A stretch of DNA of 58,978 nt, taken from the IMG/VR virus record IMGVR_UViG_3300028588_000028, positions 1 through 58,978 of that record. The stretch is one strand, 5' to 3'. The notes beneath the pieces are model-generated. The model was not told the origin of the DNA. It did no database searches and was given only the letters and a program-made list of their open reading frames with translations. The DNA is from a virus (lineage: Duplodnaviria > Caudoviricetes). The translations under genes were made by a program, and so were the position numbers. Positions 1 to 58,978 of this stretch are shown here, one piece after another (within the stretch, counting starts at the first letter, position 1; the number at the start of each line of letters is the position of its first letter).

Positions 1-137
1 ACGGCGTGTGTAGGAGTACCTGTTGCGCCGAGGCGGAATGTCGGCTGTAAAGGCGGCGGATATGGCCCGTAAAGCGGCTGTAACGCCCCGCGTCGAGTTC
101 GTGCTGTGGCACTCGCACTACAACCATGTGGAACCCT
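1..137. repeat. Terminal overlap with 58842-58978 (circular or circularly permuted assembly)
   Basis: The two copies are identical except at position 11 (T) versus 58852 (G). Confidence 0.95.
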
Positions 138-295
138 CGGGGAGGGATGTGCAAATCTTCCCGAAATGGCTGGCGAATGTGGGTGTGGTCTACCACGCAC
201 CCACGCAGACCTCGACGCGTTACAGCGGCGCTGGAATCATTCCTCCAGTAGGGGTGTCCAACTCAGGAGCTAGTACGACAGGGGACAACGCATGA
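2..295 (+). CDS. 3' part of a hypothetical protein gene that spans the contig ends (starts at ATG 58510, about 208 aa)
   Basis: The frame from 58510 runs open through the terminal overlap into ORF 23..295; TGA overlaps the next ATG. Confidence 0.7.
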
Positions 296-633
296 CCACG
301 AACGCACAGGCTGCACTGATGGCGGCTGCATCGTACCAGGCTAGCTCTAGGTCAGACGAGAACGACACGCTCAACACCGCCGAGATGTTCAAGGACTGGC
401 TCGACAAGCAGGATGCTGCAGACCGCCGTGTCAAGGGGCGTGTCGTCGCCAAGCGCGACCTGGACGCCGTGCGCACAGCGTTCGGCAAGACGCCGTGTCC
501 CGAGGACGTGTTCGTCATGCGTCCTGGACAGCTCGCGCCCACTCAGCACGAGCGTGAGGTGCTACCAGCCAGCACGAGGTTCGTCACACACGAGCACGGC
601 CTGGCTCAGGGGTGGGTGGCTGAGCGTGGCTGA
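292..633 (+). CDS. hypothetical protein
   Basis: ORF with GGGGA RBS, ATGA coupling and phage-like codon usage. Confidence 0.75.
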   Translation: MTTNAQAALMAAASYQASSRSDENDTLNTAEMFKDWLDKQDAADRRVKGRVVAKRDLDAVRTAFGKTPCPEDVFVMRPGQLAPTQHEREVLPASTRFVTHEHGLAQGWVAERG

Positions 634-1162
634 GGTGAGCCGGGCTGGGCGACCCAAGGAGGAGTCCAGCGAGGAGCCCAAGAAGAAGCGCTTACGTCCG
701 CCTCCGAGTCGGTATGCAGGCTTCATGGATGGCACGCTGTCTGTGGAAGACCTGGACGACGAGGAGGTCATGCGCGGTCAGCTCAAGGCTCGCGACGGCA
801 CGTTCAAGGGTGGCGTGCCGCTGTCCATCCCTCGGGAGTTCTACACAGCCATCCGCATCGAACAGCAGAAGCGCTTCACCGAGGGGCTGAACCCGCTCGT
901 GCTGAAGGCGCTGGACACGCTGGCGTACGTGATGAAGCCGGACTACCGTGCACAGCCGGGCGACGCAGCCAAGGTCAAGGCCGCCACCTACATCATCGAC
1001 CGCTTCGCCGGGAAGACGCCCGAGAACGTGCAGCTCAAGGCCGAGGTCACCAACAAGTTCGAGGATGTGGCGGCTGATATCCTGATCGACGTTGACGAGC
1101 AGCGTAGTATTGCGAGTTCAATCACCAAGGAGGAGGAAGACGATGACCTCGGAGACATCTGA
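626..1162 (+). CDS. putative terminase small subunit
   Basis: GTG start overlaps the upstream stop; LSVEDLDDEEVMRGQLK and AATYIIDRFAGK motifs resemble actinophage TerS; lies upstream of TerL; TTA codon at 692. Confidence 0.55.
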   Translation: MAEVSRAGRPKEESSEEPKKKRLRPPPSRYAGFMDGTLSVEDLDDEEVMRGQLKARDGTFKGGVPLSIPREFYTAIRIEQQKRFTEGLNPLVLKALDTLAYVMKPDYRAQPGDAAKVKAATYIIDRFAGKTPENVQLKAEVTNKFEDVAADILIDVDEQRSIASSITKEEEDDDLGDI

Positions 1163-1769
1163 CGACATCCAGCTCAACACCCGGCTCGACATCGTAGAAG
1201 GCCAACTGTCTGAACCAGGGGTGCAGGCCATCTCGGTCGGGTTCGTACGCCTGGAGAGCTTCAACGGCGAGCTGGCTGAGGAGTACGACGTGTTCATCAA
1301 GGCGTCGAACTACAGCCCAGACGACGACGGTGCCCGGGAGGTAGCCACGCAGCTCATCATGGCCGGTGAGTCCATCCTGCAGAAGCTCAACCCGGAGATG
1401 ACCGAGGACGAGCGCATCATCCAGGAGCTGATCAAGGGTGGCATGGAGCCCAACGTCGCACGCACCACGGGTGTCAAGCTCGTGAAGCAGCTGAACGAGT
1501 CGCCGCTCAACCGGACCATGCACCCTCAAGACCCCGAGCGATGGGCGGGCATCAACAGCCAGGCCGAGCTGGATGAACAGCGACAGGCGTGGGGTGTCGA
1601 GCCAGAGCGCCCCCTCCGGCACGACATCCGCAGCTTCGAGACGCCTCAGCACGTCCTGGATGCCCGTGCAGCCCGCAAGGCGTCGCGAGACGGCCGAGAG
1701 CGGGACCAGAAGGCCCACAAGGACCGCGCCAAGGGCTTCAATCCGAAGCCCGCGAAGGGCGGCTCATGA
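1143..1769 (+). CDS. hypothetical protein
   Basis: ORF with GGAGGA RBS, coupled to neighbours. Confidence 0.75.
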   Translation: MTSETSDDIQLNTRLDIVEGQLSEPGVQAISVGFVRLESFNGELAEEYDVFIKASNYSPDDDGAREVATQLIMAGESILQKLNPEMTEDERIIQELIKGGMEPNVARTTGVKLVKQLNESPLNRTMHPQDPERWAGINSQAELDEQRQAWGVEPERPLRHDIRSFETPQHVLDARAARKASRDGRERDQKAHKDRAKGFNPKPAKGGS

Positions 1770-1876
1770 GCCAGCACATGCACCAGAAGCGCCCTGAGCC
1801 CTGGGAGTGGGCCTTCGTGGTGACGATCGTGGTCGGCGTCCTCGTGTCGTACGTGCTGTGGGGAGGCATGTCGTGA
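1766..1876 (+). CDS. small membrane protein
   Basis: MSQHMHQKRPEPWEWAFVVTIVVGVLVSYVLWGGMS has one TM helix; ATGA coupling. Confidence 0.6.
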   Translation: MSQHMHQKRPEPWEWAFVVTIVVGVLVSYVLWGGMS

Positions 1877-2187
1877 GCGCCAGCTCGATCCCGCCCATGA
1901 GCCCCGAGAACCGCAAGGCGCTGAGCACCCTGCAGGACGCCATCCAGGACTACATGCAGGAGCGCTGGGACAACGCACCCGAGATGGCCGGAGAGGTGCA
2001 CCCGTTCCTGATGGACTTCGCGTGTGTCGTGCAGATACGCCACATGTCCGAGGACGGAACCATCCACGACGACTACGCAGTCATCCGCAACCTCGGACAG
2101 GCACCACACGTCACCAAGGGTGTCCTGCAAGAGGGCATCGAGACCATCCAAGAAGAACAAGTGCTGGAGGAGTACGGCGATGAGTAA
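1873..2187 (+). CDS. hypothetical protein
   Basis: GTGA coupling, GGAGG RBS. Confidence 0.7.
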   Translation: MSASSIPPMSPENRKALSTLQDAIQDYMQERWDNAPEMAGEVHPFLMDFACVVQIRHMSEDGTIHDDYAVIRNLGQAPHVTKGVLQEGIETIQEEQVLEEYGDE

Positions 2188-2620
2188 CGCGATCAACAAG
2201 GTGCAGGTGCAGGCCGCGATGCAGAACGCGGCCCAGGCCAAGGGGCAAGACACGCTCCGCGAGTTCGACAAGGTGTGGGCAGCGATCAACCGAGGCGAGT
2301 TCGACATCGAAGAGCCCAAGGCTGAGGACTCGCTGGCTGGTGAGCTGGACGCCATCAAGGCGCTCAGCGCGAACACGCAGCGCTTCGTGGACAGCGCCCA
2401 TGGCCCGGGCGAGTACCTCGTGACGGACTGGGCTCTCGCCATCTCAGTCCGCTACCTGCAGGGCGAACAGGAAGCGTGGGCTGCAGGTCTGCCCGAGATG
2501 GTTACGTACGCCACAGAGCCGAGCGGGTCCATCGTGGCCGAGATCGGCGCACTACAGGTCATCCACGAGCGCCTCATGCGCATCGCAGCCAACGGGAACC
2601 ACCTCGCCAAGAGCGAGTAG
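2180..2620 (+). CDS. hypothetical protein
   Basis: GGAGGAG RBS; overlaps the previous stop. Confidence 0.75.
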   Translation: MSNAINKVQVQAAMQNAAQAKGQDTLREFDKVWAAINRGEFDIEEPKAEDSLAGELDAIKALSANTQRFVDSAHGPGEYLVTDWALAISVRYLQGEQEAWAAGLPEMVTYATEPSGSIVAEIGALQVIHERLMRIAANGNHLAKSE

Positions 2621-2707
2621 GCTGATCCCGCTTGCCGGATCTCGGTTGCCATGGCCGAGCAGACAACCCCGTAACTCCAACTCGCCGAGTCGGAAAGTGC
2701 GGGGTGT

Positions 2708-2736
2708 TTGCTTTTCCCGAGAAGATGGAGCATACT
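2708..2736 (+). promoter_or_regulatory. SigA-type (early) promoter
   Basis: TTGCTT-N17-CATACT; the same layout recurs at about 10 other intergenic sites. Confidence 0.75.
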
Positions 2737-2781
2737 GTTCTTACGCGGTTGGAAGGACCACCCGCTGGAAGGGCCGAGACC

Positions 2782-2964
2782 ATGTTCAAGATGGCTACCG
2801 TTGCAGAGATCCAGGCTGAGGTTGTTCGCTTCCAGGCTGTGATCGGCGACAAGTTCGAGGTCAGCCCGAACCGCTACGGCCTCTATGTAGTCTGCAAGGT
2901 GTGCGGCGAGTCCGGCACTCACGACCGCGCGTATCGCATGGCCGACACCCACGCAGCCTGCTGA
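2782..2964 (+). CDS. small hypothetical protein with CxxC...H motif
   Basis: ATG follows the promoter and AAGGA hairpin leader. Confidence 0.65.
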   Translation: MFKMATVAEIQAEVVRFQAVIGDKFEVSPNRYGLYVVCKVCGESGTHDRAYRMADTHAAC

Positions 2965-2973
2965 GCCAACGAG

Positions 2974-3002
2974 TTGCGGGATCTCGCGAAAACCCGTATA
3001 CT
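2974..3002 (+). promoter_or_regulatory. SigA-type (early) promoter
   Basis: TTGCGG-N17-TATACT. Confidence 0.7.
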
Positions 3003-3043
3003 CGAACACAAGCGGCTGGAAGGACCAGCCAAGAGAGGTAACA

Positions 3044-3421
3044 ATGCGCTTCCTGGACACACTCGAAGTCGGTAGCAAGGTCGCTGTCACCGGTCGCAAC
3101 GACAGCATTCGGATCCGCACCATCGTGCGCATGACCAAGACCCAGTTCGTCCTGGACAACGACGCCCGGTTCAACCGCAGCTCCGGCAGCATCGTCGGTG
3201 GGAGCATCTGGGACACCGCCATCATCATCGACCCTGAGAGCTATGGAGCACGCTTGCGCATCGCGAAGCAGCGTATGCGACTGGCGTATCAGGGGTTGCA
3301 AGAGAGCATGGCGCACATGCGAGACTTCCCGACCGACTCTGCCATCGCAGACACGCGAGAGTCCTTCGAGGCATACCAGGTCACCGTCCGGACCGTCCGT
3401 CAGATCGAGGAGAACCACTGA
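3044..3421 (+). CDS. hypothetical protein (possible SH3-like beta-barrel N-terminus)
   Basis: GAGAGG RBS; LEVGSKVAV...IVRMTKTQFVL pattern. Confidence 0.75.
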   Translation: MRFLDTLEVGSKVAVTGRNDSIRIRTIVRMTKTQFVLDNDARFNRSSGSIVGGSIWDTAIIIDPESYGARLRIAKQRMRLAYQGLQESMAHMRDFPTDSAIADTRESFEAYQVTVRTVRQIEENH

Positions 3422-3924
3422 TGCCTAGCAACGCCTGTGCCGAACACGGCCTCGTGTTCCCGACACCCGAGAAGTTCGATCTGCACATGAACGAGGTGCA
3501 CTACTACCCCGTCGACACGCGCGTGGCTGCAGACGGCTATGTCAGCCATGGCACCGTCGTCGGACACAACGAGCATCTCGGCATCAAGGTCGAGTTCGAC
3601 AGCGGACAACACCCCGAGTTCTTCTGGGCGGTCGACTTGCGCAAGCTGAAAGACCAGCGCCCGTTCGATCGGGAACCGAAGCCGAGCGGCGAGATGGTCG
3701 CCATGTCGCACGAGACCGAGGGCTTCTGCTTCTGCGGTACGACGCACAAGCCCGACTCCAACAACGCCGTCTACATCAAGCGCATCAAGCAAGAGATCGA
3801 CCGTCTCCACGGGCAGATGAACAAGTACACGTCGTCGAACACGCTCAGCTATGTGCAGCTCCTGGGCAAGCGACAGGGTCTCGAACACGCCCTCCTGGTG
3901 CTGGGGGTGGAGATCGATGAGTGA
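3421..3924 (+). CDS. hypothetical protein
   Basis: TGATG coupling, GAGGAG RBS. Confidence 0.75.
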   Translation: MPSNACAEHGLVFPTPEKFDLHMNEVHYYPVDTRVAADGYVSHGTVVGHNEHLGIKVEFDSGQHPEFFWAVDLRKLKDQRPFDREPKPSGEMVAMSHETEGFCFCGTTHKPDSNNAVYIKRIKQEIDRLHGQMNKYTSSNTLSYVQLLGKRQGLEHALLVLGVEIDE

Positions 3925-4066
3925 CACTGAGTTCTACGACGCCGTCGTTAGGATGCAAGAAGATCTCGGTCGCAAGGTGTCCATCACCCAACTCTCGTTC
4001 GTGTACAAGGCGTACATTGAGTTCAAGCTCCATGACGCGTTCACCAGGCCGGTGTTCTGTGCCTGA
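3917..4066 (+). CDS. small hypothetical protein
   Basis: GGAG RBS; overlapping start and stop. Confidence 0.5.
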   Translation: MSDTEFYDAVVRMQEDLGRKVSITQLSFVYKAYIEFKLHDAFTRPVFCA

Positions 4067-4235
4067 GCTGCCCGCGCACTTCGAGATGCCGGTCGTCGAA
4101 GTGTACGTGCACGGCGATCCCATGTTCCAGGGTGTATGTTGGTGCGGCAAGCGTACGAAGGTGCGCTTCAACCCCGGGAGCGCCTCTCGCAGCATACAGG
4201 AGCATGTCGTTGCCAAGGGCGGCGTGGTCCGATGA
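4059..4235 (+). CDS. small hypothetical protein (CWCG motif)
   Basis: GTG start overlaps the previous gene. Confidence 0.5.
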   Translation: MPELPAHFEMPVVEVYVHGDPMFQGVCWCGKRTKVRFNPGSASRSIQEHVVAKGGVVR

Positions 4236-4372
4236 GCGCAGCGAGGGTGCAGGACAAAGCCATATCAGGCATGAGACTTGCTAGCTCGGTCCGGTTGTGC
4301 GATCATGGCGTTAGAGTGTTGCTGTTGAAGGTGGATCGTTACTTCTGCCTGCTTTGCCGCATGACCTGCTGA
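4232..4372 (+). CDS. small Cys-containing hypothetical protein
   Basis: ATGA coupling; CDH...CLLC. Confidence 0.4.
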   Translation: MSAARVQDKAISGMRLASSVRLCDHGVRVLLLKVDRYFCLLCRMTC

Positions 4373-4418
4373 CAGAGTAGGCTCTCACATGTGCGGCGGA
4401 GCGTGAACGGCCTGCCCC

Positions 4419-4471
4419 AGCCCCTGTCTCTCCCCATCGGGTGGGTTGAGAGACAGGGGCTTCTCTCGTTT
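4419..4471 (+). terminator. intrinsic terminator hairpin
   Basis: 13-bp stem AGCCCCTGTCTCT / AGAGACAGGGGCT followed by a pyrimidine run. Confidence 0.65.
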
Positions 4472-4488
4472 CGGGGTAAACTCTTCGG

Positions 4489-5934
4489 ATGACCACCACG
4501 ATCCCGAACACGCGCGACAACACTGGGCGCAAGAAGAGCATGTCCATGCGCAAGCTGTTCGACAAGGTGGAGTACAAGCCGCACGACGGACAGGTCCACG
4601 TCCACGCAGCCCGGCGGATGGCTCGGTTCCGCCTCGCGAGCTGCGGACGACGCTACGGCAAGTCCAACCTGGGCGGTCACGAGCTGACTGCTGCTGCGAT
4701 GAAGGCGTACTACGCCAAGGAAACCCTCAATCCGAAGGGCAAGCGCCACGAGTACTGGATCGTCGGCCCGGAGTACAGCGACGCAGAGAAGGAATTCCGC
4801 GTCATGTACAACGACATGGTCGGCTTGGGGATGGACTTCGACCAGCCGGGCACGTACTACAGCGCCGACGGAACCAACATGTCGGTGTCGCTGTTCGGCG
4901 GGCGCTTCCTCGTGCACGCCAAGAGCGCCAAGTACCCTCAGAACCTGGTCGGTGAGGCGCTCATGGGTGCGGTCTTCGCCGAGGCGAGCAAGCTCAAGCC
5001 CACGGTCTGGACCAAGTACATCCGCCCGACCCTCGCCGACTACGCCCGTGAAGGCTCCTGGGCGCTGTTCGCCAGCACTCCAGAGGGGAAGAACTGGTTC
5101 TACGACCTCTACATGCGCGGACAGAACCCAGCTGATCCGCAGTGGTGGTCAACGCGCCAGCCTTCTTGGACGAACAACTACCTGTTCCCCGGTGGCGCCA
5201 TGGATCCCGAGATCCTCGACATGAAGGGCGACATGACCGAGGAGAAGTTCAAGCAGGAGATCGAAGCCGACTTCACGGAGTTCACCGGACGCGTGTTCAA
5301 GCGCTTCTCCGAAGAGGACAACGTTGGAGACTACCCGTACGACCCGCGCTGGCCGGTGTACCTGGCTACAGATTATGGTTTCACCAACCCGAACGTGATG
5401 CTGTTCGTGCAAGTTGACATCTGGGGCAAGGTTTGGGTGTGCGCGGAGTACTACCAGCGCAACCGCACCAGCCAGGAGTTCGCAGCAGACATCGCCTCCG
5501 ACCCAAAACTGGGTGCTCTGGCCAGGAAGGCGTCGCTCCTGTACCCCGACCCAGAAGACCCCGGTGCTAGCGCCACCCTGGCCAACGCGCTGGGCGTCCT
5601 GCCCCAGAGCGGGACCGGGGGAGTCCTCGCCGATCGCATCGACCTCATCCGCCGCTGGCTCGTGCCCGGCCCGGACCACCTTGAGGACGGCGACCCCGAC
5701 AAGAAGCCCCGTCTGTTCTTCGATCGATCCTGCAAGGAGACGATCCGAGAGATGAACGACTATCGGTATCCGGAAACGGTGTCTGAGACCTCCAACGCCA
5801 AAGAGAACCCGATGAAGAAGGACGACCACGCTCCTGAGGCGCTCGGACGCTTCTTCGGAGGACACTTCAAGCAGGATGTCCAGGAGCAAGAGCACGCGAT
5901 CATCTCACACGCCCAGTATCAGCGGGGCCGGTAG
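4489..5934 (+). CDS. terL: terminase large subunit
   Basis: Walker A CGRRYGKS, Walker B-like VFAEA, STPEGKNWFY motif, nuclease TDYGFTNP and C-terminal DDHAPEALGRF. Confidence 0.95.
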   Translation: MTTTIPNTRDNTGRKKSMSMRKLFDKVEYKPHDGQVHVHAARRMARFRLASCGRRYGKSNLGGHELTAAAMKAYYAKETLNPKGKRHEYWIVGPEYSDAEKEFRVMYNDMVGLGMDFDQPGTYYSADGTNMSVSLFGGRFLVHAKSAKYPQNLVGEALMGAVFAEASKLKPTVWTKYIRPTLADYAREGSWALFASTPEGKNWFYDLYMRGQNPADPQWWSTRQPSWTNNYLFPGGAMDPEILDMKGDMTEEKFKQEIEADFTEFTGRVFKRFSEEDNVGDYPYDPRWPVYLATDYGFTNPNVMLFVQVDIWGKVWVCAEYYQRNRTSQEFAADIASDPKLGALARKASLLYPDPEDPGASATLANALGVLPQSGTGGVLADRIDLIRRWLVPGPDHLEDGDPDKKPRLFFDRSCKETIREMNDYRYPETVSETSNAKENPMKKDDHAPEALGRFFGGHFKQDVQEQEHAIISHAQYQRGR

Positions 5935-5959
5935 ACTCTCCTCCGACAAAGGAGGCATC

Positions 5960-6052
5960 ATGGGCGGCAAGCCGAACCCCGGCACCAAGAAGGGCAAGCG
6001 TCTCAAGAGCAACAAGCCCAAGACGTCCAAGCCCAAGAAGAAGGTCGTCTGA
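5960..6052 (+). CDS. 30-aa very basic peptide MGGKPNPGTKKGKRLKSNKPKTSKPKKKVV
   Basis: Strong AAAGGAGG RBS; TGA coupled to the next ATG; below the ORF-track cutoff. Confidence 0.7.
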   Translation: MGGKPNPGTKKGKRLKSNKPKTSKPKKKVV

Positions 6053-6624
6053 TGGCGTGGCCCGAGGGCGTTCCGACTGTGGATGTCGCCTGGTCCAGGG
6101 GCTATTCAGCTGAAGGCTCCCGGGTCGACGTCACTGCCACCGTCCGAGCCATCATGCCCGGAGCCGAGTACTTGGTTCATCAGCCCACGGGAGTGCGAAT
6201 GCTACCCCTGGCCACGCAGCACAAGGCGTCCAACGCTGATGAGCTGCTTGTCCTGGCTGCGATCGACGCGCCGGGATGGGTCGACGAGACCGGAGCCGAG
6301 TACAACGGCTGGTCCTACGAGGTCTCGCTGCGCTACCTCCAGCTCAACAAGGCTCAGACCGCTGTGCACAGCTTCCAGGTGTTCACCGGAGAGCCGACGT
6401 TGGATCTGGACGAGATCACACAGCAGGAGATCGGCCCGCCCACCGTCGTCACCCGCTACCCCGTCAAGAGCGTCGGCGGGATCCTGCCTGACGCTAACGG
6501 GAACATCCCCATCCAGGACGGCAACAGCCTGGCTCTGCAAGCCCACATCGACTCCCTCACCCCTCACCCCGTGTACGACAATGGCGAAGACCTCGCGCTC
6601 TACTTCGAGAATGGATTGATCTGA
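6052..6624 (+). CDS. putative virion structural or fibre-associated protein
   Basis: VKSVGGILPDANGNI motif typical of tail fibre/adaptor proteins. Confidence 0.65.
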   Translation: MAWPEGVPTVDVAWSRGYSAEGSRVDVTATVRAIMPGAEYLVHQPTGVRMLPLATQHKASNADELLVLAAIDAPGWVDETGAEYNGWSYEVSLRYLQLNKAQTAVHSFQVFTGEPTLDLDEITQQEIGPPTVVTRYPVKSVGGILPDANGNIPIQDGNSLALQAHIDSLTPHPVYDNGEDLALYFENGLI

Positions 6625-7139
6625 TGGCCACCCAGGAAACGCGTCTCAAGGCTGCACTGCTCAGCATCCGCAACAAGTTCAACAGCATCACCACTGCCAT
6701 CGGCCCGCTGGCCGACCTGACGACCACGGCGCGCGGCAGCATCGTCAACGCCCTCAACGAGGTCGACGGTCGCGTCAAGGCGATCAGCGGGAGCGCGGGC
6801 GGTGCGACGATCAACGACACCACGCCCTCGCAGACGACGACCTACAGCTCGACCAAGAGCGAGTCGCGTCTGAGCGAGGTGGCAGCTGCGGTCAAGGCCG
6901 ATGTCCTCGGAGGAGTCGGCGAAGCCACCGACACCCTGTCCGAGTTCAAGTCCTACGTTGACGCTGGCCAGGGTGCAGACCTCACAGCCCTCGCCAACCG
7001 CTTGCGGATCGACCAGGTCGTCGCCTACACCGCCGACCAGAAGGCCTTCGGTATCGGCAACCTCGGCGCGGTCTCCATCGACGCCATCGGCAACCCGGAC
7101 GCTGACCTCGCTGCGTACTTCGAGGCTGGTCTGGCCTGA
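6624..7139 (+). CDS. putative virion fibre or decoration protein
   Basis: LTTTARGSIVNALNEV and INDTTPSQTTTYSSTK motifs typical of phage fibre proteins. Confidence 0.65.
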   Translation: MATQETRLKAALLSIRNKFNSITTAIGPLADLTTTARGSIVNALNEVDGRVKAISGSAGGATINDTTPSQTTTYSSTKSESRLSEVAAAVKADVLGGVGEATDTLSEFKSYVDAGQGADLTALANRLRIDQVVAYTADQKAFGIGNLGAVSIDAIGNPDADLAAYFEAGLA

Positions 7140-8029
7140 TGGTTGCGCAGGAGGCTCGCCTCAAGGCGCTCATTGACAGCGTTCGTCTGGAGATCAAGAA
7201 GCCGCGGGATCCCATGCCACCCCTGATGCGAGCGCTGCTTGTGCTGCGTGGCACGACCCCTGTGGTGATCGGCTATGTTGGATCTTCGACATTCCAGGGC
7301 AACAACGCTTCTGCCAACCACAAGCGCGTAGTCAACATCTTCACCGGGATGGTGCAGAGAGCCTTCCCGAATCAGATCAGCGCCGACGAGACCACGGTTC
7401 AGACCCTTGCTGGAGCAACAGCCGCGCGCATTACACAGCTTGGCGTGCACGGCATCAATGGCGGCGTAGGCGGCACTGGCACGGCCAATTACATCTCGGA
7501 CGCGGACGTGACCAAGCTCAACACGCTCGGTGTCAATGTTCGGATTCACTTCCCGACGACTAACGATCGCCGAAACAACATAGCCCCAGCTACATCCAAG
7601 GTCAATGTTCAGGGATGGATCACAAAGCTCAAGGCCGGGCAGCCCGGGCCGTCGATCGATATCCTGCTCACCAGCTATGAATCGTGGGATGGCACATACA
7701 CCTATGCCGGTTCAGCGTACGCGGCTGCCATGCGCGAGATCGCAGCGGATCCACAGAACAACGGCACCGTTTTCGCGCTCGACATCTCAGACGCTTACCT
7801 TCCCCTGGGTGTGCCTCCGACCTCAAAATTCGGCAACGACATCCTCGACATCGTCGACGCCGACAACTTGCACCAGAACGATAAAGGGCACGCGTACATG
7901 GCCGAGGTCTTGCGCATCAAGCTTGGAGTGCCTGTCGAGAACACACCGGTGGCAATCCTCCCTGTGGGAGGGGCTGTTCGGACTGGTGAGCAGGTTACCG
8001 AGTCGCTGGTCTTCACCAGGTCGAGCTGA
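7139..8029 (+). CDS. SGNH/GDSL-like hydrolase (esterase) domain protein
   Basis: Block I YVGSST, block II NGGVGG, block III TND, block V DNLHQNDKGH. Confidence 0.75.
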   Translation: MVAQEARLKALIDSVRLEIKKPRDPMPPLMRALLVLRGTTPVVIGYVGSSTFQGNNASANHKRVVNIFTGMVQRAFPNQISADETTVQTLAGATAARITQLGVHGINGGVGGTGTANYISDADVTKLNTLGVNVRIHFPTTNDRRNNIAPATSKVNVQGWITKLKAGQPGPSIDILLTSYESWDGTYTYAGSAYAAAMREIAADPQNNGTVFALDISDAYLPLGVPPTSKFGNDILDIVDADNLHQNDKGHAYMAEVLRIKLGVPVENTPVAILPVGGAVRTGEQVTESLVFTRSS

Positions 8030-8802
8030 TGACCGAGAAGAAGTTCCCCATGGAGGGAGTCGACGGTCGAGTAATCGCTCCGGGCGATGCCAATAGCCTG
8101 ACCGGGGCAAATCAGCAAGCGAACGGCACATGGAGCTTTGCTGCAGACGCCGCTCTGGAAGGCGGCACGGGGCTGAAAGCAATAGTGGCTTCAGCCACCA
8201 CCACTATCAGTCGCTTCACCCCGAGCGCCAGCAATGTCCAGATGTCAATTGGCACTGCAATGCGCATCGACCAGCTTCCGACGAAGACCTTCCATGCCTT
8301 CGCTTCTTTGCGCAACTCCGGAGGACCGGCGATGCGAGTGCTGCTAGGAGCGGACGGACGTCTCGCTCTGCGAGGGTCGGGCACTAGCGCTCCAGAGGTT
8401 GCTGCCACTGGCACGCTGACTCCGACCAAGATGTACTGGATGTCGCTTATCGCAAGCGCTACTGCGGGCACGGCATCACTGCGATTCTACGAAGCCTCCA
8501 CCAGGGCGCTCGCAGCTAGCATCGAGGCGACAGCGGGAGCCTTGAGTTTCAACGGCACCGGCGTTTTCAGCGCTCTCGACCTCGGCTGGATCAATAGCGA
8601 CCCCAACACGGGCCACGTATGTGCATTCGACTCCTTGGTAATCGACGACGGATCGACTGCCGAGAAGAAGCCCGCTTCTTGGTCTGCTCCGGCGTCCTTG
8701 GTCGGTAGCATGTACGACGGGTCGGCTGTTCAGCCCGGCGCGTTTAGAACCTATGACGGATCTGGCTTGCAGGAGCTGGCATCTGTCTCAGTAGCCCCGT
8801 AG
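8029..8802 (+). CDS. putative ConA/laminin-G-like carbohydrate-binding virion protein
   Basis: Beta-rich Ala/Gly/Thr sequence with a lectin-like pattern; coupled to the SGNH gene. Confidence 0.5.
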   Translation: MTEKKFPMEGVDGRVIAPGDANSLTGANQQANGTWSFAADAALEGGTGLKAIVASATTTISRFTPSASNVQMSIGTAMRIDQLPTKTFHAFASLRNSGGPAMRVLLGADGRLALRGSGTSAPEVAATGTLTPTKMYWMSLIASATAGTASLRFYEASTRALAASIEATAGALSFNGTGVFSALDLGWINSDPNTGHVCAFDSLVIDDGSTAEKKPASWSAPASLVGSMYDGSAVQPGAFRTYDGSGLQELASVSVAP

Positions 8803-8817
8803 AGTAGGATTGCGCAC

Positions 8818-10338
8818 ATGGCCGACGAGATCACACGCACACCGTATGCGAGCGCAATGCCGTACGTGCAGCCGGAGAACGTGGAGAAGTGGGTTTCTTC
8901 CGAGTACGACCAGCAGCGCTTGGCTGCGTACAACTTGTACGACGACCTGTATGAGAACAGCCCCTCGGTCTTGAACATGATGATCCGAGGAACCAACGAG
9001 GACCCCAAGCTCCTCCCCACCGCCAAGCGCCTCGTCAACACCATGGCGCGCTACGTGGGCAGAGGATGGGGATACACAGTGTCGATGCCTCCTGAGCTCA
9101 TCCAGCCCGGGGATGATCAGCCCACGCAGGACGAGCTGATCGCAGCCAACCTCGCTGCGGTGCAGGCTATGGACAACCTGTTCGTGCGAGAGAACCTGCT
9201 GGCAGAGTTCGAAGCGGGCATCCGCCCCTGGCTCCGCCGGGGTGACTGGGTGTGGTACATCAGCGCAGACCCCGAGAAGGAGCAGGGATCTCGCATATCG
9301 GTGGAGCCCATCGATCCCCGGACGTACTTCCCCGTCATGGACGACCCGAACGACCTGGGTCGCGTCACCGGTTGCCGCATCGTCGAGCAGATCACGCTAG
9401 AAGGTGAAGACGAGACCTTCGTCAAGGTGCAGGAGTGGCTCAAGCCCTCCTCTGACAGCTACGACCTGGGTGAGACCGGAGAGTACATCTCCTACTCCAA
9501 CGTCGTGTACGAGCTGGAAGGCTGGGACACTGAGGAGGCGAAGATCAAGGAGGTCCGACAGGACGCCATCGCCCTCGACGGCATCACGCAGCTACCTCTG
9601 TACCTCATCCAGAACAACAAGGAGACCGCGAACCCGTTCGGACACAGTGACCTTGCCGGTGTGGAGAACGTTCTCGTCGGCATCAACCAGGCTGCGTCGG
9701 ACCAGGACGAGGCTCTCGCCATGGCCGGGCAGGGCATGTACGTCACGGACTCTGGTGCACCCATCGACCCCGTGACCAAGCGCGCCGTCGCATGGATCCT
9801 GGGAGCCAAGCGCGTCATCCAGGTCGGACAGGGCAAGAAGTTCGAGAGAATCGAGGGTGTCAAGTCCATCGAGCCGTCCAAGACGCACATCGAGATGATG
9901 GAAGAGCGCGCATACGGCACGGTGGGCGTGAACGACGTCGCGCTCGGCACCACACAGGGGCAGTTCAGCGGCGTCGCCTTGGGCATCAAGATGTCTCCGG
10001 CCTTCGACGAAGCCGATGCCAAGGACCGCGCCATCAACGGCGTCTGGAACCACATTCTGTACGATCTGCGTCAGTGGTTCTCGCAGTACGAGAGCGTGAA
10101 CATGGACGGCATCGTGTTCCGCAGCGCTACCGATCCGTCGCTGCGCATGCCCTTCGACCGGGACGCCCGCTTCCAAGAGCTGCTGGAGCTGAAGAACACC
10201 GGCATCATCGACGACGACTACTTCCGCGACCAGCTCCGCACCGTGTTCGGCTACGACATCCCGCTGAACGCAGTGTCGGACGCTGCGGACCCCGAGGCGG
10301 ACCGCGCCAACGCTGAGCTGGATGCTGAAGACGCCTGA
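8818..10338 (+). CDS. portal protein
   Basis: 506 aa between TerL and head genes; NPFGHSDLAGVE and SGVALGIKMSP motifs of SPP1-type portals. Confidence 0.9.
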   Translation: MADEITRTPYASAMPYVQPENVEKWVSSEYDQQRLAAYNLYDDLYENSPSVLNMMIRGTNEDPKLLPTAKRLVNTMARYVGRGWGYTVSMPPELIQPGDDQPTQDELIAANLAAVQAMDNLFVRENLLAEFEAGIRPWLRRGDWVWYISADPEKEQGSRISVEPIDPRTYFPVMDDPNDLGRVTGCRIVEQITLEGEDETFVKVQEWLKPSSDSYDLGETGEYISYSNVVYELEGWDTEEAKIKEVRQDAIALDGITQLPLYLIQNNKETANPFGHSDLAGVENVLVGINQAASDQDEALAMAGQGMYVTDSGAPIDPVTKRAVAWILGAKRVIQVGQGKKFERIEGVKSIEPSKTHIEMMEERAYGTVGVNDVALGTTQGQFSGVALGIKMSPAFDEADAKDRAINGVWNHILYDLRQWFSQYESVNMDGIVFRSATDPSLRMPFDRDARFQELLELKNTGIIDDDYFRDQLRTVFGYDIPLNAVSDAADPEADRANAELDAEDA

Positions 10339-11879
10339 TGGCTGACAAGAAGCCCCTGGTTCGCCAGCTGAAGTTCGAAAAGAGCCAGCTCGACAAGGTG
10401 AACCAGGGGCTGCGTGACGCGCAGAAGGACATCGACGCAGTATTGCGACGAGCGCCCAGGGGAGGCATCGGCGACAAGGTCACCCGGCTACAGGCCGAGC
10501 AACAGCTCAAGGTCATCAACGGCATCCTCGACAAGAACTACGATTCTCTCGATAAGATCCTCCAAGCGTCTCAGAAGCTTGCAGCGGAATTGGGCTCTGA
10601 GGTGGTCTCGGACTATGAGGAAACCCTGACAGACCTCATCCTGGACCCCGACAAGCGGGCCACTATCCGCAGCAGCGAGGCTCAGCGCGTTGCCAACAAC
10701 ATCGACTCCTTGGTGCGCAGGCAGATCGGCTCGGCCAGGCCTCTCAGCGAGCGGGTGTACGACACGGCTAAGTTGTCGAAAGGTCTAGTCGACAGAGCCA
10801 TCAACTCGGGGCTAGCGCAGGGCCTGAACCACCGCCAACTCGCGAACAAGATCGCGCCAATGATCAATCCCGATGTCAAGGGCGGCGTCAGCTACGCTTC
10901 GCAGCGCCTGGCGCGTACTGAGTTGAACAATGCATACCATGCAGCGTCCGTCGAGCGTTACAAGCACAGCTTCGTAGAGGGTGTCGACTGGAACTTGTCT
11001 TCTAGCCATCCCGAGGGCGACGAGTGCGACGGGCTCGCCAGCAACTCTCCGTACGATATGGAAGAGGTTCCTGCGAAGCCACACCCGCTGTGCTTCTGCT
11101 TCCTGACCCCGGGCTTGCCCTCTGAAGAAGATTTCATGAAGAACCTCTTCGATGGAAAGTACGATGACGGTGAAGAATTCGGAGATTTCGGGAAGGCTGC
11201 GATCGAAAGAGAAGAAGCTCCTGCATTCGACATCTCAAGGTTCAAGGTCAGCAAAGACGGCTCGGACATCGCTGTTCCCACGGGCCTTGTCAAGGGCGTC
11301 AAGCCGGGAGATCCTTCCGCTACTGCTCAGCAGCAAGCCGTGTGGACTTACACTGCTACCTCCAAGAACATCAACGACAAGCTCCGGGCAATCGACACTG
11401 GTGTTGCTAAGACCGGTCTAAACAAAAAGCAACAAGCTCTGCACGACGAGTTGTTCAAGCTCACGAATGAGAACACCTTGAAGCAAGACACCATGTTGTT
11501 CCGGGCAGTCAAGAAAGACAACATCCGCGCGCTTTTTGGTGACGACGACGACATCATGAACTCTGTTGGTCGTACATACAGGGATGGTGCATTCTTGAGC
11601 ACTTCGTATGGCGAGTCTTCGCTGGAGGGCTTCGGTGCTTATCAGCTCAACATCATGGCAGCCAAGGGCACTCGCGCCGCAAACATCGCAGACTATGGAA
11701 TTGCTGGGTCTCAACGAGAAGTGCTGCTGCCCCCTGGAAGTAATTTCCGAGTTATGGGAGTCCGAAAAGTAAAGTACACAGTGCAAGAACGCGATTATAG
11801 CGTTCGGGATTCAACTGTTTACAAAGAGGTCAAGAGAAGCCGCACAGAGCTGGATGTTGTATTGGAGCAAGATGCCTAA
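10338..11879 (+). CDS. MuF-like minor head protein with C-terminal VIP2-type ADP-ribosyltransferase domain
   Basis: RLARTELNNA, CDGLA and HPLCFC (MuF); YT...INDKLR, LFR, FLSTS and QREVLL (R-S-E ART triad). Confidence 0.85.
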   Translation: MADKKPLVRQLKFEKSQLDKVNQGLRDAQKDIDAVLRRAPRGGIGDKVTRLQAEQQLKVINGILDKNYDSLDKILQASQKLAAELGSEVVSDYEETLTDLILDPDKRATIRSSEAQRVANNIDSLVRRQIGSARPLSERVYDTAKLSKGLVDRAINSGLAQGLNHRQLANKIAPMINPDVKGGVSYASQRLARTELNNAYHAASVERYKHSFVEGVDWNLSSSHPEGDECDGLASNSPYDMEEVPAKPHPLCFCFLTPGLPSEEDFMKNLFDGKYDDGEEFGDFGKAAIEREEAPAFDISRFKVSKDGSDIAVPTGLVKGVKPGDPSATAQQQAVWTYTATSKNINDKLRAIDTGVAKTGLNKKQQALHDELFKLTNENTLKQDTMLFRAVKKDNIRALFGDDDDIMNSVGRTYRDGAFLSTSYGESSLEGFGAYQLNIMAAKGTRAANIADYGIAGSQREVLLPPGSNFRVMGVRKVKYTVQERDYSVRDSTVYKEVKRSRTELDVVLEQDA

Positions 11880-12066
11880 GCCGATTGACGAGCCGAGTCT
11901 TTCCGTTGTCCAGTATGCCTCTTGGGACGAATGGTTTGAAGAAACGATGCGCGTTGCGAAGGTGCTACGCATATCTCCTGAAAAGCTCATGCCTCCGCCC
12001 CGCCCGGTCATTGCGCAGATCGCTCAACCGCTACCCATGCCACCTTGGCGCTCCAGCGGCAAGTAG
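11872..12066 (+). CDS. small hypothetical protein (candidate ART immunity or partner protein)
   Basis: GGAG RBS; overlaps the MuF-ART stop. Confidence 0.5.
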   Translation: MPKPIDEPSLSVVQYASWDEWFEETMRVAKVLRISPEKLMPPPRPVIAQIAQPLPMPPWRSSGK

Positions 12067-12117
12067 CCCATTCAGGGTAAAGTTCCTCCTACCAAGGACT
12101 CAACAGGAGGAACACCA

Positions 12118-12831
12118 ATGATCAACCTCGACTGCTCCACAGGCGGACGCCTCGAAGAGCTGCTCAAGCGACCCACGGACCTCCTGGTCCTGGTCGGTGC
12201 TGACCCCGAAGACACGGACGCGGACGCGGACGACGAGACGGACGACGACACCGAAGTCGACGACAAGGACGCGGACGCGGACAAGGACGAAGACAAGGAC
12301 AAGTCCAAAGAAGACAAGGACAAGGACAAGCCGAGAGACACGGTCGATCGGGCCGAGTACGACCGCATCGTCGAGCGTCGCAACGCCGCCGAGGGTCGTC
12401 TCACCAAGGCCCTCGACACGATCGAGAAGCTCAAGAAGGATGGGACTTCGGACGAAGCCCTCAAGACCGAGCTGACCAGCCTCCGGAGCGAGAACGAGAC
12501 CCTGCGGACGCAGGTGCAGAAGCTCTCGCACTCCAACGCCTTCTTCAGCGACACCGACCACGAGTGGGTCGACCCCGAGGCCGCGCTGCGACTCGCAGAT
12601 CTCAGCAATGTCGAGATCGACGAGAACGGCGTCACCCACGGGCTCAAGCCCGCCCTGGACAAGCTCGCCCAGGACAAGCCCTACCTGCTCAAGCCCAAGA
12701 CCGAAGACAAGAAGGCTCCGCAGAAGTCCGGCGACAAGTCCTCGAAGTCCGGTCCGAAGTCCAAGGAGCAGCAGCAGCAGAAGCGCACCAAGCTCGCGGG
12801 AAGTTACTCCGCGCTGCGTGGACGCGGCTGA
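12118..12831 (+). CDS. capsid scaffolding protein
   Basis: Acidic D/K-rich N-terminus, coiled coil, DPEAALRLAD...KPYLLK; lies before the capsid genes. Confidence 0.85.
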   Translation: MINLDCSTGGRLEELLKRPTDLLVLVGADPEDTDADADDETDDDTEVDDKDADADKDEDKDKSKEDKDKDKPRDTVDRAEYDRIVERRNAAEGRLTKALDTIEKLKKDGTSDEALKTELTSLRSENETLRTQVQKLSHSNAFFSDTDHEWVDPEAALRLADLSNVEIDENGVTHGLKPALDKLAQDKPYLLKPKTEDKKAPQKSGDKSSKSGPKSKEQQQQKRTKLAGSYSALRGRG

Positions 12832-12869
12832 TCCACATCCCACCCACTCCTCTCGAAAGGAAGCCTCTC

Positions 12870-13277
12870 ATGGCTCGAATCGATCACGCCGACTCCACGG
12901 TCGGCACCGTTCGCGGGACACTCGGCGTCGACATCGACGCGAAGTTCAACGACAAGCTCGTCGCCGTCGGCGTCACCAACCTCGGACGCCTCGCTCCCGG
13001 TGCCGCCAACACGGGCGTCGTGGGCATCATGCAGCCGGGCAAGAAGACCCGCCTCGCTGGCACCCGAGTCGACTACTTCAAGCTCGGCGACTTCATCGAC
13101 CTCAACCTGCCCGACATGGGTCTCGTCACCGGTCGCGTCGCCTACGCCGACAACGGCACCGGCGAGATCACGACGCCCGCCGCCGCTCCGGCCGCAGGCA
13201 CCGCGACCCGCGTCGGCCACACCCTCGACACCGGCGACAAGATCCGCCTCGTCATCGACATCAAGATCGGAGCCTGA
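12870..13277 (+). CDS. capsid decoration or cement-like protein
   Basis: GAAAGGAA RBS; 135-aa beta-rich protein between scaffold and major capsid protein. Confidence 0.7.
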   Translation: MARIDHADSTVGTVRGTLGVDIDAKFNDKLVAVGVTNLGRLAPGAANTGVVGIMQPGKKTRLAGTRVDYFKLGDFIDLNLPDMGLVTGRVAYADNGTGEITTPAAAPAAGTATRVGHTLDTGDKIRLVIDIKIGA

Positions 13278-13280
13278 CCC

Positions 13281-14513
13281 ATGAGCACCTCGCTCGACAC
13301 GCTGCCCCAGGGCGCGATCGCATCCCGCCCCAAGAAGGGCATGAAGCTGGCTGCGCTCGACTTACGGAGCTTCGGCTTCGTGTCGGACATCGCCGGTGCC
13401 GACGGTCGCGCCGGTTACAACGACACCCGCGACGTCCTGCTCACGCAGACCATCGACGGCTTCGACCTGAACGACCTCTACTCGGAGTTCCAGGACGTCG
13501 TCAACGAGATGAACCGGAGCCGACAGGTCATCGTCGACTTCCTGACGTTCTCGGTGACGAACCCGTCCGAGCAGGTCCAGCAGCTCTCGAGCTTCGACTT
13601 CGAGCGCAGCACCGAGTACGGCGAGCCGCGGGGTCAGCGTCAGTCGCCCGGCAAGTTCACCCTCGGCTACGACTTCGACTTCTACGACCTCGGCCTGCGG
13701 TTCACCTGGCGCTTCCTCGCCGAGTCCACCGCTGCGCAGATCCAGGCCTTCAACAACGGCATCCTCGACGCCGACAACCGCCTGGTCTTCACCAAGGTCC
13801 TCGAAGCGCTCTACACCAACACCAACCGCCTGGCCGACATCAACGGGCGCGACGTCAACGTGTACTCGCTGTACAACGCCGACGGCACCGTGCCGCCCGC
13901 CGTCAAGAGCAACACCTTCGACGGCCAGCACACGCACTACATGGTGTCGGGCGGGGCCACCGTCACGCCGGAGGACCTCGACGACATCTACGAGAACGTC
14001 GCCGAGCACGGCTACACCGCCGCGTCCGGCACGGTCCACGTCCTCCTGGTCCACAGCCGCGAGGGCAAGGTCATCTCGACCTTCCGCATGTCCAACGGTG
14101 CGACGTACGACTTCATCCCCGCCCAGGGGCAGCCTATCGACCGCATCCTGGAGCTGGGCCAGTCCCTCGCCGGTGCGCAGCCCGCTGCCACCTACGCGGG
14201 CCTCGACGTCATCGGCAAGTACGGCAACCTGCTCATCGTGCAGGACGACCTGTTCCCCGCGGGGTACATCGCCGACGTCGCCACCGGTGGTCGCGCCAAC
14301 CTCAACAACCCGGTCGGCATCCGCGAGCACGAGAACGCCAGCCTCCGCGGCCTGAAGCTGATCAAGGGGCGCGACAACTCGTACCCGCTGATCGACAGCT
14401 TCTACAACCGCGGCATCGGCACCGGCATCCGTCAGCGTGGTGGCGCGGCCATCATGCAGATCAAGGCGTCCGGCGCGTACGTGCCGCCCGCTGCGTACGT
14501 CGCGTACCAGTAA
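13281..14513 (+). CDS. major capsid protein
   Basis: 410 aa, very strong GC3 codon bias, position after scaffold and decoration genes, followed by a hairpin; single TTA at 13362. Confidence 0.9.
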   Translation: MSTSLDTLPQGAIASRPKKGMKLAALDLRSFGFVSDIAGADGRAGYNDTRDVLLTQTIDGFDLNDLYSEFQDVVNEMNRSRQVIVDFLTFSVTNPSEQVQQLSSFDFERSTEYGEPRGQRQSPGKFTLGYDFDFYDLGLRFTWRFLAESTAAQIQAFNNGILDADNRLVFTKVLEALYTNTNRLADINGRDVNVYSLYNADGTVPPAVKSNTFDGQHTHYMVSGGATVTPEDLDDIYENVAEHGYTAASGTVHVLLVHSREGKVISTFRMSNGATYDFIPAQGQPIDRILELGQSLAGAQPAATYAGLDVIGKYGNLLIVQDDLFPAGYIADVATGGRANLNNPVGIREHENASLRGLKLIKGRDNSYPLIDSFYNRGIGTGIRQRGGAAIMQIKASGAYVPPAAYVAYQ

Positions 14514-14523
14514 CCCCTGAGCC

Positions 14524-14561
14524 GGAGGCGGCTGGTATTCCTTGGTGGGCCAGCCGCCTCC
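14524..14561 (+). terminator. hairpin after the major capsid gene (terminator or stabiliser)
   Basis: 12-bp stem GGAGGCGGCTGG / CCAGCCGCCTCC. Confidence 0.6.
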
Positions 14562-14585
14562 TCCAACCCTGAGAAGGAGAAGCAC

Positions 14586-14900
14586 ATGTCGAGAGAAATC
14601 GACTTCAGCAAGCCCCTCGACGAGGACGAGGCTCAGTACGTGGCCGAGCGCCCCTGGTTGCGCCGTGAGGCGGAGTTCCAGGGCATCGAGGTCCGGTACG
14701 AGTCCGACACCTTCGAGGAGTCCGACGAGGACGAGGTGGACTACTCCAAGTTCACCAAGAAGGAACTCCTCGCCGAGATCGAGCGTCGCAACGAAGAGCG
14801 CGAGGACGAGGAAGACCACATCGTCTTCGACAACGACAAGAACGACACCCTGGTCGCGGCTCTCGAGGCCGACGACGAGGAGAACGAAGAGACCGAGTAA
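14586..14900 (+). CDS. acidic hypothetical protein with HeH/SAP-like motif
   Basis: AAGGAGA RBS; YSKFTKKELLAEIERRN...DTLVAALEADD. Confidence 0.8.
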   Translation: MSREIDFSKPLDEDEAQYVAERPWLRREAEFQGIEVRYESDTFEESDEDEVDYSKFTKKELLAEIERRNEEREDEEDHIVFDNDKNDTLVAALEADDEENEETE

Positions 14901-14914
14901 CATCGGTCTCACCC

Positions 14915-14952
14915 AGAGGCCCGATCTGACTGCGAAGTCGGGTCGGGCCTCT
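14915..14952 (+). terminator. intrinsic terminator-like hairpin
   Basis: AGAGGCCCGATCTGAC / GTCGGGTCGGGCCTCT inverted repeat. Confidence 0.6.
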
Positions 14953-14971
14953 CTCACACCTAGGAGGAGAC

Positions 14972-15292
14972 ATGGCTACAGACGCCGACATCGCCCAGCT
15001 TCGTTCCATGATCGCAGAGCCCATCAACGAAGAGCCGTACACCGACGAGACCCTCAAGCAACAGATCGACGGGGCTGACAGCCTGCCCGCGCTCGCCGCC
15101 CAGGTCTGGCGCAGCAAGGCTGCGTCCCTGGCTCATCTCGTAAACATCAGCGAGGGCGGATCCAGCCGCTCCATGGGCGACTTGTACAAGAACGCCATCG
15201 CCATGGCGGGGGTATGGCAGGCAGCCGCGGGCGGACCCGCTGCGGTAGAGACCTCGGACGCGCCGTTCACCACCGAGATCACGAGGGCGTGA
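14972..15292 (+). CDS. head-to-tail adaptor
   Basis: LRSMIAEP...YTDETL...WRSKAA...ISEGGSSRS pattern; position after capsid genes. Confidence 0.75.
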   Translation: MATDADIAQLRSMIAEPINEEPYTDETLKQQIDGADSLPALAAQVWRSKAASLAHLVNISEGGSSRSMGDLYKNAIAMAGVWQAAAGGPAAVETSDAPFTTEITRA

Positions 15293-15663
15293 TGGACCCC
15301 ATAGAGCTGAAAATGCAGCGTATGCAGACGACTGCATTCATCGCTCACAAGGCCGTGTCGCTGGTGCTGAACCGCCCGGTTGAAGTCAGAGCGAAGACTG
15401 GAGGAAAGGGTGTCACGCACCTCACACCTCTGGCTCCTCAGACGGTGCGCATCATCGAGACCGCTGCGTATCCGAACAGCTACTTGACGCTCACAGACGG
15501 TACGCATCGCGAAGCCGACTTCATGCTGCTCATGGAGTGGGATGCCGATGTGCAGCGCGACGACACATGGACCGCAGACGACGGGCGCAACTGGGTCGTC
15601 CAGGACGTAGTTCACGACAACGAGTACGAGCGCCGTGCTCTCGTCTTGGAGCAAGGCAAGTAA
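15292..15663 (+). CDS. head-to-tail stopper or completion protein
   Basis: WDADVQRDDTW motif; synteny. Confidence 0.65.
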   Translation: MDPIELKMQRMQTTAFIAHKAVSLVLNRPVEVRAKTGGKGVTHLTPLAPQTVRIIETAAYPNSYLTLTDGTHREADFMLLMEWDADVQRDDTWTADDGRNWVVQDVVHDNEYERRALVLEQGK

Positions 15664-15664
15664 C

Positions 15665-16048
15665 ATGCCTGTCAAGTTCACCTGGAACGGCGGAAAGCTC
15701 AAGAGCAATCTCGACAGCTCTGAACGGAAAGCGACGGCATATCTGTCGAAAACCACGGTGTACTACTCTCTCATGGCCGAGACCAGGGCGAAGAAGAACG
15801 CCAAGTGGAAAGACCGGAGCGGCAACGCTCGCAGCGGTCTGACATCCCGCTACGAGGTGGGTGTCGGCTCTGGCGCCACGGCCAGCTACTCCATCGAACT
15901 GTCTCACAGCGTCAACTATGGCATCTTCTTGGAGACCCGTGTGTTCTCCCGAAAAGGTGACCTATCCATCGTCAAGCCGACGCTGGACTACATCGCTCCT
16001 CGGTTCCAGAAGACGGCCGGAGACGTACTGCAAAGGATCTACGGATGA
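15665..16048 (+). CDS. HK97 gp10-like neck protein
   Basis: AKWKDRSGNARSGL and HSVNYGIFLE motifs. Confidence 0.8.
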   Translation: MPVKFTWNGGKLKSNLDSSERKATAYLSKTTVYYSLMAETRAKKNAKWKDRSGNARSGLTSRYEVGVGSGATASYSIELSHSVNYGIFLETRVFSRKGDLSIVKPTLDYIAPRFQKTAGDVLQRIYG

Positions 16049-16467
16049 TGGACCATTCAAAAGACACGATCCGAGAGCTTGTCTCTCTGGAGCTTTCTGG
16101 CGCGGAATCTCTCAAAGATATCGGACTGGGCGACGGTAGCGTCTGGGATGCCGACACCCTGGACGCACCGCTTCCAGAGGACTTCCCGCTCATCGTCGTG
16201 AGATGGTACGACGTCTCGCAGACGATGGGGCGGATGATGGTCAGGCCATTCGACACCTGGACCTACATCAAGGGCTTCGACCGCACCCCCGGCGAGACCC
16301 TGTCAAACGCAGCGGTGTCAGTCCTGAGCAGCCTGGAGGCAGTTGTCAAGCTCAATGGCGCTCTGCACAGCATCAAGGACGAGGGGGTTGGCAGTGATCT
16401 GCGCGATGACGGGTACGACGCCTTGGTGCTGGTGAACCACTACACCTCTGTCTACAGCGGCGAATAG
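16045..16467 (+). CDS. putative tail terminator protein
   Basis: Synteny and size; FPLIVVRW. Confidence 0.6.
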   Translation: MMDHSKDTIRELVSLELSGAESLKDIGLGDGSVWDADTLDAPLPEDFPLIVVRWYDVSQTMGRMMVRPFDTWTYIKGFDRTPGETLSNAAVSVLSSLEAVVKLNGALHSIKDEGVGSDLRDDGYDALVLVNHYTSVYSGE

Positions 16468-16533
16468 CACACGCACGGTAGACTTCCCGCGACCGCCACA
16501 CCCCTGAAAACCAACTGCGAAGGGAGGCCAGAG

Positions 16534-16938
16534 ATGGCCACCACAAGGACCAGCCCCACCCCGGCTGAGGCGAGGACCACCTCGGCCACCCCCGAGGCCG
16601 GAGACGCCAACGTCGCCACGGGAGACGCCACCTCCGCGGCGACCGCATCTGAGGCCGAAGCCAAGACGGAGCGCGAGCTGACGCCGGACGAGAAGTTCCT
16701 CGCCGAGTCCGAAGGCAAGCGCGCCGCTCTCAGCGAGCTGGAAGGCGTCAAGTACGTCGGCCGATCGCACATCCGATCGATCTCCAAAGAGGAGTTCGCC
16801 TCGGTCGGAGTCGAAGGTCCGACGAACTTCGTCGAGGCCGTCTGGAGCGAAGACAACGGCTTCCTCGTCCCCGTCACCAGCCTCAACGCAGCCATCGTCG
16901 ACTACCTCAACGCGGACTCCGAGTTCGAGCTGGTCTGA
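16534..16938 (+). CDS. hypothetical protein
   Basis: GGGAGG RBS; codon usage. Confidence 0.8.
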   Translation: MATTRTSPTPAEARTTSATPEAGDANVATGDATSAATASEAEAKTERELTPDEKFLAESEGKRAALSELEGVKYVGRSHIRSISKEEFASVGVEGPTNFVEAVWSEDNGFLVPVTSLNAAIVDYLNADSEFELV

Positions 16939-17126
16939 TGCAAGACCTCCGGTGTGACGCCAAGAAGCACGGAGAGGTCGTCGATGATCACACCATCGAG
17001 ATCATGTGCAAGTCACGCTTCTGCGGATCACGCCCCGGAGAGATCGTCGTCATCCATCGCTTCGATCTGATCACGCAGACCATGACCACCAAGAAGTACA
17101 AAGACATCAAGACAAGAAAGGCATGA
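16938..17126 (+). CDS. small zinc-finger protein resembling Mu Com
   Basis: MQDLRC..K.....IEIMCKSRFCG. Confidence 0.6.
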   Translation: MQDLRCDAKKHGEVVDDHTIEIMCKSRFCGSRPGEIVVIHRFDLITQTMTTKKYKDIKTRKA

Positions 17127-17127
17127 C

Positions 17128-17682
17128 ATGGCTCTCTCCACTGCAACCCCGTACGGCTTACGAGACGTCAAGCTCACCCCGTACACCGACGCAGCCGGTA
17201 CCATCCTCGGCACCCCTCTCGACCTCGACATCGCTCGCACCCTGAGCTTCTCGGACTCCGAGGACTTCGAGGAGCTGCGCGGCGACGACACGCTCAAGGC
17301 CAGCCACGGCCAGGGCGCGGGCGTCGACTGGGATCTCGAGTCCGGCGGTCTGCCCCTGGAGGCCTTCGCGCTCATGGGTGGCGGCATCGTCACCAGCACC
17401 GGCACCGGCCCCACCGAGAAGAAGGTCTACGCCAAGCTGGCGACGGACCAGCGACCCTACTTCAAGATCGAAGGCCAGGCCATCTCGGACTCCGGCGGCG
17501 ACCTGCACGTCGAGCTGTGGCGCTGCAAGGCGACCGGCGAGCTGTCCGGCGAGTTCTCGGACGGCGCGTTCTTCCTCACGTCGGCCTCGGGCATCGTCAT
17601 CGCCCCGCCGTCCGGCACCAACGCCAACAAGCTCTACACCTTCACGCAGAACGCCGCGGCGACCGCCATCGCGGTCGTCTAA
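17128..17682 (+). CDS. major tail protein
   Basis: PYGLRDVKLTPY, ELRGDD and RPYFKIEGQAISDSGGD; precedes the chaperone and tape measure genes; TTA at 17158. Confidence 0.85.
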   Translation: MALSTATPYGLRDVKLTPYTDAAGTILGTPLDLDIARTLSFSDSEDFEELRGDDTLKASHGQGAGVDWDLESGGLPLEAFALMGGGIVTSTGTGPTEKKVYAKLATDQRPYFKIEGQAISDSGGDLHVELWRCKATGELSGEFSDGAFFLTSASGIVIAPPSGTNANKLYTFTQNAAATAIAVV

Positions 17683-17725
17683 TCCAACAACCCAGCAATT
17701 CCAGTAACTAACAAGGAGCACTAGG

Positions 17726-18301
17726 ATGCCGAGCAACACCAAGAAGACCAGCACCAAGGCCAAGCTGCCCAAGAACAAGCAGTCCTACGGACAGGGCTGG
17801 GCCAAGAAGTCCAGCGACGTTCTCAGGGACATCACCTGCCCGTCTGGCGCCACCTGCCAGGTGCGCATCGTCGGTCTGAACGGTCTCATCAAGGCCGGGA
17901 TCCTGGAGAGCCTCGACTCGCTCACGAGCATCGTCGCCTCCGAGGTCATCCCCCGCGCCGAGGGCACGCTGCCGACCGAGGTCACCCCCGAGGACATCCT
18001 CAAGAACCCGGCTCAGCTCAACGACATGATCGCCCTCATGGACAAGATCGCGCTCTACGCGGTCGTCCAGCCGAAGCTCTCGCCGGTTCCCCAGGTGAAG
18101 GGGAAGGACGAGAAGCTGCACGACGTGCCCATCGAGGATCGCATCCTCATCGTCACCGACTCCGAGGGTGTGCCTGTCCTCGACGAGGACGGTGACGAGC
18201 AGCCCCTCGTCTACGTGGACCAGGTCGACCTCCTCGACAAGACGCACATCATGCAGCAAGTGATGGGAGCCAGCTCGGAGCTGGTGGACTTTCGTCCGTA
18301 G
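17726..18301 (+). CDS. tail assembly chaperone (short form)
   Basis: Lies between major tail and tape measure genes; ends GAC TTT CGT CCG TAG. Confidence 0.8.
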   Translation: MPSNTKKTSTKAKLPKNKQSYGQGWAKKSSDVLRDITCPSGATCQVRIVGLNGLIKAGILESLDSLTSIVASEVIPRAEGTLPTEVTPEDILKNPAQLNDMIALMDKIALYAVVQPKLSPVPQVKGKDEKLHDVPIEDRILIVTDSEGVPVLDEDGDEQPLVYVDQVDLLDKTHIMQQVMGASSELVDFRP

Positions 18302-18578
18302 CCCTCGGCGGCTCTGGGAAGCTCACAACACCAGCAAGGCAATGCACTGTCGCCCTAGTGAGTTCTACGGAATCGAAGACGAGCTGGCAGCTTACAGCTT
18401 CGACAGGGCGGTAAACCTCTTCGGCGTGACGCTGGAGAACAGAGTTCAAGAAGTTGCATCAAAAGCAAAGAACAAGGCTTCTGCGGATCGCAAGGTCAAG
18501 CAGGAGCTGACAAAGTGGTTGTACAGCGACAATCCGGAAGCTGCACGGGGCCGGTTCCGTGACCCGATGAAGAACTAG
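18291..18578 (+). CDS. tail assembly chaperone extension, reached by a putative +1 frameshift at TTT_CGT (18290-18295)
   Basis: The +1 frame is open from 18291: FVRSPRRLWEAHNTSKAMHCRPSEFYGIEDELAAYSFDRAV... Confidence 0.7.
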   Translation, partial: FVRSPRRLWEAHNTSKAMHCRPSEFYGIEDELAAYSFDRAVNLFGVTLENRVQEVASKAKNKASADRKVKQELTKWLYSDNPEAARGRFRDPMKN

Positions 18579-18586
18579 GAGAAATC

Positions 18587-21500
18587 GTGGCCAACTACAC
18601 CCTCGGCGAGGCTCGTGGAAAGATCACCCTCGAGACCGACTTCACGAGCCTCGCCGAGGCGTCGAAAGCCATAGATGGATTAGAGAAAAAGCAAGGCAAG
18701 GCTGCCAAGAACTTCGACGGTGTCAACCGGGCCGTTCAGGATGTAGCCAACACCTCCTTAGTCGCGGGCGCAGCCGTCGCTAGCGGCTTCGCCCTCGCAG
18801 TCAAGACAGCCTCTGACTTCGAGTTCCAGATGAGCGCTATCCAGGCGGTCTCTGGAGCTACAGCTGATGAGATGGACCTCATCAACAAGGCCGCTCTGCG
18901 GATCGGCAAGGACACGGCTTTCGGAGCCACCGAAGCCGGTCAGGCCATGGAAGAGCTGGTCAAGGCCGGTGTCTCCGTCACAGACGTCTTAGGCGGCGCG
19001 GCTGACGCCACCGTGGCGCTCGCCGCAGCCGGAGGCGTAGACCTCCCCACCGCCGCTACCATCGCCTCGAATGCGATGAACCAGTTCGGTCTCGCAGCGA
19101 AGGATCTAGTCGGTGTCACCGACACCATTGCTGGCGCGGCCAACGCTTCTGCTATCGACATGGAGCAGTTCGCCTACAGCATGTCCCAGGTCGGCGCTGT
19201 TGCCAATCTCGCCGGTCTGAGCTTCAACGACACCGCCACCGCCATCGCAGAGATGGGCAACGCGGGCATCGTCGGCTCTGACGCCGGTACGTCTCTCAAG
19301 ACGATGCTGATGAACCTGCAGCCCAGCACTGAGAAGCAGACCACAGCCATGAAGGAGCTGGGCCTCGTCACCGAGGACGGCACCAACCGCTTCTACGACC
19401 AGGAAGGTCGTCTCAAGAGCCTCCGAGACATCCAGGAGATCCTGGGCACCTCGCTGGAGGGTCTTACCGCTCAACAGAAGCAGATGTATCTGGAGACCAT
19501 CTTCGGAGCCGACGCCATCCGTGGCGCTGCCGTTCTCGCGAAAGAGGGTGCAGCGGGCTACGACGAGATGACTGCGGCAATCGGCAAGGTCTCCGCAGCA
19601 GACGTCGCAGCGACTCGTCTGGACAACTTATCCGGATCGATCGAGCAGCTCAAGGGTGGCTTGGAAACAGTAGCTATCCAGATTGGTCAGCTGCTCATAC
19701 CCGTAGTGCGCCGCATGGTGGACTCGATCTCCGACTTCTTAGACTGGGTGATCAACCTCTCAGACGGCCAGAAGCAGCTACTGGCTACCGTCGGTCTGCT
19801 CGGAGCGGGGCTGCTGATCGGCCTCGGCATCTTCATCAAGACCACCTACGGCATCATCGAGTTCCGCAACGCACTTCTCGCTGCCAACGGTGCAGCTACG
19901 CTGTTCGGAGCCAAAGGTGCCCTGGAGAGCATCGTCGTCGGCCTTTCGCAGATGACCAAGGCTATGTTTGGAGCTAGCGTAGCCACGCGTGTGCAAACAG
20001 GATCGCTCTACGCATTCGGCCTGGCTTCTCGCAAGGCCGCCATAGCCGCACTCCTCTTCACCAAGGCTCTCCTCGCCAACCCCATCGTCCGTGTCATCGC
20101 CATCGTGCTGGCGCTCATCGGTGCTGTGGTGGCCTTGTCAGGTGGCTGGGAGGAGCTGGGCAAGATCTTCGCCCCTGTGGGCAAGGCTGTCATGAACATG
20201 TTCAAGGACATCGCCAAGGCTGTGAAGCCCCTGGTCGAAGCGTTCTCGGACATCGGATCCGAAGTCACCAAGGCTCTCGCGCCCGTGTTCACCGAGCTGG
20301 CTGCAGCTCTGCTTCCTGCGCTGCTGGCTGTGTTCCAGGCTCTCGCCGATATCCTGCTGCCCCTCGTGGAGATCTTCGCAGCAATCGCAGTACCCCTCAC
20401 AACCGCCCTGGTTCCGATCCTGTCTTCCTTGGTCAAGGTCGTCGGTCTGGTCTTGGGTGCATTCGCTCCTCTGATCGACATCCTCCTCAAGATCCTGGTT
20501 CCCGTTCTGGAGGCTGTCGCCTTCATCGTCGAGAAGGTCGCCGAGGCCATCCAGTGGCTCGCAGACAAGACCAAGGATGCATTCGACAACCAGATCCCCA
20601 AGCTTGTAGAGAAGCTCGGACCCAAGTTCCAGACTCTCTATGAGAACTACATCAAGCCTCTGGTCGAGAAAGCCATCGAGGCATGGAACAACTTCCGCAC
20701 CTTCATCCAGCCCGTGGTCGACTGGTGGAACAACACTGCAGCCCCCAACCTTGCTACTGCAGCGGACAAGGTCAAGAAAGCCTTCGCCGACGCCGTCACC
20801 GATATCAAGGACGCCTGGACCAAGCTCAAGGAAAAAGTACAGCCGGTTGCCGAGTGGTTCGTCAACACGGCGATCCCGAATATCGAGAGCGCTCTTGAAA
20901 CAGCCAAGACTCGTATCGCGGAATTCAAGGAAGGCTTCATCACTGCATGGGACAACATAAAGTCCCGAGTAGCACCTGTCATCACCTTCCTCAAAGACGA
21001 GGTGGGCAGCCGAGTCGCCGATGCATTCACCAACCTGCAAAACACTATCGGCTTCTTCCGAGATGTGTTCATGGGCGCTTGGGATCAGATCAAGTCCAAG
21101 GTCGAACCCGCTGCCAAGGTGGTCGAGACCTCGCACAACAAGATCAGCGACGCAGTTGACCGTCTCAAGACTCGAATCGAGCAGGCCAAGGAGCGCATCT
21201 CCGAGGCTTGGGATCGAATCCAGAAAGCTGTCGAGCCGGTTGTCGCAGCGCTCAAGCCTATCATCGAGGGCTTCCGAGACAACGTGCAAGATCTGCGCGA
21301 CAAGACGCAGGACGCTCGCAGCAAGATCGAGGATGCCTGGAGCAAGATCAAGCAGGCTATCCAGCCCGTAGTTGAGGCTCTGCGTCCGCTCATCGAGAAG
21401 CTCCGAGATGTGTTCGAAGAGCTGTTCGGCACCAAGGACGAGTCCAAGGGCATGGGCGGCGGAGCCAAGAAGTCGCAAGAAGCGGCTGACGGATTCGACA

Positions 21501-22486
21501 AGATCCTCTTCATAGTCGACATGCTGGTCAACGGCTTGGTGTTCTTGATCGACGCCTTCACCGGCGTCATCACCGTGATCGCCATCTTCATCGGCGTAGT
21601 CGCGAACATCATCGGTGTGGTTTCTGCAGTGGTGACGACCATCATCACCCTGTTCGGCGGACTGCTGAGCACAGTCGGCGGCATCTTCGCCGGTATCGGC
21701 AAAACCATAGCCGACGCCTGGGAGGGTGTGAAGCGCACCGTACAGCTTGGAGCGCAAGCAGTTGTCGCCTTCATCACTGGAAACTGGTCTGCCCTGCCCG
21801 GTCTGGTTTCGGCCTTCTTCTCCAGCATCTGGACTACGATATCAGGGATCTTTACCAACATCATCTCTACGGTATCTATTGCAGTGAGCAACGTAAAGCA
21901 GACAGTCAGCAATGTGTTCGGCACGCTCCCGGCAGTAGTTCGGGAGCGCCTGTCCGGTCTTGCGCAGGGAGCCAGGGAGAAATTCGGAGAGATCGTAGAT
22001 GCGGTCCAGACGATCCCCGGACGCATCCTCGGCGCTCTGGGCAACCTGGGAGGCCTACTCGTCGGCGCTGGTCGCAGCGTTATCCAAGGCTTCATCAGCG
22101 GCATCCAGTCCATGATCGGAACCGTGCGCAGCATGCTCGCCGAGCTGACTGCCATGATTCCCGAGGTCAAGGGTCCGCCTGAGAAGGACAAGGTGCTGCT
22201 GACGCCTGCTGGTGAGTCCATCATCCAGGGTCTCATCAACGGTATGCAGAACAAGCTCGGTCCGCTGCGCAGTATGCTTGAGGGTGTGACGCTCGGCATC
22301 CCGGACACGTTCGCTTACACCGCAGATGTCGGCACCTCCAAGTTCACCAAGCCCACTAGCAACAGCACGGTGGTCAACAACAGCACGACTAGGACTTACA
22401 ACGTGACCACTGACGAGAACCCGACCCTCTGGGCGCGAGCCGTAGGGCGCGAGTACGACGACGCTGACATTGGAGCCGGACGATGA
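18587..22486 (+). CDS. tape measure protein
   Basis: 1299 aa, TP901-type core (AGTSLKTML, ETIFGADA), TM segments and AW..IK..V.PV repeats. Confidence 0.95.
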   Translation: MANYTLGEARGKITLETDFTSLAEASKAIDGLEKKQGKAAKNFDGVNRAVQDVANTSLVAGAAVASGFALAVKTASDFEFQMSAIQAVSGATADEMDLINKAALRIGKDTAFGATEAGQAMEELVKAGVSVTDVLGGAADATVALAAAGGVDLPTAATIASNAMNQFGLAAKDLVGVTDTIAGAANASAIDMEQFAYSMSQVGAVANLAGLSFNDTATAIAEMGNAGIVGSDAGTSLKTMLMNLQPSTEKQTTAMKELGLVTEDGTNRFYDQEGRLKSLRDIQEILGTSLEGLTAQQKQMYLETIFGADAIRGAAVLAKEGAAGYDEMTAAIGKVSAADVAATRLDNLSGSIEQLKGGLETVAIQIGQLLIPVVRRMVDSISDFLDWVINLSDGQKQLLATVGLLGAGLLIGLGIFIKTTYGIIEFRNALLAANGAATLFGAKGALESIVVGLSQMTKAMFGASVATRVQTGSLYAFGLASRKAAIAALLFTKALLANPIVRVIAIVLALIGAVVALSGGWEELGKIFAPVGKAVMNMFKDIAKAVKPLVEAFSDIGSEVTKALAPVFTELAAALLPALLAVFQALADILLPLVEIFAAIAVPLTTALVPILSSLVKVVGLVLGAFAPLIDILLKILVPVLEAVAFIVEKVAEAIQWLADKTKDAFDNQIPKLVEKLGPKFQTLYENYIKPLVEKAIEAWNNFRTFIQPVVDWWNNTAAPNLATAADKVKKAFADAVTDIKDAWTKLKEKVQPVAEWFVNTAIPNIESALETAKTRIAEFKEGFITAWDNIKSRVAPVITFLKDEVGSRVADAFTNLQNTIGFFRDVFMGAWDQIKSKVEPAAKVVETSHNKISDAVDRLKTRIEQAKERISEAWDRIQKAVEPVVAALKPIIEGFRDNVQDLRDKTQDARSKIEDAWSKIKQAIQPVVEALRPLIEKLRDVFEELFGTKDESKGMGGGAKKSQEAADGFDKILFIVDMLVNGLVFLIDAFTGVITVIAIFIGVVANIIGVVSAVVTTIITLFGGLLSTVGGIFAGIGKTIADAWEGVKRTVQLGAQAVVAFITGNWSALPGLVSAFFSSIWTTISGIFTNIISTVSIAVSNVKQTVSNVFGTLPAVVRERLSGLAQGAREKFGEIVDAVQTIPGRILGALGNLGGLLVGAGRSVIQGFISGIQSMIGTVRSMLAELTAMIPEVKGPPEKDKVLLTPAGESIIQGLINGMQNKLGPLRSMLEGVTLGIPDTFAYTADVGTSKFTKPTSNSTVVNNSTTRTYNVTTDENPTLWARAVGREYDDADIGAGR

Positions 22487-23880
22487 GCACACTGAGTATC
22501 GGGGATCTCCTGGTCATCGGAGCGAACGGAGAAGGCAGCCCGGGTTGGTCCTACAACAACATCAAGGGCTGGTACGACTTCGACCAAGACCAGGTCGACT
22601 CAGACGCCCGACCGGGGCAGGATGGATCGTTCTCCGCGGACGAGAGCTACAGCTCGCAAGCGACCCCGTCTGTAGAAGGCATCTTCGTCTCAGGGAGCGC
22701 CTTCGAGGTGGCTCAGGCCAAGATGCTCCTGCGCACGATCAAGAACCAGGGGCTGAAGCAGCTGATCGTCTGGGACGACCACGGCCTGGTTACGCAGCGA
22801 CAGGCCTTCGTCGTACGTGCCATCCCCACTCACAGCGCTGGTCGCTCTGGGTTCAAATGGGCCATCGACATGTTCGCGTCCGACCCGGCGCTCTACGGCG
22901 CATCCCTGTTCACCGGACCGGTCGGCCCTCTCAGCCGGGGCGACGGCGGTCTGCGCTTCGACGAGTACACCGGCACCACCTATGGGTGGGACGGCACCGC
23001 GGGCGCGTCGTCGTCGTTCATGCGACAGGGAAACGTCGTCGCTCGCCGGAACTTCTCCACTGGCATAACACCGTCGCAACTGGGGCCGATGTCTCTTACG
23101 CCAGGTGTGAACTGGGGCGGCAAAACCTGGACCCGTTACAACGCCCAGGCATCCGGGAGCGGATCAGCCGCCCGTTTCGATCTCAACCCAACCACGATTC
23201 CTGATAAAACCTTGATCGCAGCCGGAATCTTGATCGGTAACGACGGGTCGTCTGCGGCAACGGTGAGCGTCGACGTGGGAGACTCTAATATCGTCCAGGC
23301 CACAATCCCAGCAGGGGCAACCGCCCGTGTGATCACTAACGGGTCTCCGGCCAAAGACGGGATCTATCAGTTCGTAGACATCCAGCCCGTATCTCAGACT
23401 ACGGCGTTCTCGTTCCTGTTCACAGAGGCAGTTATCGAGACCAATGGAACAACGCAGCCGGGAGTTTACTTTGACGGCAACACGGCGGGGACGGGGGTGG
23501 GACCCGGACTGCTGTTCCCGGAAACCTACGGCGCTCTCGGTAGCGACGGTCGTCTGCGAATCTACAACCCCGGCACGGCTCCCTCTTACAGCATCTTCAC
23601 CTTCGTGGGCGGGTCTTCGCTGGGCTTCACGATCACCAAGATCTCGACCGCAGAGCGCATCAGCATCGAGCGTGAGATACCCCTCGGAGCCGTTGTGGTG
23701 GTGAACCCTCGGACAGGCCGCGTAACCATCGACGGCGCTGCCAACGACATCAGCGGGTCGCTGCGAGACGACGACTGGTTCACCACCGCGCCCGGTGTGA
23801 CCGACCAGGTACAATTGGGGATCCTCGGGACAGCCTACGGATCCCCGACGCTGAGCGCAGAGACCCAACCGGCTTACTGA
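22483..23880 (+). CDS. distal tail (Dit-like) protein with inserted carbohydrate-binding-like domain
   Basis: ASDPALYG and NPGTAPSY motifs flank a ~200-aa beta-rich insertion; lies directly after the tape measure gene. Confidence 0.75.
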   Translation: MSTLSIGDLLVIGANGEGSPGWSYNNIKGWYDFDQDQVDSDARPGQDGSFSADESYSSQATPSVEGIFVSGSAFEVAQAKMLLRTIKNQGLKQLIVWDDHGLVTQRQAFVVRAIPTHSAGRSGFKWAIDMFASDPALYGASLFTGPVGPLSRGDGGLRFDEYTGTTYGWDGTAGASSSFMRQGNVVARRNFSTGITPSQLGPMSLTPGVNWGGKTWTRYNAQASGSGSAARFDLNPTTIPDKTLIAAGILIGNDGSSAATVSVDVGDSNIVQATIPAGATARVITNGSPAKDGIYQFVDIQPVSQTTAFSFLFTEAVIETNGTTQPGVYFDGNTAGTGVGPGLLFPETYGALGSDGRLRIYNPGTAPSYSIFTFVGGSSLGFTITKISTAERISIEREIPLGAVVVVNPRTGRVTIDGAANDISGSLRDDDWFTTAPGVTDQVQLGILGTAYGSPTLSAETQPAY

Positions 23881-23893
23881 ACAGGAGAATGCA

Positions 23894-25093
23894 ATGACAC
23901 TCAAGCAAGCATGGCCCGGTGTCTCGGGCAAAGCGCAAGTCCTCGACATCCGCAACGACCTCGCAGGGATGCTCATTCGACAAGGGGTCTTGGCTTCGGC
24001 TTCGGACGGTGCCGTACCCGCCGTGCCGCTGTTGAACAAGAGCAACACGCTCACCCCGAGCGTCCGAGAGTTCCATGCGATCATCAAGCGCCCGAACCGC
24101 GCAGACGGCTCGCAGATGATCTACAACGACGGCCCTACCGGAGCGTTCCCCGCCTTCGGCAGCGCGCCCCAGACCGGCACCCGCCTGGATCTGCTCTGGG
24201 TGAAGGCATTCGACACGCTGTACGACGACCGGGGCAATGTCGAGTTCGGCATCACGCCCGGCACGTCGACCACGGGCACCGCCCAGGCCAACCGCGCAGC
24301 GATGCCGGAAGGCGCTCTCGAGCTGGGAACGTTGCTCATGCCCGCGGGCGCGACCACGCTCAACAGCGCCGGTGTCGTCTGGACCGACACGTATCAGTAC
24401 GGGGCCATCCGGGGTGTCAACTTCTTCGTCCGGACCGAGGCGGAGCTGACGAGCGCACTGCAAGCCCTACTCCCTCTGGGGCAGCAGGTCACCAGCCTCG
24501 ACACGCAATGCACATTTGAGGTGGGCTTCGGATTCGGTAACGCCAACCGAGGCTTCTACCCCGTGAGCGGCAACATGCCGCGTCTTTACATGGATCGCCA
24601 CCCGACCGCTGGCGCTATCACGCAGTCCGGCGCTCCCTTCCCGATGGACACGCAGTACGTGTACGACGTTACGACGCAGCAGCTGCGATCCATCACCATG
24701 GACACCTATGGCAAGCGCCTCACCATCCCTTACGACGGCTTGTACCGCCTGCAGGGACAGTTGATCTTCGTGACCAACGGGACCGGGTCGCGCGCCATGT
24801 TCTTTTTGCGCAACATCGGCAACCCGGAAAACCCCACCGACGGAGACTGCAGCGTATTCTCGGCTGCATGGGGCGAGTCCGCAGGCTCCGGTGCGATGGG
24901 TGGTTTCGTGAGCGTCGACAAAGAGGTCTTCTTGCGCAAGGGTGACGTCATCACCATCGCAGGAAGGCAATCGTCAGGAGGAACCCTCGCCATCCCCGGC
25001 GGCACAAACAACCGACAGGTCAAGGGCGGCACTTACGCCATGATCGAATACATCGCCCCGCCGCGCGGAATCACGCCGCCCGTGGTTGGCTAA
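23894..25093 (+). CDS. minor tail protein (receptor-binding candidate)
   Basis: RLDLLWVK and MPEGALELG N-terminal motifs; C1q/TNF-like C-terminus (LTIPYDGLYRL, LRKGDVITI). Confidence 0.75.
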   Translation: MTLKQAWPGVSGKAQVLDIRNDLAGMLIRQGVLASASDGAVPAVPLLNKSNTLTPSVREFHAIIKRPNRADGSQMIYNDGPTGAFPAFGSAPQTGTRLDLLWVKAFDTLYDDRGNVEFGITPGTSTTGTAQANRAAMPEGALELGTLLMPAGATTLNSAGVVWTDTYQYGAIRGVNFFVRTEAELTSALQALLPLGQQVTSLDTQCTFEVGFGFGNANRGFYPVSGNMPRLYMDRHPTAGAITQSGAPFPMDTQYVYDVTTQQLRSITMDTYGKRLTIPYDGLYRLQGQLIFVTNGTGSRAMFFLRNIGNPENPTDGDCSVFSAAWGESAGSGAMGGFVSVDKEVFLRKGDVITIAGRQSSGGTLAIPGGTNNRQVKGGTYAMIEYIAPPRGITPPVVG

Positions 25094-25105
25094 AAGGAGA
25101 AGGAA

Positions 25106-25840
25106 ATGGCAGACATTGCAGTAGGAACCTCGGAGTACAGCTCTCTTCGAGGTAAGACGCAGTGGGCGGAAATGCGGGCTGGTCTCCAGCTCCTGGCGCT
25201 GTTGGCGTTCATCGCGCCGATGTTGCCCGGCTACCGCGTCACCGTCAACGAGGCTCGTCGGTCCCGCGCGGACCAGCTCAGCTTCTGGAATGCCTATCGG
25301 ACCTTCGTCCGCTACGGCAGACCATGGGCCGCTGTCGCTGCGGTGCCGTATACCAGCAAGCACGACAGCGGGCTGGCTTTCGACCTGGGAGGTCCAGGCG
25401 GCTCGGTCATCAGCGACGCGGCACATGCTTTTCTCGTCAAGTACGGCCCCCGCTTCGGCATCCACTGGATCGGCAAGAACTTCGGCGAGAAGTGGCACTT
25501 CGAGTACGTGCCCGGCACCGCTTCCGTGTTGGCTTCCAACATCTCACCCACCCCCATCAACATCCCCAAGGAGGAAAAAGACATGACCGACTACAGCCTC
25601 ATCCGTGGCAAGAACGACGGCAAGGTCTACCTGTCCGTGAATCGCGGACAGCGGTTCTGGATCAAGAGCGAAGCAGCCCTCGCCGACGTGCGCTACGTTC
25701 TGCGAGGGGTCGGCGCTGCATGTGCCGACCGCCCTGTCGAGGTCGTCGCCAACCCCGACGCGTACGGCGTCATCACCGAGTCCGCCGAGGACCTCACCGC
25801 TCGCATCGTCGAGCGTCTCAAGAAAGAAGGCATCCTGTGA
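25106..25840 (+). CDS. endolysin, peptidase M15 family
   Basis: R...Q, SKH, GLAFD and EKWHFEY zinc-peptidase motifs. Confidence 0.85.
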   Translation: MADIAVGTSEYSSLRGKTQWAEMRAGLQLLALLAFIAPMLPGYRVTVNEARRSRADQLSFWNAYRTFVRYGRPWAAVAAVPYTSKHDSGLAFDLGGPGGSVISDAAHAFLVKYGPRFGIHWIGKNFGEKWHFEYVPGTASVLASNISPTPINIPKEEKDMTDYSLIRGKNDGKVYLSVNRGQRFWIKSEAALADVRYVLRGVGAACADRPVEVVANPDAYGVITESAEDLTARIVERLKKEGIL

Positions 25841-26247
25841 CCAACACCACCCCTGTCGTCGACACGACCGGCAACAAGATCGACAACGCCCGCAAGTCCA
25901 TCGCCGCGGGTGTCTCCGCGGCCTTCGCAGCATCCATCCCCCTCGTGGGCGCTGCGCTGACGGACGGCGTCGTCACGGGGCAGGAGGCAGGCGGCATCGC
26001 CGCGGCCTTCGCCGGTGCCCTCGTGACCGTCGGCTACGTCACCTGGCAGACGGTGAACAAGCCCAAGCCCACGGACGTCGCCGCCCTCGACGCCCAGGTG
26101 ACCCAGCTCGCAGCCGCCTCCGCGCCCATCGTGGTCGTGGCTGCACCCGGCGCGGTCGAGGACGACTCTCTCGCCGACCCCGACGAGCTGGCTGCGCACG
26201 ACGCGGCCCTGTTCTCGGACGACGAAGAGCCCAAGCACTCCCTGTAA
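25837..26247 (+). CDS. holin
   Basis: RKSIAA start, two TM helices, acidic tail; GTGA-coupled to the endolysin. Confidence 0.75.
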   Translation: MTNTTPVVDTTGNKIDNARKSIAAGVSAAFAASIPLVGAALTDGVVTGQEAGGIAAAFAGALVTVGYVTWQTVNKPKPTDVAALDAQVTQLAAASAPIVVVAAPGAVEDDSLADPDELAAHDAALFSDDEEPKHSL

Positions 26248-26268
26248 GACGACTGAGAACGGGACATC

Positions 26269-27423
26269 ATGAGCAAGCTGAAGATGCGAGTCATCGCCGC
26301 TGAGATGGTAGGCGGTAGGCGAATCATCGATGTCCCGTTCTCGGACGGCAGTTTCGAAGACACTCTGAATGGGATTGGGTCGCTTGCGATCACAGTTCCC
26401 CTCTACGACTTCGACGCCCGAGCGCTGGACTTGCGCACCTCAGGCGCTCCCGCTCGAACCTTCCTGGGTCTGCTGATCAACGACCGCTTCCAGCAGCTCG
26501 GTCCTATCTGGAACCACCAGTACAGCAAGAACAAGAGACAGCTCAAGATCACCGCGGCGAACACATGGTCGTACTGGAACTACCGCGCCCTACTCGATCT
26601 GAACTCCGACACAGTCCCGCTGCTGCGTCCCGACGGCAGCGCCAACCCGGCGACCAACTTCGACGTCGTCGGCACAGACCTCGGCACAATCGGCAAGCGC
26701 GCCGTCCAGGCCATGAACAACCGCCCCGGGCAAGCGCTCCCCATGGTCTACGAGGCGGACCGCGCGGGAACCAACGAGCGCCATCTGCTGGGCGCTGACT
26801 TGAAGTACGGCGGCAGCTTCCTCAAAGACCTCACCAATGTAGAAAACGGCCCCGACATCCGCTTCGACGGTAGGTGGAATGCGGGGCGCGACGGTGTTGA
26901 GGTGGTCATGCGCTCGGGCACCGCAGCCGAGCCGCGTCTGTTCCAGCCCACGGTTCACAAGTGGGATCTGACGGTTGCAGAATCCGTCATCCGCAACCTC
27001 GAAGTCGAAGTCGACGGACAGGGCATGGCCGACACCGCATGGACTACGGGCGGTCGCACGAACGACATCGTGTTGATGGATCGGCAGTACAATCCCAATC
27101 TCAAAAAGCAGGGCTATCCCCGCTTGGACATGGTCGACACGAGCCACAGCTCGGTAGTCATCCCCAGCACACTCTCGGGTTACGGACGGGAGACACTGCG
27201 CAAGGGCAGCGTTCCGACGAGCTTCATCAGCTTCGAAGTTCGCTCCGACGCGATGCCATACATCGGCGAGTACCAAGTGGGCGACTACTGCACGATCAAG
27301 ATCAAGGATGACCCGTATCTGCCGGACGGCAAGTACATGCGCCGCATCGTGCAGATCAGCGGCAATCTCAAGGGCAAGTGGATCAAGATCACGACTGGTG
27401 AAACGGAGTGGAACGTTGGCTGA
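26269..27423 (+). CDS. minor tail (baseplate hub, Gp37-like) protein
   Basis: GPIWNHQY, LTNVENGPDIRF and YQVGDYCTI motifs typical of actinophage minor tail proteins. Confidence 0.8.
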   Translation: MSKLKMRVIAAEMVGGRRIIDVPFSDGSFEDTLNGIGSLAITVPLYDFDARALDLRTSGAPARTFLGLLINDRFQQLGPIWNHQYSKNKRQLKITAANTWSYWNYRALLDLNSDTVPLLRPDGSANPATNFDVVGTDLGTIGKRAVQAMNNRPGQALPMVYEADRAGTNERHLLGADLKYGGSFLKDLTNVENGPDIRFDGRWNAGRDGVEVVMRSGTAAEPRLFQPTVHKWDLTVAESVIRNLEVEVDGQGMADTAWTTGGRTNDIVLMDRQYNPNLKKQGYPRLDMVDTSHSSVVIPSTLSGYGRETLRKGSVPTSFISFEVRSDAMPYIGEYQVGDYCTIKIKDDPYLPDGKYMRRIVQISGNLKGKWIKITTGETEWNVG

Positions 27424-28213
27424 CCCGACCCCGCGCAACGGCATATCGGCCATCGCACAAGACGCCCGCGACACCAAGGATCGCGTGTCAGAGGTCGAGC
27501 GCCCTACGGGTACCAGCTACGACCAGACTGTCGCCAAGGTGTTCGCACTGTTCGAGCAGCTAGACGCGCAAGTGGCTGCCGCCATCGCTGCCAACAGCTA
27601 CACACGAGCGCAGATCGACGACAAGGTCAACGGTCGAGCGCTCGCCTCGCACACCCACGACCAGACGCAGATCACGGGTGTCTGGGACAAGGCTGTCAAC
27701 ACGACCAGCACGGGCGAGTTCGACGCAGGTGTCACGTCGGTCGGCGTCTACAACTTGCAGCTCACAAACAGCTACAAGGTCCAGTATGTGGACTCCCTCG
27801 GACGAATGGGCTTCGCCCCTTCCACGCGCCGGATGAAGACCCAGCTCGACCTCGCAGACTTCACAGACGAACAGATCGAAACGCTCCAGCTCGTGCACTA
27901 CAAGTACACCAGAGAGATCGAGCTGGAGCGTGTGCACTGCGCAGGCATACCGCCGTACCAGTGGATCCCCGGCTACCACGCAGGCACCTTCCTCGGCATG
28001 TACGCAGAGGATCTACACAACCTCGGCTTGTGGGAGTTCGTGATGTACCGACCCGACGAGACCGGCATGAGTGCTGCGCTCGACGAATCTGGCGCGCCCA
28101 TCCCAGAGGGCATCCGTTACGAGATGCTGGCGATGCTTCTCATACCAACCGTGCAGCGGCTGCTGGGCCGTGTTCGCGCAATCGAAGAGCGTCTGGAGAC
28201 AGCCGGGATCTGA
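27416..28213 (+). CDS. tail protein with C-terminal peptidase S74 intramolecular chaperone
   Basis: STRRMK cleavage-site motif, GMYAEDL, GIRYEML and a terminal coiled coil. Confidence 0.75.
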   Translation: MADPTPRNGISAIAQDARDTKDRVSEVERPTGTSYDQTVAKVFALFEQLDAQVAAAIAANSYTRAQIDDKVNGRALASHTHDQTQITGVWDKAVNTTSTGEFDAGVTSVGVYNLQLTNSYKVQYVDSLGRMGFAPSTRRMKTQLDLADFTDEQIETLQLVHYKYTREIELERVHCAGIPPYQWIPGYHAGTFLGMYAEDLHNLGLWEFVMYRPDETGMSAALDESGAPIPEGIRYEMLAMLLIPTVQRLLGRVRAIEERLETAGI

Positions 28214-28263
28214 GCCCTCAGGTAGAATTCCCTGGTGAACCACACCTGCTACCCGGAGGCCTC

Positions 28264-28758
28264 ATGAAGCCCACTCTTGCCTATATGACATCCATCCCCG
28301 CTCGGTTACCCACAGCCCTGGCCAAGGTGCCGGGACGAAACTGGGCCTGGGTCTACTTCAAGGGCGCTGTGGCTGCGTGGGCCGTAGCCCTGCTCCTGAA
28401 CCAGCCCGCCCTCGTCACGGCAACCGCTCAGCCCGTATTCGTGCGGGTCTACCTGTTGATGTGCATCTTCGGATCGGTCATCTCGGTGGTGGGCATGATC
28501 ATGTCCTCACAACACGGGAGATGGATCCAGCCGGTGGGCGTGGTGATCGAGCTGTCAGGCATCTTGCTCGCGATGATCGGCCCTCTGTGCTACGGTCTGA
28601 CGCAGATCGGCATCATGGCTGACATGCCTGAAACTGCAGGAAACAGGATCCACCTGATCTTCCTGGCGCACGCACTCTTCGCAGGACTCTTCGCGCGCGG
28701 CTATGTGGTCGCTCGGAGGTTCTGGCGCGAGGCTACCGACAAGCGTAAGGCGGTCTGA
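28264..28758 (+). CDS. multi-pass membrane protein (lysis-associated candidate)
   Basis: GGAGG RBS; four hydrophobic helices; TTA at 28306. Confidence 0.75.
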   Translation: MKPTLAYMTSIPARLPTALAKVPGRNWAWVYFKGAVAAWAVALLLNQPALVTATAQPVFVRVYLLMCIFGSVISVVGMIMSSQHGRWIQPVGVVIELSGILLAMIGPLCYGLTQIGIMADMPETAGNRIHLIFLAHALFAGLFARGYVVARRFWREATDKRKAV

Positions 28759-28760
28759 GC

Positions 28761-29237
28761 ATGATGGAATCCTTCGGACCTCTGCAGCTGGCCATCGCCA
28801 TCACCGTTGCCGTCCTGGGTGGCGGTGGTCTGGGAGGCATCGTCGTCGCAGTCGTCAACAAGAAGCTGCGCACCCCGGCGGACGACCAGGCTCGCATCGA
28901 GTTCGGCTTCAAGGTTCTCGAGGGTCGTCTCAACGAAGCCACCAGCGACCGCGCAGCCATGCAAGAGACCACGAACTGGATGCGCGCCGAACTCGACAAG
29001 CGCGACCGGGACAAGGCAGCGGACTTCGAAGAGAAGAACAAGCTCTACGACACCATCCGGCAACTCGAAGAGCGCATCGACGAGAAGAACCGCATCATCA
29101 CAGAGCAAACGGATCGGATGAACCGCCTCGCCACCAAGCTCGCCCGCGGAGAGAAGATCACGATAGAGGACATCTTCGGAACCGAGATCGCAGACATCGA
29201 GGACACCATCCGACGCTCGGACCTCGACCTGGTGTAG
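28761..29237 (+). CDS. membrane-anchored coiled-coil protein (lysis-associated candidate)
   Basis: N-terminal TM helix (LGGGGLGG) followed by coiled coil. Confidence 0.75.
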   Translation: MMESFGPLQLAIAITVAVLGGGGLGGIVVAVVNKKLRTPADDQARIEFGFKVLEGRLNEATSDRAAMQETTNWMRAELDKRDRDKAADFEEKNKLYDTIRQLEERIDEKNRIITEQTDRMNRLATKLARGEKITIEDIFGTEIADIEDTIRRSDLDLV

Positions 29238-29243
29238 CAACTT

Positions 29244-29290
29244 GCAAAACGCCCCGCTGAAGAAACCTTCGGCGGGGCGTTTGCTTTTCT
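29244..29290 (+). terminator. intrinsic terminator ending the late operon
   Basis: AAACGCCCCGCTGAAG / CTTCGGCGGGGCGTTT followed by GCTTTT; overlaps the -35 of the next promoter. Confidence 0.8.
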
Positions 29291-29309
29291 CGGATACATG
29301 GCGCATACT
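29281..29309 (+). promoter_or_regulatory. SigA-type (early) promoter
   Basis: TTGCTT-N17-CATACT. Confidence 0.75.
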
Positions 29310-29353
29310 GTTCTTACAGGGAGTCGGAAGGACCGAATCCTGGAGAGGCAACC

Positions 29354-29533
29354 ATGGCTGACACGTACATCTACCACGCTTACGACTCCAGTCGCTACAA
29401 CATCTACGGATCGGGCGGTCGCTACCACCTCGGCTCCTGCGGATGGCAGCTCAGCGACGCAGACGCTTTCGAAGAAGCCAAGCTCCGCTACCCCGGGGTC
29501 GAGATCAAGCACCTCTCGGTCAACCGCATCTGA
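29354..29533 (+). CDS. 59-aa hypothetical protein
   Basis: GGAGAGG RBS; MADTYIYHAYDSS...; below the ORF-track cutoff. Confidence 0.65.
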   Translation: MADTYIYHAYDSSRYNIYGSGGRYHLGSCGWQLSDADAFEEAKLRYPGVEIKHLSVNRI

Positions 29534-29694
29534 TGGCTACGCGCGGCGCGTACATCGGCCGGGGCTTCGTGAGAGGTCTCGGCTCGGTGTACATCTACCA
29601 GGACCTCGACGACACCAAGCAGCTGTTCGTCCGCGCAATGAAGCGCGACGAGAGCCGCTACGTGCCGCGCAGCCAGGTAGGCTTCCGCAAGTGA
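29533..29694 (+). CDS. small hypothetical protein
   Basis: TGATG and GTGA coupling on both sides. Confidence 0.6.
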   Translation: MATRGAYIGRGFVRGLGSVYIYQDLDDTKQLFVRAMKRDESRYVPRSQVGFRK

Positions 29695-31601
29695 CCGTTC
29701 GCATCGATATCCGCAAAGACCGAGTGACGCTCGAAAGCCCCTGGTATCCTGGAGTCGAAGTAGACGCCAAGATGATCTCTGGCTACAGCTTCGCCCACAC
29801 CCGCAAGCAGTGGACCTATCCGCTCAACATGCAGACTCTGCGACGCCTCCGCGAGGTCTTCGGCAAGAAGCTTGTCATCAGCCCCGAGCTTCGTGCGTGG
29901 GCGACCAAGGAAACTCGCCGCGAGAAGCGCCTCAAGGGTCTGTCCATGGTCCACGACAGCGCCCTGTTCCACGTGCCCGACGTAGCTCCGAAGCTGGCTG
30001 AGGCCATGGCGACGAGGACATACCAGCGCTCCGGAGCGCGCTTCGCAGCGACGGCTGGTAGCTTCCTGCTCGCGGACGAGCCGGGTCTAGGCAAGACCGC
30101 TCAGGCTCTCGCCGCTGCCATCGAGGCTCAGCTCTGGCGTGGCGACATCCTCATCGTGGCTCCGAAGACCTCTCTGTCGTCTGTGTGGGAGCGCCAGATC
30201 AAGATGTGGACCGGCAACCCGAACGTCATCGCCATGCCCGAGGGTCGTCCGGCCCGCGAGAAAGCCTGGGAGCTGTTCCTCGACATGGAGGACGAACCCC
30301 GCATCCTCGTCATCAACCCGGCCATGCTCCGCAGGCGCTACGACCGTCTGTGCAAGCACTGCGAGCTGTGGGAGCGCGATGTCAAAGCGAAGCGCGCCGA
30401 GTGGCCTCTGGAACACCACCTCAAGGAGCACAAGCTCAAGCGCGCCATCGAGCACGACGAGTGGCCGGAGATCGTGGACCACTCCTGGACGCTGGTCATC
30501 TGCGATGAGTCGCACATGCAGCTCGCCAACAATACACCCTCTGGAATCAAGACCAACATGCAGCTCCAGGGGCTCATCGACGCAGGCAACAATGCCGAGC
30601 AGCGCTACGCCCTCACCGGCACCCCGCTGCGCGGACAAGAGCTACGCATCTGGGGCACGCTGGACTGGCTGTCTGGCCAGAAGCTCGGAGGCTACTGGAA
30701 CTTCGTGGACGAGTACTTCGAAGTGGCCAACAACGGCTTCGGCAAGGAGATCCGAGGAGTCGACCCCTCGGCTCGTCCGGAGCTGGAGAAGATGATCGAC
30801 CGGTGGATGATCCGGCGCACCCGCGTAGAGGCCCGTCCAGACCTGCCCATCGGTCAGCGCAACTACGTCCTCCTGGAGATGAGCCCGAAGCAGCGCAAGC
30901 AGTACGAGGAGTTCGAGCGCGCCGGAGAGGTCGCCATGGAGTCCGGCGCTGTATCCGGCCAGGGTGTGCTGAGCGAGATGACCCGGCTCAAGCAGATGGC
31001 TTACGGGGTCTGGAACACCCGAGCCCACGGTCAACTGGAAGCGACCGACGAGTCTCCCAAGCTAGAAGCGCTGCTACAGTTCCTGGCAGAGCGCGGCATC
31101 ACCGGAACCAAGGTGGGCGACTGGCTCCCCGAGAAGGGCGTCGGCTACAAGTACGTAGTGGCGTCTCAGCTCACCGAGGTCCTCGACGCAGTAGAGCGCG
31201 GCCTCACCAAGAAGAAGATCAAGACGCTGCGCATCGACGGTGGTGTCTCGCAGAAGCGCCGCAACGAGGCTATGCGCCTGTTCCAAAGCGAAGACCAGGA
31301 GTTCCGCGTCGTCCTCATCCAGACACAGACAGGTGGCGTGGCCATCGAGCTAGACGCCTGGTGTGACGAGATGGTCATCCTCGACGAGACCTTCGTGGCA
31401 GACGACCAGGTGCAGCTAGAGGGGCGCATCAACAACCGCTCCGGGCGCATCGCCCCGCGCATGTGGCACTACTTCGTCATGGGCGACACCATCGAGCAGA
31501 AGGTCAGCTCTCAGAACGTAGACCAGCACCGCTTGCAGCACGAGCTGCTGGACAAACGTCGGGGCGTCAAGAAGGCGCTCCACCTCTTGAAGGGAAACTA
31601 A
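29691..31601 (+). CDS. SNF2-family helicase
   Basis: LADEPGLGKT, ICDESH, LTGTP, RRTR, IDGG and QLEGRINNR motifs; the real start is probably GTG 29691. Confidence 0.9.
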   Translation: MTVRIDIRKDRVTLESPWYPGVEVDAKMISGYSFAHTRKQWTYPLNMQTLRRLREVFGKKLVISPELRAWATKETRREKRLKGLSMVHDSALFHVPDVAPKLAEAMATRTYQRSGARFAATAGSFLLADEPGLGKTAQALAAAIEAQLWRGDILIVAPKTSLSSVWERQIKMWTGNPNVIAMPEGRPAREKAWELFLDMEDEPRILVINPAMLRRRYDRLCKHCELWERDVKAKRAEWPLEHHLKEHKLKRAIEHDEWPEIVDHSWTLVICDESHMQLANNTPSGIKTNMQLQGLIDAGNNAEQRYALTGTPLRGQELRIWGTLDWLSGQKLGGYWNFVDEYFEVANNGFGKEIRGVDPSARPELEKMIDRWMIRRTRVEARPDLPIGQRNYVLLEMSPKQRKQYEEFERAGEVAMESGAVSGQGVLSEMTRLKQMAYGVWNTRAHGQLEATDESPKLEALLQFLAERGITGTKVGDWLPEKGVGYKYVVASQLTEVLDAVERGLTKKKIKTLRIDGGVSQKRRNEAMRLFQSEDQEFRVVLIQTQTGGVAIELDAWCDEMVILDETFVADDQVQLEGRINNRSGRIAPRMWHYFVMGDTIEQKVSSQNVDQHRLQHELLDKRRGVKKALHLLKGN

Positions 31602-31602
31602 C

Positions 31603-31839
31603 ATGTACTGGATCTACCCCGTTGCAGGGTTCGTGATCTGTTTCGCGATGTTCTGGCTGGGCGTCTACATGGGTCGCAGGCAAGAGCGCCGTCGCCTCTT
31701 GAAGCACCCGGTGTTCCGCCGTGCACCGCAGCCGCAGGAGCACCTGGAGTTCGCCCCGGTTGTCACACAGGAGGCTGAGGACGACGACCACGCTTCCGTG
31801 CAGCGGGTGAAGATGCAGCGTCGTCGCGACAGCTTCTGA
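31603..31839 (+). CDS. small membrane protein
   Basis: N-terminal TM helix followed by a basic cluster. Confidence 0.65.
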   Translation: MYWIYPVAGFVICFAMFWLGVYMGRRQERRRLLKHPVFRRAPQPQEHLEFAPVVTQEAEDDDHASVQRVKMQRRRDSF

Positions 31840-31899
31840 AAGAAAGTTCGAAGAAAGTTTCAAGAAAGTTTGCTTTTCTCTGGAAGCATGGAGCATACT
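31840..31899 (+). promoter_or_regulatory. early promoter preceded by three AAGAAAGTT repeats with 11-bp period
   Basis: Repeats at 31840, 31851 and 31862; TTGCTT-N18-CATACT. Confidence 0.7.
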
Positions 31900-31951
31900 T
31901 ATCTCGTAAGCAAGTTCGCTTCCAACCCACCTACCAAGGAGATTGAACATC

Positions 31952-32506
31952 ATGGCCGTCACGAAGCCCACCCCGCGCAAGACCACCAACGCCAAGCAGG
32001 ACACCGCGGGTCGTCGCGTCAAGACCAAGGGCGAGGCTCCCCGCGCCGACCTCGCCGACAAGACCATCACGCCCACGATGGAGCGCTTCGCCGTCTACAT
32101 CGAAGAGCAGACCGGCGTCAAGGTCGACCCGCAGAGCGTCCAGCTCGGCTCCGCCCTCCGCGGTGCCTTCCAGAAGTCGGACGAGAACCAGCAGGCCATC
32201 GCCGACCGCAAGGTCGAGATGGAGCGCGAGGCCGAGGAGCGAGCCCAGCGCAAGGCCGACCGCATCGCCAAGCGCGAAGAGCGCGAGGCCGCCCGCGCCG
32301 CCCGTGCCGAAGAGCGTGCCAACTCCCCCAAGGCCGAGGCCAAGCCCAAGGCGAAGCCCGTCGCCAAGACCGCTGCTGCGAAGCCCGCCCCGGCTGCCAA
32401 GGCGACCCCCGCGAAGAAGCCCGTCGCGAAGACCGTCGCCGCCAAGCCCGCCGCCAAGACCCGTCGCCCCGCCAAGCCCGCCGTCGCCGACGACACCGAG
32501 TTCTGA
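31952..32506 (+). CDS. DNA-binding protein with histone H1/HupB-like Ala-Lys-Pro tail
   Basis: AAGGAG RBS; AKPKAKPVAKTAAAKPAPAAKATPAKK repeats. Confidence 0.8.
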   Translation: MAVTKPTPRKTTNAKQDTAGRRVKTKGEAPRADLADKTITPTMERFAVYIEEQTGVKVDPQSVQLGSALRGAFQKSDENQQAIADRKVEMEREAEERAQRKADRIAKREEREAARAARAEERANSPKAEAKPKAKPVAKTAAAKPAPAAKATPAKKPVAKTVAAKPAAKTRRPAKPAVADDTEF

Positions 32507-32513
32507 GACGTCG

Positions 32514-32541
32514 GGGGACACCTGCAACTCAAGGTGTCCCC
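32514..32541 (+). terminator. hairpin after the histone-like gene
   Basis: GGGGACACCT / AGGTGTCCCC. Confidence 0.55.
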
Positions 32542-32562
32542 TCAACAGCCCTAGGAGGCAAG

Positions 32563-33711
32563 ATGTCAACGAAATTCGAGATGCGCACGTCGGAGCGCAA
32601 AGACCTGCGCTCATGCGTGCAGAAGTGGTACTGGTCTCAGGTGGAAGGGCTCACTCCCAACCGCCCGGCCAACCCGCTTTGGTTCGGCACGGCGGTGCAC
32701 GAGGGTCTGGCGCAGTGGTACCAGCCCGGTCTCCTGCGCGGACCGCACCCCGCTGAGACCTTCAGCGAGTTCCTCGAAGGCGAGAGGTCGATGATCTCTT
32801 CCAGCGAGGATGGCGAGCAGGCTTACGTAGACGCTCGCGCTCTCGGCATCGACATGCTCAACCGCTACGTCGATGAGTACGGTCGTGATGAGCACATGGA
32901 GTTCATCGGGACCGAGATGCCGTTCCGCATGCGGGTGCCCCGTCCAGAGATGACCGTGTTCGGCAAAAAGATCCCCTCGATGCGAGACTGGTTCACCTAC
33001 GTCGGCATCATCGACGGCATCTACAGGGATCTGAACACCGGCGAGATCTGGATCATCGAGCACAAGACGGCGGCGTCCATCCGGGTCGACCACCTTCCGC
33101 TCGACGACCAGGCGGGCACCTATCCCTCGATGGCTACGGCGATGCTGCGGAAGCGCGGCATCCTGAAGCCCGGAGAGGAGATAGCAGGGATCCACTACAA
33201 CTTCCTGCGCAAGGCGATGGGCGACACTCGTCCTGTCAACGCCGATGGTCTCCGCACCAACAAGCCCACCAAGCAGCACTACCTCGACGCCCTGGAGTCG
33301 TTCTACGAACTCACGGGCAAAGAGACGGTGGCAACCCTCGAAGAGCTGGTCGAAGAGATCAACGCCGACCAGGGCGACCCGTCGTCCGAGGACGGCAAGT
33401 TCCATGTGTTCGGAGATGTCTCGGCAAGCCAGCCGCCCGCGTACTTCGAGCGCTTCCCGGTGTACCGCAGCCGGGGTGAGAACAAGCGCATGATCGAGCG
33501 CATCAAGCAAGAGGCCATGTTCAACGAGGCCTACCGCTCCGGCGATCTCCCGATCATCAAGTCACCCGACCGAGACAAGTGCAGCTTCTGCCAGTTCAAG
33601 GTCATGTGTCAGATGGACGAGACCGGCGACCAGCTCGCCGTGGAGGATCTCAAGGAGTCCCAGTACCACGTACGCGACCCGTACGAGGAACACATGAAGA
33701 AGAGTGCATAG
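32563..33711 (+). CDS. Cas4-like PD-(D/E)XK exonuclease
   Basis: FGTAVHEGL, GIIDG...IIEHKT; N-terminal Cys plus C-terminal CSFCQFKVMC (Fe-S pattern). Confidence 0.85.
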   Translation: MSTKFEMRTSERKDLRSCVQKWYWSQVEGLTPNRPANPLWFGTAVHEGLAQWYQPGLLRGPHPAETFSEFLEGERSMISSSEDGEQAYVDARALGIDMLNRYVDEYGRDEHMEFIGTEMPFRMRVPRPEMTVFGKKIPSMRDWFTYVGIIDGIYRDLNTGEIWIIEHKTAASIRVDHLPLDDQAGTYPSMATAMLRKRGILKPGEEIAGIHYNFLRKAMGDTRPVNADGLRTNKPTKQHYLDALESFYELTGKETVATLEELVEEINADQGDPSSEDGKFHVFGDVSASQPPAYFERFPVYRSRGENKRMIERIKQEAMFNEAYRSGDLPIIKSPDRDKCSFCQFKVMCQMDETGDQLAVEDLKESQYHVRDPYEEHMKKSA

Positions 33712-33893
33712 TGAAATCCGTGAAGGAGGCAGGCCCGGTCGAACTCGAATCCCTCCGGAGGCGGACTTACCGCTCTCTGGCCATGGGCAAGATCACGTCC
33801 GCAGGCTGTGACCAGATCATCAGCGACATCAACGCTCTGGATCGTACGATCCAGGAAACACCCGAGATCAAGATCAAGGAAGGAGGCTCATGA
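33711..33893 (+). CDS. small hypothetical protein
   Basis: GTG coupled to the previous stop; ATGA coupling downstream. Confidence 0.55.
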   Translation: MKSVKEAGPVELESLRRRTYRSLAMGKITSAGCDQIISDINALDRTIQETPEIKIKEGGS

Positions 33894-34747
33894 CCATCCC
33901 GAATAAGGTTGGAGACATCGGCGAGTACGATGCTTACATCCATGCGATGATCGTCGCAGCGCCCGGGTTCGGCAAGACCGTGTTCGCCGGTACTGCGGAG
34001 AACGCGCTGTTCCTGACGACGGACCCCGAGGGCACGATCAGCGCCAAGGCGTTCGGCTCGACCGCCAAGGAGTGGCGCATCGAGACCTGGGACGAGCTGG
34101 ACGAGGCGCTCCGCTACCTGCGCGACGGGGGCATCAAGGAGATGAGGCTCAAGTGGGTCATCATCGACAACATCTCCGAGGCGCAGAACCTGGCCATGCT
34201 GGACTCGATGACGAAGGCGCGTGCCCGCAACAAGGCGCGCGACGAGTTCGTCCCCGGCATGGACGACCACCAGCGCTCGCAGCTGATGATCAAGGCGAAG
34301 GTCAAGCAGTTCCACGACCTTCCCGTGAACATCCTGTGGACGTCCTGGCGCAAGTCCGAGGAGGACGGCGAGGGTGAAACGTTCTTCACCTGCGGCATCC
34401 ACGGTCAGCAGGGGCTGCTCGCCCAGACCATCCAGGGCTACATGAACGTCGTAGGATTCGGCGAGGTCGAGGAGAACGATGAGGGCAAGGAAGTCCGCCG
34501 CATCTACTTCGCGCAGTCGAAGCCTTACATGGGCAAGGACCGCTACGTGGCCCTCGGGAAGGTCCGAACGGATCTGACCATGCCCAAGATGGAATCTCTC
34601 ATCAACGGAGCCAAGAGGAAGTACGACGCCATCGCTGCGTCCAAGCCCTCGACCGCTGCGTCGACGAGGACCGGTGCCAAGCGCACCAGTACCACCCCGC
34701 GAACCGGCGGACGCCGAGTCGCTACCACCAAGAAGAAAGTTGCATAG
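33890..34747 (+). CDS. Sak4/AAA_24-like ATPase (recombinase)
   Basis: Walker A APGFGKT, VIIDNISE and GKDR motifs; lies between exonuclease and SSB. Confidence 0.85.
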   Translation: MTIPNKVGDIGEYDAYIHAMIVAAPGFGKTVFAGTAENALFLTTDPEGTISAKAFGSTAKEWRIETWDELDEALRYLRDGGIKEMRLKWVIIDNISEAQNLAMLDSMTKARARNKARDEFVPGMDDHQRSQLMIKAKVKQFHDLPVNILWTSWRKSEEDGEGETFFTCGIHGQQGLLAQTIQGYMNVVGFGEVEENDEGKEVRRIYFAQSKPYMGKDRYVALGKVRTDLTMPKMESLINGAKRKYDAIAASKPSTAASTRTGAKRTSTTPRTGGRRVATTKKKVA

Positions 34748-34750
34748 AAC

Positions 34751-35746
34751 ATGCCTTCAGTCAAGCGCGCCGGAGTCAAGTCCGCAGAGGTCAAGACCGG
34801 CTACGAGTCCTACGACGGACCCCAGCCCCGCAAGGGCATGTACCGTGGTCGCGTGACCGCGATCAAGTACCGCCAGTTCAAGTCCGGGTCGACCGGTCTG
34901 GAGCTGCGCGTCATCCTGGAAGCCCAGAGCGGCGACCCCAAGGACCAGGCCAAGTTCGACGGCTACATGACGTTCCCGCGCATCGTCTTCGGCGACAAGG
35001 AGCAGATGATCACCCGCGAGAACAACCTCTACGCCGCCCTCGGCGTGAAGGACGAGCCGACCATCGTCTACGACGACAAGGACGACGTCGAGGCCGGAGC
35101 CACCGTCACGAAGCTCGGCGGCAAGAACGTCGTCGGCGTCTACGTCAACGTCGACCTGCGCCAGCGCCGCGACAGCGAAGACGGCGACATGGAGGTCGAC
35201 GGCGTCTACAAGTTCAAGGACCGTCCGGGTTCCGCCGTCAAGGCCGAGGTCGCCTCCGAGGACGACGAGGACGACCTGACCGAGGACGACGAGACCGAGG
35301 AGGAGGCCGAGACCGAGGACGACGTCGACGCCGAGGTCGCCGAGCGCGAGGTCGAGCTGAACGCCCTGACCATCGTCAAGCTCCGCGCCGTCGCCAAGGA
35401 ACTCGAACTCGACGTCAAGGGTCTCAAGAAGGACGAGATCGTGTCGGCCGTCCTCGACGCCGAGTTCCCGCTGGACGACGAGGAGTCCGACGAGGACGAG
35501 GAAGAGGAGGAGTCCGAGGAAGAGGAAGAGGACGACTCCGAGGAGGAAGAGGACGAAGAGGAGGAAGAGGAGGACGAGGACGGCAAGGCCGAGCGCCAGG
35601 CCGAACTCGAAGCCCTCGACCGCGTCGGCATCAAAAAGATCCTCAAGGAGCTGCAGCCCGACTTCAAGGTGCTGAAGAGCACCACGGAAGCCGCCCTCAT
35701 CGAGGCCATCCTCGACAGCGAGTTCGGCGACGAGACGCCGTTCTGA
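34751..35746 (+). CDS. putative ssDNA-binding protein with acidic tail and two HeH-like repeats
   Basis: YDGPQPRKGMYRG N-terminus, poly-E/D region and C-terminal ETPF. Confidence 0.7.
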   Translation: MPSVKRAGVKSAEVKTGYESYDGPQPRKGMYRGRVTAIKYRQFKSGSTGLELRVILEAQSGDPKDQAKFDGYMTFPRIVFGDKEQMITRENNLYAALGVKDEPTIVYDDKDDVEAGATVTKLGGKNVVGVYVNVDLRQRRDSEDGDMEVDGVYKFKDRPGSAVKAEVASEDDEDDLTEDDETEEEAETEDDVDAEVAEREVELNALTIVKLRAVAKELELDVKGLKKDEIVSAVLDAEFPLDDEESDEDEEEEESEEEEEDDSEEEEDEEEEEEDEDGKAERQAELEALDRVGIKKILKELQPDFKVLKSTTEAALIEAILDSEFGDETPF

Positions 35747-35828
35747 GCAGCTGACGGCTCTCAGACGCGCTGGCTGAGCCGAGGAGAAGCATCCCGGCTG
35801 TGAGCAGGATGGCGCGTCAGCCACCCCG

Positions 35829-35870
35829 GAGGGCCGGTTGGGTAGTTGATACCTGACCGGCCCTCTCTCG
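35829..35870 (+). terminator. intrinsic terminator-like hairpin
   Basis: GAGGGCCGGTTGGGTA / TACCTGACCGGCCCTC followed by pyrimidines. Confidence 0.65.
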
Positions 35871-35911
35871 TCCCCTGGGCCATCCTCCGGCGCTATGCCC
35901 GGCGCGGGTCG

Positions 35912-35947
35912 CGAGCTAAACGCGCTAAACGAGCTAAACGAGCTAAA
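35912..35947. repeat. four tandem 9-bp repeats CG(A/C)GCTAAA
   Basis: Copies at 35912, 35921, 35930 and 35939. Confidence 0.9.
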
Positions 35948-35984
35948 GCGCCGAGCCGACGCGCTCCGGCAAGGAGCCTCCCTC

Positions 35985-36275
35985 CCGGATTACCCACAAT
36001 TCTTCAATCGTCACCACAGTTCACCACAATCGACCCTCAATCGCCCTGCGAATGTGGGGAAAGCGGGGTGATTGTGGCAGAGCCTCCTGAGCGATTGTGG
36101 GGTGATTGTGGGATTATTGTGGGGATTGTGGGGAGCGCGGAAGTTTGCCGGCACGTAGGATAGGTCCTCGGCTCGGCGTTCGTTCAGCGCCCTCCTCAGG
36201 TAGTAGTCAGTAACTAGATCAAGATGGAAAAGATCTCTCTCTCATCTCTCCTATAGGGTGTTCTAAACGGAACCG
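35985..36275. other. iteron-rich non-coding element, copy A (origin-like)
   Basis: CCACAAT array facing an ATTGTGG array, then blocks shared with 57400-57845; directly upstream of the primase-helicase gene. Confidence 0.65.
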
Positions 36276-36294
36276 CACCCTGTGAAAGTGCAAA

Positions 36295-39180
36295 ATGCCA
36301 AATCAGAAGAAGTACAAGGCCGACACAGTCCGAGCAGCGTTCAGCCGGTTCGCAGTTGGAGAAGAAACCGAAGACGGCGAACAGCGCATGTTCTGCCCGG
36401 TCTGCGAAGACCCCGACACAAGCCACACGCCCTCCGCATCCATGGACGCAGAGAAGGGCGTTTGGAACTGCCTCAAGAACAACCACGGCGGTAAGATCTG
36501 GGACCTCGTCAAGGATCTCAAGGAGACCAACGGCTTCGACATTCGCAGTGAAGCCATGAAGGGTCGACACTCCAACCCCGAGTACAAGGCCGCTGTGCGC
36601 GAGCGCCTCGGCAACTCGAACACCAGCAAGAACGCCCCGCCTCTTCCCGACGCAGACAAGATCGAGAAGTGGACCCAGCAGCTACTCGCCAACAAGACCA
36701 AGCTCAAGGCTCTCCAGGAAGCCCGAGGTCTCACCCGAGAAACCATCGTCGACTTCCAGCTCGGATGGGACGGGAGCCGCTACACCATCCCGGTGCGCGA
36801 GGCAGACGGCACCTTGGTGAACGTCCGGCGCTACCAGCTCGGAGCGAGCAGCGGGCAGAAGATGCTCAATCTGCCGGGGCACGGTGCGGCGCACATCTAC
36901 CGCGCCGACATCCTCGCAGCCAACGACACCATCGTCATCACTGAGGGCGAGATGGACTGCATCCTGTTGAACCAGGAGGGCATCCCCGCCGTCACGCACA
37001 CCGCAGGAGCAGCGACCTTCCGCGCGGCCTGGGCCAAGGACTTCCGAGGCAAGACCGTCTTCATCGCATACGACGCCGACAAGGCCGGTCGCGACGGAGC
37101 CAAAAAGGTGCTGAACCTGCTTGCAGGTTTCGCAGTGGACACGTACCTGGTGGACATCCCCGAGACCACCAAGGGCGCAGACATCACGGACTACCTCCAC
37201 ATGGAGGGGCACACCATCGGCGAGTTCCAAGAGCTCATGGGCGCTGCCATGGACAAGAGCGGCGTCATCAAGGTCTCACGCCCCATCCCCACAACGGGCA
37301 CCCCTGTGTCCCTGAACGCCAGCATGTCCCAGGAGAACCAGTCAGAGACCCTGGAGCTGACGGTCTCGATCGCGGGAAAGCAGCAGGAACCCAACACCGC
37401 CCCGCGGACCATCAACGCCACCTGCGACATGAGCAAGGGCGCGGCATGCGACCTCTGCCCGGTCATGGGCAAGAACGGCGCGATGGAGGTCGTCATCCGG
37501 GCAGACGACGAGAGCCTGTTCCGCTTTGTCGATGTGCCGGAGCAGCGTCGCAAGGCGCTCCTGAAGGAGATCACCGGCGCTCGATGCAGCGACCGTGTCG
37601 ACTTCGAGGTCGCAGAGAACTACCACATCGAGGAGCTGCTGGTGCAGCCCAGCGTCGACGACCGCAAGGACGACGAGACTCAGATGCCCGTGCGTCGCAC
37701 GGCCTACTCCGTCGGCACACACCAGACCTCGGTCAACTCCAAGGTCAAGCTGGTCGGCAAGAACGTGCCCGATCCCAAGAACGGCAAGCTCAAGTTCATG
37801 GCTCACCACAACGAGCCGGTCGAGATGGATATCGACCGCTACGAGCTGACCGCTGAGATTCGGGAGCGCCTGATGGTGTTCAGGCCGGAGGAGGGGCAAA
37901 GCGCCCTCTCCAAGTGCTTCGACATCGCGGAAGACATGTCCAAGAACGTCACGCACATCTACGGGCGAGACATCCTGCACGTGGCGTACGACCTGGTGTG
38001 GCACTCGGTCGTCAGCTTCAAGGTGGGAGACCAGATCGTCCAGAAGGGCTGGCTGGAGATGGGCAACGTCGGAGACACCCGTACCGGCAAGAGCGAGACC
38101 GCCATCGCCATGCAGCGCCACTACCGCTCCGGAGTCGTTCAGAGCTGCGAGGGCATGTCCTTCCCCGGCCTGGTGGGCGGCGTCCAGCAGATCGACGGGC
38201 GCTGGCACATGACTTGGGGTGTCATCCCCATGAACGACAGACGCCTGGTCGTACTGGACGAGGCCTCCGGTCTCAAGGACGCCAACGTGATCGAGCAGAT
38301 GTCATCCATCCGAAGCTCCGGCGTCGCGCAGGTGACCAAGATCGCCTCCGAGGAGACCTCAGCTCGAACGCGCCTGATCTGGATCCTGAACCCCGGCGAC
38401 GGAACGATGCTGAAAGACAACAGCACAGGTGGCATGGGCGCGCTCCGCACGGTCTTCGTCAACGCAGAAGACGTGGCGCGCTTCGACTTCGTGATCGCTA
38501 CCGCCAAGGACGACGTGGACTCGAAGATCATCAACGCATCGTTCAGCGAGGGGCACAGCCCCGAGTACTCCAGCGAGGACTGCGAAGCCCTCGTGAAGTG
38601 GGCTTGGTCGCTGAACCGCGACAAGGTCCGCATCTCGGAGGCAGCAGCAAAGCAGGCTATCGAGTCTGCACTGGACATGGGCGAGCGTTACGTCAGCGAC
38701 CCTCCGCTCATCCAGAGCGAGAACGTCCGCTTCAAGCTCCTGCGCATCGCAGCGGCCCTGGCAGCTCGAACCTTCAGCTGCGACAAGTCCGGCAACCTCG
38801 TCGTCAATCGCGAGCACGTCAAGGACGCTGTCGAGTTCCTCGACGCCATCTACGAGGAGAAGTCGATGGGGTATGCGCGCATGTCGAAGAAGCACCTCTC
38901 CGACGCCGCCCTTGCGCACGAGAAGCGCCACAACGTTCTGCAGTACCTCCGAGAGAACGAGCAGGTGCTGCTGACACTGCGCATGGTCGGCGGGAACAAC
39001 TTCCGCACGCGCGACTTCCAGGACTTCGGAGCCATGGATCCGGTCGCGGCGAAGGCCGCCACCACCACCTTGCTGAAGTGGAACGTCATCAAGCTCAAGA
39101 CCCGAGGCGACATCGGCATGGGAGAGGTCTTGCTAAGCGCCATCAGGCAGATCGAGGATGAGGATGAGAATGCGGAATAG
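36295..39180 (+). CDS. DNA primase-helicase fusion (zinc finger, TOPRIM, MCM-like AAA+)
   Basis: CPVC...WNC zinc finger; ITEGEMD and YDAD TOPRIM motifs; GDTRTGKS Walker A, VVLDEA Walker B, ARFD arginine finger. Confidence 0.9.
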   Translation: MPNQKKYKADTVRAAFSRFAVGEETEDGEQRMFCPVCEDPDTSHTPSASMDAEKGVWNCLKNNHGGKIWDLVKDLKETNGFDIRSEAMKGRHSNPEYKAAVRERLGNSNTSKNAPPLPDADKIEKWTQQLLANKTKLKALQEARGLTRETIVDFQLGWDGSRYTIPVREADGTLVNVRRYQLGASSGQKMLNLPGHGAAHIYRADILAANDTIVITEGEMDCILLNQEGIPAVTHTAGAATFRAAWAKDFRGKTVFIAYDADKAGRDGAKKVLNLLAGFAVDTYLVDIPETTKGADITDYLHMEGHTIGEFQELMGAAMDKSGVIKVSRPIPTTGTPVSLNASMSQENQSETLELTVSIAGKQQEPNTAPRTINATCDMSKGAACDLCPVMGKNGAMEVVIRADDESLFRFVDVPEQRRKALLKEITGARCSDRVDFEVAENYHIEELLVQPSVDDRKDDETQMPVRRTAYSVGTHQTSVNSKVKLVGKNVPDPKNGKLKFMAHHNEPVEMDIDRYELTAEIRERLMVFRPEEGQSALSKCFDIAEDMSKNVTHIYGRDILHVAYDLVWHSVVSFKVGDQIVQKGWLEMGNVGDTRTGKSETAIAMQRHYRSGVVQSCEGMSFPGLVGGVQQIDGRWHMTWGVIPMNDRRLVVLDEASGLKDANVIEQMSSIRSSGVAQVTKIASEETSARTRLIWILNPGDGTMLKDNSTGGMGALRTVFVNAEDVARFDFVIATAKDDVDSKIINASFSEGHSPEYSSEDCEALVKWAWSLNRDKVRISEAAAKQAIESALDMGERYVSDPPLIQSENVRFKLLRIAAALAARTFSCDKSGNLVVNREHVKDAVEFLDAIYEEKSMGYARMSKKHLSDAALAHEKRHNVLQYLRENEQVLLTLRMVGGNNFRTRDFQDFGAMDPVAAKAATTTLLKWNVIKLKTRGDIGMGEVLLSAIRQIEDEDENAE

Positions 39181-39181
39181 T

Positions 39182-39210
39182 TTGCCATATGCCCGGTAAG
39201 GTAGGATAAT
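39182..39210 (+). promoter_or_regulatory. SigA-type (early) promoter
   Basis: TTGCCA-N17-GATAAT. Confidence 0.7.
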
Positions 39211-39253
39211 GATCAATACGCCGGAAGGACCGGCAGGGAAGGACCCAAGTACC

Positions 39254-39499
39254 ATGGCCATCGCCAAGCCCACCGCCGAAGTCACCATCGGAAGCTCCTT
39301 GGAGCGGACGGGTGAAATCGCGCTCGACCCGCACGAGTACATCGAGATCAAGACCAGCACCGGCGAGCGCTGGACTGTCAAGCTCGACAGGATCGGCATG
39401 CTCGAGATCCGACTCGTCGACGCGGTCGGTCCTCGCAGCAACATCGCCGTGAGGCCGCACGTTGCGAACGAGATCAGTTTGCAGGCGGTGAACTTCTGA
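39254..39499 (+). CDS. hypothetical protein
   Basis: ATG follows tandem AAGGA hairpins. Confidence 0.7.
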   Translation: MAIAKPTAEVTIGSSLERTGEIALDPHEYIEIKTSTGERWTVKLDRIGMLEIRLVDAVGPRSNIAVRPHVANEISLQAVNF

Positions 39500-39804
39500 T
39501 GTCGATCCCGGTCGAGCGCGTAGAGCGCTACATCGAAGCCCGCGAGCACAACAACATCTCTTCCACGACGATCGACATGTACCACGCGGGTGGCAACAAG
39601 GACATCGCCCGTTTGAACATCGACGACCTCAAGCACCTCGTCGCGGTCGAGAGGAAGCACGCCCGGCTCATGGCGCAGTCGGCCATCCTGCTCGCAGCCC
39701 TGGCTGAGCACAAGGAGCTGGAGGGCGTGGACGTCGAGATCAAGACCCGCAAGGGCTGGGTGGACGGCATCGACCTCGCCTCGCCCATGGTGAGGAACTT
39801 CTAG
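39499..39804 (+). CDS. hypothetical protein
   Basis: TGATG coupling. Confidence 0.7.
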   Translation: MSIPVERVERYIEAREHNNISSTTIDMYHAGGNKDIARLNIDDLKHLVAVERKHARLMAQSAILLAALAEHKELEGVDVEIKTRKGWVDGIDLASPMVRNF

Positions 39805-40352
39805 TGATCACCTATCTGACGCGACTGTCGTTCCTCGACACCGCAGACGACCTGGCCGATCAGCAGCTCATCCAACAGCACGACGAGGCGCGCAACGTGT
39901 TCAACTCCATGGTGTACGACGAGCCGCTGGAGGGCTTGCCCGCGAATCACCCGCTGCGCAAGATGTGGGAGGGGTACGAGGTCGCCCTCGCCGCCTACAC
40001 CGTCTGCATGGCGCTGGAGCTGACCAAGCGGGGTTACATCGCGGGCCTGGCTACCAACCGGGTCGCCGGTCCGGTACGCGAGATGCGTCGCGACTACGGG
40101 GTCGAGTTCGAGGTGCCGCCTTGGTTCGAGGACACCGACGTTATGCGCAGCCACCGGAGCAACCTCATCCGGCGCTACCCTGCAGCCTATGGTGCTGCCT
40201 GGAAGGGCACCCCGGCTAACATGCCGTACATCTGGCCGATCGTCACCGAAGACGGATACGACCTGCTTCTGTCCAAGGGAGACAAGGCTCTCCTCGCTAG
40301 CGGAGAGCGCGAACTGCCCGCTCCGATCAAGAGAAAGATCAAGAACCTGTGA
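39804..40352 (+). CDS. MSMEG_6728-like / pyrimidine-dimer glycosylase (T4 endonuclease V fold) family protein
   Basis: NHPLRKMWEGY, PPWF, SHRSNLIRR and MPYIWP motifs. Confidence 0.7.
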   Translation: MITYLTRLSFLDTADDLADQQLIQQHDEARNVFNSMVYDEPLEGLPANHPLRKMWEGYEVALAAYTVCMALELTKRGYIAGLATNRVAGPVREMRRDYGVEFEVPPWFEDTDVMRSHRSNLIRRYPAAYGAAWKGTPANMPYIWPIVTEDGYDLLLSKGDKALLASGERELPAPIKRKIKNL

Positions 40353-41182
40353 CTGACAAGACCATCCGAGTCGCCATCCTCGGCTGCGGCCCCGCGGGGC
40401 TGTTCGCAGCGCATGCCGCGGCGGGCTTGGGCGCCCAGATCGACATCTTGAGCAAGCCTCGGAAGTCCTTCATGCGGGGCGCTCAGTACCTGCACCAGCC
40501 CATCCCAGGGCTGTCGCGCGACCCGTTCCAGATCGACTACCGGCTCGAAGGCACCACCGGGGGCTATCGCGACAAGGTCTACGGCGAAGACAGCTCGGTG
40601 GACGTCAGCCCCGAGTCCCTCGTCGGGACGCATGACGCCTGGGACATCCGCGAGGCGTACGACGCCGCCTGGGATCGCTACAAGAGCGACATCACCCCGT
40701 GGCACCTCGGAGACAAGGGGCTGACTCAGTACGGCGCTCTGGGCTTCCCTCGTACCGATTACGACCTGATCCTCTCGACCGTGCCCGCCAAGCTGCTCTG
40801 CAACACGCAGGGCTATTGGAACTACGACGACCGCTGCGAGTTCAACTCGGAGAAGGTGTGGTCCACCAACTTCGTGAAGCGCTTCGGGGCGTTCAGCGGC
40901 GAGGACGACAACATCGTCGTCTGCTCCGGAGAGCCGGACGACTGGTGGTATCGAGCCAGCCGGATCCACGGCTGGGAGAACACGGAGTATCCGCACAGCC
41001 ACCGACCCTCCGGAGACAACGTCTGGGAGGTCGAGAAGCCCATCGACAACAACTGCTACTGCAACCCCGCAGTGGTTCGACTGGGTCGCTACGGCACCTG
41101 GACCAAGGGCATCCTCGCCCACGAAGCTTTCTACAAGGCCGAAGAGGCCGTACTGCAGACCATGGAAAGGATCCACTCATGA
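40349..41182 (+). CDS. FAD-dependent oxidoreductase (UDP-galactopyranose mutase-like fold)
   Basis: N-terminal ILGCGPAG dinucleotide motif, LSTVP and C-terminal LGRYGTW. Confidence 0.8.
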   Translation: MTDKTIRVAILGCGPAGLFAAHAAAGLGAQIDILSKPRKSFMRGAQYLHQPIPGLSRDPFQIDYRLEGTTGGYRDKVYGEDSSVDVSPESLVGTHDAWDIREAYDAAWDRYKSDITPWHLGDKGLTQYGALGFPRTDYDLILSTVPAKLLCNTQGYWNYDDRCEFNSEKVWSTNFVKRFGAFSGEDDNIVVCSGEPDDWWYRASRIHGWENTEYPHSHRPSGDNVWEVEKPIDNNCYCNPAVVRLGRYGTWTKGILAHEAFYKAEEAVLQTMERIHS

Positions 41183-41826
41183 GGGTTCACCCTCTCGCTC
41201 CCGTCGTCGCACTCGACGTGGACGGCACGATCGCGGATTACTACGAGCACTTCCGCTGGTTCGCATCGCTGTACCTCCAGCGACCCGTTGAGATCCACTG
41301 GGAGTTCGCAGACCACGCCGAGTTCAGCGAGGCCCTCGGTCTGTCCAAGGACGTCTATAGGGACATCAAGCTCGCCTATCGCCAGGGCGGCATGAAGCGC
41401 TCGATCCCGCCGCTGGCGAACGACAGAGACGACCTGCTCAACATCGTTCAGTCCTTCCGGCAAGCCGGGGCGCAGGTATGGATCGCCACGACACGACCCT
41501 GGCAGCGCCTCGACAACATCGACCCCGACACCCAGTTCTGGCTCGGGCGCAACGTCGGTCGGGTCGACGGCGTGGTCTACGGCGAGGACAAGTACCTCGA
41601 CCTGATCGACATCGTCGGCAAGGAGCGCATCCTCGGAGTTCACGACGACCTTCCCGAGAACGTCATCACCGCAATCAGCTTGGGTCTGGACGGCGCTCTG
41701 CGTTCTGGAGGGCACAACGAGATCTTCCGCAAGGCTCGTCCCGACATCGTGGTCGCAGAAGACATCGACGACATCAGCATCATCACACACAACTGGCTCG
41801 AAGCCTGGAAGAGGAAGAACCCGTGA
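41179..41826 (+). CDS. HAD-superfamily phosphatase (5'-nucleotidase-like)
   Basis: Motif I DVDGT, motif II ATTR, K and motif IV HDD. Confidence 0.85.
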   Translation: MRVHPLAPVVALDVDGTIADYYEHFRWFASLYLQRPVEIHWEFADHAEFSEALGLSKDVYRDIKLAYRQGGMKRSIPPLANDRDDLLNIVQSFRQAGAQVWIATTRPWQRLDNIDPDTQFWLGRNVGRVDGVVYGEDKYLDLIDIVGKERILGVHDDLPENVITAISLGLDGALRSGGHNEIFRKARPDIVVAEDIDDISIITHNWLEAWKRKNP

Positions 41827-42515
41827 ACAAGACCCTGGTCATCGGAACCGGCACCGGAGGCATCGGCGATACCTTCGTCGAGCTGTGGGTGCAGGAGAAC
41901 GTCGGCATGGTTGGCGAGACCCTGTATACTCCCAACATCAACAGGCTCGACGTCACCGACGAGATGAACATCGAGCGCTACATCGAAGAGAACGGCCCAT
42001 TTGCCGAGATCGTCTACAGCGCTGGCATCCAGAAGCTGCAGTGGGCGCACGAGATCGAGACATTCGAACTCCGGAACATCTTCGAGGTCAACGTGTTCGG
42101 GTTCATCCTCTTGGTCGGAGCGCATGTCGCCATGTATCCGGAGAGCGAGCTGCGCGTGGCCGTAGTGGTCTCAGACGCCGCGGAAAAGCCCATGCGGACG
42201 TCGACCGCCTACTGCGCCAGCAAGGCCGCGCTGGCCATGTCCGTGAAGACCCTGGCGCGTGAGCTGGCTCCCGCCGCGATCATCGTCGGTGTCAGCCCCG
42301 GCGTGGTCGAGGGTACGGGCATGACCCGACAGCTCGAAGAAGACATCCCCGCGACGCGCAACTGGACCAAGGACCAGGCGCGCGCGTACGAAAATTCCGG
42401 CTCCGTCCTCGGACGCCGGATCACGCAGGACGAGGTGGCGGAAGCGCTCATGTTCGCCCTGCGTGGCCCCGAAGCCCTCAACGGCTCCATCATCACTCTC
42501 AACGGAGGAAACTGA
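41823..42515 (+). CDS. short-chain dehydrogenase/reductase
   Basis: GTGTGGIG, LDVTD, YSAG, YCASK catalytic motif and SPG. Confidence 0.9.
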   Translation: MNKTLVIGTGTGGIGDTFVELWVQENVGMVGETLYTPNINRLDVTDEMNIERYIEENGPFAEIVYSAGIQKLQWAHEIETFELRNIFEVNVFGFILLVGAHVAMYPESELRVAVVVSDAAEKPMRTSTAYCASKAALAMSVKTLARELAPAAIIVGVSPGVVEGTGMTRQLEEDIPATRNWTKDQARAYENSGSVLGRRITQDEVAEALMFALRGPEALNGSIITLNGGN

Positions 42516-42517
42516 CC

Positions 42518-42988
42518 ATGCAGTTCAACGGCACAATCGACCAGATCGCATACATCTCGCACAGCGAGTCCGACACCAACGCCATCAAGCAGCAGCTCGG
42601 TTTGCAGGACGCAGACTGGACCGAAGACATCTGCGTCGCCTCCGGCACCGTGCACGGCCTGCCCGGCACCAACACGGCTCGTCTGCTGTTCAACTACGAC
42701 ATGGGCGTCGAGGTCGAGATCCTTCAGTACCTCGAAGGGCCGAACTACGCCTCGGAGATCCTCGGCGGGCGCATCTGCCACATCGGCATCCACGACGACG
42801 GCACGGGCGACGTCCCGACGTTCCCCGCTGGCGTCATCCAGCAGGTCGTCACGGAGACCCACACCAACCCGTTCCTGCTGGAAACCGGTCGGCAGTACCG
42901 CTACACGATCTACGACACGTTCGACCTCCTCGGCGTCTACACGAAGGTCATCGAGCGCATCGAGGCCGGTTCGGAGCCGACGTCATGA
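42518..42988 (+). CDS. VOC/glyoxalase-fold protein (epimerase-like)
   Basis: IDQIAY, EVEILQYLEGPN and ICHIGIH motifs. Confidence 0.7.
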   Translation: MQFNGTIDQIAYISHSESDTNAIKQQLGLQDADWTEDICVASGTVHGLPGTNTARLLFNYDMGVEVEILQYLEGPNYASEILGGRICHIGIHDDGTGDVPTFPAGVIQQVVTETHTNPFLLETGRQYRYTIYDTFDLLGVYTKVIERIEAGSEPTS

Positions 42989-43353
42989 CCGCCTTCGGCG
43001 ACGCAGTAGGCGGACAGCTCAAGGCCGCTGGTGAGACCTTTATCCAGAGGAACGCCGTCTACAACGACAACTACAAGCGCGTCGGACAGGTCATGCGCGC
43101 CCTGTTCCCCGAGGGCGTCGAGCTGAAGACCTCGGAAGACTTCGAGCGCTGGCACATCCTGGAGCTGATGGTCGTCAAGCTCACCCGATACACCAACAAC
43201 TGGGAGACGACCGGCGGACATCCCGATTCGCTGGAAGACCTCTCGGTGTACTCGGCGATGCTGATGCAGATCGACGTCGACCAGGTCGCGGTGCAGGAGG
43301 AGAACGAGCGCATCCTGGCTCAAGCCGACGCAGAAAACGACATGGGGTTCTGA
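42985..43353 (+). CDS. all-alpha NTP-pyrophosphatase-like protein (DUF6378 / nucleotide-modification-associated type)
   Basis: RNAVY, VKLTRY and HPDSLEDLSVYSAM motifs. Confidence 0.65.
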   Translation: MTAFGDAVGGQLKAAGETFIQRNAVYNDNYKRVGQVMRALFPEGVELKTSEDFERWHILELMVVKLTRYTNNWETTGGHPDSLEDLSVYSAMLMQIDVDQVAVQEENERILAQADAENDMGF

Positions 43354-44456
43354 TGAAGTACGTCTCCCTGCACACCCACTCGACCTTCTCGTATGGCGAC
43401 GGCTTCGGGCTTCCCGAGGACCACGTCGCACGTGTGAAGGAGCTGGGCATGACGGCAGTGGCGCTGACCGAACACGGCAACGTCACGAGCCATGTCAAGC
43501 TGGAGATTGCAGCGACAGCCGCTGGCATCAAGCCCATCTTCGGCTCTGAGCTATACTGCGCACCGATGGACATGCGCGAGGCCAAGAACATGCGCAAGTG
43601 GCACATGACGGTTCTCGCGATGGATCAGCCGGGCTACCAGAACCTCATGGAGATGACGACGATAGCTTGGGATCGGGACAACTACCGTTGGCCCACCGTG
43701 CTGGGAGACAACTTCGCAGCGCACCAGGAAGGGCTCATCGCCACCTCCGGCTGCGCAGACAGCCACCTGGCGTGCACCCTGCTGGGAGGCAAAGGCATCG
43801 AGCCGCCCAGCAACAAGGCCGAGCGTGACAGTTACTACCGCAAGGCCGTCAAGGTCATGCTCGGCTACAAGGCTCTCCTGGGGGACCGCTACTACCTAGA
43901 GGTGCAGCGGTTCCCCGGGCTGGAGCGCACCCGCATCCTGAATGCGCAATACGCCAAGTGGTCCAAGGAGTACGCCATCCCGCTGGTGGCCACTAGCGAC
44001 GTCCACTACCCCAAGCCGGAGCAGAACGAGATCCAGAAGATCCTGCACGCCTCGTCTCGTCAGACCGGCACTGTCGCAGCAGCCGAGGCAGACTGGGAGT
44101 ACGGGATCCTGCTGACCTATCCGCTCAGCGACGACGAGATCTTGAACGACCTCATCCGCACCGGCCTCACCCGCGGCGAGGCGCAAGCAGCCATCATTCA
44201 CACAGGAGAGATTGCAGAACGATGCAACGTCAGCGTACCCAAGATGGATCGAATCCGCTACCCGCTAAGCGACGCCGCGTTCGCGCCGTGGGACCCGCCC
44301 CAGCACCGCGCAGGAAGTCGCGCCCTGCCGAAAAGCCGATGGGAGAGCGCACCAGCGCAGACGTCCTCTGGCACTGGTGTCGAGAGGGCTGGAAGTACCG
44401 AGGCCTCGACAAGCGCCTCACCCCGGCGGAGAAGAAGGAGTACTCCGCGCGTGTGA
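43353..44456 (+). CDS. dnaE: DNA polymerase III alpha, N-terminal PHP part
   Basis: SLHTHSTFSYGDG, ALTEHGN, KPIFGSE and ATSDVHY; similarity ends near 44300. Confidence 0.9.
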   Translation: MKYVSLHTHSTFSYGDGFGLPEDHVARVKELGMTAVALTEHGNVTSHVKLEIAATAAGIKPIFGSELYCAPMDMREAKNMRKWHMTVLAMDQPGYQNLMEMTTIAWDRDNYRWPTVLGDNFAAHQEGLIATSGCADSHLACTLLGGKGIEPPSNKAERDSYYRKAVKVMLGYKALLGDRYYLEVQRFPGLERTRILNAQYAKWSKEYAIPLVATSDVHYPKPEQNEIQKILHASSRQTGTVAAAEADWEYGILLTYPLSDDEILNDLIRTGLTRGEAQAAIIHTGEIAERCNVSVPKMDRIRYPLSDAAFAPWDPPQHRAGSRALPKSRWESAPAQTSSGTGVERAGSTEASTSASPRRRRRSTPRV

Positions 44457-46597
44457 AGTACGAGATGGAGCTGATCATCTCGAAGGACTTCGTGGACTAC
44501 TTCCTGGTGCTGTCGGAGGTGCTGCGCATCGCGAAGGACCGAGGCATCGCTATCGGCCCGGCGCGCGGATCGTCCGCCGCATCGCTCGTGTGCTACCTCA
44601 TCCGCATGACAGAGGTCAACCCGATGGAGTACCCGCTCATGCTGTTCGAGCGCTTCATCGACCCGAATCGTCACGATCTCCCCGACGTCGACACCGACAT
44701 CGAAGACGAGCGTCGCGACGAGGTCCGCAAGATCTTCATCGAGCTGTACGGCGAGGATCGCGTCGGCAACATCGGTACGTTCACCCGCTTCCGCGGCAAG
44801 AACGCCATCGATGATGTGGCGCGGGTTTACAGCTTGCCCAAGTACGAGATCGAGAGCGCCAAGAACTTCCTGGTCGAGCGCTCCGGAGGTGACAGCCGCT
44901 TCGACGCAGGTATCGAGGATACCGTGGCGATGTTCCCCCAGGTCAAGGAGGTCTTCGACAAGTACCCCGAGCTGTACCACTCGATGACCCTGGAGGGTAA
45001 CTACAAGAACTTCGGAGTACACGCGGCTGGCATCGTCGTGGGGCAGGAGCCGCTGAACCACTACGTCGCCACCTACGCGAAGCACAACGTCGGAGCCAAC
45101 AAGACCTCGCTCAAGGTCCTCTCGGTCGACAAGTACGATGGCGAGTCGCTGGGTCTGCTCAAGCTCGACGCGCTGGGGCTCAGCACTATGGGAATGATCG
45201 CCGACGCCATCAAGATGCTGGACATGTCTCTGGAAGAGCTTTACGACATCCCTCTGGACGACCAGGACACCCTGGACGCGTTCAACAGGGCGGACGTCGT
45301 GGGCATCTTCCAGTTCGAGGGGCGCACTACGAAGATGGTCGTCGAGGAGTTCAAGCCCACGAACTTCATGGACCTCGCCGCCATCAACGCTCTGTCGCGC
45401 CCCGGCCCTCTACACTCCGGAAGCACCGGCGACTTCCTCGCCATCCGGCAAGGTCACCAGGAGCGCGACGACCTGCACCCGATGGTCGCAGCCATCTGCG
45501 AGCCGACCGAGGGACAGATCATCTACCAGGAGCAGATCCTCCAGATCTGCGGCGACATCGGCAAGCTCCCCTGGACGCACCGTAGCGCCATCCGTAAGAT
45601 CATCAGCTCCAAGAAGGGCGAGTCCGCGTTCAACGCGCTGTGGGACGAGTTCTACAAAGGTGCGTCCAGCAACGGGATCGACGAGCCGACCGCTCGCGAG
45701 ATCTGGAAGCGCATGGTCACGGCTGGCACGTACGCCTTCAACATCGCACACTGCGTCAGCTACAGCATGCTGGGCTTCTGGGCCATGTGGCTCAAGGTGC
45801 ACCACCCTCGCGAGTTCTACGCCAGCCAGCTCAACAAGATCGGCATGGGCGACCAGTCTGCCCGGGACAAGTCCGTGGCGCTGATGCGGGACATGTCGGA
45901 CCCGCGCTTCGGCCGGACACTGCAGGTGCTGCCTCCGATGCCCGGCAAGAGCGGCATCTCCTGGAAGCCGGTGCAGGAGGGCGTCCAGGCGGGCTTCCTC
46001 CAGATCCCCGGTGTGGGGCAGAAGACAGCAGCGCTGATCGAGGAGTTCGACCGGGACATCGGCATCGAAGAGTGGGAGGATCTGCGCCTCGGAGTCAAGG
46101 GCGTCGGCCCCGGCACCATCCGCAAGATCGAGGAGTTCGCCGAACAGGACGACCCCTTCGGCGTCTACAAGGTCAAGCGCGACTCCGACGAGATCAAGCG
46201 CTGCATCCGCAAGGGCGACCTCCCCGGCATCCCGCTGCCGAACTGCTTCTCGGACGAGATCCCCTACGACGCAGTGGAGACCCGTCAGACGGTCATGGGC
46301 ATCCTCAAGAGCCGCAACCTGAAGGACCTCTTCGAGGACCACCGCAGCCGGACCGGCGAGGAGCTGGACCCCAAGACGGTCAAGGAGCCGGATCTCAAGG
46401 AGTCCATGACTCTGTACATGGAAGACGAGCGCGGCCTGATGACCGTGAAGGTGCCGCGGTTCCGCTACCAGGAGATGAAGGCGAGACTGTGGGACGCCAA
46501 GCTCAACCACGACTACATCATCGCAGTCACGAAGAAGTTCCCATTCCAAGGTAAGACGGTCCAGGCTACAGAGATCTATGTGATCGACCCGGACTGA
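44339..46597 (+). CDS. dnaE: DNA polymerase III alpha, polymerase part (in the -1 frame relative to the PHP part)
   Basis: GPARGSSAASLV, LLFERF-like LMLFERF, PDVDTD, GVHAAG, KLDALGL, IFQF, YQEQ and YAFN; the frame is open from 44222 and the first in-frame ATG is at 44339. Confidence 0.9.
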   Translation: MGERTSADVLWHWCREGWKYRGLDKRLTPAEKKEYSARVKYEMELIISKDFVDYFLVLSEVLRIAKDRGIAIGPARGSSAASLVCYLIRMTEVNPMEYPLMLFERFIDPNRHDLPDVDTDIEDERRDEVRKIFIELYGEDRVGNIGTFTRFRGKNAIDDVARVYSLPKYEIESAKNFLVERSGGDSRFDAGIEDTVAMFPQVKEVFDKYPELYHSMTLEGNYKNFGVHAAGIVVGQEPLNHYVATYAKHNVGANKTSLKVLSVDKYDGESLGLLKLDALGLSTMGMIADAIKMLDMSLEELYDIPLDDQDTLDAFNRADVVGIFQFEGRTTKMVVEEFKPTNFMDLAAINALSRPGPLHSGSTGDFLAIRQGHQERDDLHPMVAAICEPTEGQIIYQEQILQICGDIGKLPWTHRSAIRKIISSKKGESAFNALWDEFYKGASSNGIDEPTAREIWKRMVTAGTYAFNIAHCVSYSMLGFWAMWLKVHHPREFYASQLNKIGMGDQSARDKSVALMRDMSDPRFGRTLQVLPPMPGKSGISWKPVQEGVQAGFLQIPGVGQKTAALIEEFDRDIGIEEWEDLRLGVKGVGPGTIRKIEEFAEQDDPFGVYKVKRDSDEIKRCIRKGDLPGIPLPNCFSDEIPYDAVETRQTVMGILKSRNLKDLFEDHRSRTGEELDPKTVKEPDLKESMTLYMEDERGLMTVKVPRFRYQEMKARLWDAKLNHDYIIAVTKKFPFQGKTVQATEIYVIDPD

Positions 46598-46617
46598 AAA
46601 TATTTCTCGGAATTAGT

Positions 46618-46646
46618 TTGCTTTCTCGGAAACGATGGAGCATACT
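46618..46646 (+). promoter_or_regulatory. SigA-type promoter for the ncRNA, tRNA-like element and surface protein
   Basis: TTGCTT-N17-CATACT. Confidence 0.75.
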
Positions 46647-46651
46647 CGTCT

Positions 46652-46853
46652 ACGAGCCGACATTGATGTGGCGGCTCGGGTCTCGAAAAGCTACCTTGCG
46701 AGGAACACGGCAAGAGACCCGCACAACTACATATCCGAAAAAGACGGTGAACAGACTGGGACCACCTGGTTGACGACCACTTAAGCGATGACGGGCTTTT
46801 TCCCAACAGCCTGCTTGACTAGGACGGATTGGTCTCCGTGGAACGACCATCCC
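46652..46853 (+). ncRNA. candidate structured non-coding RNA of about 200 nt
   Basis: Follows a promoter and has no credible ORF; stems CGAGCCG/CGGCTCG, CGGGTCTC/GAGACCCG, GAAAAAG/CTTTTTC and ACGGA/TCCGT, with loop TGGTC complementary to downstream GACCA. Confidence 0.5.
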
Positions 46854-46938
46854 GGGTAGGTAGCTCAATTGGCAGAGCAGCGGGTGCACCCCTCAGAACG
46901 ACGAGAGCAAGATCCAGGTTCGAACCCTGGCCTATCCA
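46854..46938 (+). tRNA. tRNA-like element with aberrant anticodon arm (pseudo-tRNA)
   Basis: Acceptor GGGTAGG/CCTATCC, D-arm GCTC-AATTGGCA-GAGC, T-arm CCAGG-TTCGAAC-CCTGG; 29-nt segment in place of the anticodon arm. Confidence 0.7.
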
Positions 46939-46975
46939 CTCGCAACAACCCAATACAGATCACAAGGAGATCAAC

Positions 46976-47956
46976 ATGAACGCTCGCAAGATCGCGGCGA
47001 TGAGCGCCATCGCTGCACTCGGCCTGGGTGGGGCGCTCGTCGCCACATCGGCTGCGTCGGCCCACGACAAGACCGTCGACATCACCTGCACCAGCATCGG
47101 CATCATGCTCACCAACTACCCCTCGGGCAGCACGGTCGGCGGCACCATCGACGGAGTAGACCTCGGCACGAGCACCTTCGGCTCCGAGGGCTTCGCCTAC
47201 TCGCAGGCGCTCGACCCCGCCGTGCCGCACACCTACACCCTCGTCGTCAAGAGCGGTGACGGCAACTACGCCTTCGACATCAACGAGTCCGGCAAGTCGG
47301 ACCCGGCCTGCATCCCCGTGGTCGTCCCGCCGACCGAAGAGCCGACCCCGCCCGTCACCACTCCGCCCGTGGTCGACGTCGTCGTCCCGAAGATCCAGGA
47401 CTACCTCTCCTGCGACGGCGCGGCCTTCGTCCTCGACAACACCGGCTCCAACGTCGACGTCGTCTACACCATCAACGGGATCGAGTACCCGGTCGCTGCC
47501 GGCACCGCGCTGCACACCGATGCGGACGGCACGCTCATCGCCCCGAACGAGGTCGGCTACACCGTGACCGCGGCTGACCAGAGCTGGTCCTTCCCCGCGC
47601 TGACCGCCGAGGAGTGCCCCGTCGCCGAGGTCCCGCCCGTCGTCGTGCCGCCCACGGACGAGCCGACGCCGCCCACGGAGACCACGCCTCCCACGCCCAC
47701 CGAGACGCCCGTGGCTCCCGCGCCGGTCGCGACCCCCGGGGTCGCAGCGCCCATCCTCGTGACGGACAACGCCCCCGCCCAGCGGGTCGCAGCGGTCGAC
47801 ACGCCGGAGGGGCTGGCCTACACCGGTAGCAACCCGCTGCAGATCGGCATGGGTCTCGGCCTCGGTCTGATCATCCTCGTCGGCGGAGCCGCCCTCCTGA
47901 TGGCGTCCAAGGTGCGCCGCGCCAACCGGGTGATCGACGAGTCCCGGAACATCTAG
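46976..47956 (+). CDS. secreted cell-wall-anchored protein with LAxTG sortase signal
   Basis: AAGGAGA RBS; signal peptide ending AASA-H; Pro/Thr-rich stalk; LAYTG, TM helix and KVRR tail. Confidence 0.85.
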   Translation: MNARKIAAMSAIAALGLGGALVATSAASAHDKTVDITCTSIGIMLTNYPSGSTVGGTIDGVDLGTSTFGSEGFAYSQALDPAVPHTYTLVVKSGDGNYAFDINESGKSDPACIPVVVPPTEEPTPPVTTPPVVDVVVPKIQDYLSCDGAAFVLDNTGSNVDVVYTINGIEYPVAAGTALHTDADGTLIAPNEVGYTVTAADQSWSFPALTAEECPVAEVPPVVVPPTDEPTPPTETTPPTPTETPVAPAPVATPGVAAPILVTDNAPAQRVAAVDTPEGLAYTGSNPLQIGMGLGLGLIILVGGAALLMASKVRRANRVIDESRNI

Positions 47957-47963
47957 CTCCACC

Positions 47964-48003
47964 GAAGGCCACAGCTCCCACCAAGGGCTGTGGCCTTCTC
48001 CTA
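47964..48003 (+). terminator. intrinsic terminator
   Basis: GAAGGCCACAGC / GCTGTGGCCTTC stem. Confidence 0.7.
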
Positions 48004-48065
48004 AGCACAGAATCGGCGATATATCGCTTACTTGCAAATAGCCTAGAAGTTTTTCTGAGAATAGT

Positions 48066-48094
48066 TTGCCATAACTGCAACTTTGGAGGATACT
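48066..48094 (+). promoter_or_regulatory. SigA-type (early) promoter
   Basis: TTGCCA-N17-GATACT. Confidence 0.7.
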
Positions 48095-48138
48095 AGTACT
48101 ACAGGGCGGGAAGGACCGGCTCTGAGAAAGGCAAGACC

Positions 48139-48417
48139 ATGAAGATCTCCATCGCCGACGCTTTGCTCGTCATCCTGATCGACTCCGGCATCTCGATCGA
48201 CGGAACCAACATCATCGACTCCCTGCATTCCGCAGAGGACAACATCCTGGAAGCCAACAAGGACAGCCTCTTGGTCGGCAACCTCGACGAGTTCGGCGGG
48301 CTGTCCGAGAACGGACGTCGCAACGTCCTCCACACGAAGCGCGAGACGGAGTTCGTCGACCGCGTGATCGACGAGGGGATGATGTACGCGGGAGGCGTCG
48401 GCGGGCTGTTCAGCTAG
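48139..48417 (+). CDS. acidic hypothetical protein
   Basis: GAAAGG RBS after the promoter and hairpin. Confidence 0.75.
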   Translation: MKISIADALLVILIDSGISIDGTNIIDSLHSAEDNILEANKDSLLVGNLDEFGGLSENGRRNVLHTKRETEFVDRVIDEGMMYAGGVGGLFS

Positions 48418-48462
48418 TCCGGTAGACTGGTCGGGTCGGGGTTCGCAGCCCCGGCCTGGCTA

Positions 48463-48536
48463 GCCTCGGTACGCCAAATGGAAGAGCGAGCCGACTTAAA
48501 ATCAGCTGGTTGCGGGTTCGACTCCCGCCCGGGGTA
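48463..48536 (+). tRNA. tRNA-Leu(UAA), short variable loop, no encoded CCA
   Basis: Acceptor GCCTCGG/CCGGGGT, D-arm CGC/GCG, anticodon stem GCCGA/TCAGC (one C-A mismatch), loop CT-TAA-AA, T-arm GCGGG-TTCGACT-CCCGC, discriminator A. Confidence 0.85.
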
Positions 48537-48547
48537 CAAAAGAAAGT

Positions 48548-48576
48548 TTGCGAAATTGCAGTTTGTGGAGTAGACT
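48548..48576 (+). promoter_or_regulatory. SigA-type (early) promoter
   Basis: TTGCGA-N17-TAGACT. Confidence 0.7.
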
Positions 48577-48620
48577 GTAATTATGAAGCGGGAAGGACCT
48601 ACTTCTGGAAAGGCAAGAAA

Positions 48621-48908
48621 ATGTTCAACTACTCCGACCTCGCGGAAAAGACCCTCGCTGCTCTCACCCTCGGCTATGAGCGCGTCGGGGCTCTGGACGT
48701 CTTGGAAGAAGGCTTCGCCTGGTCGGGCCAGTTCCAGATCCACGGCGGCGTCGACCACGAGCCCCTGGTGTGGCTGTACTTCGGCTCGGTCAACACTTCC
48801 GCGGGCTACGGCGAATGGGTCTACCTGGCTTCCAACGGAGATGTGTTCTCCACCGAAGACGAAACCAGCGCCGACCCCGTCGACCCCATCTTCAACGTCC
48901 AACTCTAG
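48621..48908 (+). CDS. acidic hypothetical protein
   Basis: GAAAGG RBS after the promoter and hairpin. Confidence 0.75.
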   Translation: MFNYSDLAEKTLAALTLGYERVGALDVLEEGFAWSGQFQIHGGVDHEPLVWLYFGSVNTSAGYGEWVYLASNGDVFSTEDETSADPVDPIFNVQL

Positions 48909-48979
48909 GCGGCTGCGCGGGGTGGCTCTCGGGCTGCCCCGCCCTCCGGAATCTTTTTCTAGAAAGTTTGCTTTTGGAG

Positions 48980-49008
48980 TTGCGAAGTTGCAATTCATAG
49001 AGCATACT
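48980..49008 (+). promoter_or_regulatory. SigA-type (early) promoter
   Basis: TTGCGA-N17-CATACT. Confidence 0.7.
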
Positions 49009-49051
49009 AGTACTACAAGGCAAGGGAAGGACCCGAGCCGGAGGGAAAATC

Positions 49052-49258
49052 GTGATCAAGCACCTCGCTACCGCCGCGGTCCGCAACGAGAAGACCGGTC
49101 GCATGGAGCACGACTCGGGCGTGACGTTCTGCTACACCACGATCAAGGACTTGAACTCCACTCCCTTCGTGGACCAGGTCACCTGCAAGCGCTGCCTCAA
49201 GATGTCGGCCAGCATCGAAGCCGAACTGGCCGAGGGAACCATCCAGCTCACGAACTAA
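49052..49258 (+). CDS. small zinc-binding hypothetical protein
   Basis: H...C and VTCKRC motifs; GAGGG RBS. Confidence 0.7.
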   Translation: MIKHLATAAVRNEKTGRMEHDSGVTFCYTTIKDLNSTPFVDQVTCKRCLKMSASIEAELAEGTIQLTN

Positions 49259-49266
49259 AGTTTCCG

Positions 49267-49284
49267 GGAGGGCTTCGGCCCTCC
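49267..49284 (+). terminator. UUCG tetraloop hairpin terminator
   Basis: GGAGGGC-TTCG-GCCCTCC. Confidence 0.65.
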
Positions 49285-49287
49285 TCC

Positions 49288-49316
49288 TTGCTTAATCTCG
49301 CATAACAACGTAAGCT
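49288..49316 (+). promoter_or_regulatory. SigA-type (early) promoter
   Basis: TTGCTT-N17-TAAGCT. Confidence 0.65.
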
Positions 49317-49348
49317 CGTAACACAAGCCACCTCGGGAAGGACCCATC

Positions 49349-50488
49349 ATGGCCAACGACAAGATCCTCGACCGCGTCCGCGCTCTCCTCGCCATCGCAG
49401 AACACCCGAACACCCCGTCGCACGAGGCCGACACGGCGCTCACACAGGCGAACCGGCTCATGGCCAAGCACGCCATCGAGGAAGCCACCGCCCGTGCTGC
49501 GCAGACCCGGGAAGAGCGTCGCGCCGTCGAGCGCAAGATGTTCCGCATCCACGAAGGCGACTACAGCGAGTTCCTGGGTAGCATGCGCGCCATCCTCAGC
49601 GGCATCTGCAAGCACAACCGTGTACAGCTGGTGATCACTAGCTCGTACGACACCGAGCTGTTCGGCATGCACGACGACATCGTCTGGGTCGAGCAGCAGT
49701 ACATGCAGATCTACTTCGAGTTCCTGCGCAAGCTGCAGCCCAAGTGGGACGAGTCCATCGGATACGACGCCAACATCTACAACTTCAAGGTAGCTGGATA
49801 CCCCTGGTCGCAGATAGACTCCATCGCCCAGCAGAACGGGCACGCCAGCCGCGAGTCGATGAAGACCGAGCGCTGGACGCACCGCATCACCGGCGAGGAA
49901 ATGTCGAACACGTATCCGACGGGCTACTACCACAAGCTCCTGGGTGCGTACAAGCGCCACATGAGGGTCATCGGGGACACGACGCCCGTCGCCACGCAGA
50001 CGCACAGCCAGTACCGACGCGACTTCTCGGACGGATTCACGAGCCGCATCAGGGCGCGCCTGGAGAAGATGGCCGCGGACGCCGCGGGCGAGGTCGACGA
50101 GAGCGCAGCAGTCGTGCTGTACGACATGTCGCAGGAGATCAAGGAAGAGGTCTACGCGGCGCACCCCGATCTGCACCCGGACGAGGTCCGCAAGGAGATG
50201 CGCGAGTATCAGCAGGCTCGAGAAGAGCGGGCCGCCGCCGAGCGACAGGCGCGCGAGACCATGCTCAACCGCATGACCGACAAGCAGCGCGCCGCATTCC
50301 TCGACAAGGAGCGTCGCGAGGAAGAGCGCGAAGAGGCTCGTCAGGAGCGCTACTGGCGCAAGCAGGCCCAGAAGAACCGCGACTACGCCGGGCAGGTCGC
50401 CGGTCAGCGAGCAGCCAGCGCTGTGTCGCTCGACCGCAACGCCGGATCGACCGAGGCTGCCCGCGGTCGTCAGGAGCTGGGCGCATGA
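49349..50488 (+). CDS. DUF2786-domain protein
   Basis: N-terminal KILDRVRALLAIAEHPNTPSHEADTALTQANRLMAKHAI. Confidence 0.8.
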   Translation: MANDKILDRVRALLAIAEHPNTPSHEADTALTQANRLMAKHAIEEATARAAQTREERRAVERKMFRIHEGDYSEFLGSMRAILSGICKHNRVQLVITSSYDTELFGMHDDIVWVEQQYMQIYFEFLRKLQPKWDESIGYDANIYNFKVAGYPWSQIDSIAQQNGHASRESMKTERWTHRITGEEMSNTYPTGYYHKLLGAYKRHMRVIGDTTPVATQTHSQYRRDFSDGFTSRIRARLEKMAADAAGEVDESAAVVLYDMSQEIKEEVYAAHPDLHPDEVRKEMREYQQAREERAAAERQARETMLNRMTDKQRAAFLDKERREEEREEARQERYWRKQAQKNRDYAGQVAGQRAASAVSLDRNAGSTEAARGRQELGA

Positions 50489-50606
50489 TCGACTTGACGC
50501 CGATCTGGCTGCTCGGCGTGATCGCCGTGTTCCTGTGGTTCTATTGGGGAGCGAGCGCTCTTGAGAAACTTTTTCCCACAGTTACAGAAAAAGATCGCGG
50601 AATAGT

Positions 50607-50635
50607 TTGCGAATCTCGCGAACACGAGGGATAGT
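50607..50635 (+). promoter_or_regulatory. SigA-type (early) promoter
   Basis: TTGCGA-N17-GATAGT. Confidence 0.65.
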
Positions 50636-50683
50636 AGTACTACGCGGGAAGGACCCGCTGAACACCTGGGGAAGGACCCAACC

Positions 50684-50938
50684 ATGGACCGCATCGGCTC
50701 GCTCTACGTTGACAACACCACCGGCATCTCGTATCGCCTCATCAGCACATATCCCCACTACGCAGACGTTACGGCGGCACAGGCGAAAGCTTCTGAAGAG
50801 GGGCGAGACTTCACCAAAGAAGACTACGACGCCGTCCCGCTGCGCGCCAGCTACACCCGACAGAGCCTGTCCGGCGGCGTCAGTACAGTTGACGAACTTC
50901 CCGACCTGGCTATGCGCGTCTGGCAGCCCGCTGAGTAG
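50684..50938 (+). CDS. hypothetical protein
   Basis: ATG follows tandem GGAAGGACC elements. Confidence 0.7.
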   Translation: MDRIGSLYVDNTTGISYRLISTYPHYADVTAAQAKASEEGRDFTKEDYDAVPLRASYTRQSLSGGVSTVDELPDLAMRVWQPAE

Positions 50939-51018
50939 CAACCGGCGAAACCGCTGCGGCGGTCCGGTGTGGCGCCATCCCACCGCTGAAGAGCCTGGCA
51001 TAGAGAACGGAACAACGC

Positions 51019-51381
51019 ATGTCCACCACTGCCCGTAAGCTGCGTAAGCGCAGCGGAGTCAAGTTCGTCCACCCCGCCAAAGTCGGCACGCCGCTGGAGG
51101 ACCGCTCCAGTCAGCCCGTGATGCGTCCCAACGGCGACTTCGCGCCGAGCCGTCGCAAGGCCGCGAAGCTCGCCAAGCAGATCGCCGTCCGCGACGCCGT
51201 CGAGTTCAACCCCTCCGAGGCTCTCCCGCTCGACCCCAAGCCCTACCGCGTCGGCCGCAAGCGCTTCGCCACCTCCGGAGAAGGCTACAACGAGGCTCTC
51301 CAGAACGAGGGTGAACTGGTGTTCAGCCCGCGCAAGGACTTCAACCAGGACCGCGCCGTCTACCCCTCCATCCTCGGCTGA
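51019..51381 (+). CDS. basic hypothetical protein
   Basis: ORF with strong codon bias. Confidence 0.75.
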   Translation: MSTTARKLRKRSGVKFVHPAKVGTPLEDRSSQPVMRPNGDFAPSRRKAAKLAKQIAVRDAVEFNPSEALPLDPKPYRVGRKRFATSGEGYNEALQNEGELVFSPRKDFNQDRAVYPSILG

Positions 51382-51656
51382 TGGGCGCGAAGTACCTCGT
51401 CACCCCGAAGGACGGGCGTGTCGGCAAGGCCCGCGGCATCGCACCCTTCGAACTCGAAGCCGGGGAGCGCCACGGCGACCTCTCCGAGCTGAACAAGCAG
51501 CTCTCTTTCGTCCTCGGCAAGATTGCCAAGAAGCGCAAGAGCCGCACCTGGACCCTGCCCAAGCCGGGTCTGGACACCTACGTGTACCTCGCAGAGACCT
51601 ACGACGACGGCAACAACCTCGTCGCCACCAGCACCATCGAAGCCTTGGAGGCTTAG
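51381..51656 (+). CDS. hypothetical protein
   Basis: TGATG coupling. Confidence 0.7.
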   Translation: MGAKYLVTPKDGRVGKARGIAPFELEAGERHGDLSELNKQLSFVLGKIAKKRKSRTWTLPKPGLDTYVYLAETYDDGNNLVATSTIEALEA

Positions 51657-51657
51657 A

Positions 51658-51987
51658 ATGTCCAACAACAAGTCAGAGGCGACCTGGGGGCACCACGACC
51701 CCGCGGTCAAGCCTCCCCAGACAACTCCCATTCTGCAGAGGGAGGAGCCCCAGACGCTCATGCCGCTGCAGTACGTCGAGCGCGTCGGCGACAAGCGCGA
51801 GTCGGTCGCCTTCCCTTGGATGCTGTTCTTCGGAGCGCAGGGCGCGCACCTGTTCTACCTCGGACGCCCCGGCAAGGCCATCGCGTACCTGTTTACACTG
51901 GGCTTCCTCGGCATCGGCGTCCTCGTCGACATCTTCACGCTGCGCGACCAGGTCGCCCGAGCCAACGGATGGAGGGTCGGCGCATGA
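51658..51987 (+). CDS. TM2-domain membrane protein
   Basis: LFFGAQGAHLFYLGRPGKAIAYLFTLGFLGIGVLVD. Confidence 0.85.
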   Translation: MSNNKSEATWGHHDPAVKPPQTTPILQREEPQTLMPLQYVERVGDKRESVAFPWMLFFGAQGAHLFYLGRPGKAIAYLFTLGFLGIGVLVDIFTLRDQVARANGWRVGA

Positions 51988-53252
51988 CCGGCCAGGAGAT
52001 CAGCAAGTGGTCGGACGAGTTCATGTTCACCGCTGAGAAGTCCGACGCGTCCAAGGACCCCGAGGCGTTCCTGCTGAACGGCTCGCCGGACCCGCTGGGG
52101 CAGATCGCCGCGGCATGCAAGACGTACCTCGGCGAGTACACCCACGACCTCGCAGACATCACCGACGAGGAGCGCCGCCACTATCTGGAGCAGATCCAGA
52201 AGACGGTGCTGACCATGCCGCTGGAGACCGTGTCGCTGCACTTCTTCATCGAGGGCGTCCACCGCGGGATCACGCACCAGATGGTCCGACAGCGCACCGC
52301 AGCGTTCGCGCAGGAGTCCACGCGCTTCGCCGTCAAGGAAGACCTCGCCACCGCCGTCGCCCTGCCCCCGTCGCTGCGAGACACCGTGTTCTAGGAAGAG
52401 TACATGGACGAACTCGGAGAAAAGCTCGTCAAGCAGGGGCTGGCTCGTGGCAGCTTCACCTACGAGCAGCTCGACGACATGGCGATGGAAGAGGCGCGCC
52501 GGACCAACAAGCCTCAGCTGCACCGCAAGATCTGGGATCAGGCCGTCGAAGCCGTCTCCCTCGCCTACAACGGCCTCGTCAACGACGGCATGCCCGCCGA
52601 AGAGGCTCGCGGTCTCATGCCGACGAACGTCGTCACGCGCCTGAACTACATCACAAACCTCCGCAGCTTCTACGACACCATGTCGAAGCGCGTCGGCGAC
52701 CAGGCGCAGTTCGAGTGGCGGCTCGTGATCGCTGCGATGGTCCGAGCCATGCAGGACTTCGGCTCCAAGTCGACGTACGACGTGTTCGAGAGCGAAGAGC
52801 CGACAGACGGGGAGGCCGATCACTGGTTCAAGATGGGCGACGGTCGCTACAAGGTCACTCGTTCCAGCCGGTGGCAGTACGACGCCCTCGTCGCCGAGAT
52901 CAAGCCCGTCGAGTTCTCGCTCGGGCGTCGTGCCTTCGGAGCGGACTTCGACCGACCCAGCCGCATCGGAGAGCGGGTGGACGCCTTCGCCGCGATGGGT
53001 GTCCCGAGCAGCCGGTGGATCGAGGGAGCGCCGGAGTACAACATCCCCGGCATCAACCCCGCCGAGTGGCTGCTCGACCCGCACTCGGCGCGCCTCTCGT
53101 CGGACATGGAGTTCGATATCTGGGGCAACCGCGTCCCCAAGGGCACCGGCATCCACTGGGTGCGTAGTGCATCCATCCCCAACGGCGGTCTGCGCGACCC
53201 GAACAACAACTACATGGGCTGGGACGGCTCGAAGGTGGTGGAGTTCGAGTGA
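51984..53252 (+). CDS. thyX: ThyX-like flavin-dependent thymidylate synthase, interrupted by an in-frame TAG at 52392-52394
   Basis: THQMVRQR-x7-S (QESTRF) in the 5' part; EEARGLMP, TNLRS and AQFEW in the 3' part; same frame on both sides of the TAG. Confidence 0.8.
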
Positions 53253-53377
53253 GCGAGAAGAAGCACGACAAGTCCGCCACGGTCATCGCCATCGTCATCT
53301 GCGTCGCCGGGCTGGGGCTCATCGCCTATGGGCTCCTGTGGGTGGCTTACCAGATCGGGAAGCTGGTCTGGGGATGA
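53249..53377 (+). CDS. small membrane protein
   Basis: GTGA and ATGA coupling; single TM helix. Confidence 0.6.
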   Translation: MSEKKHDKSATVIAIVICVAGLGLIAYGLLWVAYQIGKLVWG

Positions 53378-53754
53378 AGCTCTCGGAGCTGTTCGACGGC
53401 GCTACGCACATGCTGATGCCCGGAGAGGACTTCGAGGCGAAGGTCGTCCAGGAGATCGGCGAACTGTCGATCGAAGACGAGGACGAAGACCTCGGCCCTC
53501 TGGAGTCGCACACGCTCGTAGCAGAGCTGATCGATCGACGCGGCTCAGGCAAGAACATCACGCTACCGGGCTTCGATGCGCAGCAGGGTTGGGGGTCGCT
53601 GTCCATGGTGGCGACCTCCCTCTGCACCGTCATCGGGGTCGACAAGGAGCAGTACCAGCGCAACATCTACACTCCGGGCGGTCAGCTCGACCACTCGGAA
53701 TACTCGTTTGCAATCAAGGTCACGGAAGATTCGTGGCAAGGAGGAAGACTCTAA
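53374..53754 (+). CDS. hypothetical protein
   Basis: Coupled ORF starting MKLSELFDG. Confidence 0.7.
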   Translation: MKLSELFDGATHMLMPGEDFEAKVVQEIGELSIEDEDEDLGPLESHTLVAELIDRRGSGKNITLPGFDAQQGWGSLSMVATSLCTVIGVDKEQYQRNIYTPGGQLDHSEYSFAIKVTEDSWQGGRL

Positions 53755-54473
53755 TGCTCGTTCTTATCAAAGAAGGCGTCTGGATCGACAGTACCACCGT
53801 CCTCAGCGTCCACCAGCACGAAGGCCACGTTGACATCGCCACCGTCCTGAGTGTCATCAAGATCGACGAGGTCACCGCCGCCGACGTCGCGATGGTCCTG
53901 AACATCTCGTCCTTCGGTCCGCGCGGCGGCGAGGGGCGCGAAGGCACCAGCGAGGTCGACCTCGATCAGGCCGAGCCGGAGGACATGCGTCCGAAGATGT
54001 CCAGCACAGACTACGACCACATGGTCGCCGACCAGCACAAGGACGGCTGGGACGCAGCTCTCGAAGAGATCTACCGCCGCATCGCACCGAGTCGTGCTGG
54101 CACGCAGACGCGAGGTCTGACGTACGACGAGATCATCAAGTTCCTCGAAGAACAGATCCCTGAGAAGGTCGCCGCGATCGACGGCGATTGGGGCGACTCG
54201 AAGGCGTCGGAGAGCAGCGTCCTGCAGGAGGATTCGCGTGGTCTCAAACAGGCGTTGAGCGGTATCGAAGTCCCTGTGCAGAAGGTCGCCGGGCCGACCA
54301 CGCCCCCGGACGCTACCCTGGTTTACGCAGACAACGGTGTCAAGGTCAGTCAGCTGCAGATCGAAAGGCGCGCCCTCGACGCCCTCGTGACGCAGGCGAA
54401 CGACGGAGCCAACATCTCGAACTACGCCATGAGCCGCCGCCTGATGCAGCTCCTCGGCATCGAGGTGCTCTGA
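53754..54473 (+). CDS. hypothetical protein
   Basis: GAGGA RBS, TAATG coupling. Confidence 0.75.
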   Translation: MLVLIKEGVWIDSTTVLSVHQHEGHVDIATVLSVIKIDEVTAADVAMVLNISSFGPRGGEGREGTSEVDLDQAEPEDMRPKMSSTDYDHMVADQHKDGWDAALEEIYRRIAPSRAGTQTRGLTYDEIIKFLEEQIPEKVAAIDGDWGDSKASESSVLQEDSRGLKQALSGIEVPVQKVAGPTTPPDATLVYADNGVKVSQLQIERRALDALVTQANDGANISNYAMSRRLMQLLGIEVL

Positions 54474-54823
54474 TGGCGGCCTCGGTTCCGACCACGGCTG
54501 AGCTGGCGAACCTCCGAGCGGAGTTGGCGCTGGTTCGTAAGCGCGCTGACGCCCTCGACTCCCGCCGCCAGAAGCAGATCGAGAACCAGATCGCTGCGAT
54601 CAATCGGCTCATGGTCGACGGCTCGTACGACCACTCGTGGCAGTGGATGAACGAGAAGCTCGCCAAGGAGCAGGTCGCGCTCGACCACGCCTTGTCCGAG
54701 CTGCGCGGCCTGGCAGACAGCTTGGACGAGAGCGTCATCAAGGACGAGTCCGAGCGACTGGGCGTGTACGACGGCTTCGTCCGTGTCATGCAAGAGATTC
54801 AGGAGCTGAGAGATGCCTCATGA
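54473..54823 (+). CDS. coiled-coil hypothetical protein
   Basis: TGATG coupling. Confidence 0.7.
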   Translation: MAASVPTTAELANLRAELALVRKRADALDSRRQKQIENQIAAINRLMVDGSYDHSWQWMNEKLAKEQVALDHALSELRGLADSLDESVIKDESERLGVYDGFVRVMQEIQELRDAS

Positions 54824-55010
54824 AGCGAACACGTGCAAGAACTGCAAGCGTCCGATCTACCGGGTCGTCATCGAAGAGAACAACGTCGGCACTTTCGCGG
54901 GGCAGTGGCAGCACAAAGGCTCCCGATCCAAGTGGTGCGACGGGGTCGTCCAGTCGATCAAGGACTCCAGCAACGGCATTTCGCCGCGCGCCGCACAGGT
55001 GGAAGGGTAA
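54813..55010 (+). CDS. small CxxC hypothetical protein
   Basis: AGGAG RBS; CKNC...H...C. Confidence 0.65.
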   Translation: MPHEANTCKNCKRPIYRVVIEENNVGTFAGQWQHKGSRSKWCDGVVQSIKDSSNGISPRAAQVEG

Positions 55011-55017
55011 GGAGCCG

Positions 55018-55641
55018 ATGCCGAAGTTTTACAAGAAGGATCCAGAGGGGCGCTGGGACTCGACCAACGCAGACGAGTACCTGTGGTGGCCTCGCATTCT
55101 CTGGATCGACCCCGGTGTTGTGTCCGGCGTCGCGGTGCTGTGGTTCGATCCGAAGGCGTTGTTCGGCGGACAGCCCATCCCGCGGGCCATACTCGGATAC
55201 TCGGAGCTGTTCCTCTATGGGCCGGAGGATGGTCTGAACGGCCAGGTGAACCGCTTCCTGCGGCTGAGGCGTTCTCTCGACCAGGAGCCAGGCCTCCTCA
55301 CGGGCTGTGAGTCATTCGTGATCCGCAAGATGAGCCAGGACGAGGACTTCCTCGCGCCGGTCCGCATCCGCGCGGGGATCCAGAGTCGCATGTCCGTGAT
55401 GAAGCCCCTCGGCGAGGAGACCATCCCCGAAGGCGGCATCCCGCTCTACACGCAGACCCCGTCGGACGCGCTGACGACCTACAAGAACAGCCGCCTCAAG
55501 GATCTCGGCATGTACACGCCGGGGCCGGACCACGTCAACGACGCCAAGCGTCACGCGCTGCTCCGTCTGCGTAAGATCCAGCACGCGGGCGTAGAGAAGT
55601 TCCAAGAGCAGTTCGGACACGAGGACGAGTGGTTCGAGTGA
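55018..55641 (+). CDS. RuvC-like Holliday junction resolvase
   Basis: WIDPG, CESF and DHVNDA acidic catalytic motifs; AAGGAG RBS. Confidence 0.75.
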   Translation: MPKFYKKDPEGRWDSTNADEYLWWPRILWIDPGVVSGVAVLWFDPKALFGGQPIPRAILGYSELFLYGPEDGLNGQVNRFLRLRRSLDQEPGLLTGCESFVIRKMSQDEDFLAPVRIRAGIQSRMSVMKPLGEETIPEGGIPLYTQTPSDALTTYKNSRLKDLGMYTPGPDHVNDAKRHALLRLRKIQHAGVEKFQEQFGHEDEWFE

Positions 55642-55799
55642 AGTGCGCGAGGTGCTTGTGGGCGTACAAGAAGGTTCAGACGGGCGCGCAGTACGCGAGC
55701 AACGCCATCACCGTCTATCACGGCGACGCCTTGTGCGGGATGCACTTGGAGTTCGTCAAGCAACTCAAGCGTGAGGAAGGCAAGGACCCGTGGACGTGA
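55638..55799 (+). CDS. small zinc-finger protein (CxxC...CxxH)
   Basis: GTGA coupling; MKCARC...ALCGMH; below the ORF-track cutoff. Confidence 0.55.
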   Translation: MKCARCLWAYKKVQTGAQYASNAITVYHGDALCGMHLEFVKQLKREEGKDPWT

Positions 55800-56173
55800 C
55801 ACAAGAGCTGATGCCCAAGCTGTTCCACATCCGACGTGGCACTAGTCGCAGAGGGACGCCGGTCTGGCGCGTCACGCTTGACACGCGCGCCGGATGGCCG
55901 TGGCCCAGCGTCAGCGCGTTCTACTCTTGGAACGATGCGATGGAGTACATCGAAGACATGATCGACGAGTACTGCATACCCGAGTTGAAACGAGCGGGGT
56001 ACTCCATCCGGCGCGACTGGGACGAGAAAGCCCTCGGCAACATGGGCGCTCATGTCTACTACGTCTGCCGACACGACGCCCGCGTTCGCAGCAAGGCTCG
56101 GAAGATGGTCAAGGCGCGCGGCGAGCGAGCGGCATGGCGTGCCGCATGGAAGCACTACAAGGGAGAGCTGTAA
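55790..56173 (+). CDS. hypothetical protein
   Basis: ORF coupled to the downstream gene. Confidence 0.65.
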   Translation: MDVTQELMPKLFHIRRGTSRRGTPVWRVTLDTRAGWPWPSVSAFYSWNDAMEYIEDMIDEYCIPELKRAGYSIRRDWDEKALGNMGAHVYYVCRHDARVRSKARKMVKARGERAAWRAAWKHYKGEL

Positions 56174-56397
56174 TGCGGTTCAAGGTCGAGTTCAGACAAG
56201 AGCGCAAGACCGCGCCTCAGCCGGTGATGGTAGGAGAAACCACGGTCGCTCCTGTTGATCCGCCGCGTGTCGTCAACGAGTCTTCAACCTGGTTCGACTA
56301 CTTCCCGGCCACGTCCATCTCAGAGGCTCTGGCGAAGGCCGAGAGCTACAACACCAGCGGGTACGCCCGCGTAATCAGCATCAGGGAGGCACCATGA
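56173..56397 (+). CDS. hypothetical protein
   Basis: TAATG coupling, GGGAG RBS. Confidence 0.6.
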   Translation: MRFKVEFRQERKTAPQPVMVGETTVAPVDPPRVVNESSTWFDYFPATSISEALAKAESYNTSGYARVISIREAP

Positions 56398-56684
56398 CGA
56401 ACTACAGCGACCAGCCCGGCAAGGTCAAGATCGACTTCTACAAGCCGGGCGGCAAGTGGTACATGACCGAGGTCCTCGACATGTCGCAGGTATACCTCGT
56501 TCCGGACATCTTCCAGGCTCTCTCGAATGCGATGGATCAGACCTTCGGACAGCAGCGGGCGGAAGGGCTCAAGAACCAGTTCGTCGTGGTCGTCGACGAG
56601 CCGTACCACAAGAACGCCTACCCGCTCATGCTCCAGCCGGACTGGATGCGCGAGCTGGTCCTGAGCCACGAGAGGGGCTACTGA
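56394..56684 (+). CDS. hypothetical protein
   Basis: GGAGG RBS; IDFYKPGGKWY motif. Confidence 0.75.
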   Translation: MTNYSDQPGKVKIDFYKPGGKWYMTEVLDMSQVYLVPDIFQALSNAMDQTFGQQRAEGLKNQFVVVVDEPYHKNAYPLMLQPDWMRELVLSHERGY

Positions 56685-56947
56685 TGCAGCTCAAAAGGAA
56701 GAAGACGCTCCCTCCGAACTACAGGATCGGCTCGTATTGCTACGATACCGGCACTGGTCACGGCGACGACCGGTACGACTACGGGCTGTTCGTGTACGAG
56801 GAGCGTATGATTCGGCGTCGCAGATGGTTCCGCAAAGCGCTCCTGCAGAAAGTACGCGCATGGTACTTTGTGCAGCACAGCCGCGACAAGCACGAGCTGC
56901 GACAGACCGCCTGGCTCCGGCACAACAGCGAGGTAGCAGATGCCTAA
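56684..56947 (+). CDS. basic hypothetical protein
   Basis: TGATG coupling. Confidence 0.6.
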   Translation: MQLKRKKTLPPNYRIGSYCYDTGTGHGDDRYDYGLFVYEERMIRRRRWFRKALLQKVRAWYFVQHSRDKHELRQTAWLRHNSEVADA

Positions 56948-57485
56948 GAAGGTCGAATGGCCCAAGGTGTGTCAGGGCGACTGCGGTCGGATGCTGCGTC
57001 CGAAGAACACCAACGAGGCTGTCTACCCCAACACCGTCCCGATCAACGCCAAGGACATGTGCAGCCGCTGCTACGCCAACGACTACGCAGCTCGGAAGCG
57101 TCATGGCGGTCCAGTGCGGGAGTATTCGGCTCGTCCAAACCAGAGCGAGTTCCAAAAAGCTCAGCGTTCTGCCGCTGTAAAGCGCGCGTCTGAGGCTTCG
57201 GTGAAGGCTGCAGCGGCCCGTCGAGCTGAGAAAGAGGCCGCGCGGATCGCTGCAGTCGTAGAGAACCGGCCCGTTTCTGCTGTGCATACCGACGGCTGGT
57301 GGCGTCCAGATCTGCGCTCGTCGGAGCTAGATGCCCTCGTAACGGTCCGTTTGCACACCCCTCTCGCAGACACATTGCATATCGCGAACATCCTCGGTCT
57401 GCGTGGTACGCCTCAATCGCCCCTCGCCGCGCGATTGTGGTCCGCCGAGATGGGGTCGGGGGTGAAGCCTTCCGGACCTCAGTAA
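56940..57485 (+). CDS. Cys-motif (zinc-binding) hypothetical protein
   Basis: GAGG RBS; CQGDC...CSRC. Confidence 0.65.
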   Translation: MPKKVEWPKVCQGDCGRMLRPKNTNEAVYPNTVPINAKDMCSRCYANDYAARKRHGGPVREYSARPNQSEFQKAQRSAAVKRASEASVKAAAARRAEKEAARIAAVVENRPVSAVHTDGWWRPDLRSSELDALVTVRLHTPLADTLHIANILGLRGTPQSPLAARLWSAEMGSGVKPSGPQ

Positions 57486-57845
57486 ACTGTGGGTTTTCGG
57501 GAAGAAAACGCCGAGCCGATCCGTCTCAGCAGAGCCCCTCTCTACGGAAACCCTCCCACAGTTCTCAATCGCACACAGTCGCTGCTCGTTCGTCGCTCGA
57601 AACTGTGTGCGATTGTGGCGTGTGGGCGAGGTATTGTGGCACGCCCTCTCGCAGAAGCCATCAACCCCGTGGAGCGATTGTGGGGATTGTGGGGCATGCC
57701 GGAGATTGTCGGCGGAGCCGGGGTGCCTTCGGCTCGGCGTTTTCGGTTGGCGCAGAAAACGCCCTCCTTGAACTACTACTACTAACTACACACACTGAAA
57801 GAGATCTCTCTCCCTCTCTCCCTATAGGTGCTTCTGTACGGAATG
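57400..57845. other. iteron-rich non-coding element, copy B (origin-like)
   Basis: ATTGTGG and CCACA arrays plus blocks collinear with 35985-36275. Confidence 0.65.
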
Positions 57846-57930
57846 GGGTCTCAAATGCGGATTAGCGTGGCCTCAGGTAAACTTCATTCAGGCTTCAACA
57901 AGGGAGTCTTCAAGCGTGAGGAACAAGAAG

Positions 57931-58227
57931 ATGGCTGCTTTACAGCTCAGCAAGGTCAGCAAGTACGAGCAGACGTTCAAGACGCGGCACCGGCCTTCCG
58001 GGCGTCCGACGGACATCGAGGACGTCGCTCCGCTGTTCCCGGCTGCAAACGTGCACCCGGTCTTGGCGGACGTGGCTCGTCGTCGGGCCTACGCGCTCGT
58101 GCACCACGAGAACCGGGACGCACTGCGCCGGTACTACCAGGACGAGCTGAAGGTGCTCGAACGGCGCGGCGTGGCTCAGGTGGCGGCGGACTCGGGCAAG
58201 ACCCTCACGACTGCGGACGTGGCCTGA
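57931..58227 (+). CDS. hypothetical protein, probably first gene of the late operon
   Basis: GAGGA RBS; preceded by GGTAAACT; TTA at codon 4 (57940); alternative GTG start at 57916. Confidence 0.7.
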   Translation: MAALQLSKVSKYEQTFKTRHRPSGRPTDIEDVAPLFPAANVHPVLADVARRRAYALVHHENRDALRRYYQDELKVLERRGVAQVAADSGKTLTTADVA

Positions 58228-58517
58228 TGGCTCGGCTGGAGGGTACGCCGGACCCGGACAACACGCACACCGAGTACGGCGGCGGAGAAGGGTCCATCGG
58301 GCGCTTCGAGGGCGAAGGGTCGCGCGAGCTGACGACCAGCGAACGCGCTCGTGTGATGCGCCAACGCATGGCCAGGCCACTCGTGAACAACGATCCGGTC
58401 GCTGCACTGCCGGTGTACGCCGGGGACGAGCCGGAACACGAAGACATCGCCCGTCAGCGCGCGGACTTGGAAGCGCGCACCAATAGGTACAACAGAGAGG
58501 TGGAGTTCGATGACTGA
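58227..58517 (+). CDS. hypothetical protein
   Basis: TGATG coupling. Confidence 0.7.
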   Translation: MARLEGTPDPDNTHTEYGGGEGSIGRFEGEGSRELTTSERARVMRQRMARPLVNNDPVAALPVYAGDEPEHEDIARQRADLEARTNRYNREVEFDD

Positions 58518-58978
58518 CACGGGATACATGCCGATCGGCGGACTGTTCGGGAGGCCGCTAGCCGATTCGGTGCTGGATCGGGGGCTGGTGGCTCTGGAGG
58601 AGCACGCTCAGTTGCAGTTCGACCTCGGAAGGAACCTGCGGAAGGAGGTCGTGGGGCTGGGCTTCCGTGTACAACGGGAGTACGAGCTGAAGTCGGACGC
58701 ACCGATGTCAGCTGTCGAGCAAGGTCTGCTCCTGGAAGAGTTCTCGTGGGTGCAGTTGACGAACACGCTGAACGTGGCGTCGGCGGGAGGCAACGCGGGG
58801 AACGAGTTCATGGTGTCCGGGGACGAGATCCGGTTCGTTCTACGGCGTGTGGAGGAGTACCTGTTGCGCCGAGGCGGAATGTCGGCTGTAAAGGCGGCGG
58901 ATATGGCCCGTAAAGCGGCTGTAACGCCCCGCGTCGAGTTCGTGCTGTGGCACTCGCACTACAACCATGTGGAACCCT
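58510..58978 (+). CDS. 5' part of the end-spanning hypothetical protein (continues to 295)
   Basis: GGAG RBS; frame open to the end of the window. Confidence 0.7.
   Translation, partial: MTDTGYMPIGGLFGRPLADSVLDRGLVALEEHAQLQFDLGRNLRKEVVGLGFRVQREYELKSDAPMSAVEQGLLLEEFSWVQLTNTLNVASAGGNAGNEFMVSGDEIRFVLRRVEEYLLRRGGMSAVKAADMARKAAVTPRVEFVLWHSHYNHVEP
58842..58978. repeat. Terminal overlap with 1-137
   Basis: 136 of 137 bases identical. Confidence 0.95.

Follow-up and report, generated by a model that had tools for sequence, protein, structure and literature searches.

A phage tRNA-like RNA with a conserved palindromic module in place of the anticodon arm

The presence of tRNA genes in phages is commonly put down to codon usage or to evasion of anticodon nucleases. 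What, then, is the role of a phage gene whose product is shaped like a tRNA and has no anticodon arm? We met this question in IMG/VR record IMGVR_UViG_3300028588_000028, a virus of the Caudoviricetes, of which we analysed positions 1 to 58,978 (hereafter the window, 58,978 nucleotides in all). A sequence-only reading of the window had pointed to a tRNA-like element lying between a presumed upstream RNA and the gene of a surface protein. We analysed the architecture of the element, searched for its relatives and compared the explanations that could account for it.

Architecture of the element and its locus

Rfam recognises the element as a tRNA (RF00005). It scores 46.3 bits, well over the cut-off of 29, with an E-value of 1e-6 across the whole window, and the alignment covers all 71 model positions. 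The acceptor, D and T arms, described by the sequence-only reading as well formed, are fully paired (Table 1). The RNA has the tertiary-contact bases usual for a tRNA; U8, A14 and G18-G19 are present, along with a variable loop and a TTCGA loop. The 5' part had been likened to tRNA-Trp, and this half indeed matches phage tRNA-Trp genes at 91-100% identity over 30-33 nt. We found no tRNA-Trp gene within the window, which encodes a canonical tRNA-Leu(UAA) that we used as a control neighbour.

The module that takes the place of the anticodon arm lies between A26 and the 5-nt variable loop and replaces anticodon-arm positions 29-41. The earlier proposal, that the arm had been swapped for a longer insert on a GC/GC base, agrees with the Rfam alignment, in which G27-C28 pairs with the G-C at 46907-46908 and encloses 25 nt. 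The module is equally long in 84-nt relatives. The element has no 5-bp anticodon stem closing a 7-nt loop, only the G27-C28/G-C pair at this place, and the flanks of the loop-like CT-CAG-AA were unpaired, as had been stated, when we checked them by reading the sequence. ARAGORN had been expected to return a pseudo or undetermined tRNA; it gave instead a forced call of tRNA-Val(cac), 86 nt long. We rejected an intron or excisable 12 nt, since reading the sequence gave no way to restore the 5-bp stem. A hammerhead or other ribozyme was rejected for lack of an Rfam match. The test for a mimic of bacterial Y RNA (YrlA), in which the ends build a Ro-binding stem and the tRNA-like part is distal, was also negative, because the only Rfam match is to tRNA and here the RNA ends form the acceptor stem.

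The minimum-energy fold of the element is a cloverleaf with two mini-hairpins, both of which the sequence-only reading had drawn. This drawing needs one correction: the first belongs to a conserved 10-nt palindrome, and relatives do not keep the second (CTC...GAG). The fold energy of a single element is unremarkable (z = -1.24; 24 of 200 shuffled sequences fold equally well), so that the case for a real element is comparative and not energetic. An assembly insertion can be set aside, because a DNA contig from another sample spans 46300-47028 with 0 differences. Matches to the single strand CTCAGAACGACGAGA as an antisense RNA in the phage genome were at chance level (7 with at most 3 mismatches, 3.8 expected), and the palindrome GGGTGCACCC was rejected as a dispersed phage repeat, there being a single exact copy in the window.

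Table 1. Features of the element and of its surroundings (positions in the window)
Feature	Position	Strand	Description and basis
Promoter-like motif GTTTGC-N19-GGAGCATACT	46616..46646	+	5 copies in window, all on the + strand; 0 expected (100 shuffles)
Leader RNA	46652..46853	+	about 200 nt, non-coding, conserved hairpin CUGGG-ACCA-CCUGG; RNA contigs, ends approximate
Hairpin GGAT(T)GGTC / GACCATCC, loop TCCGTGGAAC	46826..46852	+	ends 1 nt before the element; read from sequence, also in the predicted fold
tRNA-like RNA gene	46854..46938	+	85 nt to the discriminator (A46938), no encoded CCA; Rfam tRNA, ARAGORN, model R2
Acceptor stem GGGTAGG / CCTATCC	46854-46860 / 46931-46937	+	7/7 paired
D arm GCTC-AATTGGCA-GAGC	46863-46878	+	stem 4/4 paired
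Module in place of anticodon arm	46880..46908	+	29 nt, usual arm 17; Rfam alignment GC-[25]-GC
Perfect 10-nt palindrome GGGTGCACCC	46882..46891	.	one exact copy in window
Single strand CTCAGAACGACGAGA	46892..46906	+	fits family consensus N-U-N-A-R-A-A-C..GAGA (alignments A4, A5)
T arm CCAGG-TTCGAAC-CCTGG	46914-46930	+	stem 5/5 paired
Downstream ORF, 326 aa	46976..47956	+	signal peptide, LAYTG sortase motif, membrane anchor; translation
12-bp hairpin after ORF	47964..47998	+	likely end of transcription unit; read from sequence
tRNA-Leu(UAA), canonical	48463..48536	+	control neighbour; ARAGORN and Rfam 45.9 bits, 31.5 bits with R2

The surroundings of the element suggest a transcription unit. 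From the promoter-like motif we infer a transcript start near 46652. A consensus promoter/terminator scan reported neither this motif nor the hairpin at 47964, the latter being missed because it has no T run. RNA contigs from three metatranscriptomes (X4, 46684-46874; X5, 46668-46844; X7, 46671-46823) start at 46668-46684 and have their ends at the element's 5' edge or slightly within it, and the leader is the sole part of 46300-47300 (1001 bases) that they cover. Such contigs are blind to ends, strand and processing, and RNA runs X9 and lower (small word shares) were left out. The leader matches no Rfam family (a match to sR35 at 18 bits is noise) and its fold z-scores are weak (-0.87 and -1.94). 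The 326-aa ORF has no Pfam or PHROG family; its homologue in the closest phage relative (L017) ends in LASTG. This relative has part of the leader conserved (L017:8443-8602). An alignment of the leader with a spacer of the Gordonia phage Smoothie was dropped as unconvincing.

A family defined by the anticodon-side module

We searched viral and bacterial-genome loci with the pattern GAGAGCAAGATNNNGGTTC, taken from the window, and obtained at least 181 places (61 viral and at least 120 bacterial-genome loci). Among the matches listed, 45 loci have the full tRNA-like element, in 22 distinct sequences of 82-85 nt. The Gordonia phages Smoothie and Miskis (Smoothie group) add two further family sequences. 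The hosts include Lachnospiraceae, and the GC content of members ranges from 31% to 63% among the matches listed. All follow one design: G27-C28, a self-complementary block of 8-10 nt, an A-rich strand ending in GAGA and then G-C. This anticodon-side region totals 24-29 nt and is followed by the variable loop AAGAT; the window sequence, CTCAGAACGACGAGA-GC-AAGAT, fits. As the pattern fixed 16 letters, GAGAGC-AAGAT and GGTTC were forced in the members found, so that their invariance is partly built in. AAC and GAGA are invariant in alignments A4 and A5, GAGA again being partly forced by the search.

A covariance model (R2), built from 21 family sequences without the window, Smoothie and Miskis, separates the family from tRNAs. 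It gives 87.3 bits to the window element, a score inflated by the same forced letters, 64.0 to Miskis and 62.4 to Smoothie. Non-members score lower (49.5 and 42.1 for tRNA-Trp genes, 31.5 for the tRNA-Leu of the window), and overall members have 62-102 bits with the family-specific model against at most 54 for real tRNAs. This single architecture has been labelled by ARAGORN and by annotators as tRNA-OTHER, Val, Trp CCA, Arg CCU, Ala CGC or undetermined, or has received no label. Because of such inconsistency the family cannot be seen in databases, and tallies of tRNA genes in phages can be skewed by it. We found no published description of a palindrome-module tRNA-like family in the literature, including PMC7302621 and PMC10690425, whose supplements could list such elements.

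The genomic contexts of members are diverse. In a 31% GC phage (L076) a terminator made of a hairpin and a T run comes 17 nt after the element. Members also occur within tRNA clusters, namely in L117, L128 and the Smoothie group, and the L128 copy has a tmRNA gene 10 nt downstream. A 260-nt RNA contig contains a near relative of the window element. There was no match to isolate phages with megablast of 46500-48700 or with blastn of the commonest gut family member, and no viral contig contained an exact 37-nt stretch. Further patterns added little: GCAGAGCAGCGG(N)TGCACC matched only one Smoothie-group contig and one chance place in a coding region; GGTGCACC-N-GAGAGCAAG gave 47 loci, mostly chance or coding by context, with a tRNA-like setting only in L003, L066 and L076; and GTGCACC-N-ACGACGAGAGC gave 10 loci, tRNA-like only in L066 and L076. 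A similar motif without tRNA context occurs in the L064 type and in L073.

The self-complementary block is symmetric through its centre in 24 of the 25 distinct family sequences (the matches listed with the window, Smoothie and Miskis), while its letters differ: we counted 11 versions, with centres GC, CG, TA, AT and one TG, which would form wobble pairs. In the Smoothie group, the difference between GGTGCACC and GGTGCGCACC is a central CG, with the symmetry kept. The sequence-only reading had suggested aligning homologues for conservation of the arms, and in alignment A5 (21 sequences) 97.5% of the 483 stem cells are paired, 13 of the 23 pairs vary on both sides and the covariation score was reached by none of 500 shuffles. 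A series of near-identical gut members displays the change itself: GGGATAG/CTATTCC becomes GGGACAG/CTATTCC, a mismatch intermediate, and then GGGACAG/CTGTTCC, in which the pair is repaired. To judge from such compensatory substitutions, the stems and the palindrome appear to be under selection at the RNA level. The claim that the tRNA body had been retained selectively without its decoding arm is strengthened, since the replacement itself is conserved in unrelated phages. With a module that recurs in this way, the element looks like a purpose-built RNA and not like a decayed tRNA.

The symmetry also makes a clear structural prediction, an RNA dimer. Predicted cofolding energies are -16.4 to -19.5 kcal/mol for six members, against -7.1 to -10.5 for three controls, and the block would most likely pair two copies tail to tail. 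The symmetry of the block is equally expected from a palindrome at the DNA level; a dimer is predicted from that symmetry and from modelled energies.

Close relatives and competing explanations

We then considered the relatives of the phage itself, fetched by their polymerase (14 viral and 27 metagenome loci, Rfam covering 20 of the latter). In the fetched flanks, any element at all was found only in L017 and L036, which are copies of one contig. The element of L017 has a different insert, of 45 nt, and at 39.4 bits with R2 it is not a member of the family. The sequence-only reading had argued that an ordinary tRNA here in relatives, with only this genome disrupted, would speak against its proposal; none of the fetched loci showed this, and the one close relative with anything at the position, L017, has another non-canonical element instead. 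A scan match in L058 was dropped because it lies inside a coding sequence. In Microbacterium phages of the Squash and Gillian groups, a 13-bp hairpin 3' of the SSB gene is succeeded by a tRNA-like piece in syntenic position; the middle of this piece is freely variable and some copies lack a whole arm.

The explanation we favour, tentatively and with a confidence just short of even, is that the element is the gene of a non-decoding RNA derived from tRNA-Trp and belonging to a conserved phage family, which would be excised as a tRNA is and act in trans, perhaps in dimeric form. It would be cut from the transcript starting near 46652. Given the intact core, host RNase P, the 3' trimming enzymes and the CCA-adding enzyme would cut out and finish the RNA. 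The mature RNA would then act on a tRNA-binding partner, as suggested by the conservation of the module and by the relatives that stand alone or in tRNA clusters, and two copies would most likely pair tail to tail through the self-complementary block. At this locus excision would have a side effect, as it would give the leader its 3' end and the surface-protein mRNA its 5' end.

This side effect could also be the whole function. The sequence-only reading had proposed a processing signal, and in its strict form the element would be a purely cis-acting mark, whose tRNA shape recruits RNase P and 3' enzymes between the leader and the surface-protein mRNA and whose excised piece does nothing. Part of this proposal receives indirect support: about 200 nt separate the element from the promoter motif upstream of it, the RNA contigs of three runs keep to the leader, with ends at 46823-46874, and a hairpin stops 1 nt short of the element, with another (GACCC-TCCGTGCAGTAAAC-GGGTC) at the matching place in L017. 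Moreover, L017 keeps leader and tRNA-like element together while the neighbouring genes differ, and the Squash- and Gillian-group pieces vary or lose arms as if only the acceptor/T half mattered. Yet processing alone does not explain why an anticodon-side module that it does not need is kept across genomes of 31% to 63% GC, nor why L076 has a separate unit with its own terminator, nor why members are found in clusters of ordinary tRNAs, which provide cleavage sites anyway. The junction itself is crossed by the X4 contig only, by 21 nt, below the 31-nt bridging rule of the tool. We regard a purely cis-acting mark as unlikely. We think it quite unlikely that the element is instead a dead copy of tRNA-Trp carrying a DNA palindrome, i.e. 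a scar left by a mobile element or by recombination in tRNA genes and retained through hitch-hiking alone, with apparent covariation arising from different tRNAs that took up the same cassette. In Smoothie and Miskis the element does lie 3-4 nt upstream of an intact tRNA-Trp, symmetry that is perfect through the centre is what a DNA palindrome would give, and SallyK and Hubbs are 100% identical over a core of 111 nt enclosed by acceptor stems that differ, which points to exchange at the DNA level. However, members are full length with nearly all stem cells paired, compensatory changes separate near-identical members and pass through a mismatch intermediate, and the non-palindromic strand is conserved as well. 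GIY-YIG or HNH matches were found in 0 of 31 neighbouring ORFs (12 loci), with one LAGLIDADG match 1.1 kb away, and no GIY-YIG or HNH nuclease gene adjoins the element of the window, where the palindrome occurs once and a tRNA-Trp gene is lacking.

We considered two further explanations. The window element carries G1-C72, G2-C71, G3:U70 and A73, which we take to be the identity set of alanyl-tRNA synthetase (AlaRS), an enzyme that ignores the anticodon. The element could then be an alanine-accepting carrier with a role other than normal decoding, either a helper of tmRNA-like rescue or tagging, or a donor or sink of alanine for tRNA-dependent transferases. Besides the window element, L017 has this set, and so do 11 of the 25 family sequences, with 5 different acceptor stems (of 15 types). 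In alignment A5, G:U is the commonest state of pair 3:70 (GU 10, AU 7, GC 4), which is unusual for a stem pair, and one member is 10 nt from a phage tmRNA gene. Against this, the remaining 14 sequences lack G3:U70, and the near relative in X2 and X7 has A at position 3. There is no tag reading frame and there are no pseudoknots; ARAGORN finds no tmRNA in the window, and no transferase, SmpB or synthetase gene was found (PHROGs on 55 ORFs, Pfam on 13 ORFs). The window copy may be charged with alanine, as its identity set makes possible, but with G3:U70 in fewer than half of the sequences this is not the common function of the family, and we consider an alanine carrier decidedly unlikely. The other possibility, a genuine tRNA that decodes despite its unusual anticodon arm, reading through the loop CUCAGAA (CAG, Leu) or through the anticodons called by programs, seems to us highly improbable. 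In most members the 7 nt after the palindrome do resemble the loop of an anticodon arm, having U at +2, A at +4, R at +5 and A at +6, and ARAGORN and annotators have assigned anticodons. Nevertheless, no member has a stem that closes this loop, Miskis breaks the rule of U at +2, the loop would sit at the junction and not at the tip of an arm, and the programs disagree over one architecture (Val, Trp, Arg, Ala, undetermined or no call).

If the trans-acting RNA that we favour is taken one step further, the family could be an undescribed class of phage effector RNA in phages of Actinobacteria and Firmicutes. Its members would be two-headed tRNA mimics, with a palindrome and a single-stranded bait, chargeable with alanine in some lineages, that trap or mislead a host factor handling tRNAs. 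We regard this extension as doubtful. The host factors that come to mind for it are a tRNA-directed defence nuclease, a dimeric synthetase and a modification enzyme; the sequence-only reading had likewise suggested a possible decoy for tRNA-targeting defence enzymes. More generally, a non-decoding tRNA-shaped RNA whose module is conserved in phages of very different hosts suggests that the tRNA fold is put to a further use during infection. The presence of members in culturable Gordonia phages makes its function directly testable.

Comparison with known tRNA-like RNAs

The closest point of comparison is tRNA-Trp (RF00005). The element shares with it the acceptor, D and T arms, the core bases and, at the identity given above, its 5' half, and differs in having no 5-bp anticodon stem or closed 7-nt loop, with 29 nt where the tRNA has 17. 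In Smoothie, where the two are adjacent, the discriminator is A in the element and G in the real tRNA-Trp.

Other RNAs also have a tRNA-shaped piece next to a non-coding RNA. The tRNA-like mascRNA makes the 3' end of MALAT1, and the phage RNAs C4 of P1 and P7 and CI of P4 are processed by RNase P. As in these systems, the tRNA-shaped piece of the window is directly 3' of a non-coding RNA, and here the contigs cover the leader only. In contrast to them, the element belongs to a family with a conserved module of its own, and members of this family also occur without an upstream RNA. We know of no such module in the mascRNA, C4 or CI pieces. The tRNA-like domain of tmRNA is likewise a non-decoding mimic; the window copy has G3:U70 and A73, and the L128 member adjoins a tmRNA gene. 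The differences are that the element has a complete D arm and a closed cloverleaf of 85 nt, has neither tag frame nor pseudoknots, and belongs to a family in which G3:U70 is not universal.

For the palindrome, a parallel comes from outside the tRNA world. The dimerisation initiation site (DIS) of HIV-1 is a palindromic dimerisation loop, GUGCAC or GCGCGC. Unlike it, the block of our family is carried by a tRNA body in a DNA phage, and its dimerisation is a prediction. As in the DIS, a short self-complementary block varies in sequence and keeps its symmetry, and the block of the window contains GUGCAC.

The window element and its family

The acceptor, D and T arms of the window element are intact, and the earlier claim, made from sequence alone, that a tRNA-like RNA here carries a replaced anticodon arm is confirmed by the sequence layout, by Rfam and by DNA from a second leaf-litter sample. 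Read from 5' to 3', it has an acceptor stem (GGGTAGG, then TA; on the 3' strand CCTATCC, then discriminator A), a D arm (GCTC-AATTGGCA-GAGC, then A26), a 29-nt segment (GC-GGGTGCACCC-CTCAGAACGACGAGA-GC), a variable loop (AAGAT) and a T arm (CCAGG-TTCGAAC-CCTGG). The Rfam tRNA model scores 46.3 bits (cut-off 29), with all 71 model positions matched and the anticodon arm bridged as GC-[25]-GC. ARAGORN, from which a pseudo or undetermined result was expected, gave tRNA-Val(cac), a forced call. The fold drawn in the sequence-only reading is the computed minimum-energy fold, the energy of which is ordinary (z = -1.24; equally good folds in 24 of 200 shuffles). The second-sample DNA contig covers positions 46300-47028 with 0 differences, which rules out an assembly insertion.

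The element belongs to a family. Smoothie gene 21 ('tRNA-OTHER', from a Gordonia phage) shares with it GC-GGTGCACC-...-GAGAGC-AAG, and GAGAGCAAGATNNNGGTTC, a pattern drawn from the module's 3' portion, matches at least 181 places, spread over 61 viral loci and at least 120 bacterial-genome loci. At least 45 of the matched loci hold complete tRNA-like elements (82-85 nt, at least 22 distinct sequences). Among the matches listed, members with a complete element come from phage contigs (GC 31-58%), and bacterial assemblies supply two (a Lachnospiraceae MAG and Faecalicatena contorta); the remaining listed matches are chance occurrences in coding DNA and not family members. With the window, Smoothie and Miskis (also a Gordonia phage), there are at least 25 distinct sequences. 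The plan is common to 25 of 25: a 7-bp acceptor stem, TA, a 4-bp D stem, a GG-bearing D loop and A26; a module of G-C, a self-complementary block of 8 or 10 nt, 12-15 nt of the form N-U-N-A-R-A-A-C..GAGA, and G-C; then a 5-nt variable loop and the T arm.

We built a family model (R2) from 21 sequences, a set that did not include those of the window, Smoothie or Miskis. It gave 64.0 bits to the Miskis element, 62.4 to that of Smoothie, 49.5 and 42.1 to the genuine tRNA-Trp genes adjoining these two, and 31.5 to the window tRNA-Leu. The window element scored 87.3 bits, a value inflated, like the apparent invariance of GAGAGC-AAGAT, because the search pattern preset 16 letters of the members. The combination GGTGCACC-CTCAATCA..-GAGAGCAAGG also occurs outside a tRNA context in six loci (L064, L067, L089, L090, L093 and L073), with a ribosome-binding site or a start codon right after it, by kinship with the module or by chance.

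Syntenic relatives were fetched via the polymerase (14 viral and 27 metagenome loci; of the latter, 20 were examined by Rfam and all 27 by ARAGORN and our own scan). Only one contig, L017 (= L036; polymerase 66% identical), has a tRNA-like element nearby, and a normal tRNA at this site, which would have spoken for simple disruption in the window, occurs in none. L017 shares the leader, the tRNA-like element and tRNA-Leu(UAA) with the window; its element (R2 = 39.4 bits) differs in having a 5-bp anticodon stem around 45 nt. Squash-group and Gillian-group phages of Microbacterium have a tRNA-like piece in syntenic position (44 matching records): the SSB gene is followed by a 13-bp hairpin, then this piece, then the next gene (L020-L035). 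The ends of the piece are conserved, while the middle is swapped among unrelated versions (61 to 122 nt, an arm missing in some), and it is annotated variously as Ser, Tyr, Val or OTHER, or left unannotated. Across 11 elements of this type, which represent five lineages, pairing holds in 97.7% of 176 stem cells and 10 of 16 pairs changed on both sides, a signal part of which may reflect separate origins rather than selection. The elements of SallyK (R2 = 40.1 bits) and Hubbs are 100% identical over 111 internal nt and differ in acceptor stems and neighbour genes.

Pairing and the self-complementary block

Arm conservation, proposed earlier as a check, holds among aligned relatives: in the 21-sequence alignment 97.5% of 483 stem cells are paired, with both-sided change in 13 of 23 pairs. 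None of 500 shuffles reached its covariation score, and shifting the pairing partners lowers pairing to 33-49%. Near-identical gut members show the steps, GGGATAG/CTATTCC to GGGACAG/CTATTCC to GGGACAG/CTGTTCC in the acceptor and ACAGG/CCTGT to GCAGG/CCTGC in the T stem; on these sequences, the changes are compensatory within one lineage.

Among the 25 sequences, 11 versions occur of the block that follows G27-C28: GGGTGCACCC (window), GGTGCACC, GGTGCGCACC, GGTGCGCACT, GGTGATCACC, GTGGTACCAC, GTGGCGCCAC, GTGGTGCCAC, GTAGCGCTAC, GACGCGCGTC and GTAGTACCAC. It is self-complementary through its centre in 24 of 25 (G-U allowed), the exception having one A-C mismatch. A complementary central base pair is needed by a two-copy RNA duplex or a DNA palindrome, but not by a hairpin. 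Cofolding predicts a 10-bp intermolecular helix, with a gain of 16.4-19.5 kcal/mol in six members versus 7.1-10.5 in three controls.

Genomic setting and the leader RNA

The window spans an entire virus record (58,978 bp; 100% complete by CheckV estimate; GC 62%) with nearly all genes on the + strand. PHROGs and Pfam indicate a siphovirus layout (terminase, portal, capsid, tail and tape-measure genes), followed by a replication block (helicase, exonuclease, Sak4-like protein, primase and DnaE-like polymerase in two ORFs); they revealed no tRNA-processing enzyme, synthetase, ligase or CCA enzyme genes among the ORFs searched (55 with PHROGs, 13 with Pfam). Among isolates, Microbacterium phages come closest in DnaE, with ~68% amino-acid identity for Ajin and TinyMiny. 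The two DnaE-like polymerase III alpha ORFs overlap, and Ajin also has two such genes (61 and 63). ThyX-like thymidylate synthase is apparently split.

Coordinates of features in the window and in related loci
Feature	Position	Strand	Basis or note
Window element	46854-46938	+	parts read from sequence
Promoter-like motif copies	2706, 31868, 46616, 48064, 48546	+	motif scan of window
Motif copy after polymerase gene	46616-46646	+	
Leader	46652-46853		
Hairpin in leader	46826-46852		
RNA contigs	46684-46874, 46668-46844, 46671-46823		one per run
Secreted-protein ORF	46976-47956		
tRNA-Leu(UAA)	48463-48536		canonical
DnaE-like ORFs	43353-44456, 44222-46597		PHP domain, polymerase core
ThyX-like ORFs	51816-52394, 52404-53252		adjacent
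Minor head or MuF-like ORF	10338-11879		also matches ADP-ribosyltransferase PHROGs
SallyK element	L002:1504-1625		
Hubbs element	L023:196-317		
Second odd element, gut phages	L125:2560-2643, L119:1602-1685	-	
Second odd element, gut phage	L136:6298-6379		
Family member and adjacent tmRNA gene	L128:4369-4851	-	member 10 nt upstream
Further 'tRNA-OTHER', Smoothie group	L001:1145-1231, L296:926-1014		non-canonical

The promoter-like motif GTTTGC-N15-22-GGAGnAnACT has five copies where 0 are expected. One directly follows the polymerase gene; then come ~200 nt of non-coding sequence, the element and, 37 nt past it, an ORF for a secreted protein (LAYTG sortase motif, membrane anchor; no family match), with a 12-bp hairpin 3' of it. 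The L017 homologue ends in LASTG. The leader matches no Rfam family; one of its hairpins stops one base short of the element, and L017 has a similar-loop hairpin at the equivalent position. Another, CUGGG-ACCA-CCUGG, is conserved in L017 with one G-U to G-C change.

The leader is expressed. We compared contigs from four public runs (one DNA, three leaf-litter metatranscriptomes) with positions 46300-47300. The DNA run covers all of this stretch, and the RNA contigs, one short contig per run, are confined to the leader, one reaching 21 nt past the junction. Since contigs show neither RNA ends nor strand and only this one crosses the junction, a discrete leader RNA ending where the element begins is a hint, not proof. 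A near relative of the element (5 differences in 78 nt, another 5' acceptor strand) was found in one RNA run and the DNA run, inside a 260-nt contig continuing into a ribosome-binding site.

Family members occupy varied positions. The most frequent gut type has an Enc34-type SSB gene on one side of the element and a family A DNA polymerase gene on the other; the element stands 5 nt downstream of a second odd tRNA-like element with a 5-bp anticodon stem and a 21-nt loop containing GGAAACC twice. Two members (L117, L128) lie within tRNA clusters, that of L128 next to a phage tmRNA gene; the L128 phage has 21 tRNA genes within the fetched stretch. In Smoothie and Miskis a real tRNA-Trp follows 3-4 nt downstream, and in L076 the member has its own terminator. 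Miskis has a further 'tRNA-OTHER' gene 2 nt before tRNA-Tyr.

Possible roles

These mixed contexts fit an RNA product made and processed like a tRNA. We give slightly less than an even chance to the full reading in which RNase P and 3' processing enzymes would excise the element, CCA would be added, and the RNA would act in trans, its palindrome driving dimer formation and its partner being tRNA-binding. A purely cis processing role, which we consider unlikely, would agree with RNA contigs limited to the leader in three runs and ending near the element's 5' edge; pure mRNA punctuation is at odds with members in tRNA clusters, with the terminator in L076 and with the varied contexts. Central complementarity of the block would also arise from a DNA palindrome, yet a DNA-level scar is quite improbable: a nuclease-cassette scar does not agree with the mixed contexts, and 31 neighbouring ORFs at 12 family loci gave 0 GIY-YIG or HNH matches.

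The alanine identity set is G1-C72, G2-C71, G3:U70 and A73, and AlaRS ignores the anticodon. The set is present in the window element, the L017 element and 11 of 25 family sequences, on five different acceptor stems. Judged by these positions, alanine charging may be relevant in some lineages; it cannot define the family, because other members have A3:U70, G3:C70 or C3:G70 and position 3 is A in the near relative from the sequencing runs. As the main function, an alanine carrier seems a shade less probable again than a scar. True decoding, by an RNA with this module for an anticodon arm, is very improbable.

Mimics of tRNA and tRNA-like genes of phages are both familiar; what appears new is a tRNA-Trp body that carries the conserved palindrome-plus-strand module. 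In full-text literature searches, and in passages of PMC7302621 and PMC10690425, we came across no description of the family. In public records, its members are labelled inconsistently.

What the first reader, a model, noticed from the sequence alone, without database searches (positions are those of the whole stretch)
48463..48536. Candidate bldA-like switch: phage tRNA-Leu(UAA) with rare TTA codons placed at the start of late genes
Seen: the only canonical tRNA found in the genome has anticodon UAA and reads TTA. A manual scan found 10 in-frame TTA codons, all in the late/virion transcription region. They lie in the gene at 57931 (codon 4, 57940), putative TerS (codon 23, 692), major capsid (codon 28, 13362), major tail (codon 11, 17158), tape measure (18680, 18758, 18989, 19628, 19739; all in the first third) and the membrane gene at 28264 (codon 15, 28306). 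I found none in about 25 kb of replication and early genes. The capsid and tail genes are otherwise almost purely GC3, so a lone early TTA is conspicuous. The tRNA is itself preceded by the late-type -10 element GGTAGACT (48421-48428). Known: in Streptomyces the bldA tRNA-Leu(UAA) gates translation of TTA-containing genes. Inference: the phage uses a rare codon plus its own cognate tRNA to license or time virion protein synthesis, or to escape host depletion of that tRNA.
Basis: partly seen in the sequence, partly recalled or inferred. Interest (0 to 1): 0.88.

Follow-up and report, generated by a model that had tools for sequence, protein, structure and literature searches.

The report
Phage leucine tRNA matching late-gene TTA
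A soil-type actinobacterial phage carries its own transfer RNA for the rarest leucine codon, TTA, and uses that codon only in its particle-building genes, mostly near their starts, which suggests but does not prove that the phage ties particle production to its own tRNA.

Summary
ARAGORN and Rfam both find a tRNA with anticodon UAA at 48463-48536.

The pattern is only moderately beyond chance:
- Late-only placement gives P about 0.005 per site and 0.03-0.05 per gene, once the general A/T-ending excess of late genes is allowed for.
- 5'-proximal placement in the five non-tape-measure genes gives P about 3e-4.
- TTA is the only non-CTC/CTG leucine codon in the capsid and major tail genes.

The tRNA has a short variable loop. 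That build proved to be the native tRNA(UAA) form in many Actinomycetota chromosomes, so it is probably charged with leucine.

Two syntenic, tRNA-less Microbacterium phages have no TTA in about 33,600 codons, but they also avoid other A-ending codons. No relative has TTA at the homologous sites. Another high-GC phage carries tRNA(UAA) with no TTA codons at all.

The GGTAGACT element upstream of the tRNA is a real, conserved motif, but relatives show it is not strictly late.

Best reading: a late-gene tRNA supply coupling. A bldA-like gate remains possible but untested.

The parts
48463..48536 (+). tRNA with anticodon UAA (reads UUA, and probably UUG by wobble). Short 5-nt variable loop (type I), 3-bp D stem plus C13.A22, A73, no encoded CCA.
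   Evidence: ARAGORN. Rfam RF00005 at 45.9 bits with the alignment shown. Comparison with 100 high-GC cellular copies.
48421..48428 (+). GGTAGACT, a -10-like element 35 nt upstream of the tRNA 5' end. Its promoter function is inferred.
   Evidence: Sequence. GGTARAMT has 6 sites, all on the + strand and all intergenic, against 1.7 expected.
48437..48453 (+). Hairpin CGGGG-TTCGCAG-CCCCG between the -10-like element and the tRNA. It would lie in the precursor leader. Its role is unknown.
   Evidence: Read directly from the sequence. No terminator-like site in 45500-51000.
692..694 (+). TTA, codon 23 of the TerS-like gene 626-1162.
13362..13364 (+). TTA, codon 28 of the major capsid gene 13281-14513. 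It is the gene's only Leu codon that is not CTC or CTG (36 Leu).
17158..17160 (+). TTA, codon 11 of the major tail gene 17128-17682. It is the gene's only Leu codon that is not CTC or CTG (19 Leu).
18680..19741 (+). Five TTA codons in the tape measure gene 18587-22486, at 18680, 18758, 18989, 19628 and 19739 (codons 32, 58, 135, 348 and 385 of 1299).
28306..28308 (+). TTA, codon 15 of the membrane-protein gene 28264-28758, which sits in a holin-like position.
57940..57942 (+). TTA, codon 9 from GTG 57916 or codon 4 from ATG 57931, in the first gene of the virion-side block. The gene is homologous to gene 1 of Microbacterium phage Ajin.
57876..57883 (+). GGTAAACT, same motif class, upstream of the TTA-bearing gene at 57916.
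28221..28228 (+). GGTAGAAT, same motif class, upstream of the TTA-bearing membrane gene at 28264.
16477..16484 (+). GGTAGACT in the gap 16468-16533. GTAGACT is found at the homologous place in Ajin (12816) and AnnaSerena (12833).
5930..5937 (+). GGTAGACT overlapping the large-terminase stop codon. Ajin has GTAGACT 18 nt after its terminase stop.
4475..4482 (+). GGTAAACT, 7 nt upstream of the large-terminase ATG at 4489.

Best explanation
The element is a working, phage-borne tRNA-Leu(UAA). It has the short-variable-loop build that many Actinomycetota use for their own UUA reader, so the host leucyl-tRNA synthetase should charge it.

It raises decoding capacity for UUA, and by U34 wobble probably UUG, at the stage when virion genes are translated. 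Because that supply exists late, TTA is tolerated only in virion and lysis genes. It may even be favoured there as the most A/T-rich leucine codon near 5' ends. Genes translated before the phage tRNA builds up stay free of it.

The result is a supply-demand coupling: the yield of capsid, tail, tape measure, TerS-like and membrane proteins depends partly on the phage tRNA. It need not be a timing switch.

Shown: the tRNA, its structural integrity, the codon distribution, and the motif.
Inferred: charging, wobble reading, time of expression, and dependence of late-protein yield on the tRNA.
For: tRNA integrity.
- The tRNA is real.
- Against 100 high-GC cellular type-I tRNA(UAA) copies, it differs at columns conserved at 90% or more in only three ways: two compensatory D-stem pair swaps (10-25, 11-24) and nt 20. 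It is therefore under structural constraint.
- This build is native to the likely host phylum. ARAGORN found 117 tRNA(taa) of 73-79 nt in those 120 loci.
- S. coelicolor LeuRS charges a type I tRNALeu (PMC6614811, abstract and sections 19, 20, 22).

Codon pattern.
- TTA is 10 late and 0 early.
- TTG, the wobble partner, is 71 late and 36 early (Fisher 0.009).
- TTA is the only non-CTC/CTG Leu codon in the capsid (18/17/1) and major tail (10/8/1) genes. If such a codon were drawn from the genome's minor Leu codons (TTA 10 of 199), both being TTA has P of about 0.002 by my arithmetic.

Relatives. The syntenic, tRNA-less Microbacterium phages have 0 TTA: Ajin in 17,995 codons and AnnaSerena in 15,574 codons, at the same GC3 of 0.82-0.87.

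Precedent. Phage tRNAs serving late genes are a described pattern (PMC12482277 abstract).
Against: - Only ten codons in one metagenomic genome, with unknown host and no expression data.
- Ajin and AnnaSerena also have far fewer CTA, ATA, AAA and TTG codons. The TTA difference may therefore reflect a different host codon preference, not the tRNA.
- G007 is a 91-kb phage at 66% GC. It has a tRNA(UAA) but 0 TTA in 27,607 called codons, so phages can carry this tRNA without using TTA.
- The phage has more ATA (24), AGA (30) and CTA (34) codons than TTA, yet carries no tRNA for them.
- The upstream gene 48139-48417 has its own promoter-like site at 48064, and no terminator was detected before the tRNA. 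The tRNA may therefore also be made early.
- Simple tolerance does not by itself explain the 5' bias (P = 3e-4).
Confidence: 0.45

Rival explanations
1. A true bldA-like gate. The 5'-proximal UUA codons are selected checkpoints. Ribosomes stall on capsid, tail, TerS-like, tape measure and membrane-protein mRNAs until the phage tRNA has accumulated. That tRNA is transcribed from the same promoter class as the virion genes. It therefore licenses or times particle assembly and lysis.
For: - All five non-tape-measure TTAs lie at codons 9-28. A rank test among the Leu sites of each gene gives P = 3.2e-4.
- TTA occurs at 5 of 2,523 codons in positions 2-30, against 5 of 15,665 later (Fisher 0.007). 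The general rare-codon ramp is only 1.17-fold.
- TTA sits in the most codon-biased genes.
- GGTARAMT precedes the tRNA and two of the TTA-bearing genes (28264 and 57916). All 6 of its sites are intergenic and on the + strand.
- There is a conceptual precedent: phage suppressor tRNAs with recoded stop codons concentrated in structural and lysis genes (Borges et al. preprint abstract).
Against: - No timing data.
- No TTA at any homologous site that could be aligned in relatives: capsid L28 is CTC/CTG/CTA/CTT, tail L11 is CTG/CTC/Val/Cys.
- The codon 30 cut-off and the gene set were chosen after seeing the data.
- Fisher's combined test on the same ranks gives only 0.013.
- GTAGACT also lies in the replication arm of relatives: Ajin 26540, AnnaSerena 45738 and 46970.
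- Likely host clades carry their own tRNA(UAA), so the gate would leak.
- Late genes are already separated by their transcription units.
Confidence: 0.2
2. Coincidence plus composition. The TTA pattern is a by-product of lower GC3 in virion genes, a 5' A/T preference in highly expressed genes and small numbers. The tRNA is kept for unrelated reasons or is a neutral passenger.
For: - Late GC3 is 0.805 against 0.861 early. The late share of A-ending codons is 0.59 and of rare codons 0.60. That gives P(10 of 10 late) = 0.005-0.006, but only 0.04-0.05 if the six genes are the units.
- Five of the ten TTAs are in one gene.
- The major tail gene has a general 5' dip in GC3: 0.72 in codons 2-30 against 0.96 afterwards.
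- ATA (19:5), CAA (62:23) and GTT (79:33) are also skewed towards late genes.
- The finding was picked from a whole-genome read, so many patterns were implicitly tried.
- G007 carries the tRNA without any TTA.
Against: - The 5' bias is much stronger for TTA (6.2-fold) than for rare codons in general (1.17-fold).
- The capsid gene has almost no ramp (GC3 0.90 against 0.95), yet its single off-type Leu codon is TTA.
- The tRNA keeps its pairs through compensatory changes, which argues against a decaying passenger.
Confidence: 0.25
3. Counter-defence. The phage copy replaces a host tRNA-Leu(UAA) that is cleaved or depleted during infection by an anticodon nuclease, a toxin or host shut-off. It differs enough from the host copy to escape. 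The TTA codons are then incidental.
For: - The idea is proposed for mycobacteriophage tRNAs (PMC10264068, abstract and passages).
- The phage copy is at most 60 of 74 identical to any species-representative cellular copy. It has a C29.A41 mismatch in the anticodon stem where the cellular consensus is paired.
- It would explain carrying tRNA(UAA) with few or no TTA codons, as in G007.
Against: - The anticodon loop CUUAAAA is identical to that of the cellular copies. The search pattern required it, and it is conserved in all of them.
- No nuclease aimed at tRNA-Leu(UAA) is known to me in these hosts.
- UUA is so rare that depleting its reader would hurt few phages.
- This reading does not explain the late-only, 5' placement of TTA.
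Confidence: 0.1

Closest known systems
Streptomyces bldA (tRNA-Leu(UAA)) and its TTA regulon
   Same: The tRNA reads the rarest codon of a high-GC genome. TTA is confined to one functional class of genes. TTA lies near gene starts; a 5' bias of TTA in Streptomyces is something I recall, not something I checked here.
   Different: bldA is a host gene of the long-variable-arm type (type II; PMC6614811 abstract). Its accumulation and maturation are developmentally delayed. Here the tRNA is phage-borne and type I, the host is probably not Streptomyces, a host UUA reader probably coexists with it, and no delay has been shown.
Stop-codon recoding in phages with suppressor tRNAs (Borges et al., bioRxiv 10.1101/2021.08.26.457843; abstract seen)
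   Same: A phage-encoded tRNA is needed to read a codon that is concentrated in structural and lysis genes. It has been proposed to regulate late-stage expression.
   Different: In those phages the codon is a stop, so dependence on the tRNA is absolute. Here it is a sense codon that the host can probably read slowly, so any gate would be quantitative.
Codon-compensating or late-gene-serving phage tRNAs (for example Shigella phage Sf14, PMC12482277 abstract; Bailly-Bechet 2007 as cited in PMC10264068)
   Same: The phage tRNA matches codons used by late or structural genes more than by early genes.
   Different: Those phages usually carry many tRNAs and the codons are used often. Here there is one canonical tRNA for a codon used only ten times, with positional bias.
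UUA-dependent terminase expression in Streptomyces phage Hau3 (PMC10732093, sections 19 and 23)
   Same: A phage places UUA in a packaging gene, and the codon is proposed to couple phage development to the availability of the cognate tRNA.
   Different: Hau3 relies on the host bldA tRNA and on proposed translational bypassing of 10-nt inserts. Here the frames are intact and the phage brings its own tRNA.
Type I tRNA-Leu of Actinomycetota (S. coelicolor tRNALeu(CAA), PMC6614811)
   Same: A 74-75 nt tRNA with a 5-nt variable loop. The paper reports that the CAA species can replace bldA once its anticodon is changed to UAA (section 22).
   Different: The window tRNA carries UAA natively. It resembles the chromosomal type-I tRNA(UAA) found here in Micrococcales and other Actinomycetota.

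Membership tests
tRNA (Rfam RF00005) | Cloverleaf scoring above the curated threshold, with an intact acceptor stem, D, anticodon and T arms, and a 7-nt anticodon loop with U33 | tested here: met
   45.9 bits against a gathering score of 29, covering model positions 1-71. There are two non-standard pairs, C13.A22 and C29.A41. ARAGORN agrees.
tRNA-Leu, UAA isoacceptor | Anticodon UAA in a CUUAAAA loop | tested here: met
tRNA-Leu, UAA isoacceptor | Long variable arm (type II), as in nearly all bacterial tRNA-Leu | tested here: not met
   The variable loop is 5 nt (UGGUU). This does not exclude leucine identity. 117 tRNA(taa) of 73-79 nt were found in 120 cellular loci, mostly in Actinomycetota chromosomes. 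A type I tRNALeu is charged by S. coelicolor LeuRS (PMC6614811).
tRNA-Leu, UAA isoacceptor | Leucylation by the host LeuRS | not testable with these tools
   Only indirect evidence. U8, A14, G18G19 and A73 are present. The only departures from conserved columns of the cellular copies are compensatory D-stem swaps and nt 20.
bldA-type regulatory tRNA system | TTA codons restricted to a dispensable or late class of genes | tested here: met
   10 in 44 virion-side genes and 0 in 43 replication-side genes. Significance is modest: gene-level Fisher 0.026, or about 0.04 after adjusting for composition.
bldA-type regulatory tRNA system | Delayed accumulation or maturation of the tRNA relative to the start of the programme | not testable with these tools
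   The only evidence is a -10-like motif shared with virion-side gaps. The same core also occurs in the replication arm of relatives.
bldA-type regulatory tRNA system | The tRNA is the only efficient reader of UUA in the cell | tested here: inconclusive
   The host is unknown. Candidate host clades (Micrococcales and others) commonly carry a chromosomal tRNA(UAA).
bldA-type regulatory tRNA system | Conservation of TTA at the regulated sites in related genomes | tested here: not met
   None of the relatives aligned at the capsid, tail, tape measure or TerS-like sites has TTA there. All are distant, with at most 66% amino-acid identity.
Codon-compensating phage tRNA | The cognate codon is used more by the phage, especially its late genes, than by tRNA-less relatives or the host | tested here: inconclusive
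   TTA is 10 in the window against 0 in Ajin and 0 in AnnaSerena at equal GC3. Other A-ending codons rise too, host usage is unknown, and G007 is a counter-example.

The most novel reading that the evidence does not exclude
This would be a sense-codon licensing circuit in a lytic actinobacterial phage. A phage tRNA-Leu(UAA), transcribed with the virion genes, is the rate-limiting reader of single UUA codons. Those codons sit within the first 30 codons of the capsid, major tail, TerS-like, lysis-membrane and first late genes, with five more in the tape measure gene. Particle assembly and lysis would then be gated in translation by the phage's own tRNA. It would be a quantitative, sense-codon counterpart of both bldA and stop-codon recoding.
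Probability: 0.2. Interest if true: 0.75.

Novelty: new variant of a known kind. Interest (0 to 1): 0.5.

Why it matters
Why phages carry one or a few tRNAs is still debated; the main ideas are codon compensation, survival of host shut-off, and escape from tRNA-cutting defences.

This genome offers a very clean test case:
- one canonical tRNA;
- ten cognate codons;
- all in virion and lysis genes, mostly near their starts;
- close architectural relatives that have neither the tRNA nor the codon.

If the coupling is functional, it would show that a rare sense codon plus a private tRNA can tune or gate late protein synthesis outside Streptomyces. It would be easy to test by deleting the tRNA or replacing ten codons.

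A side result corrects a common assumption. Short-variable-loop tRNA(UAA) genes are widespread in Actinomycetota chromosomes and in phages.

Tried and rejected
- Close relatives. I looked for them to test conservation and found none. Megablast of 46000-52000 against the phage collection gave no match. The two proteins flanking the tRNA have no relatives in viral contigs. The capsid has none in genome contigs. The best capsid relatives reach 66% (a 14.9-kb IMG/VR fragment) and 61% (Microbacterium phages).
- IMG/VR records G001-G005 (capsid 45-50% identity) as comparators. I dropped them. Their GC runs from 44 to 65%, and my caller, tuned to high GC3, called only one gene in G003. G001 (GC 65%, no tRNA) has 5 TTAs with no 5' bias, which I report only as background.
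- G003 tRNA-Leu(UAA). It is 86 nt and of the long-arm type, in a 44%-GC phage. It is not comparable.
- Doubt about leucine identity. I first suspected that the short variable loop meant the tRNA was not a leucine tRNA, or had been re-aimed from a tRNA-Lys (best full-length phage hit: Lolly9 tRNA-Lys, 77%). I rejected this after finding the same build with the same D-arm layout in 120 or more cellular genomes.
- G006 as a second lone-tRNA phage. I rejected it. Its tRNA is of the cellular type and lies 172 nt from the contig end, so it is probably the host attachment-site flank of a prophage.
- attP reading for the window tRNA. I rejected it because the tRNA is full length and at most 81% identical to any cellular copy.
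- GTAGACT alone. It is not more frequent than chance (4 found, 3.4 expected). Only the extended GGTARAMT form, its strand and its intergenic placement are unusual.
- Literature. Five searches listed no paper describing a phage-encoded tRNA-Leu(UAA) paired with TTA codons confined to late genes. I recalled that Hardy et al. 2020 discussed bldA, but the listing shows 0 occurrences of the term.
- Unseen material. Supplementary tables of PMC10264068 and PMC10732093 were not seen and may hold per-codon data on phage TTA use.
- Tools not used. Structure, complex, atlas, sequencing-run and read-laying tools did not bear on the question.

Full report
**What the window is**

The window is a whole IMG/VR virus record of 58,978 bases, rated 100% complete. 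It has 62% GC and a 137-nt direct terminal repeat. All credible genes lie on the + strand.

Gene order matches that of Microbacterium phages such as Ajin and AnnaSerena:
- Virion side: terminase, portal, capsid, tail and tape measure genes, then minor tail proteins and membrane proteins.
- Replication side: SNF2 helicase, RecB-like nuclease, RecA-like ATPase, primase/helicase, oxidoreductases, a split DnaE-like polymerase and ThyX.

Identity to these phages is low; the capsid reaches at most 61%. Tail proteins hit Arthrobacter, Microbacterium and Bifidobacterium phages. No Streptomyces phage appeared in any of these searches. The host is therefore unknown, but it is probably a Micrococcales-like actinobacterium.

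**The tRNA**

ARAGORN and Rfam agree on a tRNA with anticodon UAA at 48463-48536. Its features are:
- a 5-nt variable loop (type I);
- a three-pair D stem with C13.A22;
- one C.A mismatch in the anticodon stem;
- discriminator A73;
- no encoded CCA.

I first took the short loop as a warning sign, because bacterial leucine tRNAs are normally long-armed. Two collection scans with a pattern taken from the anticodon-to-T-loop stretch changed that view.
- Phages. I examined 80 of the 120 loci, and all 80 hold an ARAGORN tRNA(taa) of 73-79 nt. The loci range from 31 to 65% GC.
- Cellular genomes. Most hits lie on large chromosomal contigs of Actinomycetota, including Arthrobacter-group genera, Microbacterium, Herbiconiux, Rothia, Nocardia, Corynebacterium and Mycolicibacterium. 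ARAGORN found 117 tRNA(taa) of 73-79 nt in the 120 loci, usually as the only tRNA within 8 kb.

The short build is therefore the native UUA reader in many likely host clades. This fits the report that S. coelicolor LeuRS charges a type I tRNALeu (PMC6614811).

The window copy is at most 60 of 74 identical to any of these cellular copies. I aligned it with the 100 of the 120 loci that have at least 55% GC. At columns conserved at 90% or more, it departs only by two compensatory D-stem pair swaps and one D-loop base. This looks like a diverged but constrained gene, not a decaying one.

**The codons**

Gene calls. My own codon-likelihood caller gave 87 + strand genes. Because the caller penalises TTA, I also listed every ORF that holds an in-frame TTA. 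In the replication arm, only two such ORFs score positively, and both need starts that overlap the upstream gene by hundreds of bases.

Start-codon checks show the five 5'-proximal TTAs lie inside the genes:
- The major tail gene has a single possible start.
- The capsid N-terminus is homologous to longer relatives from residue 2-8.

Late-only placement. TTA is the rarest codon in the genome, and all ten lie in the 44 virion-side genes. How unusual is that?
- Late genes have lower GC3 (0.805 against 0.861) and hold 59-60% of A-ending or rare codons.
- Ten of ten late therefore has P of about 0.005.
- Five TTAs sit in one gene. Counting six genes instead gives about 0.04. A gene-level Fisher test gives 0.026.
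- The late restriction is suggestive, not strong.

5' placement. This signal is stronger.
- The five TTAs outside the tape measure gene sit at codons 9, 11, 15, 23 and 28.
- Ranking each among its gene's leucine sites and simulating gives P = 3.2e-4. Fisher's combined test on the same ranks gives 0.013.
- The general rare-codon excess in codons 2-30 is only 1.17-fold.
- These are after-the-fact tests on a pattern that drew attention.

The most codon-biased genes. The capsid gene uses 18 CTC, 17 CTG and one TTA. The major tail gene uses 10 CTC, 8 CTG and one TTA. Neither has any TTG, CTT or CTA. TTG, which a UAA anticodon normally also reads, is twice as common in late genes (71 against 36).

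**Relatives**

- No relative that could be aligned at the capsid, tail, tape measure or TerS-like sites has TTA there. The capsid and tail leucines are conserved but spelled CTC, CTG, CTA or CTT. At 34-66% protein identity, silent sites are saturated, so this is weak evidence against selection.
- Ajin (all 86 CDS, 17,995 codons) and AnnaSerena (65 CDS in the first 49,999 of 56,707 bases, 15,574 codons) have no tRNA and no TTA at the same GC3.
- Both also have far fewer CTA, ATA, AAA and TTG codons. The contrast may reflect host preference as much as the tRNA.
- G007 is a 91-kb, 66%-GC phage carrying tRNA(UAA), tRNA-Leu(UAG) and tRNA-Thr. It has no TTA in 27,607 called codons. A phage can clearly keep this tRNA without using the codon.
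- G006 looked like another case, but its tRNA is of the cellular type and sits at the contig end. It is probably host flank.

**The promoter-like motifs**

Two classes of intergenic motif stand out.
- Class one is GTTTGC, about 17 nt, then CATACT-like, followed by a GGAAGGACC leader. It occurs at ten intergenic sites, nine of them in the replication arm, and is conserved in Ajin.
- Class two is GGTARAMT. It has six sites against 1.7 expected, all on the + strand and all intergenic. Five are on the virion side (4475, 5930, 16477, 28221, 57876) and one is 35 nt upstream of the tRNA.

The GTAGACT core recurs at homologous places in both relatives: after the terminase gene in Ajin, and after the tail terminator gene in Ajin and at the syntenic gap in AnnaSerena. 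The element is therefore real. It also occurs before Ajin's helicase gene and twice in AnnaSerena's right arm, so the label 'late-type' is not secure.

The tRNA could also be reached by read-through from the promoter-like site at 48064, since no terminator was detected in between. Timing is therefore open.

**Weighing the explanations**

I put a late-gene supply coupling first (0.45). On this reading the phage tRNA makes UUA, and probably UUG, cheap to read while virion genes are translated. TTA can then persist, or be preferred near 5' ends, in those genes only.

A designed bldA-like gate (0.2) would best explain the 5' bias and the shared motif. It lacks any timing evidence or conservation, and a host reader probably exists.

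Chance plus composition (0.25) cannot be dismissed with ten codons in one genome.

Counter-defence (0.1) would explain tRNA carriage without TTA use, as in G007. It does not explain where the codons sit.

**Comparison with what is known**

The closest known systems are:
- bldA, which reads the same codon with a similar logic, but is a host gene of the long-arm type under developmental control;
- phage stop-codon recoding with suppressor tRNAs concentrated on structural and lysis genes;
- late-gene-serving phage tRNAs;
- the proposed UUA sensing in the terminase of phage Hau3.

Five literature searches listed no report of a phage-borne tRNA-Leu(UAA) paired with late-only TTA codons. I rate this a new variant of a known kind and of moderate interest. 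The case is clean and testable, but it rests on one uncultured genome.

Noticed in passing
window 46854-46939 (+): A second tRNA-like gene (Rfam 46.3 bits; ARAGORN 'Val cac'). Its acceptor, D and T arms are perfect, but it has 12 extra bases and no canonical anticodon arm, and it contains a GGGTGCACCC palindrome. Its 5' half and the odd insert resemble the 'tRNA-OTHER/Undet' annotated in Gordonia phage Smoothie and its relatives. It lies about 200 nt downstream of a GTTTGC/CATACT promoter-like site at 46616.
   Followed up: partly
Genome-contig loci L181-L300 and viral-contig loci L051-L170: tRNA(UAA) genes with a short variable loop (73-79 nt) are widespread. They occur in chromosomes of Actinomycetota, especially Micrococcales, and in phages of all GC contents. 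This contrasts with the statement in PMC6614811 (section 19) that almost all bacterial tRNALeu are type II.
   Followed up: partly
window 2706, 29279, 31868, 36143, 39180, 46616, 48064, 48546, 48966, 50605 (+): A promoter-like class made of GTTTGC, about 17 nt, and a CATACT-like hexamer. It is followed at most of the sites by a GGAAGGACC leader motif 10-30 nt before the start codon. GGAAGGAC has 11 of its 12 copies in intergenic gaps. The same architecture (GATTTGCG...GGAGCATACT...GGGAAGGAACCC) is conserved in Microbacterium phage Ajin.
   Followed up: partly
window 1-137 and 58842-58978: A 137-nt direct terminal repeat at 99% identity. It is either a physical terminal redundancy or an assembly overlap of a circular or permuted genome. 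The last ORF (58510-) runs on through it.
   Followed up: no
window 36071-36131 and 57434-57692: Clusters of ATTGTGG(GG) repeats (ten copies in all) in the two largest non-coding gaps, 35747-36294 and 57486-57915. They may be iterons or regulator-binding sites.
   Followed up: no
window 43353-44456 and 44339-46597: The DnaE-like DNA polymerase III alpha is split into a PHP-domain ORF and a polymerase ORF in different frames. Ajin and AnnaSerena are annotated the same way.
   Followed up: no
G006 (L171-L173), 42411-42485: This IMG/VR record, classed 'linear', ends 172 nt after a cellular-type tRNA(UAA). It looks like a prophage cut out together with its host tRNA attachment-site flank.
   Followed up: partly
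window 692, 13362, 17158: Three of the five 5'-proximal TTA codons are followed by a CGN arginine codon (TTA-CGT, TTA-CGG, TTA-CGA). Two of those arginine codons are themselves A/T-ending minor codons.
   Followed up: no
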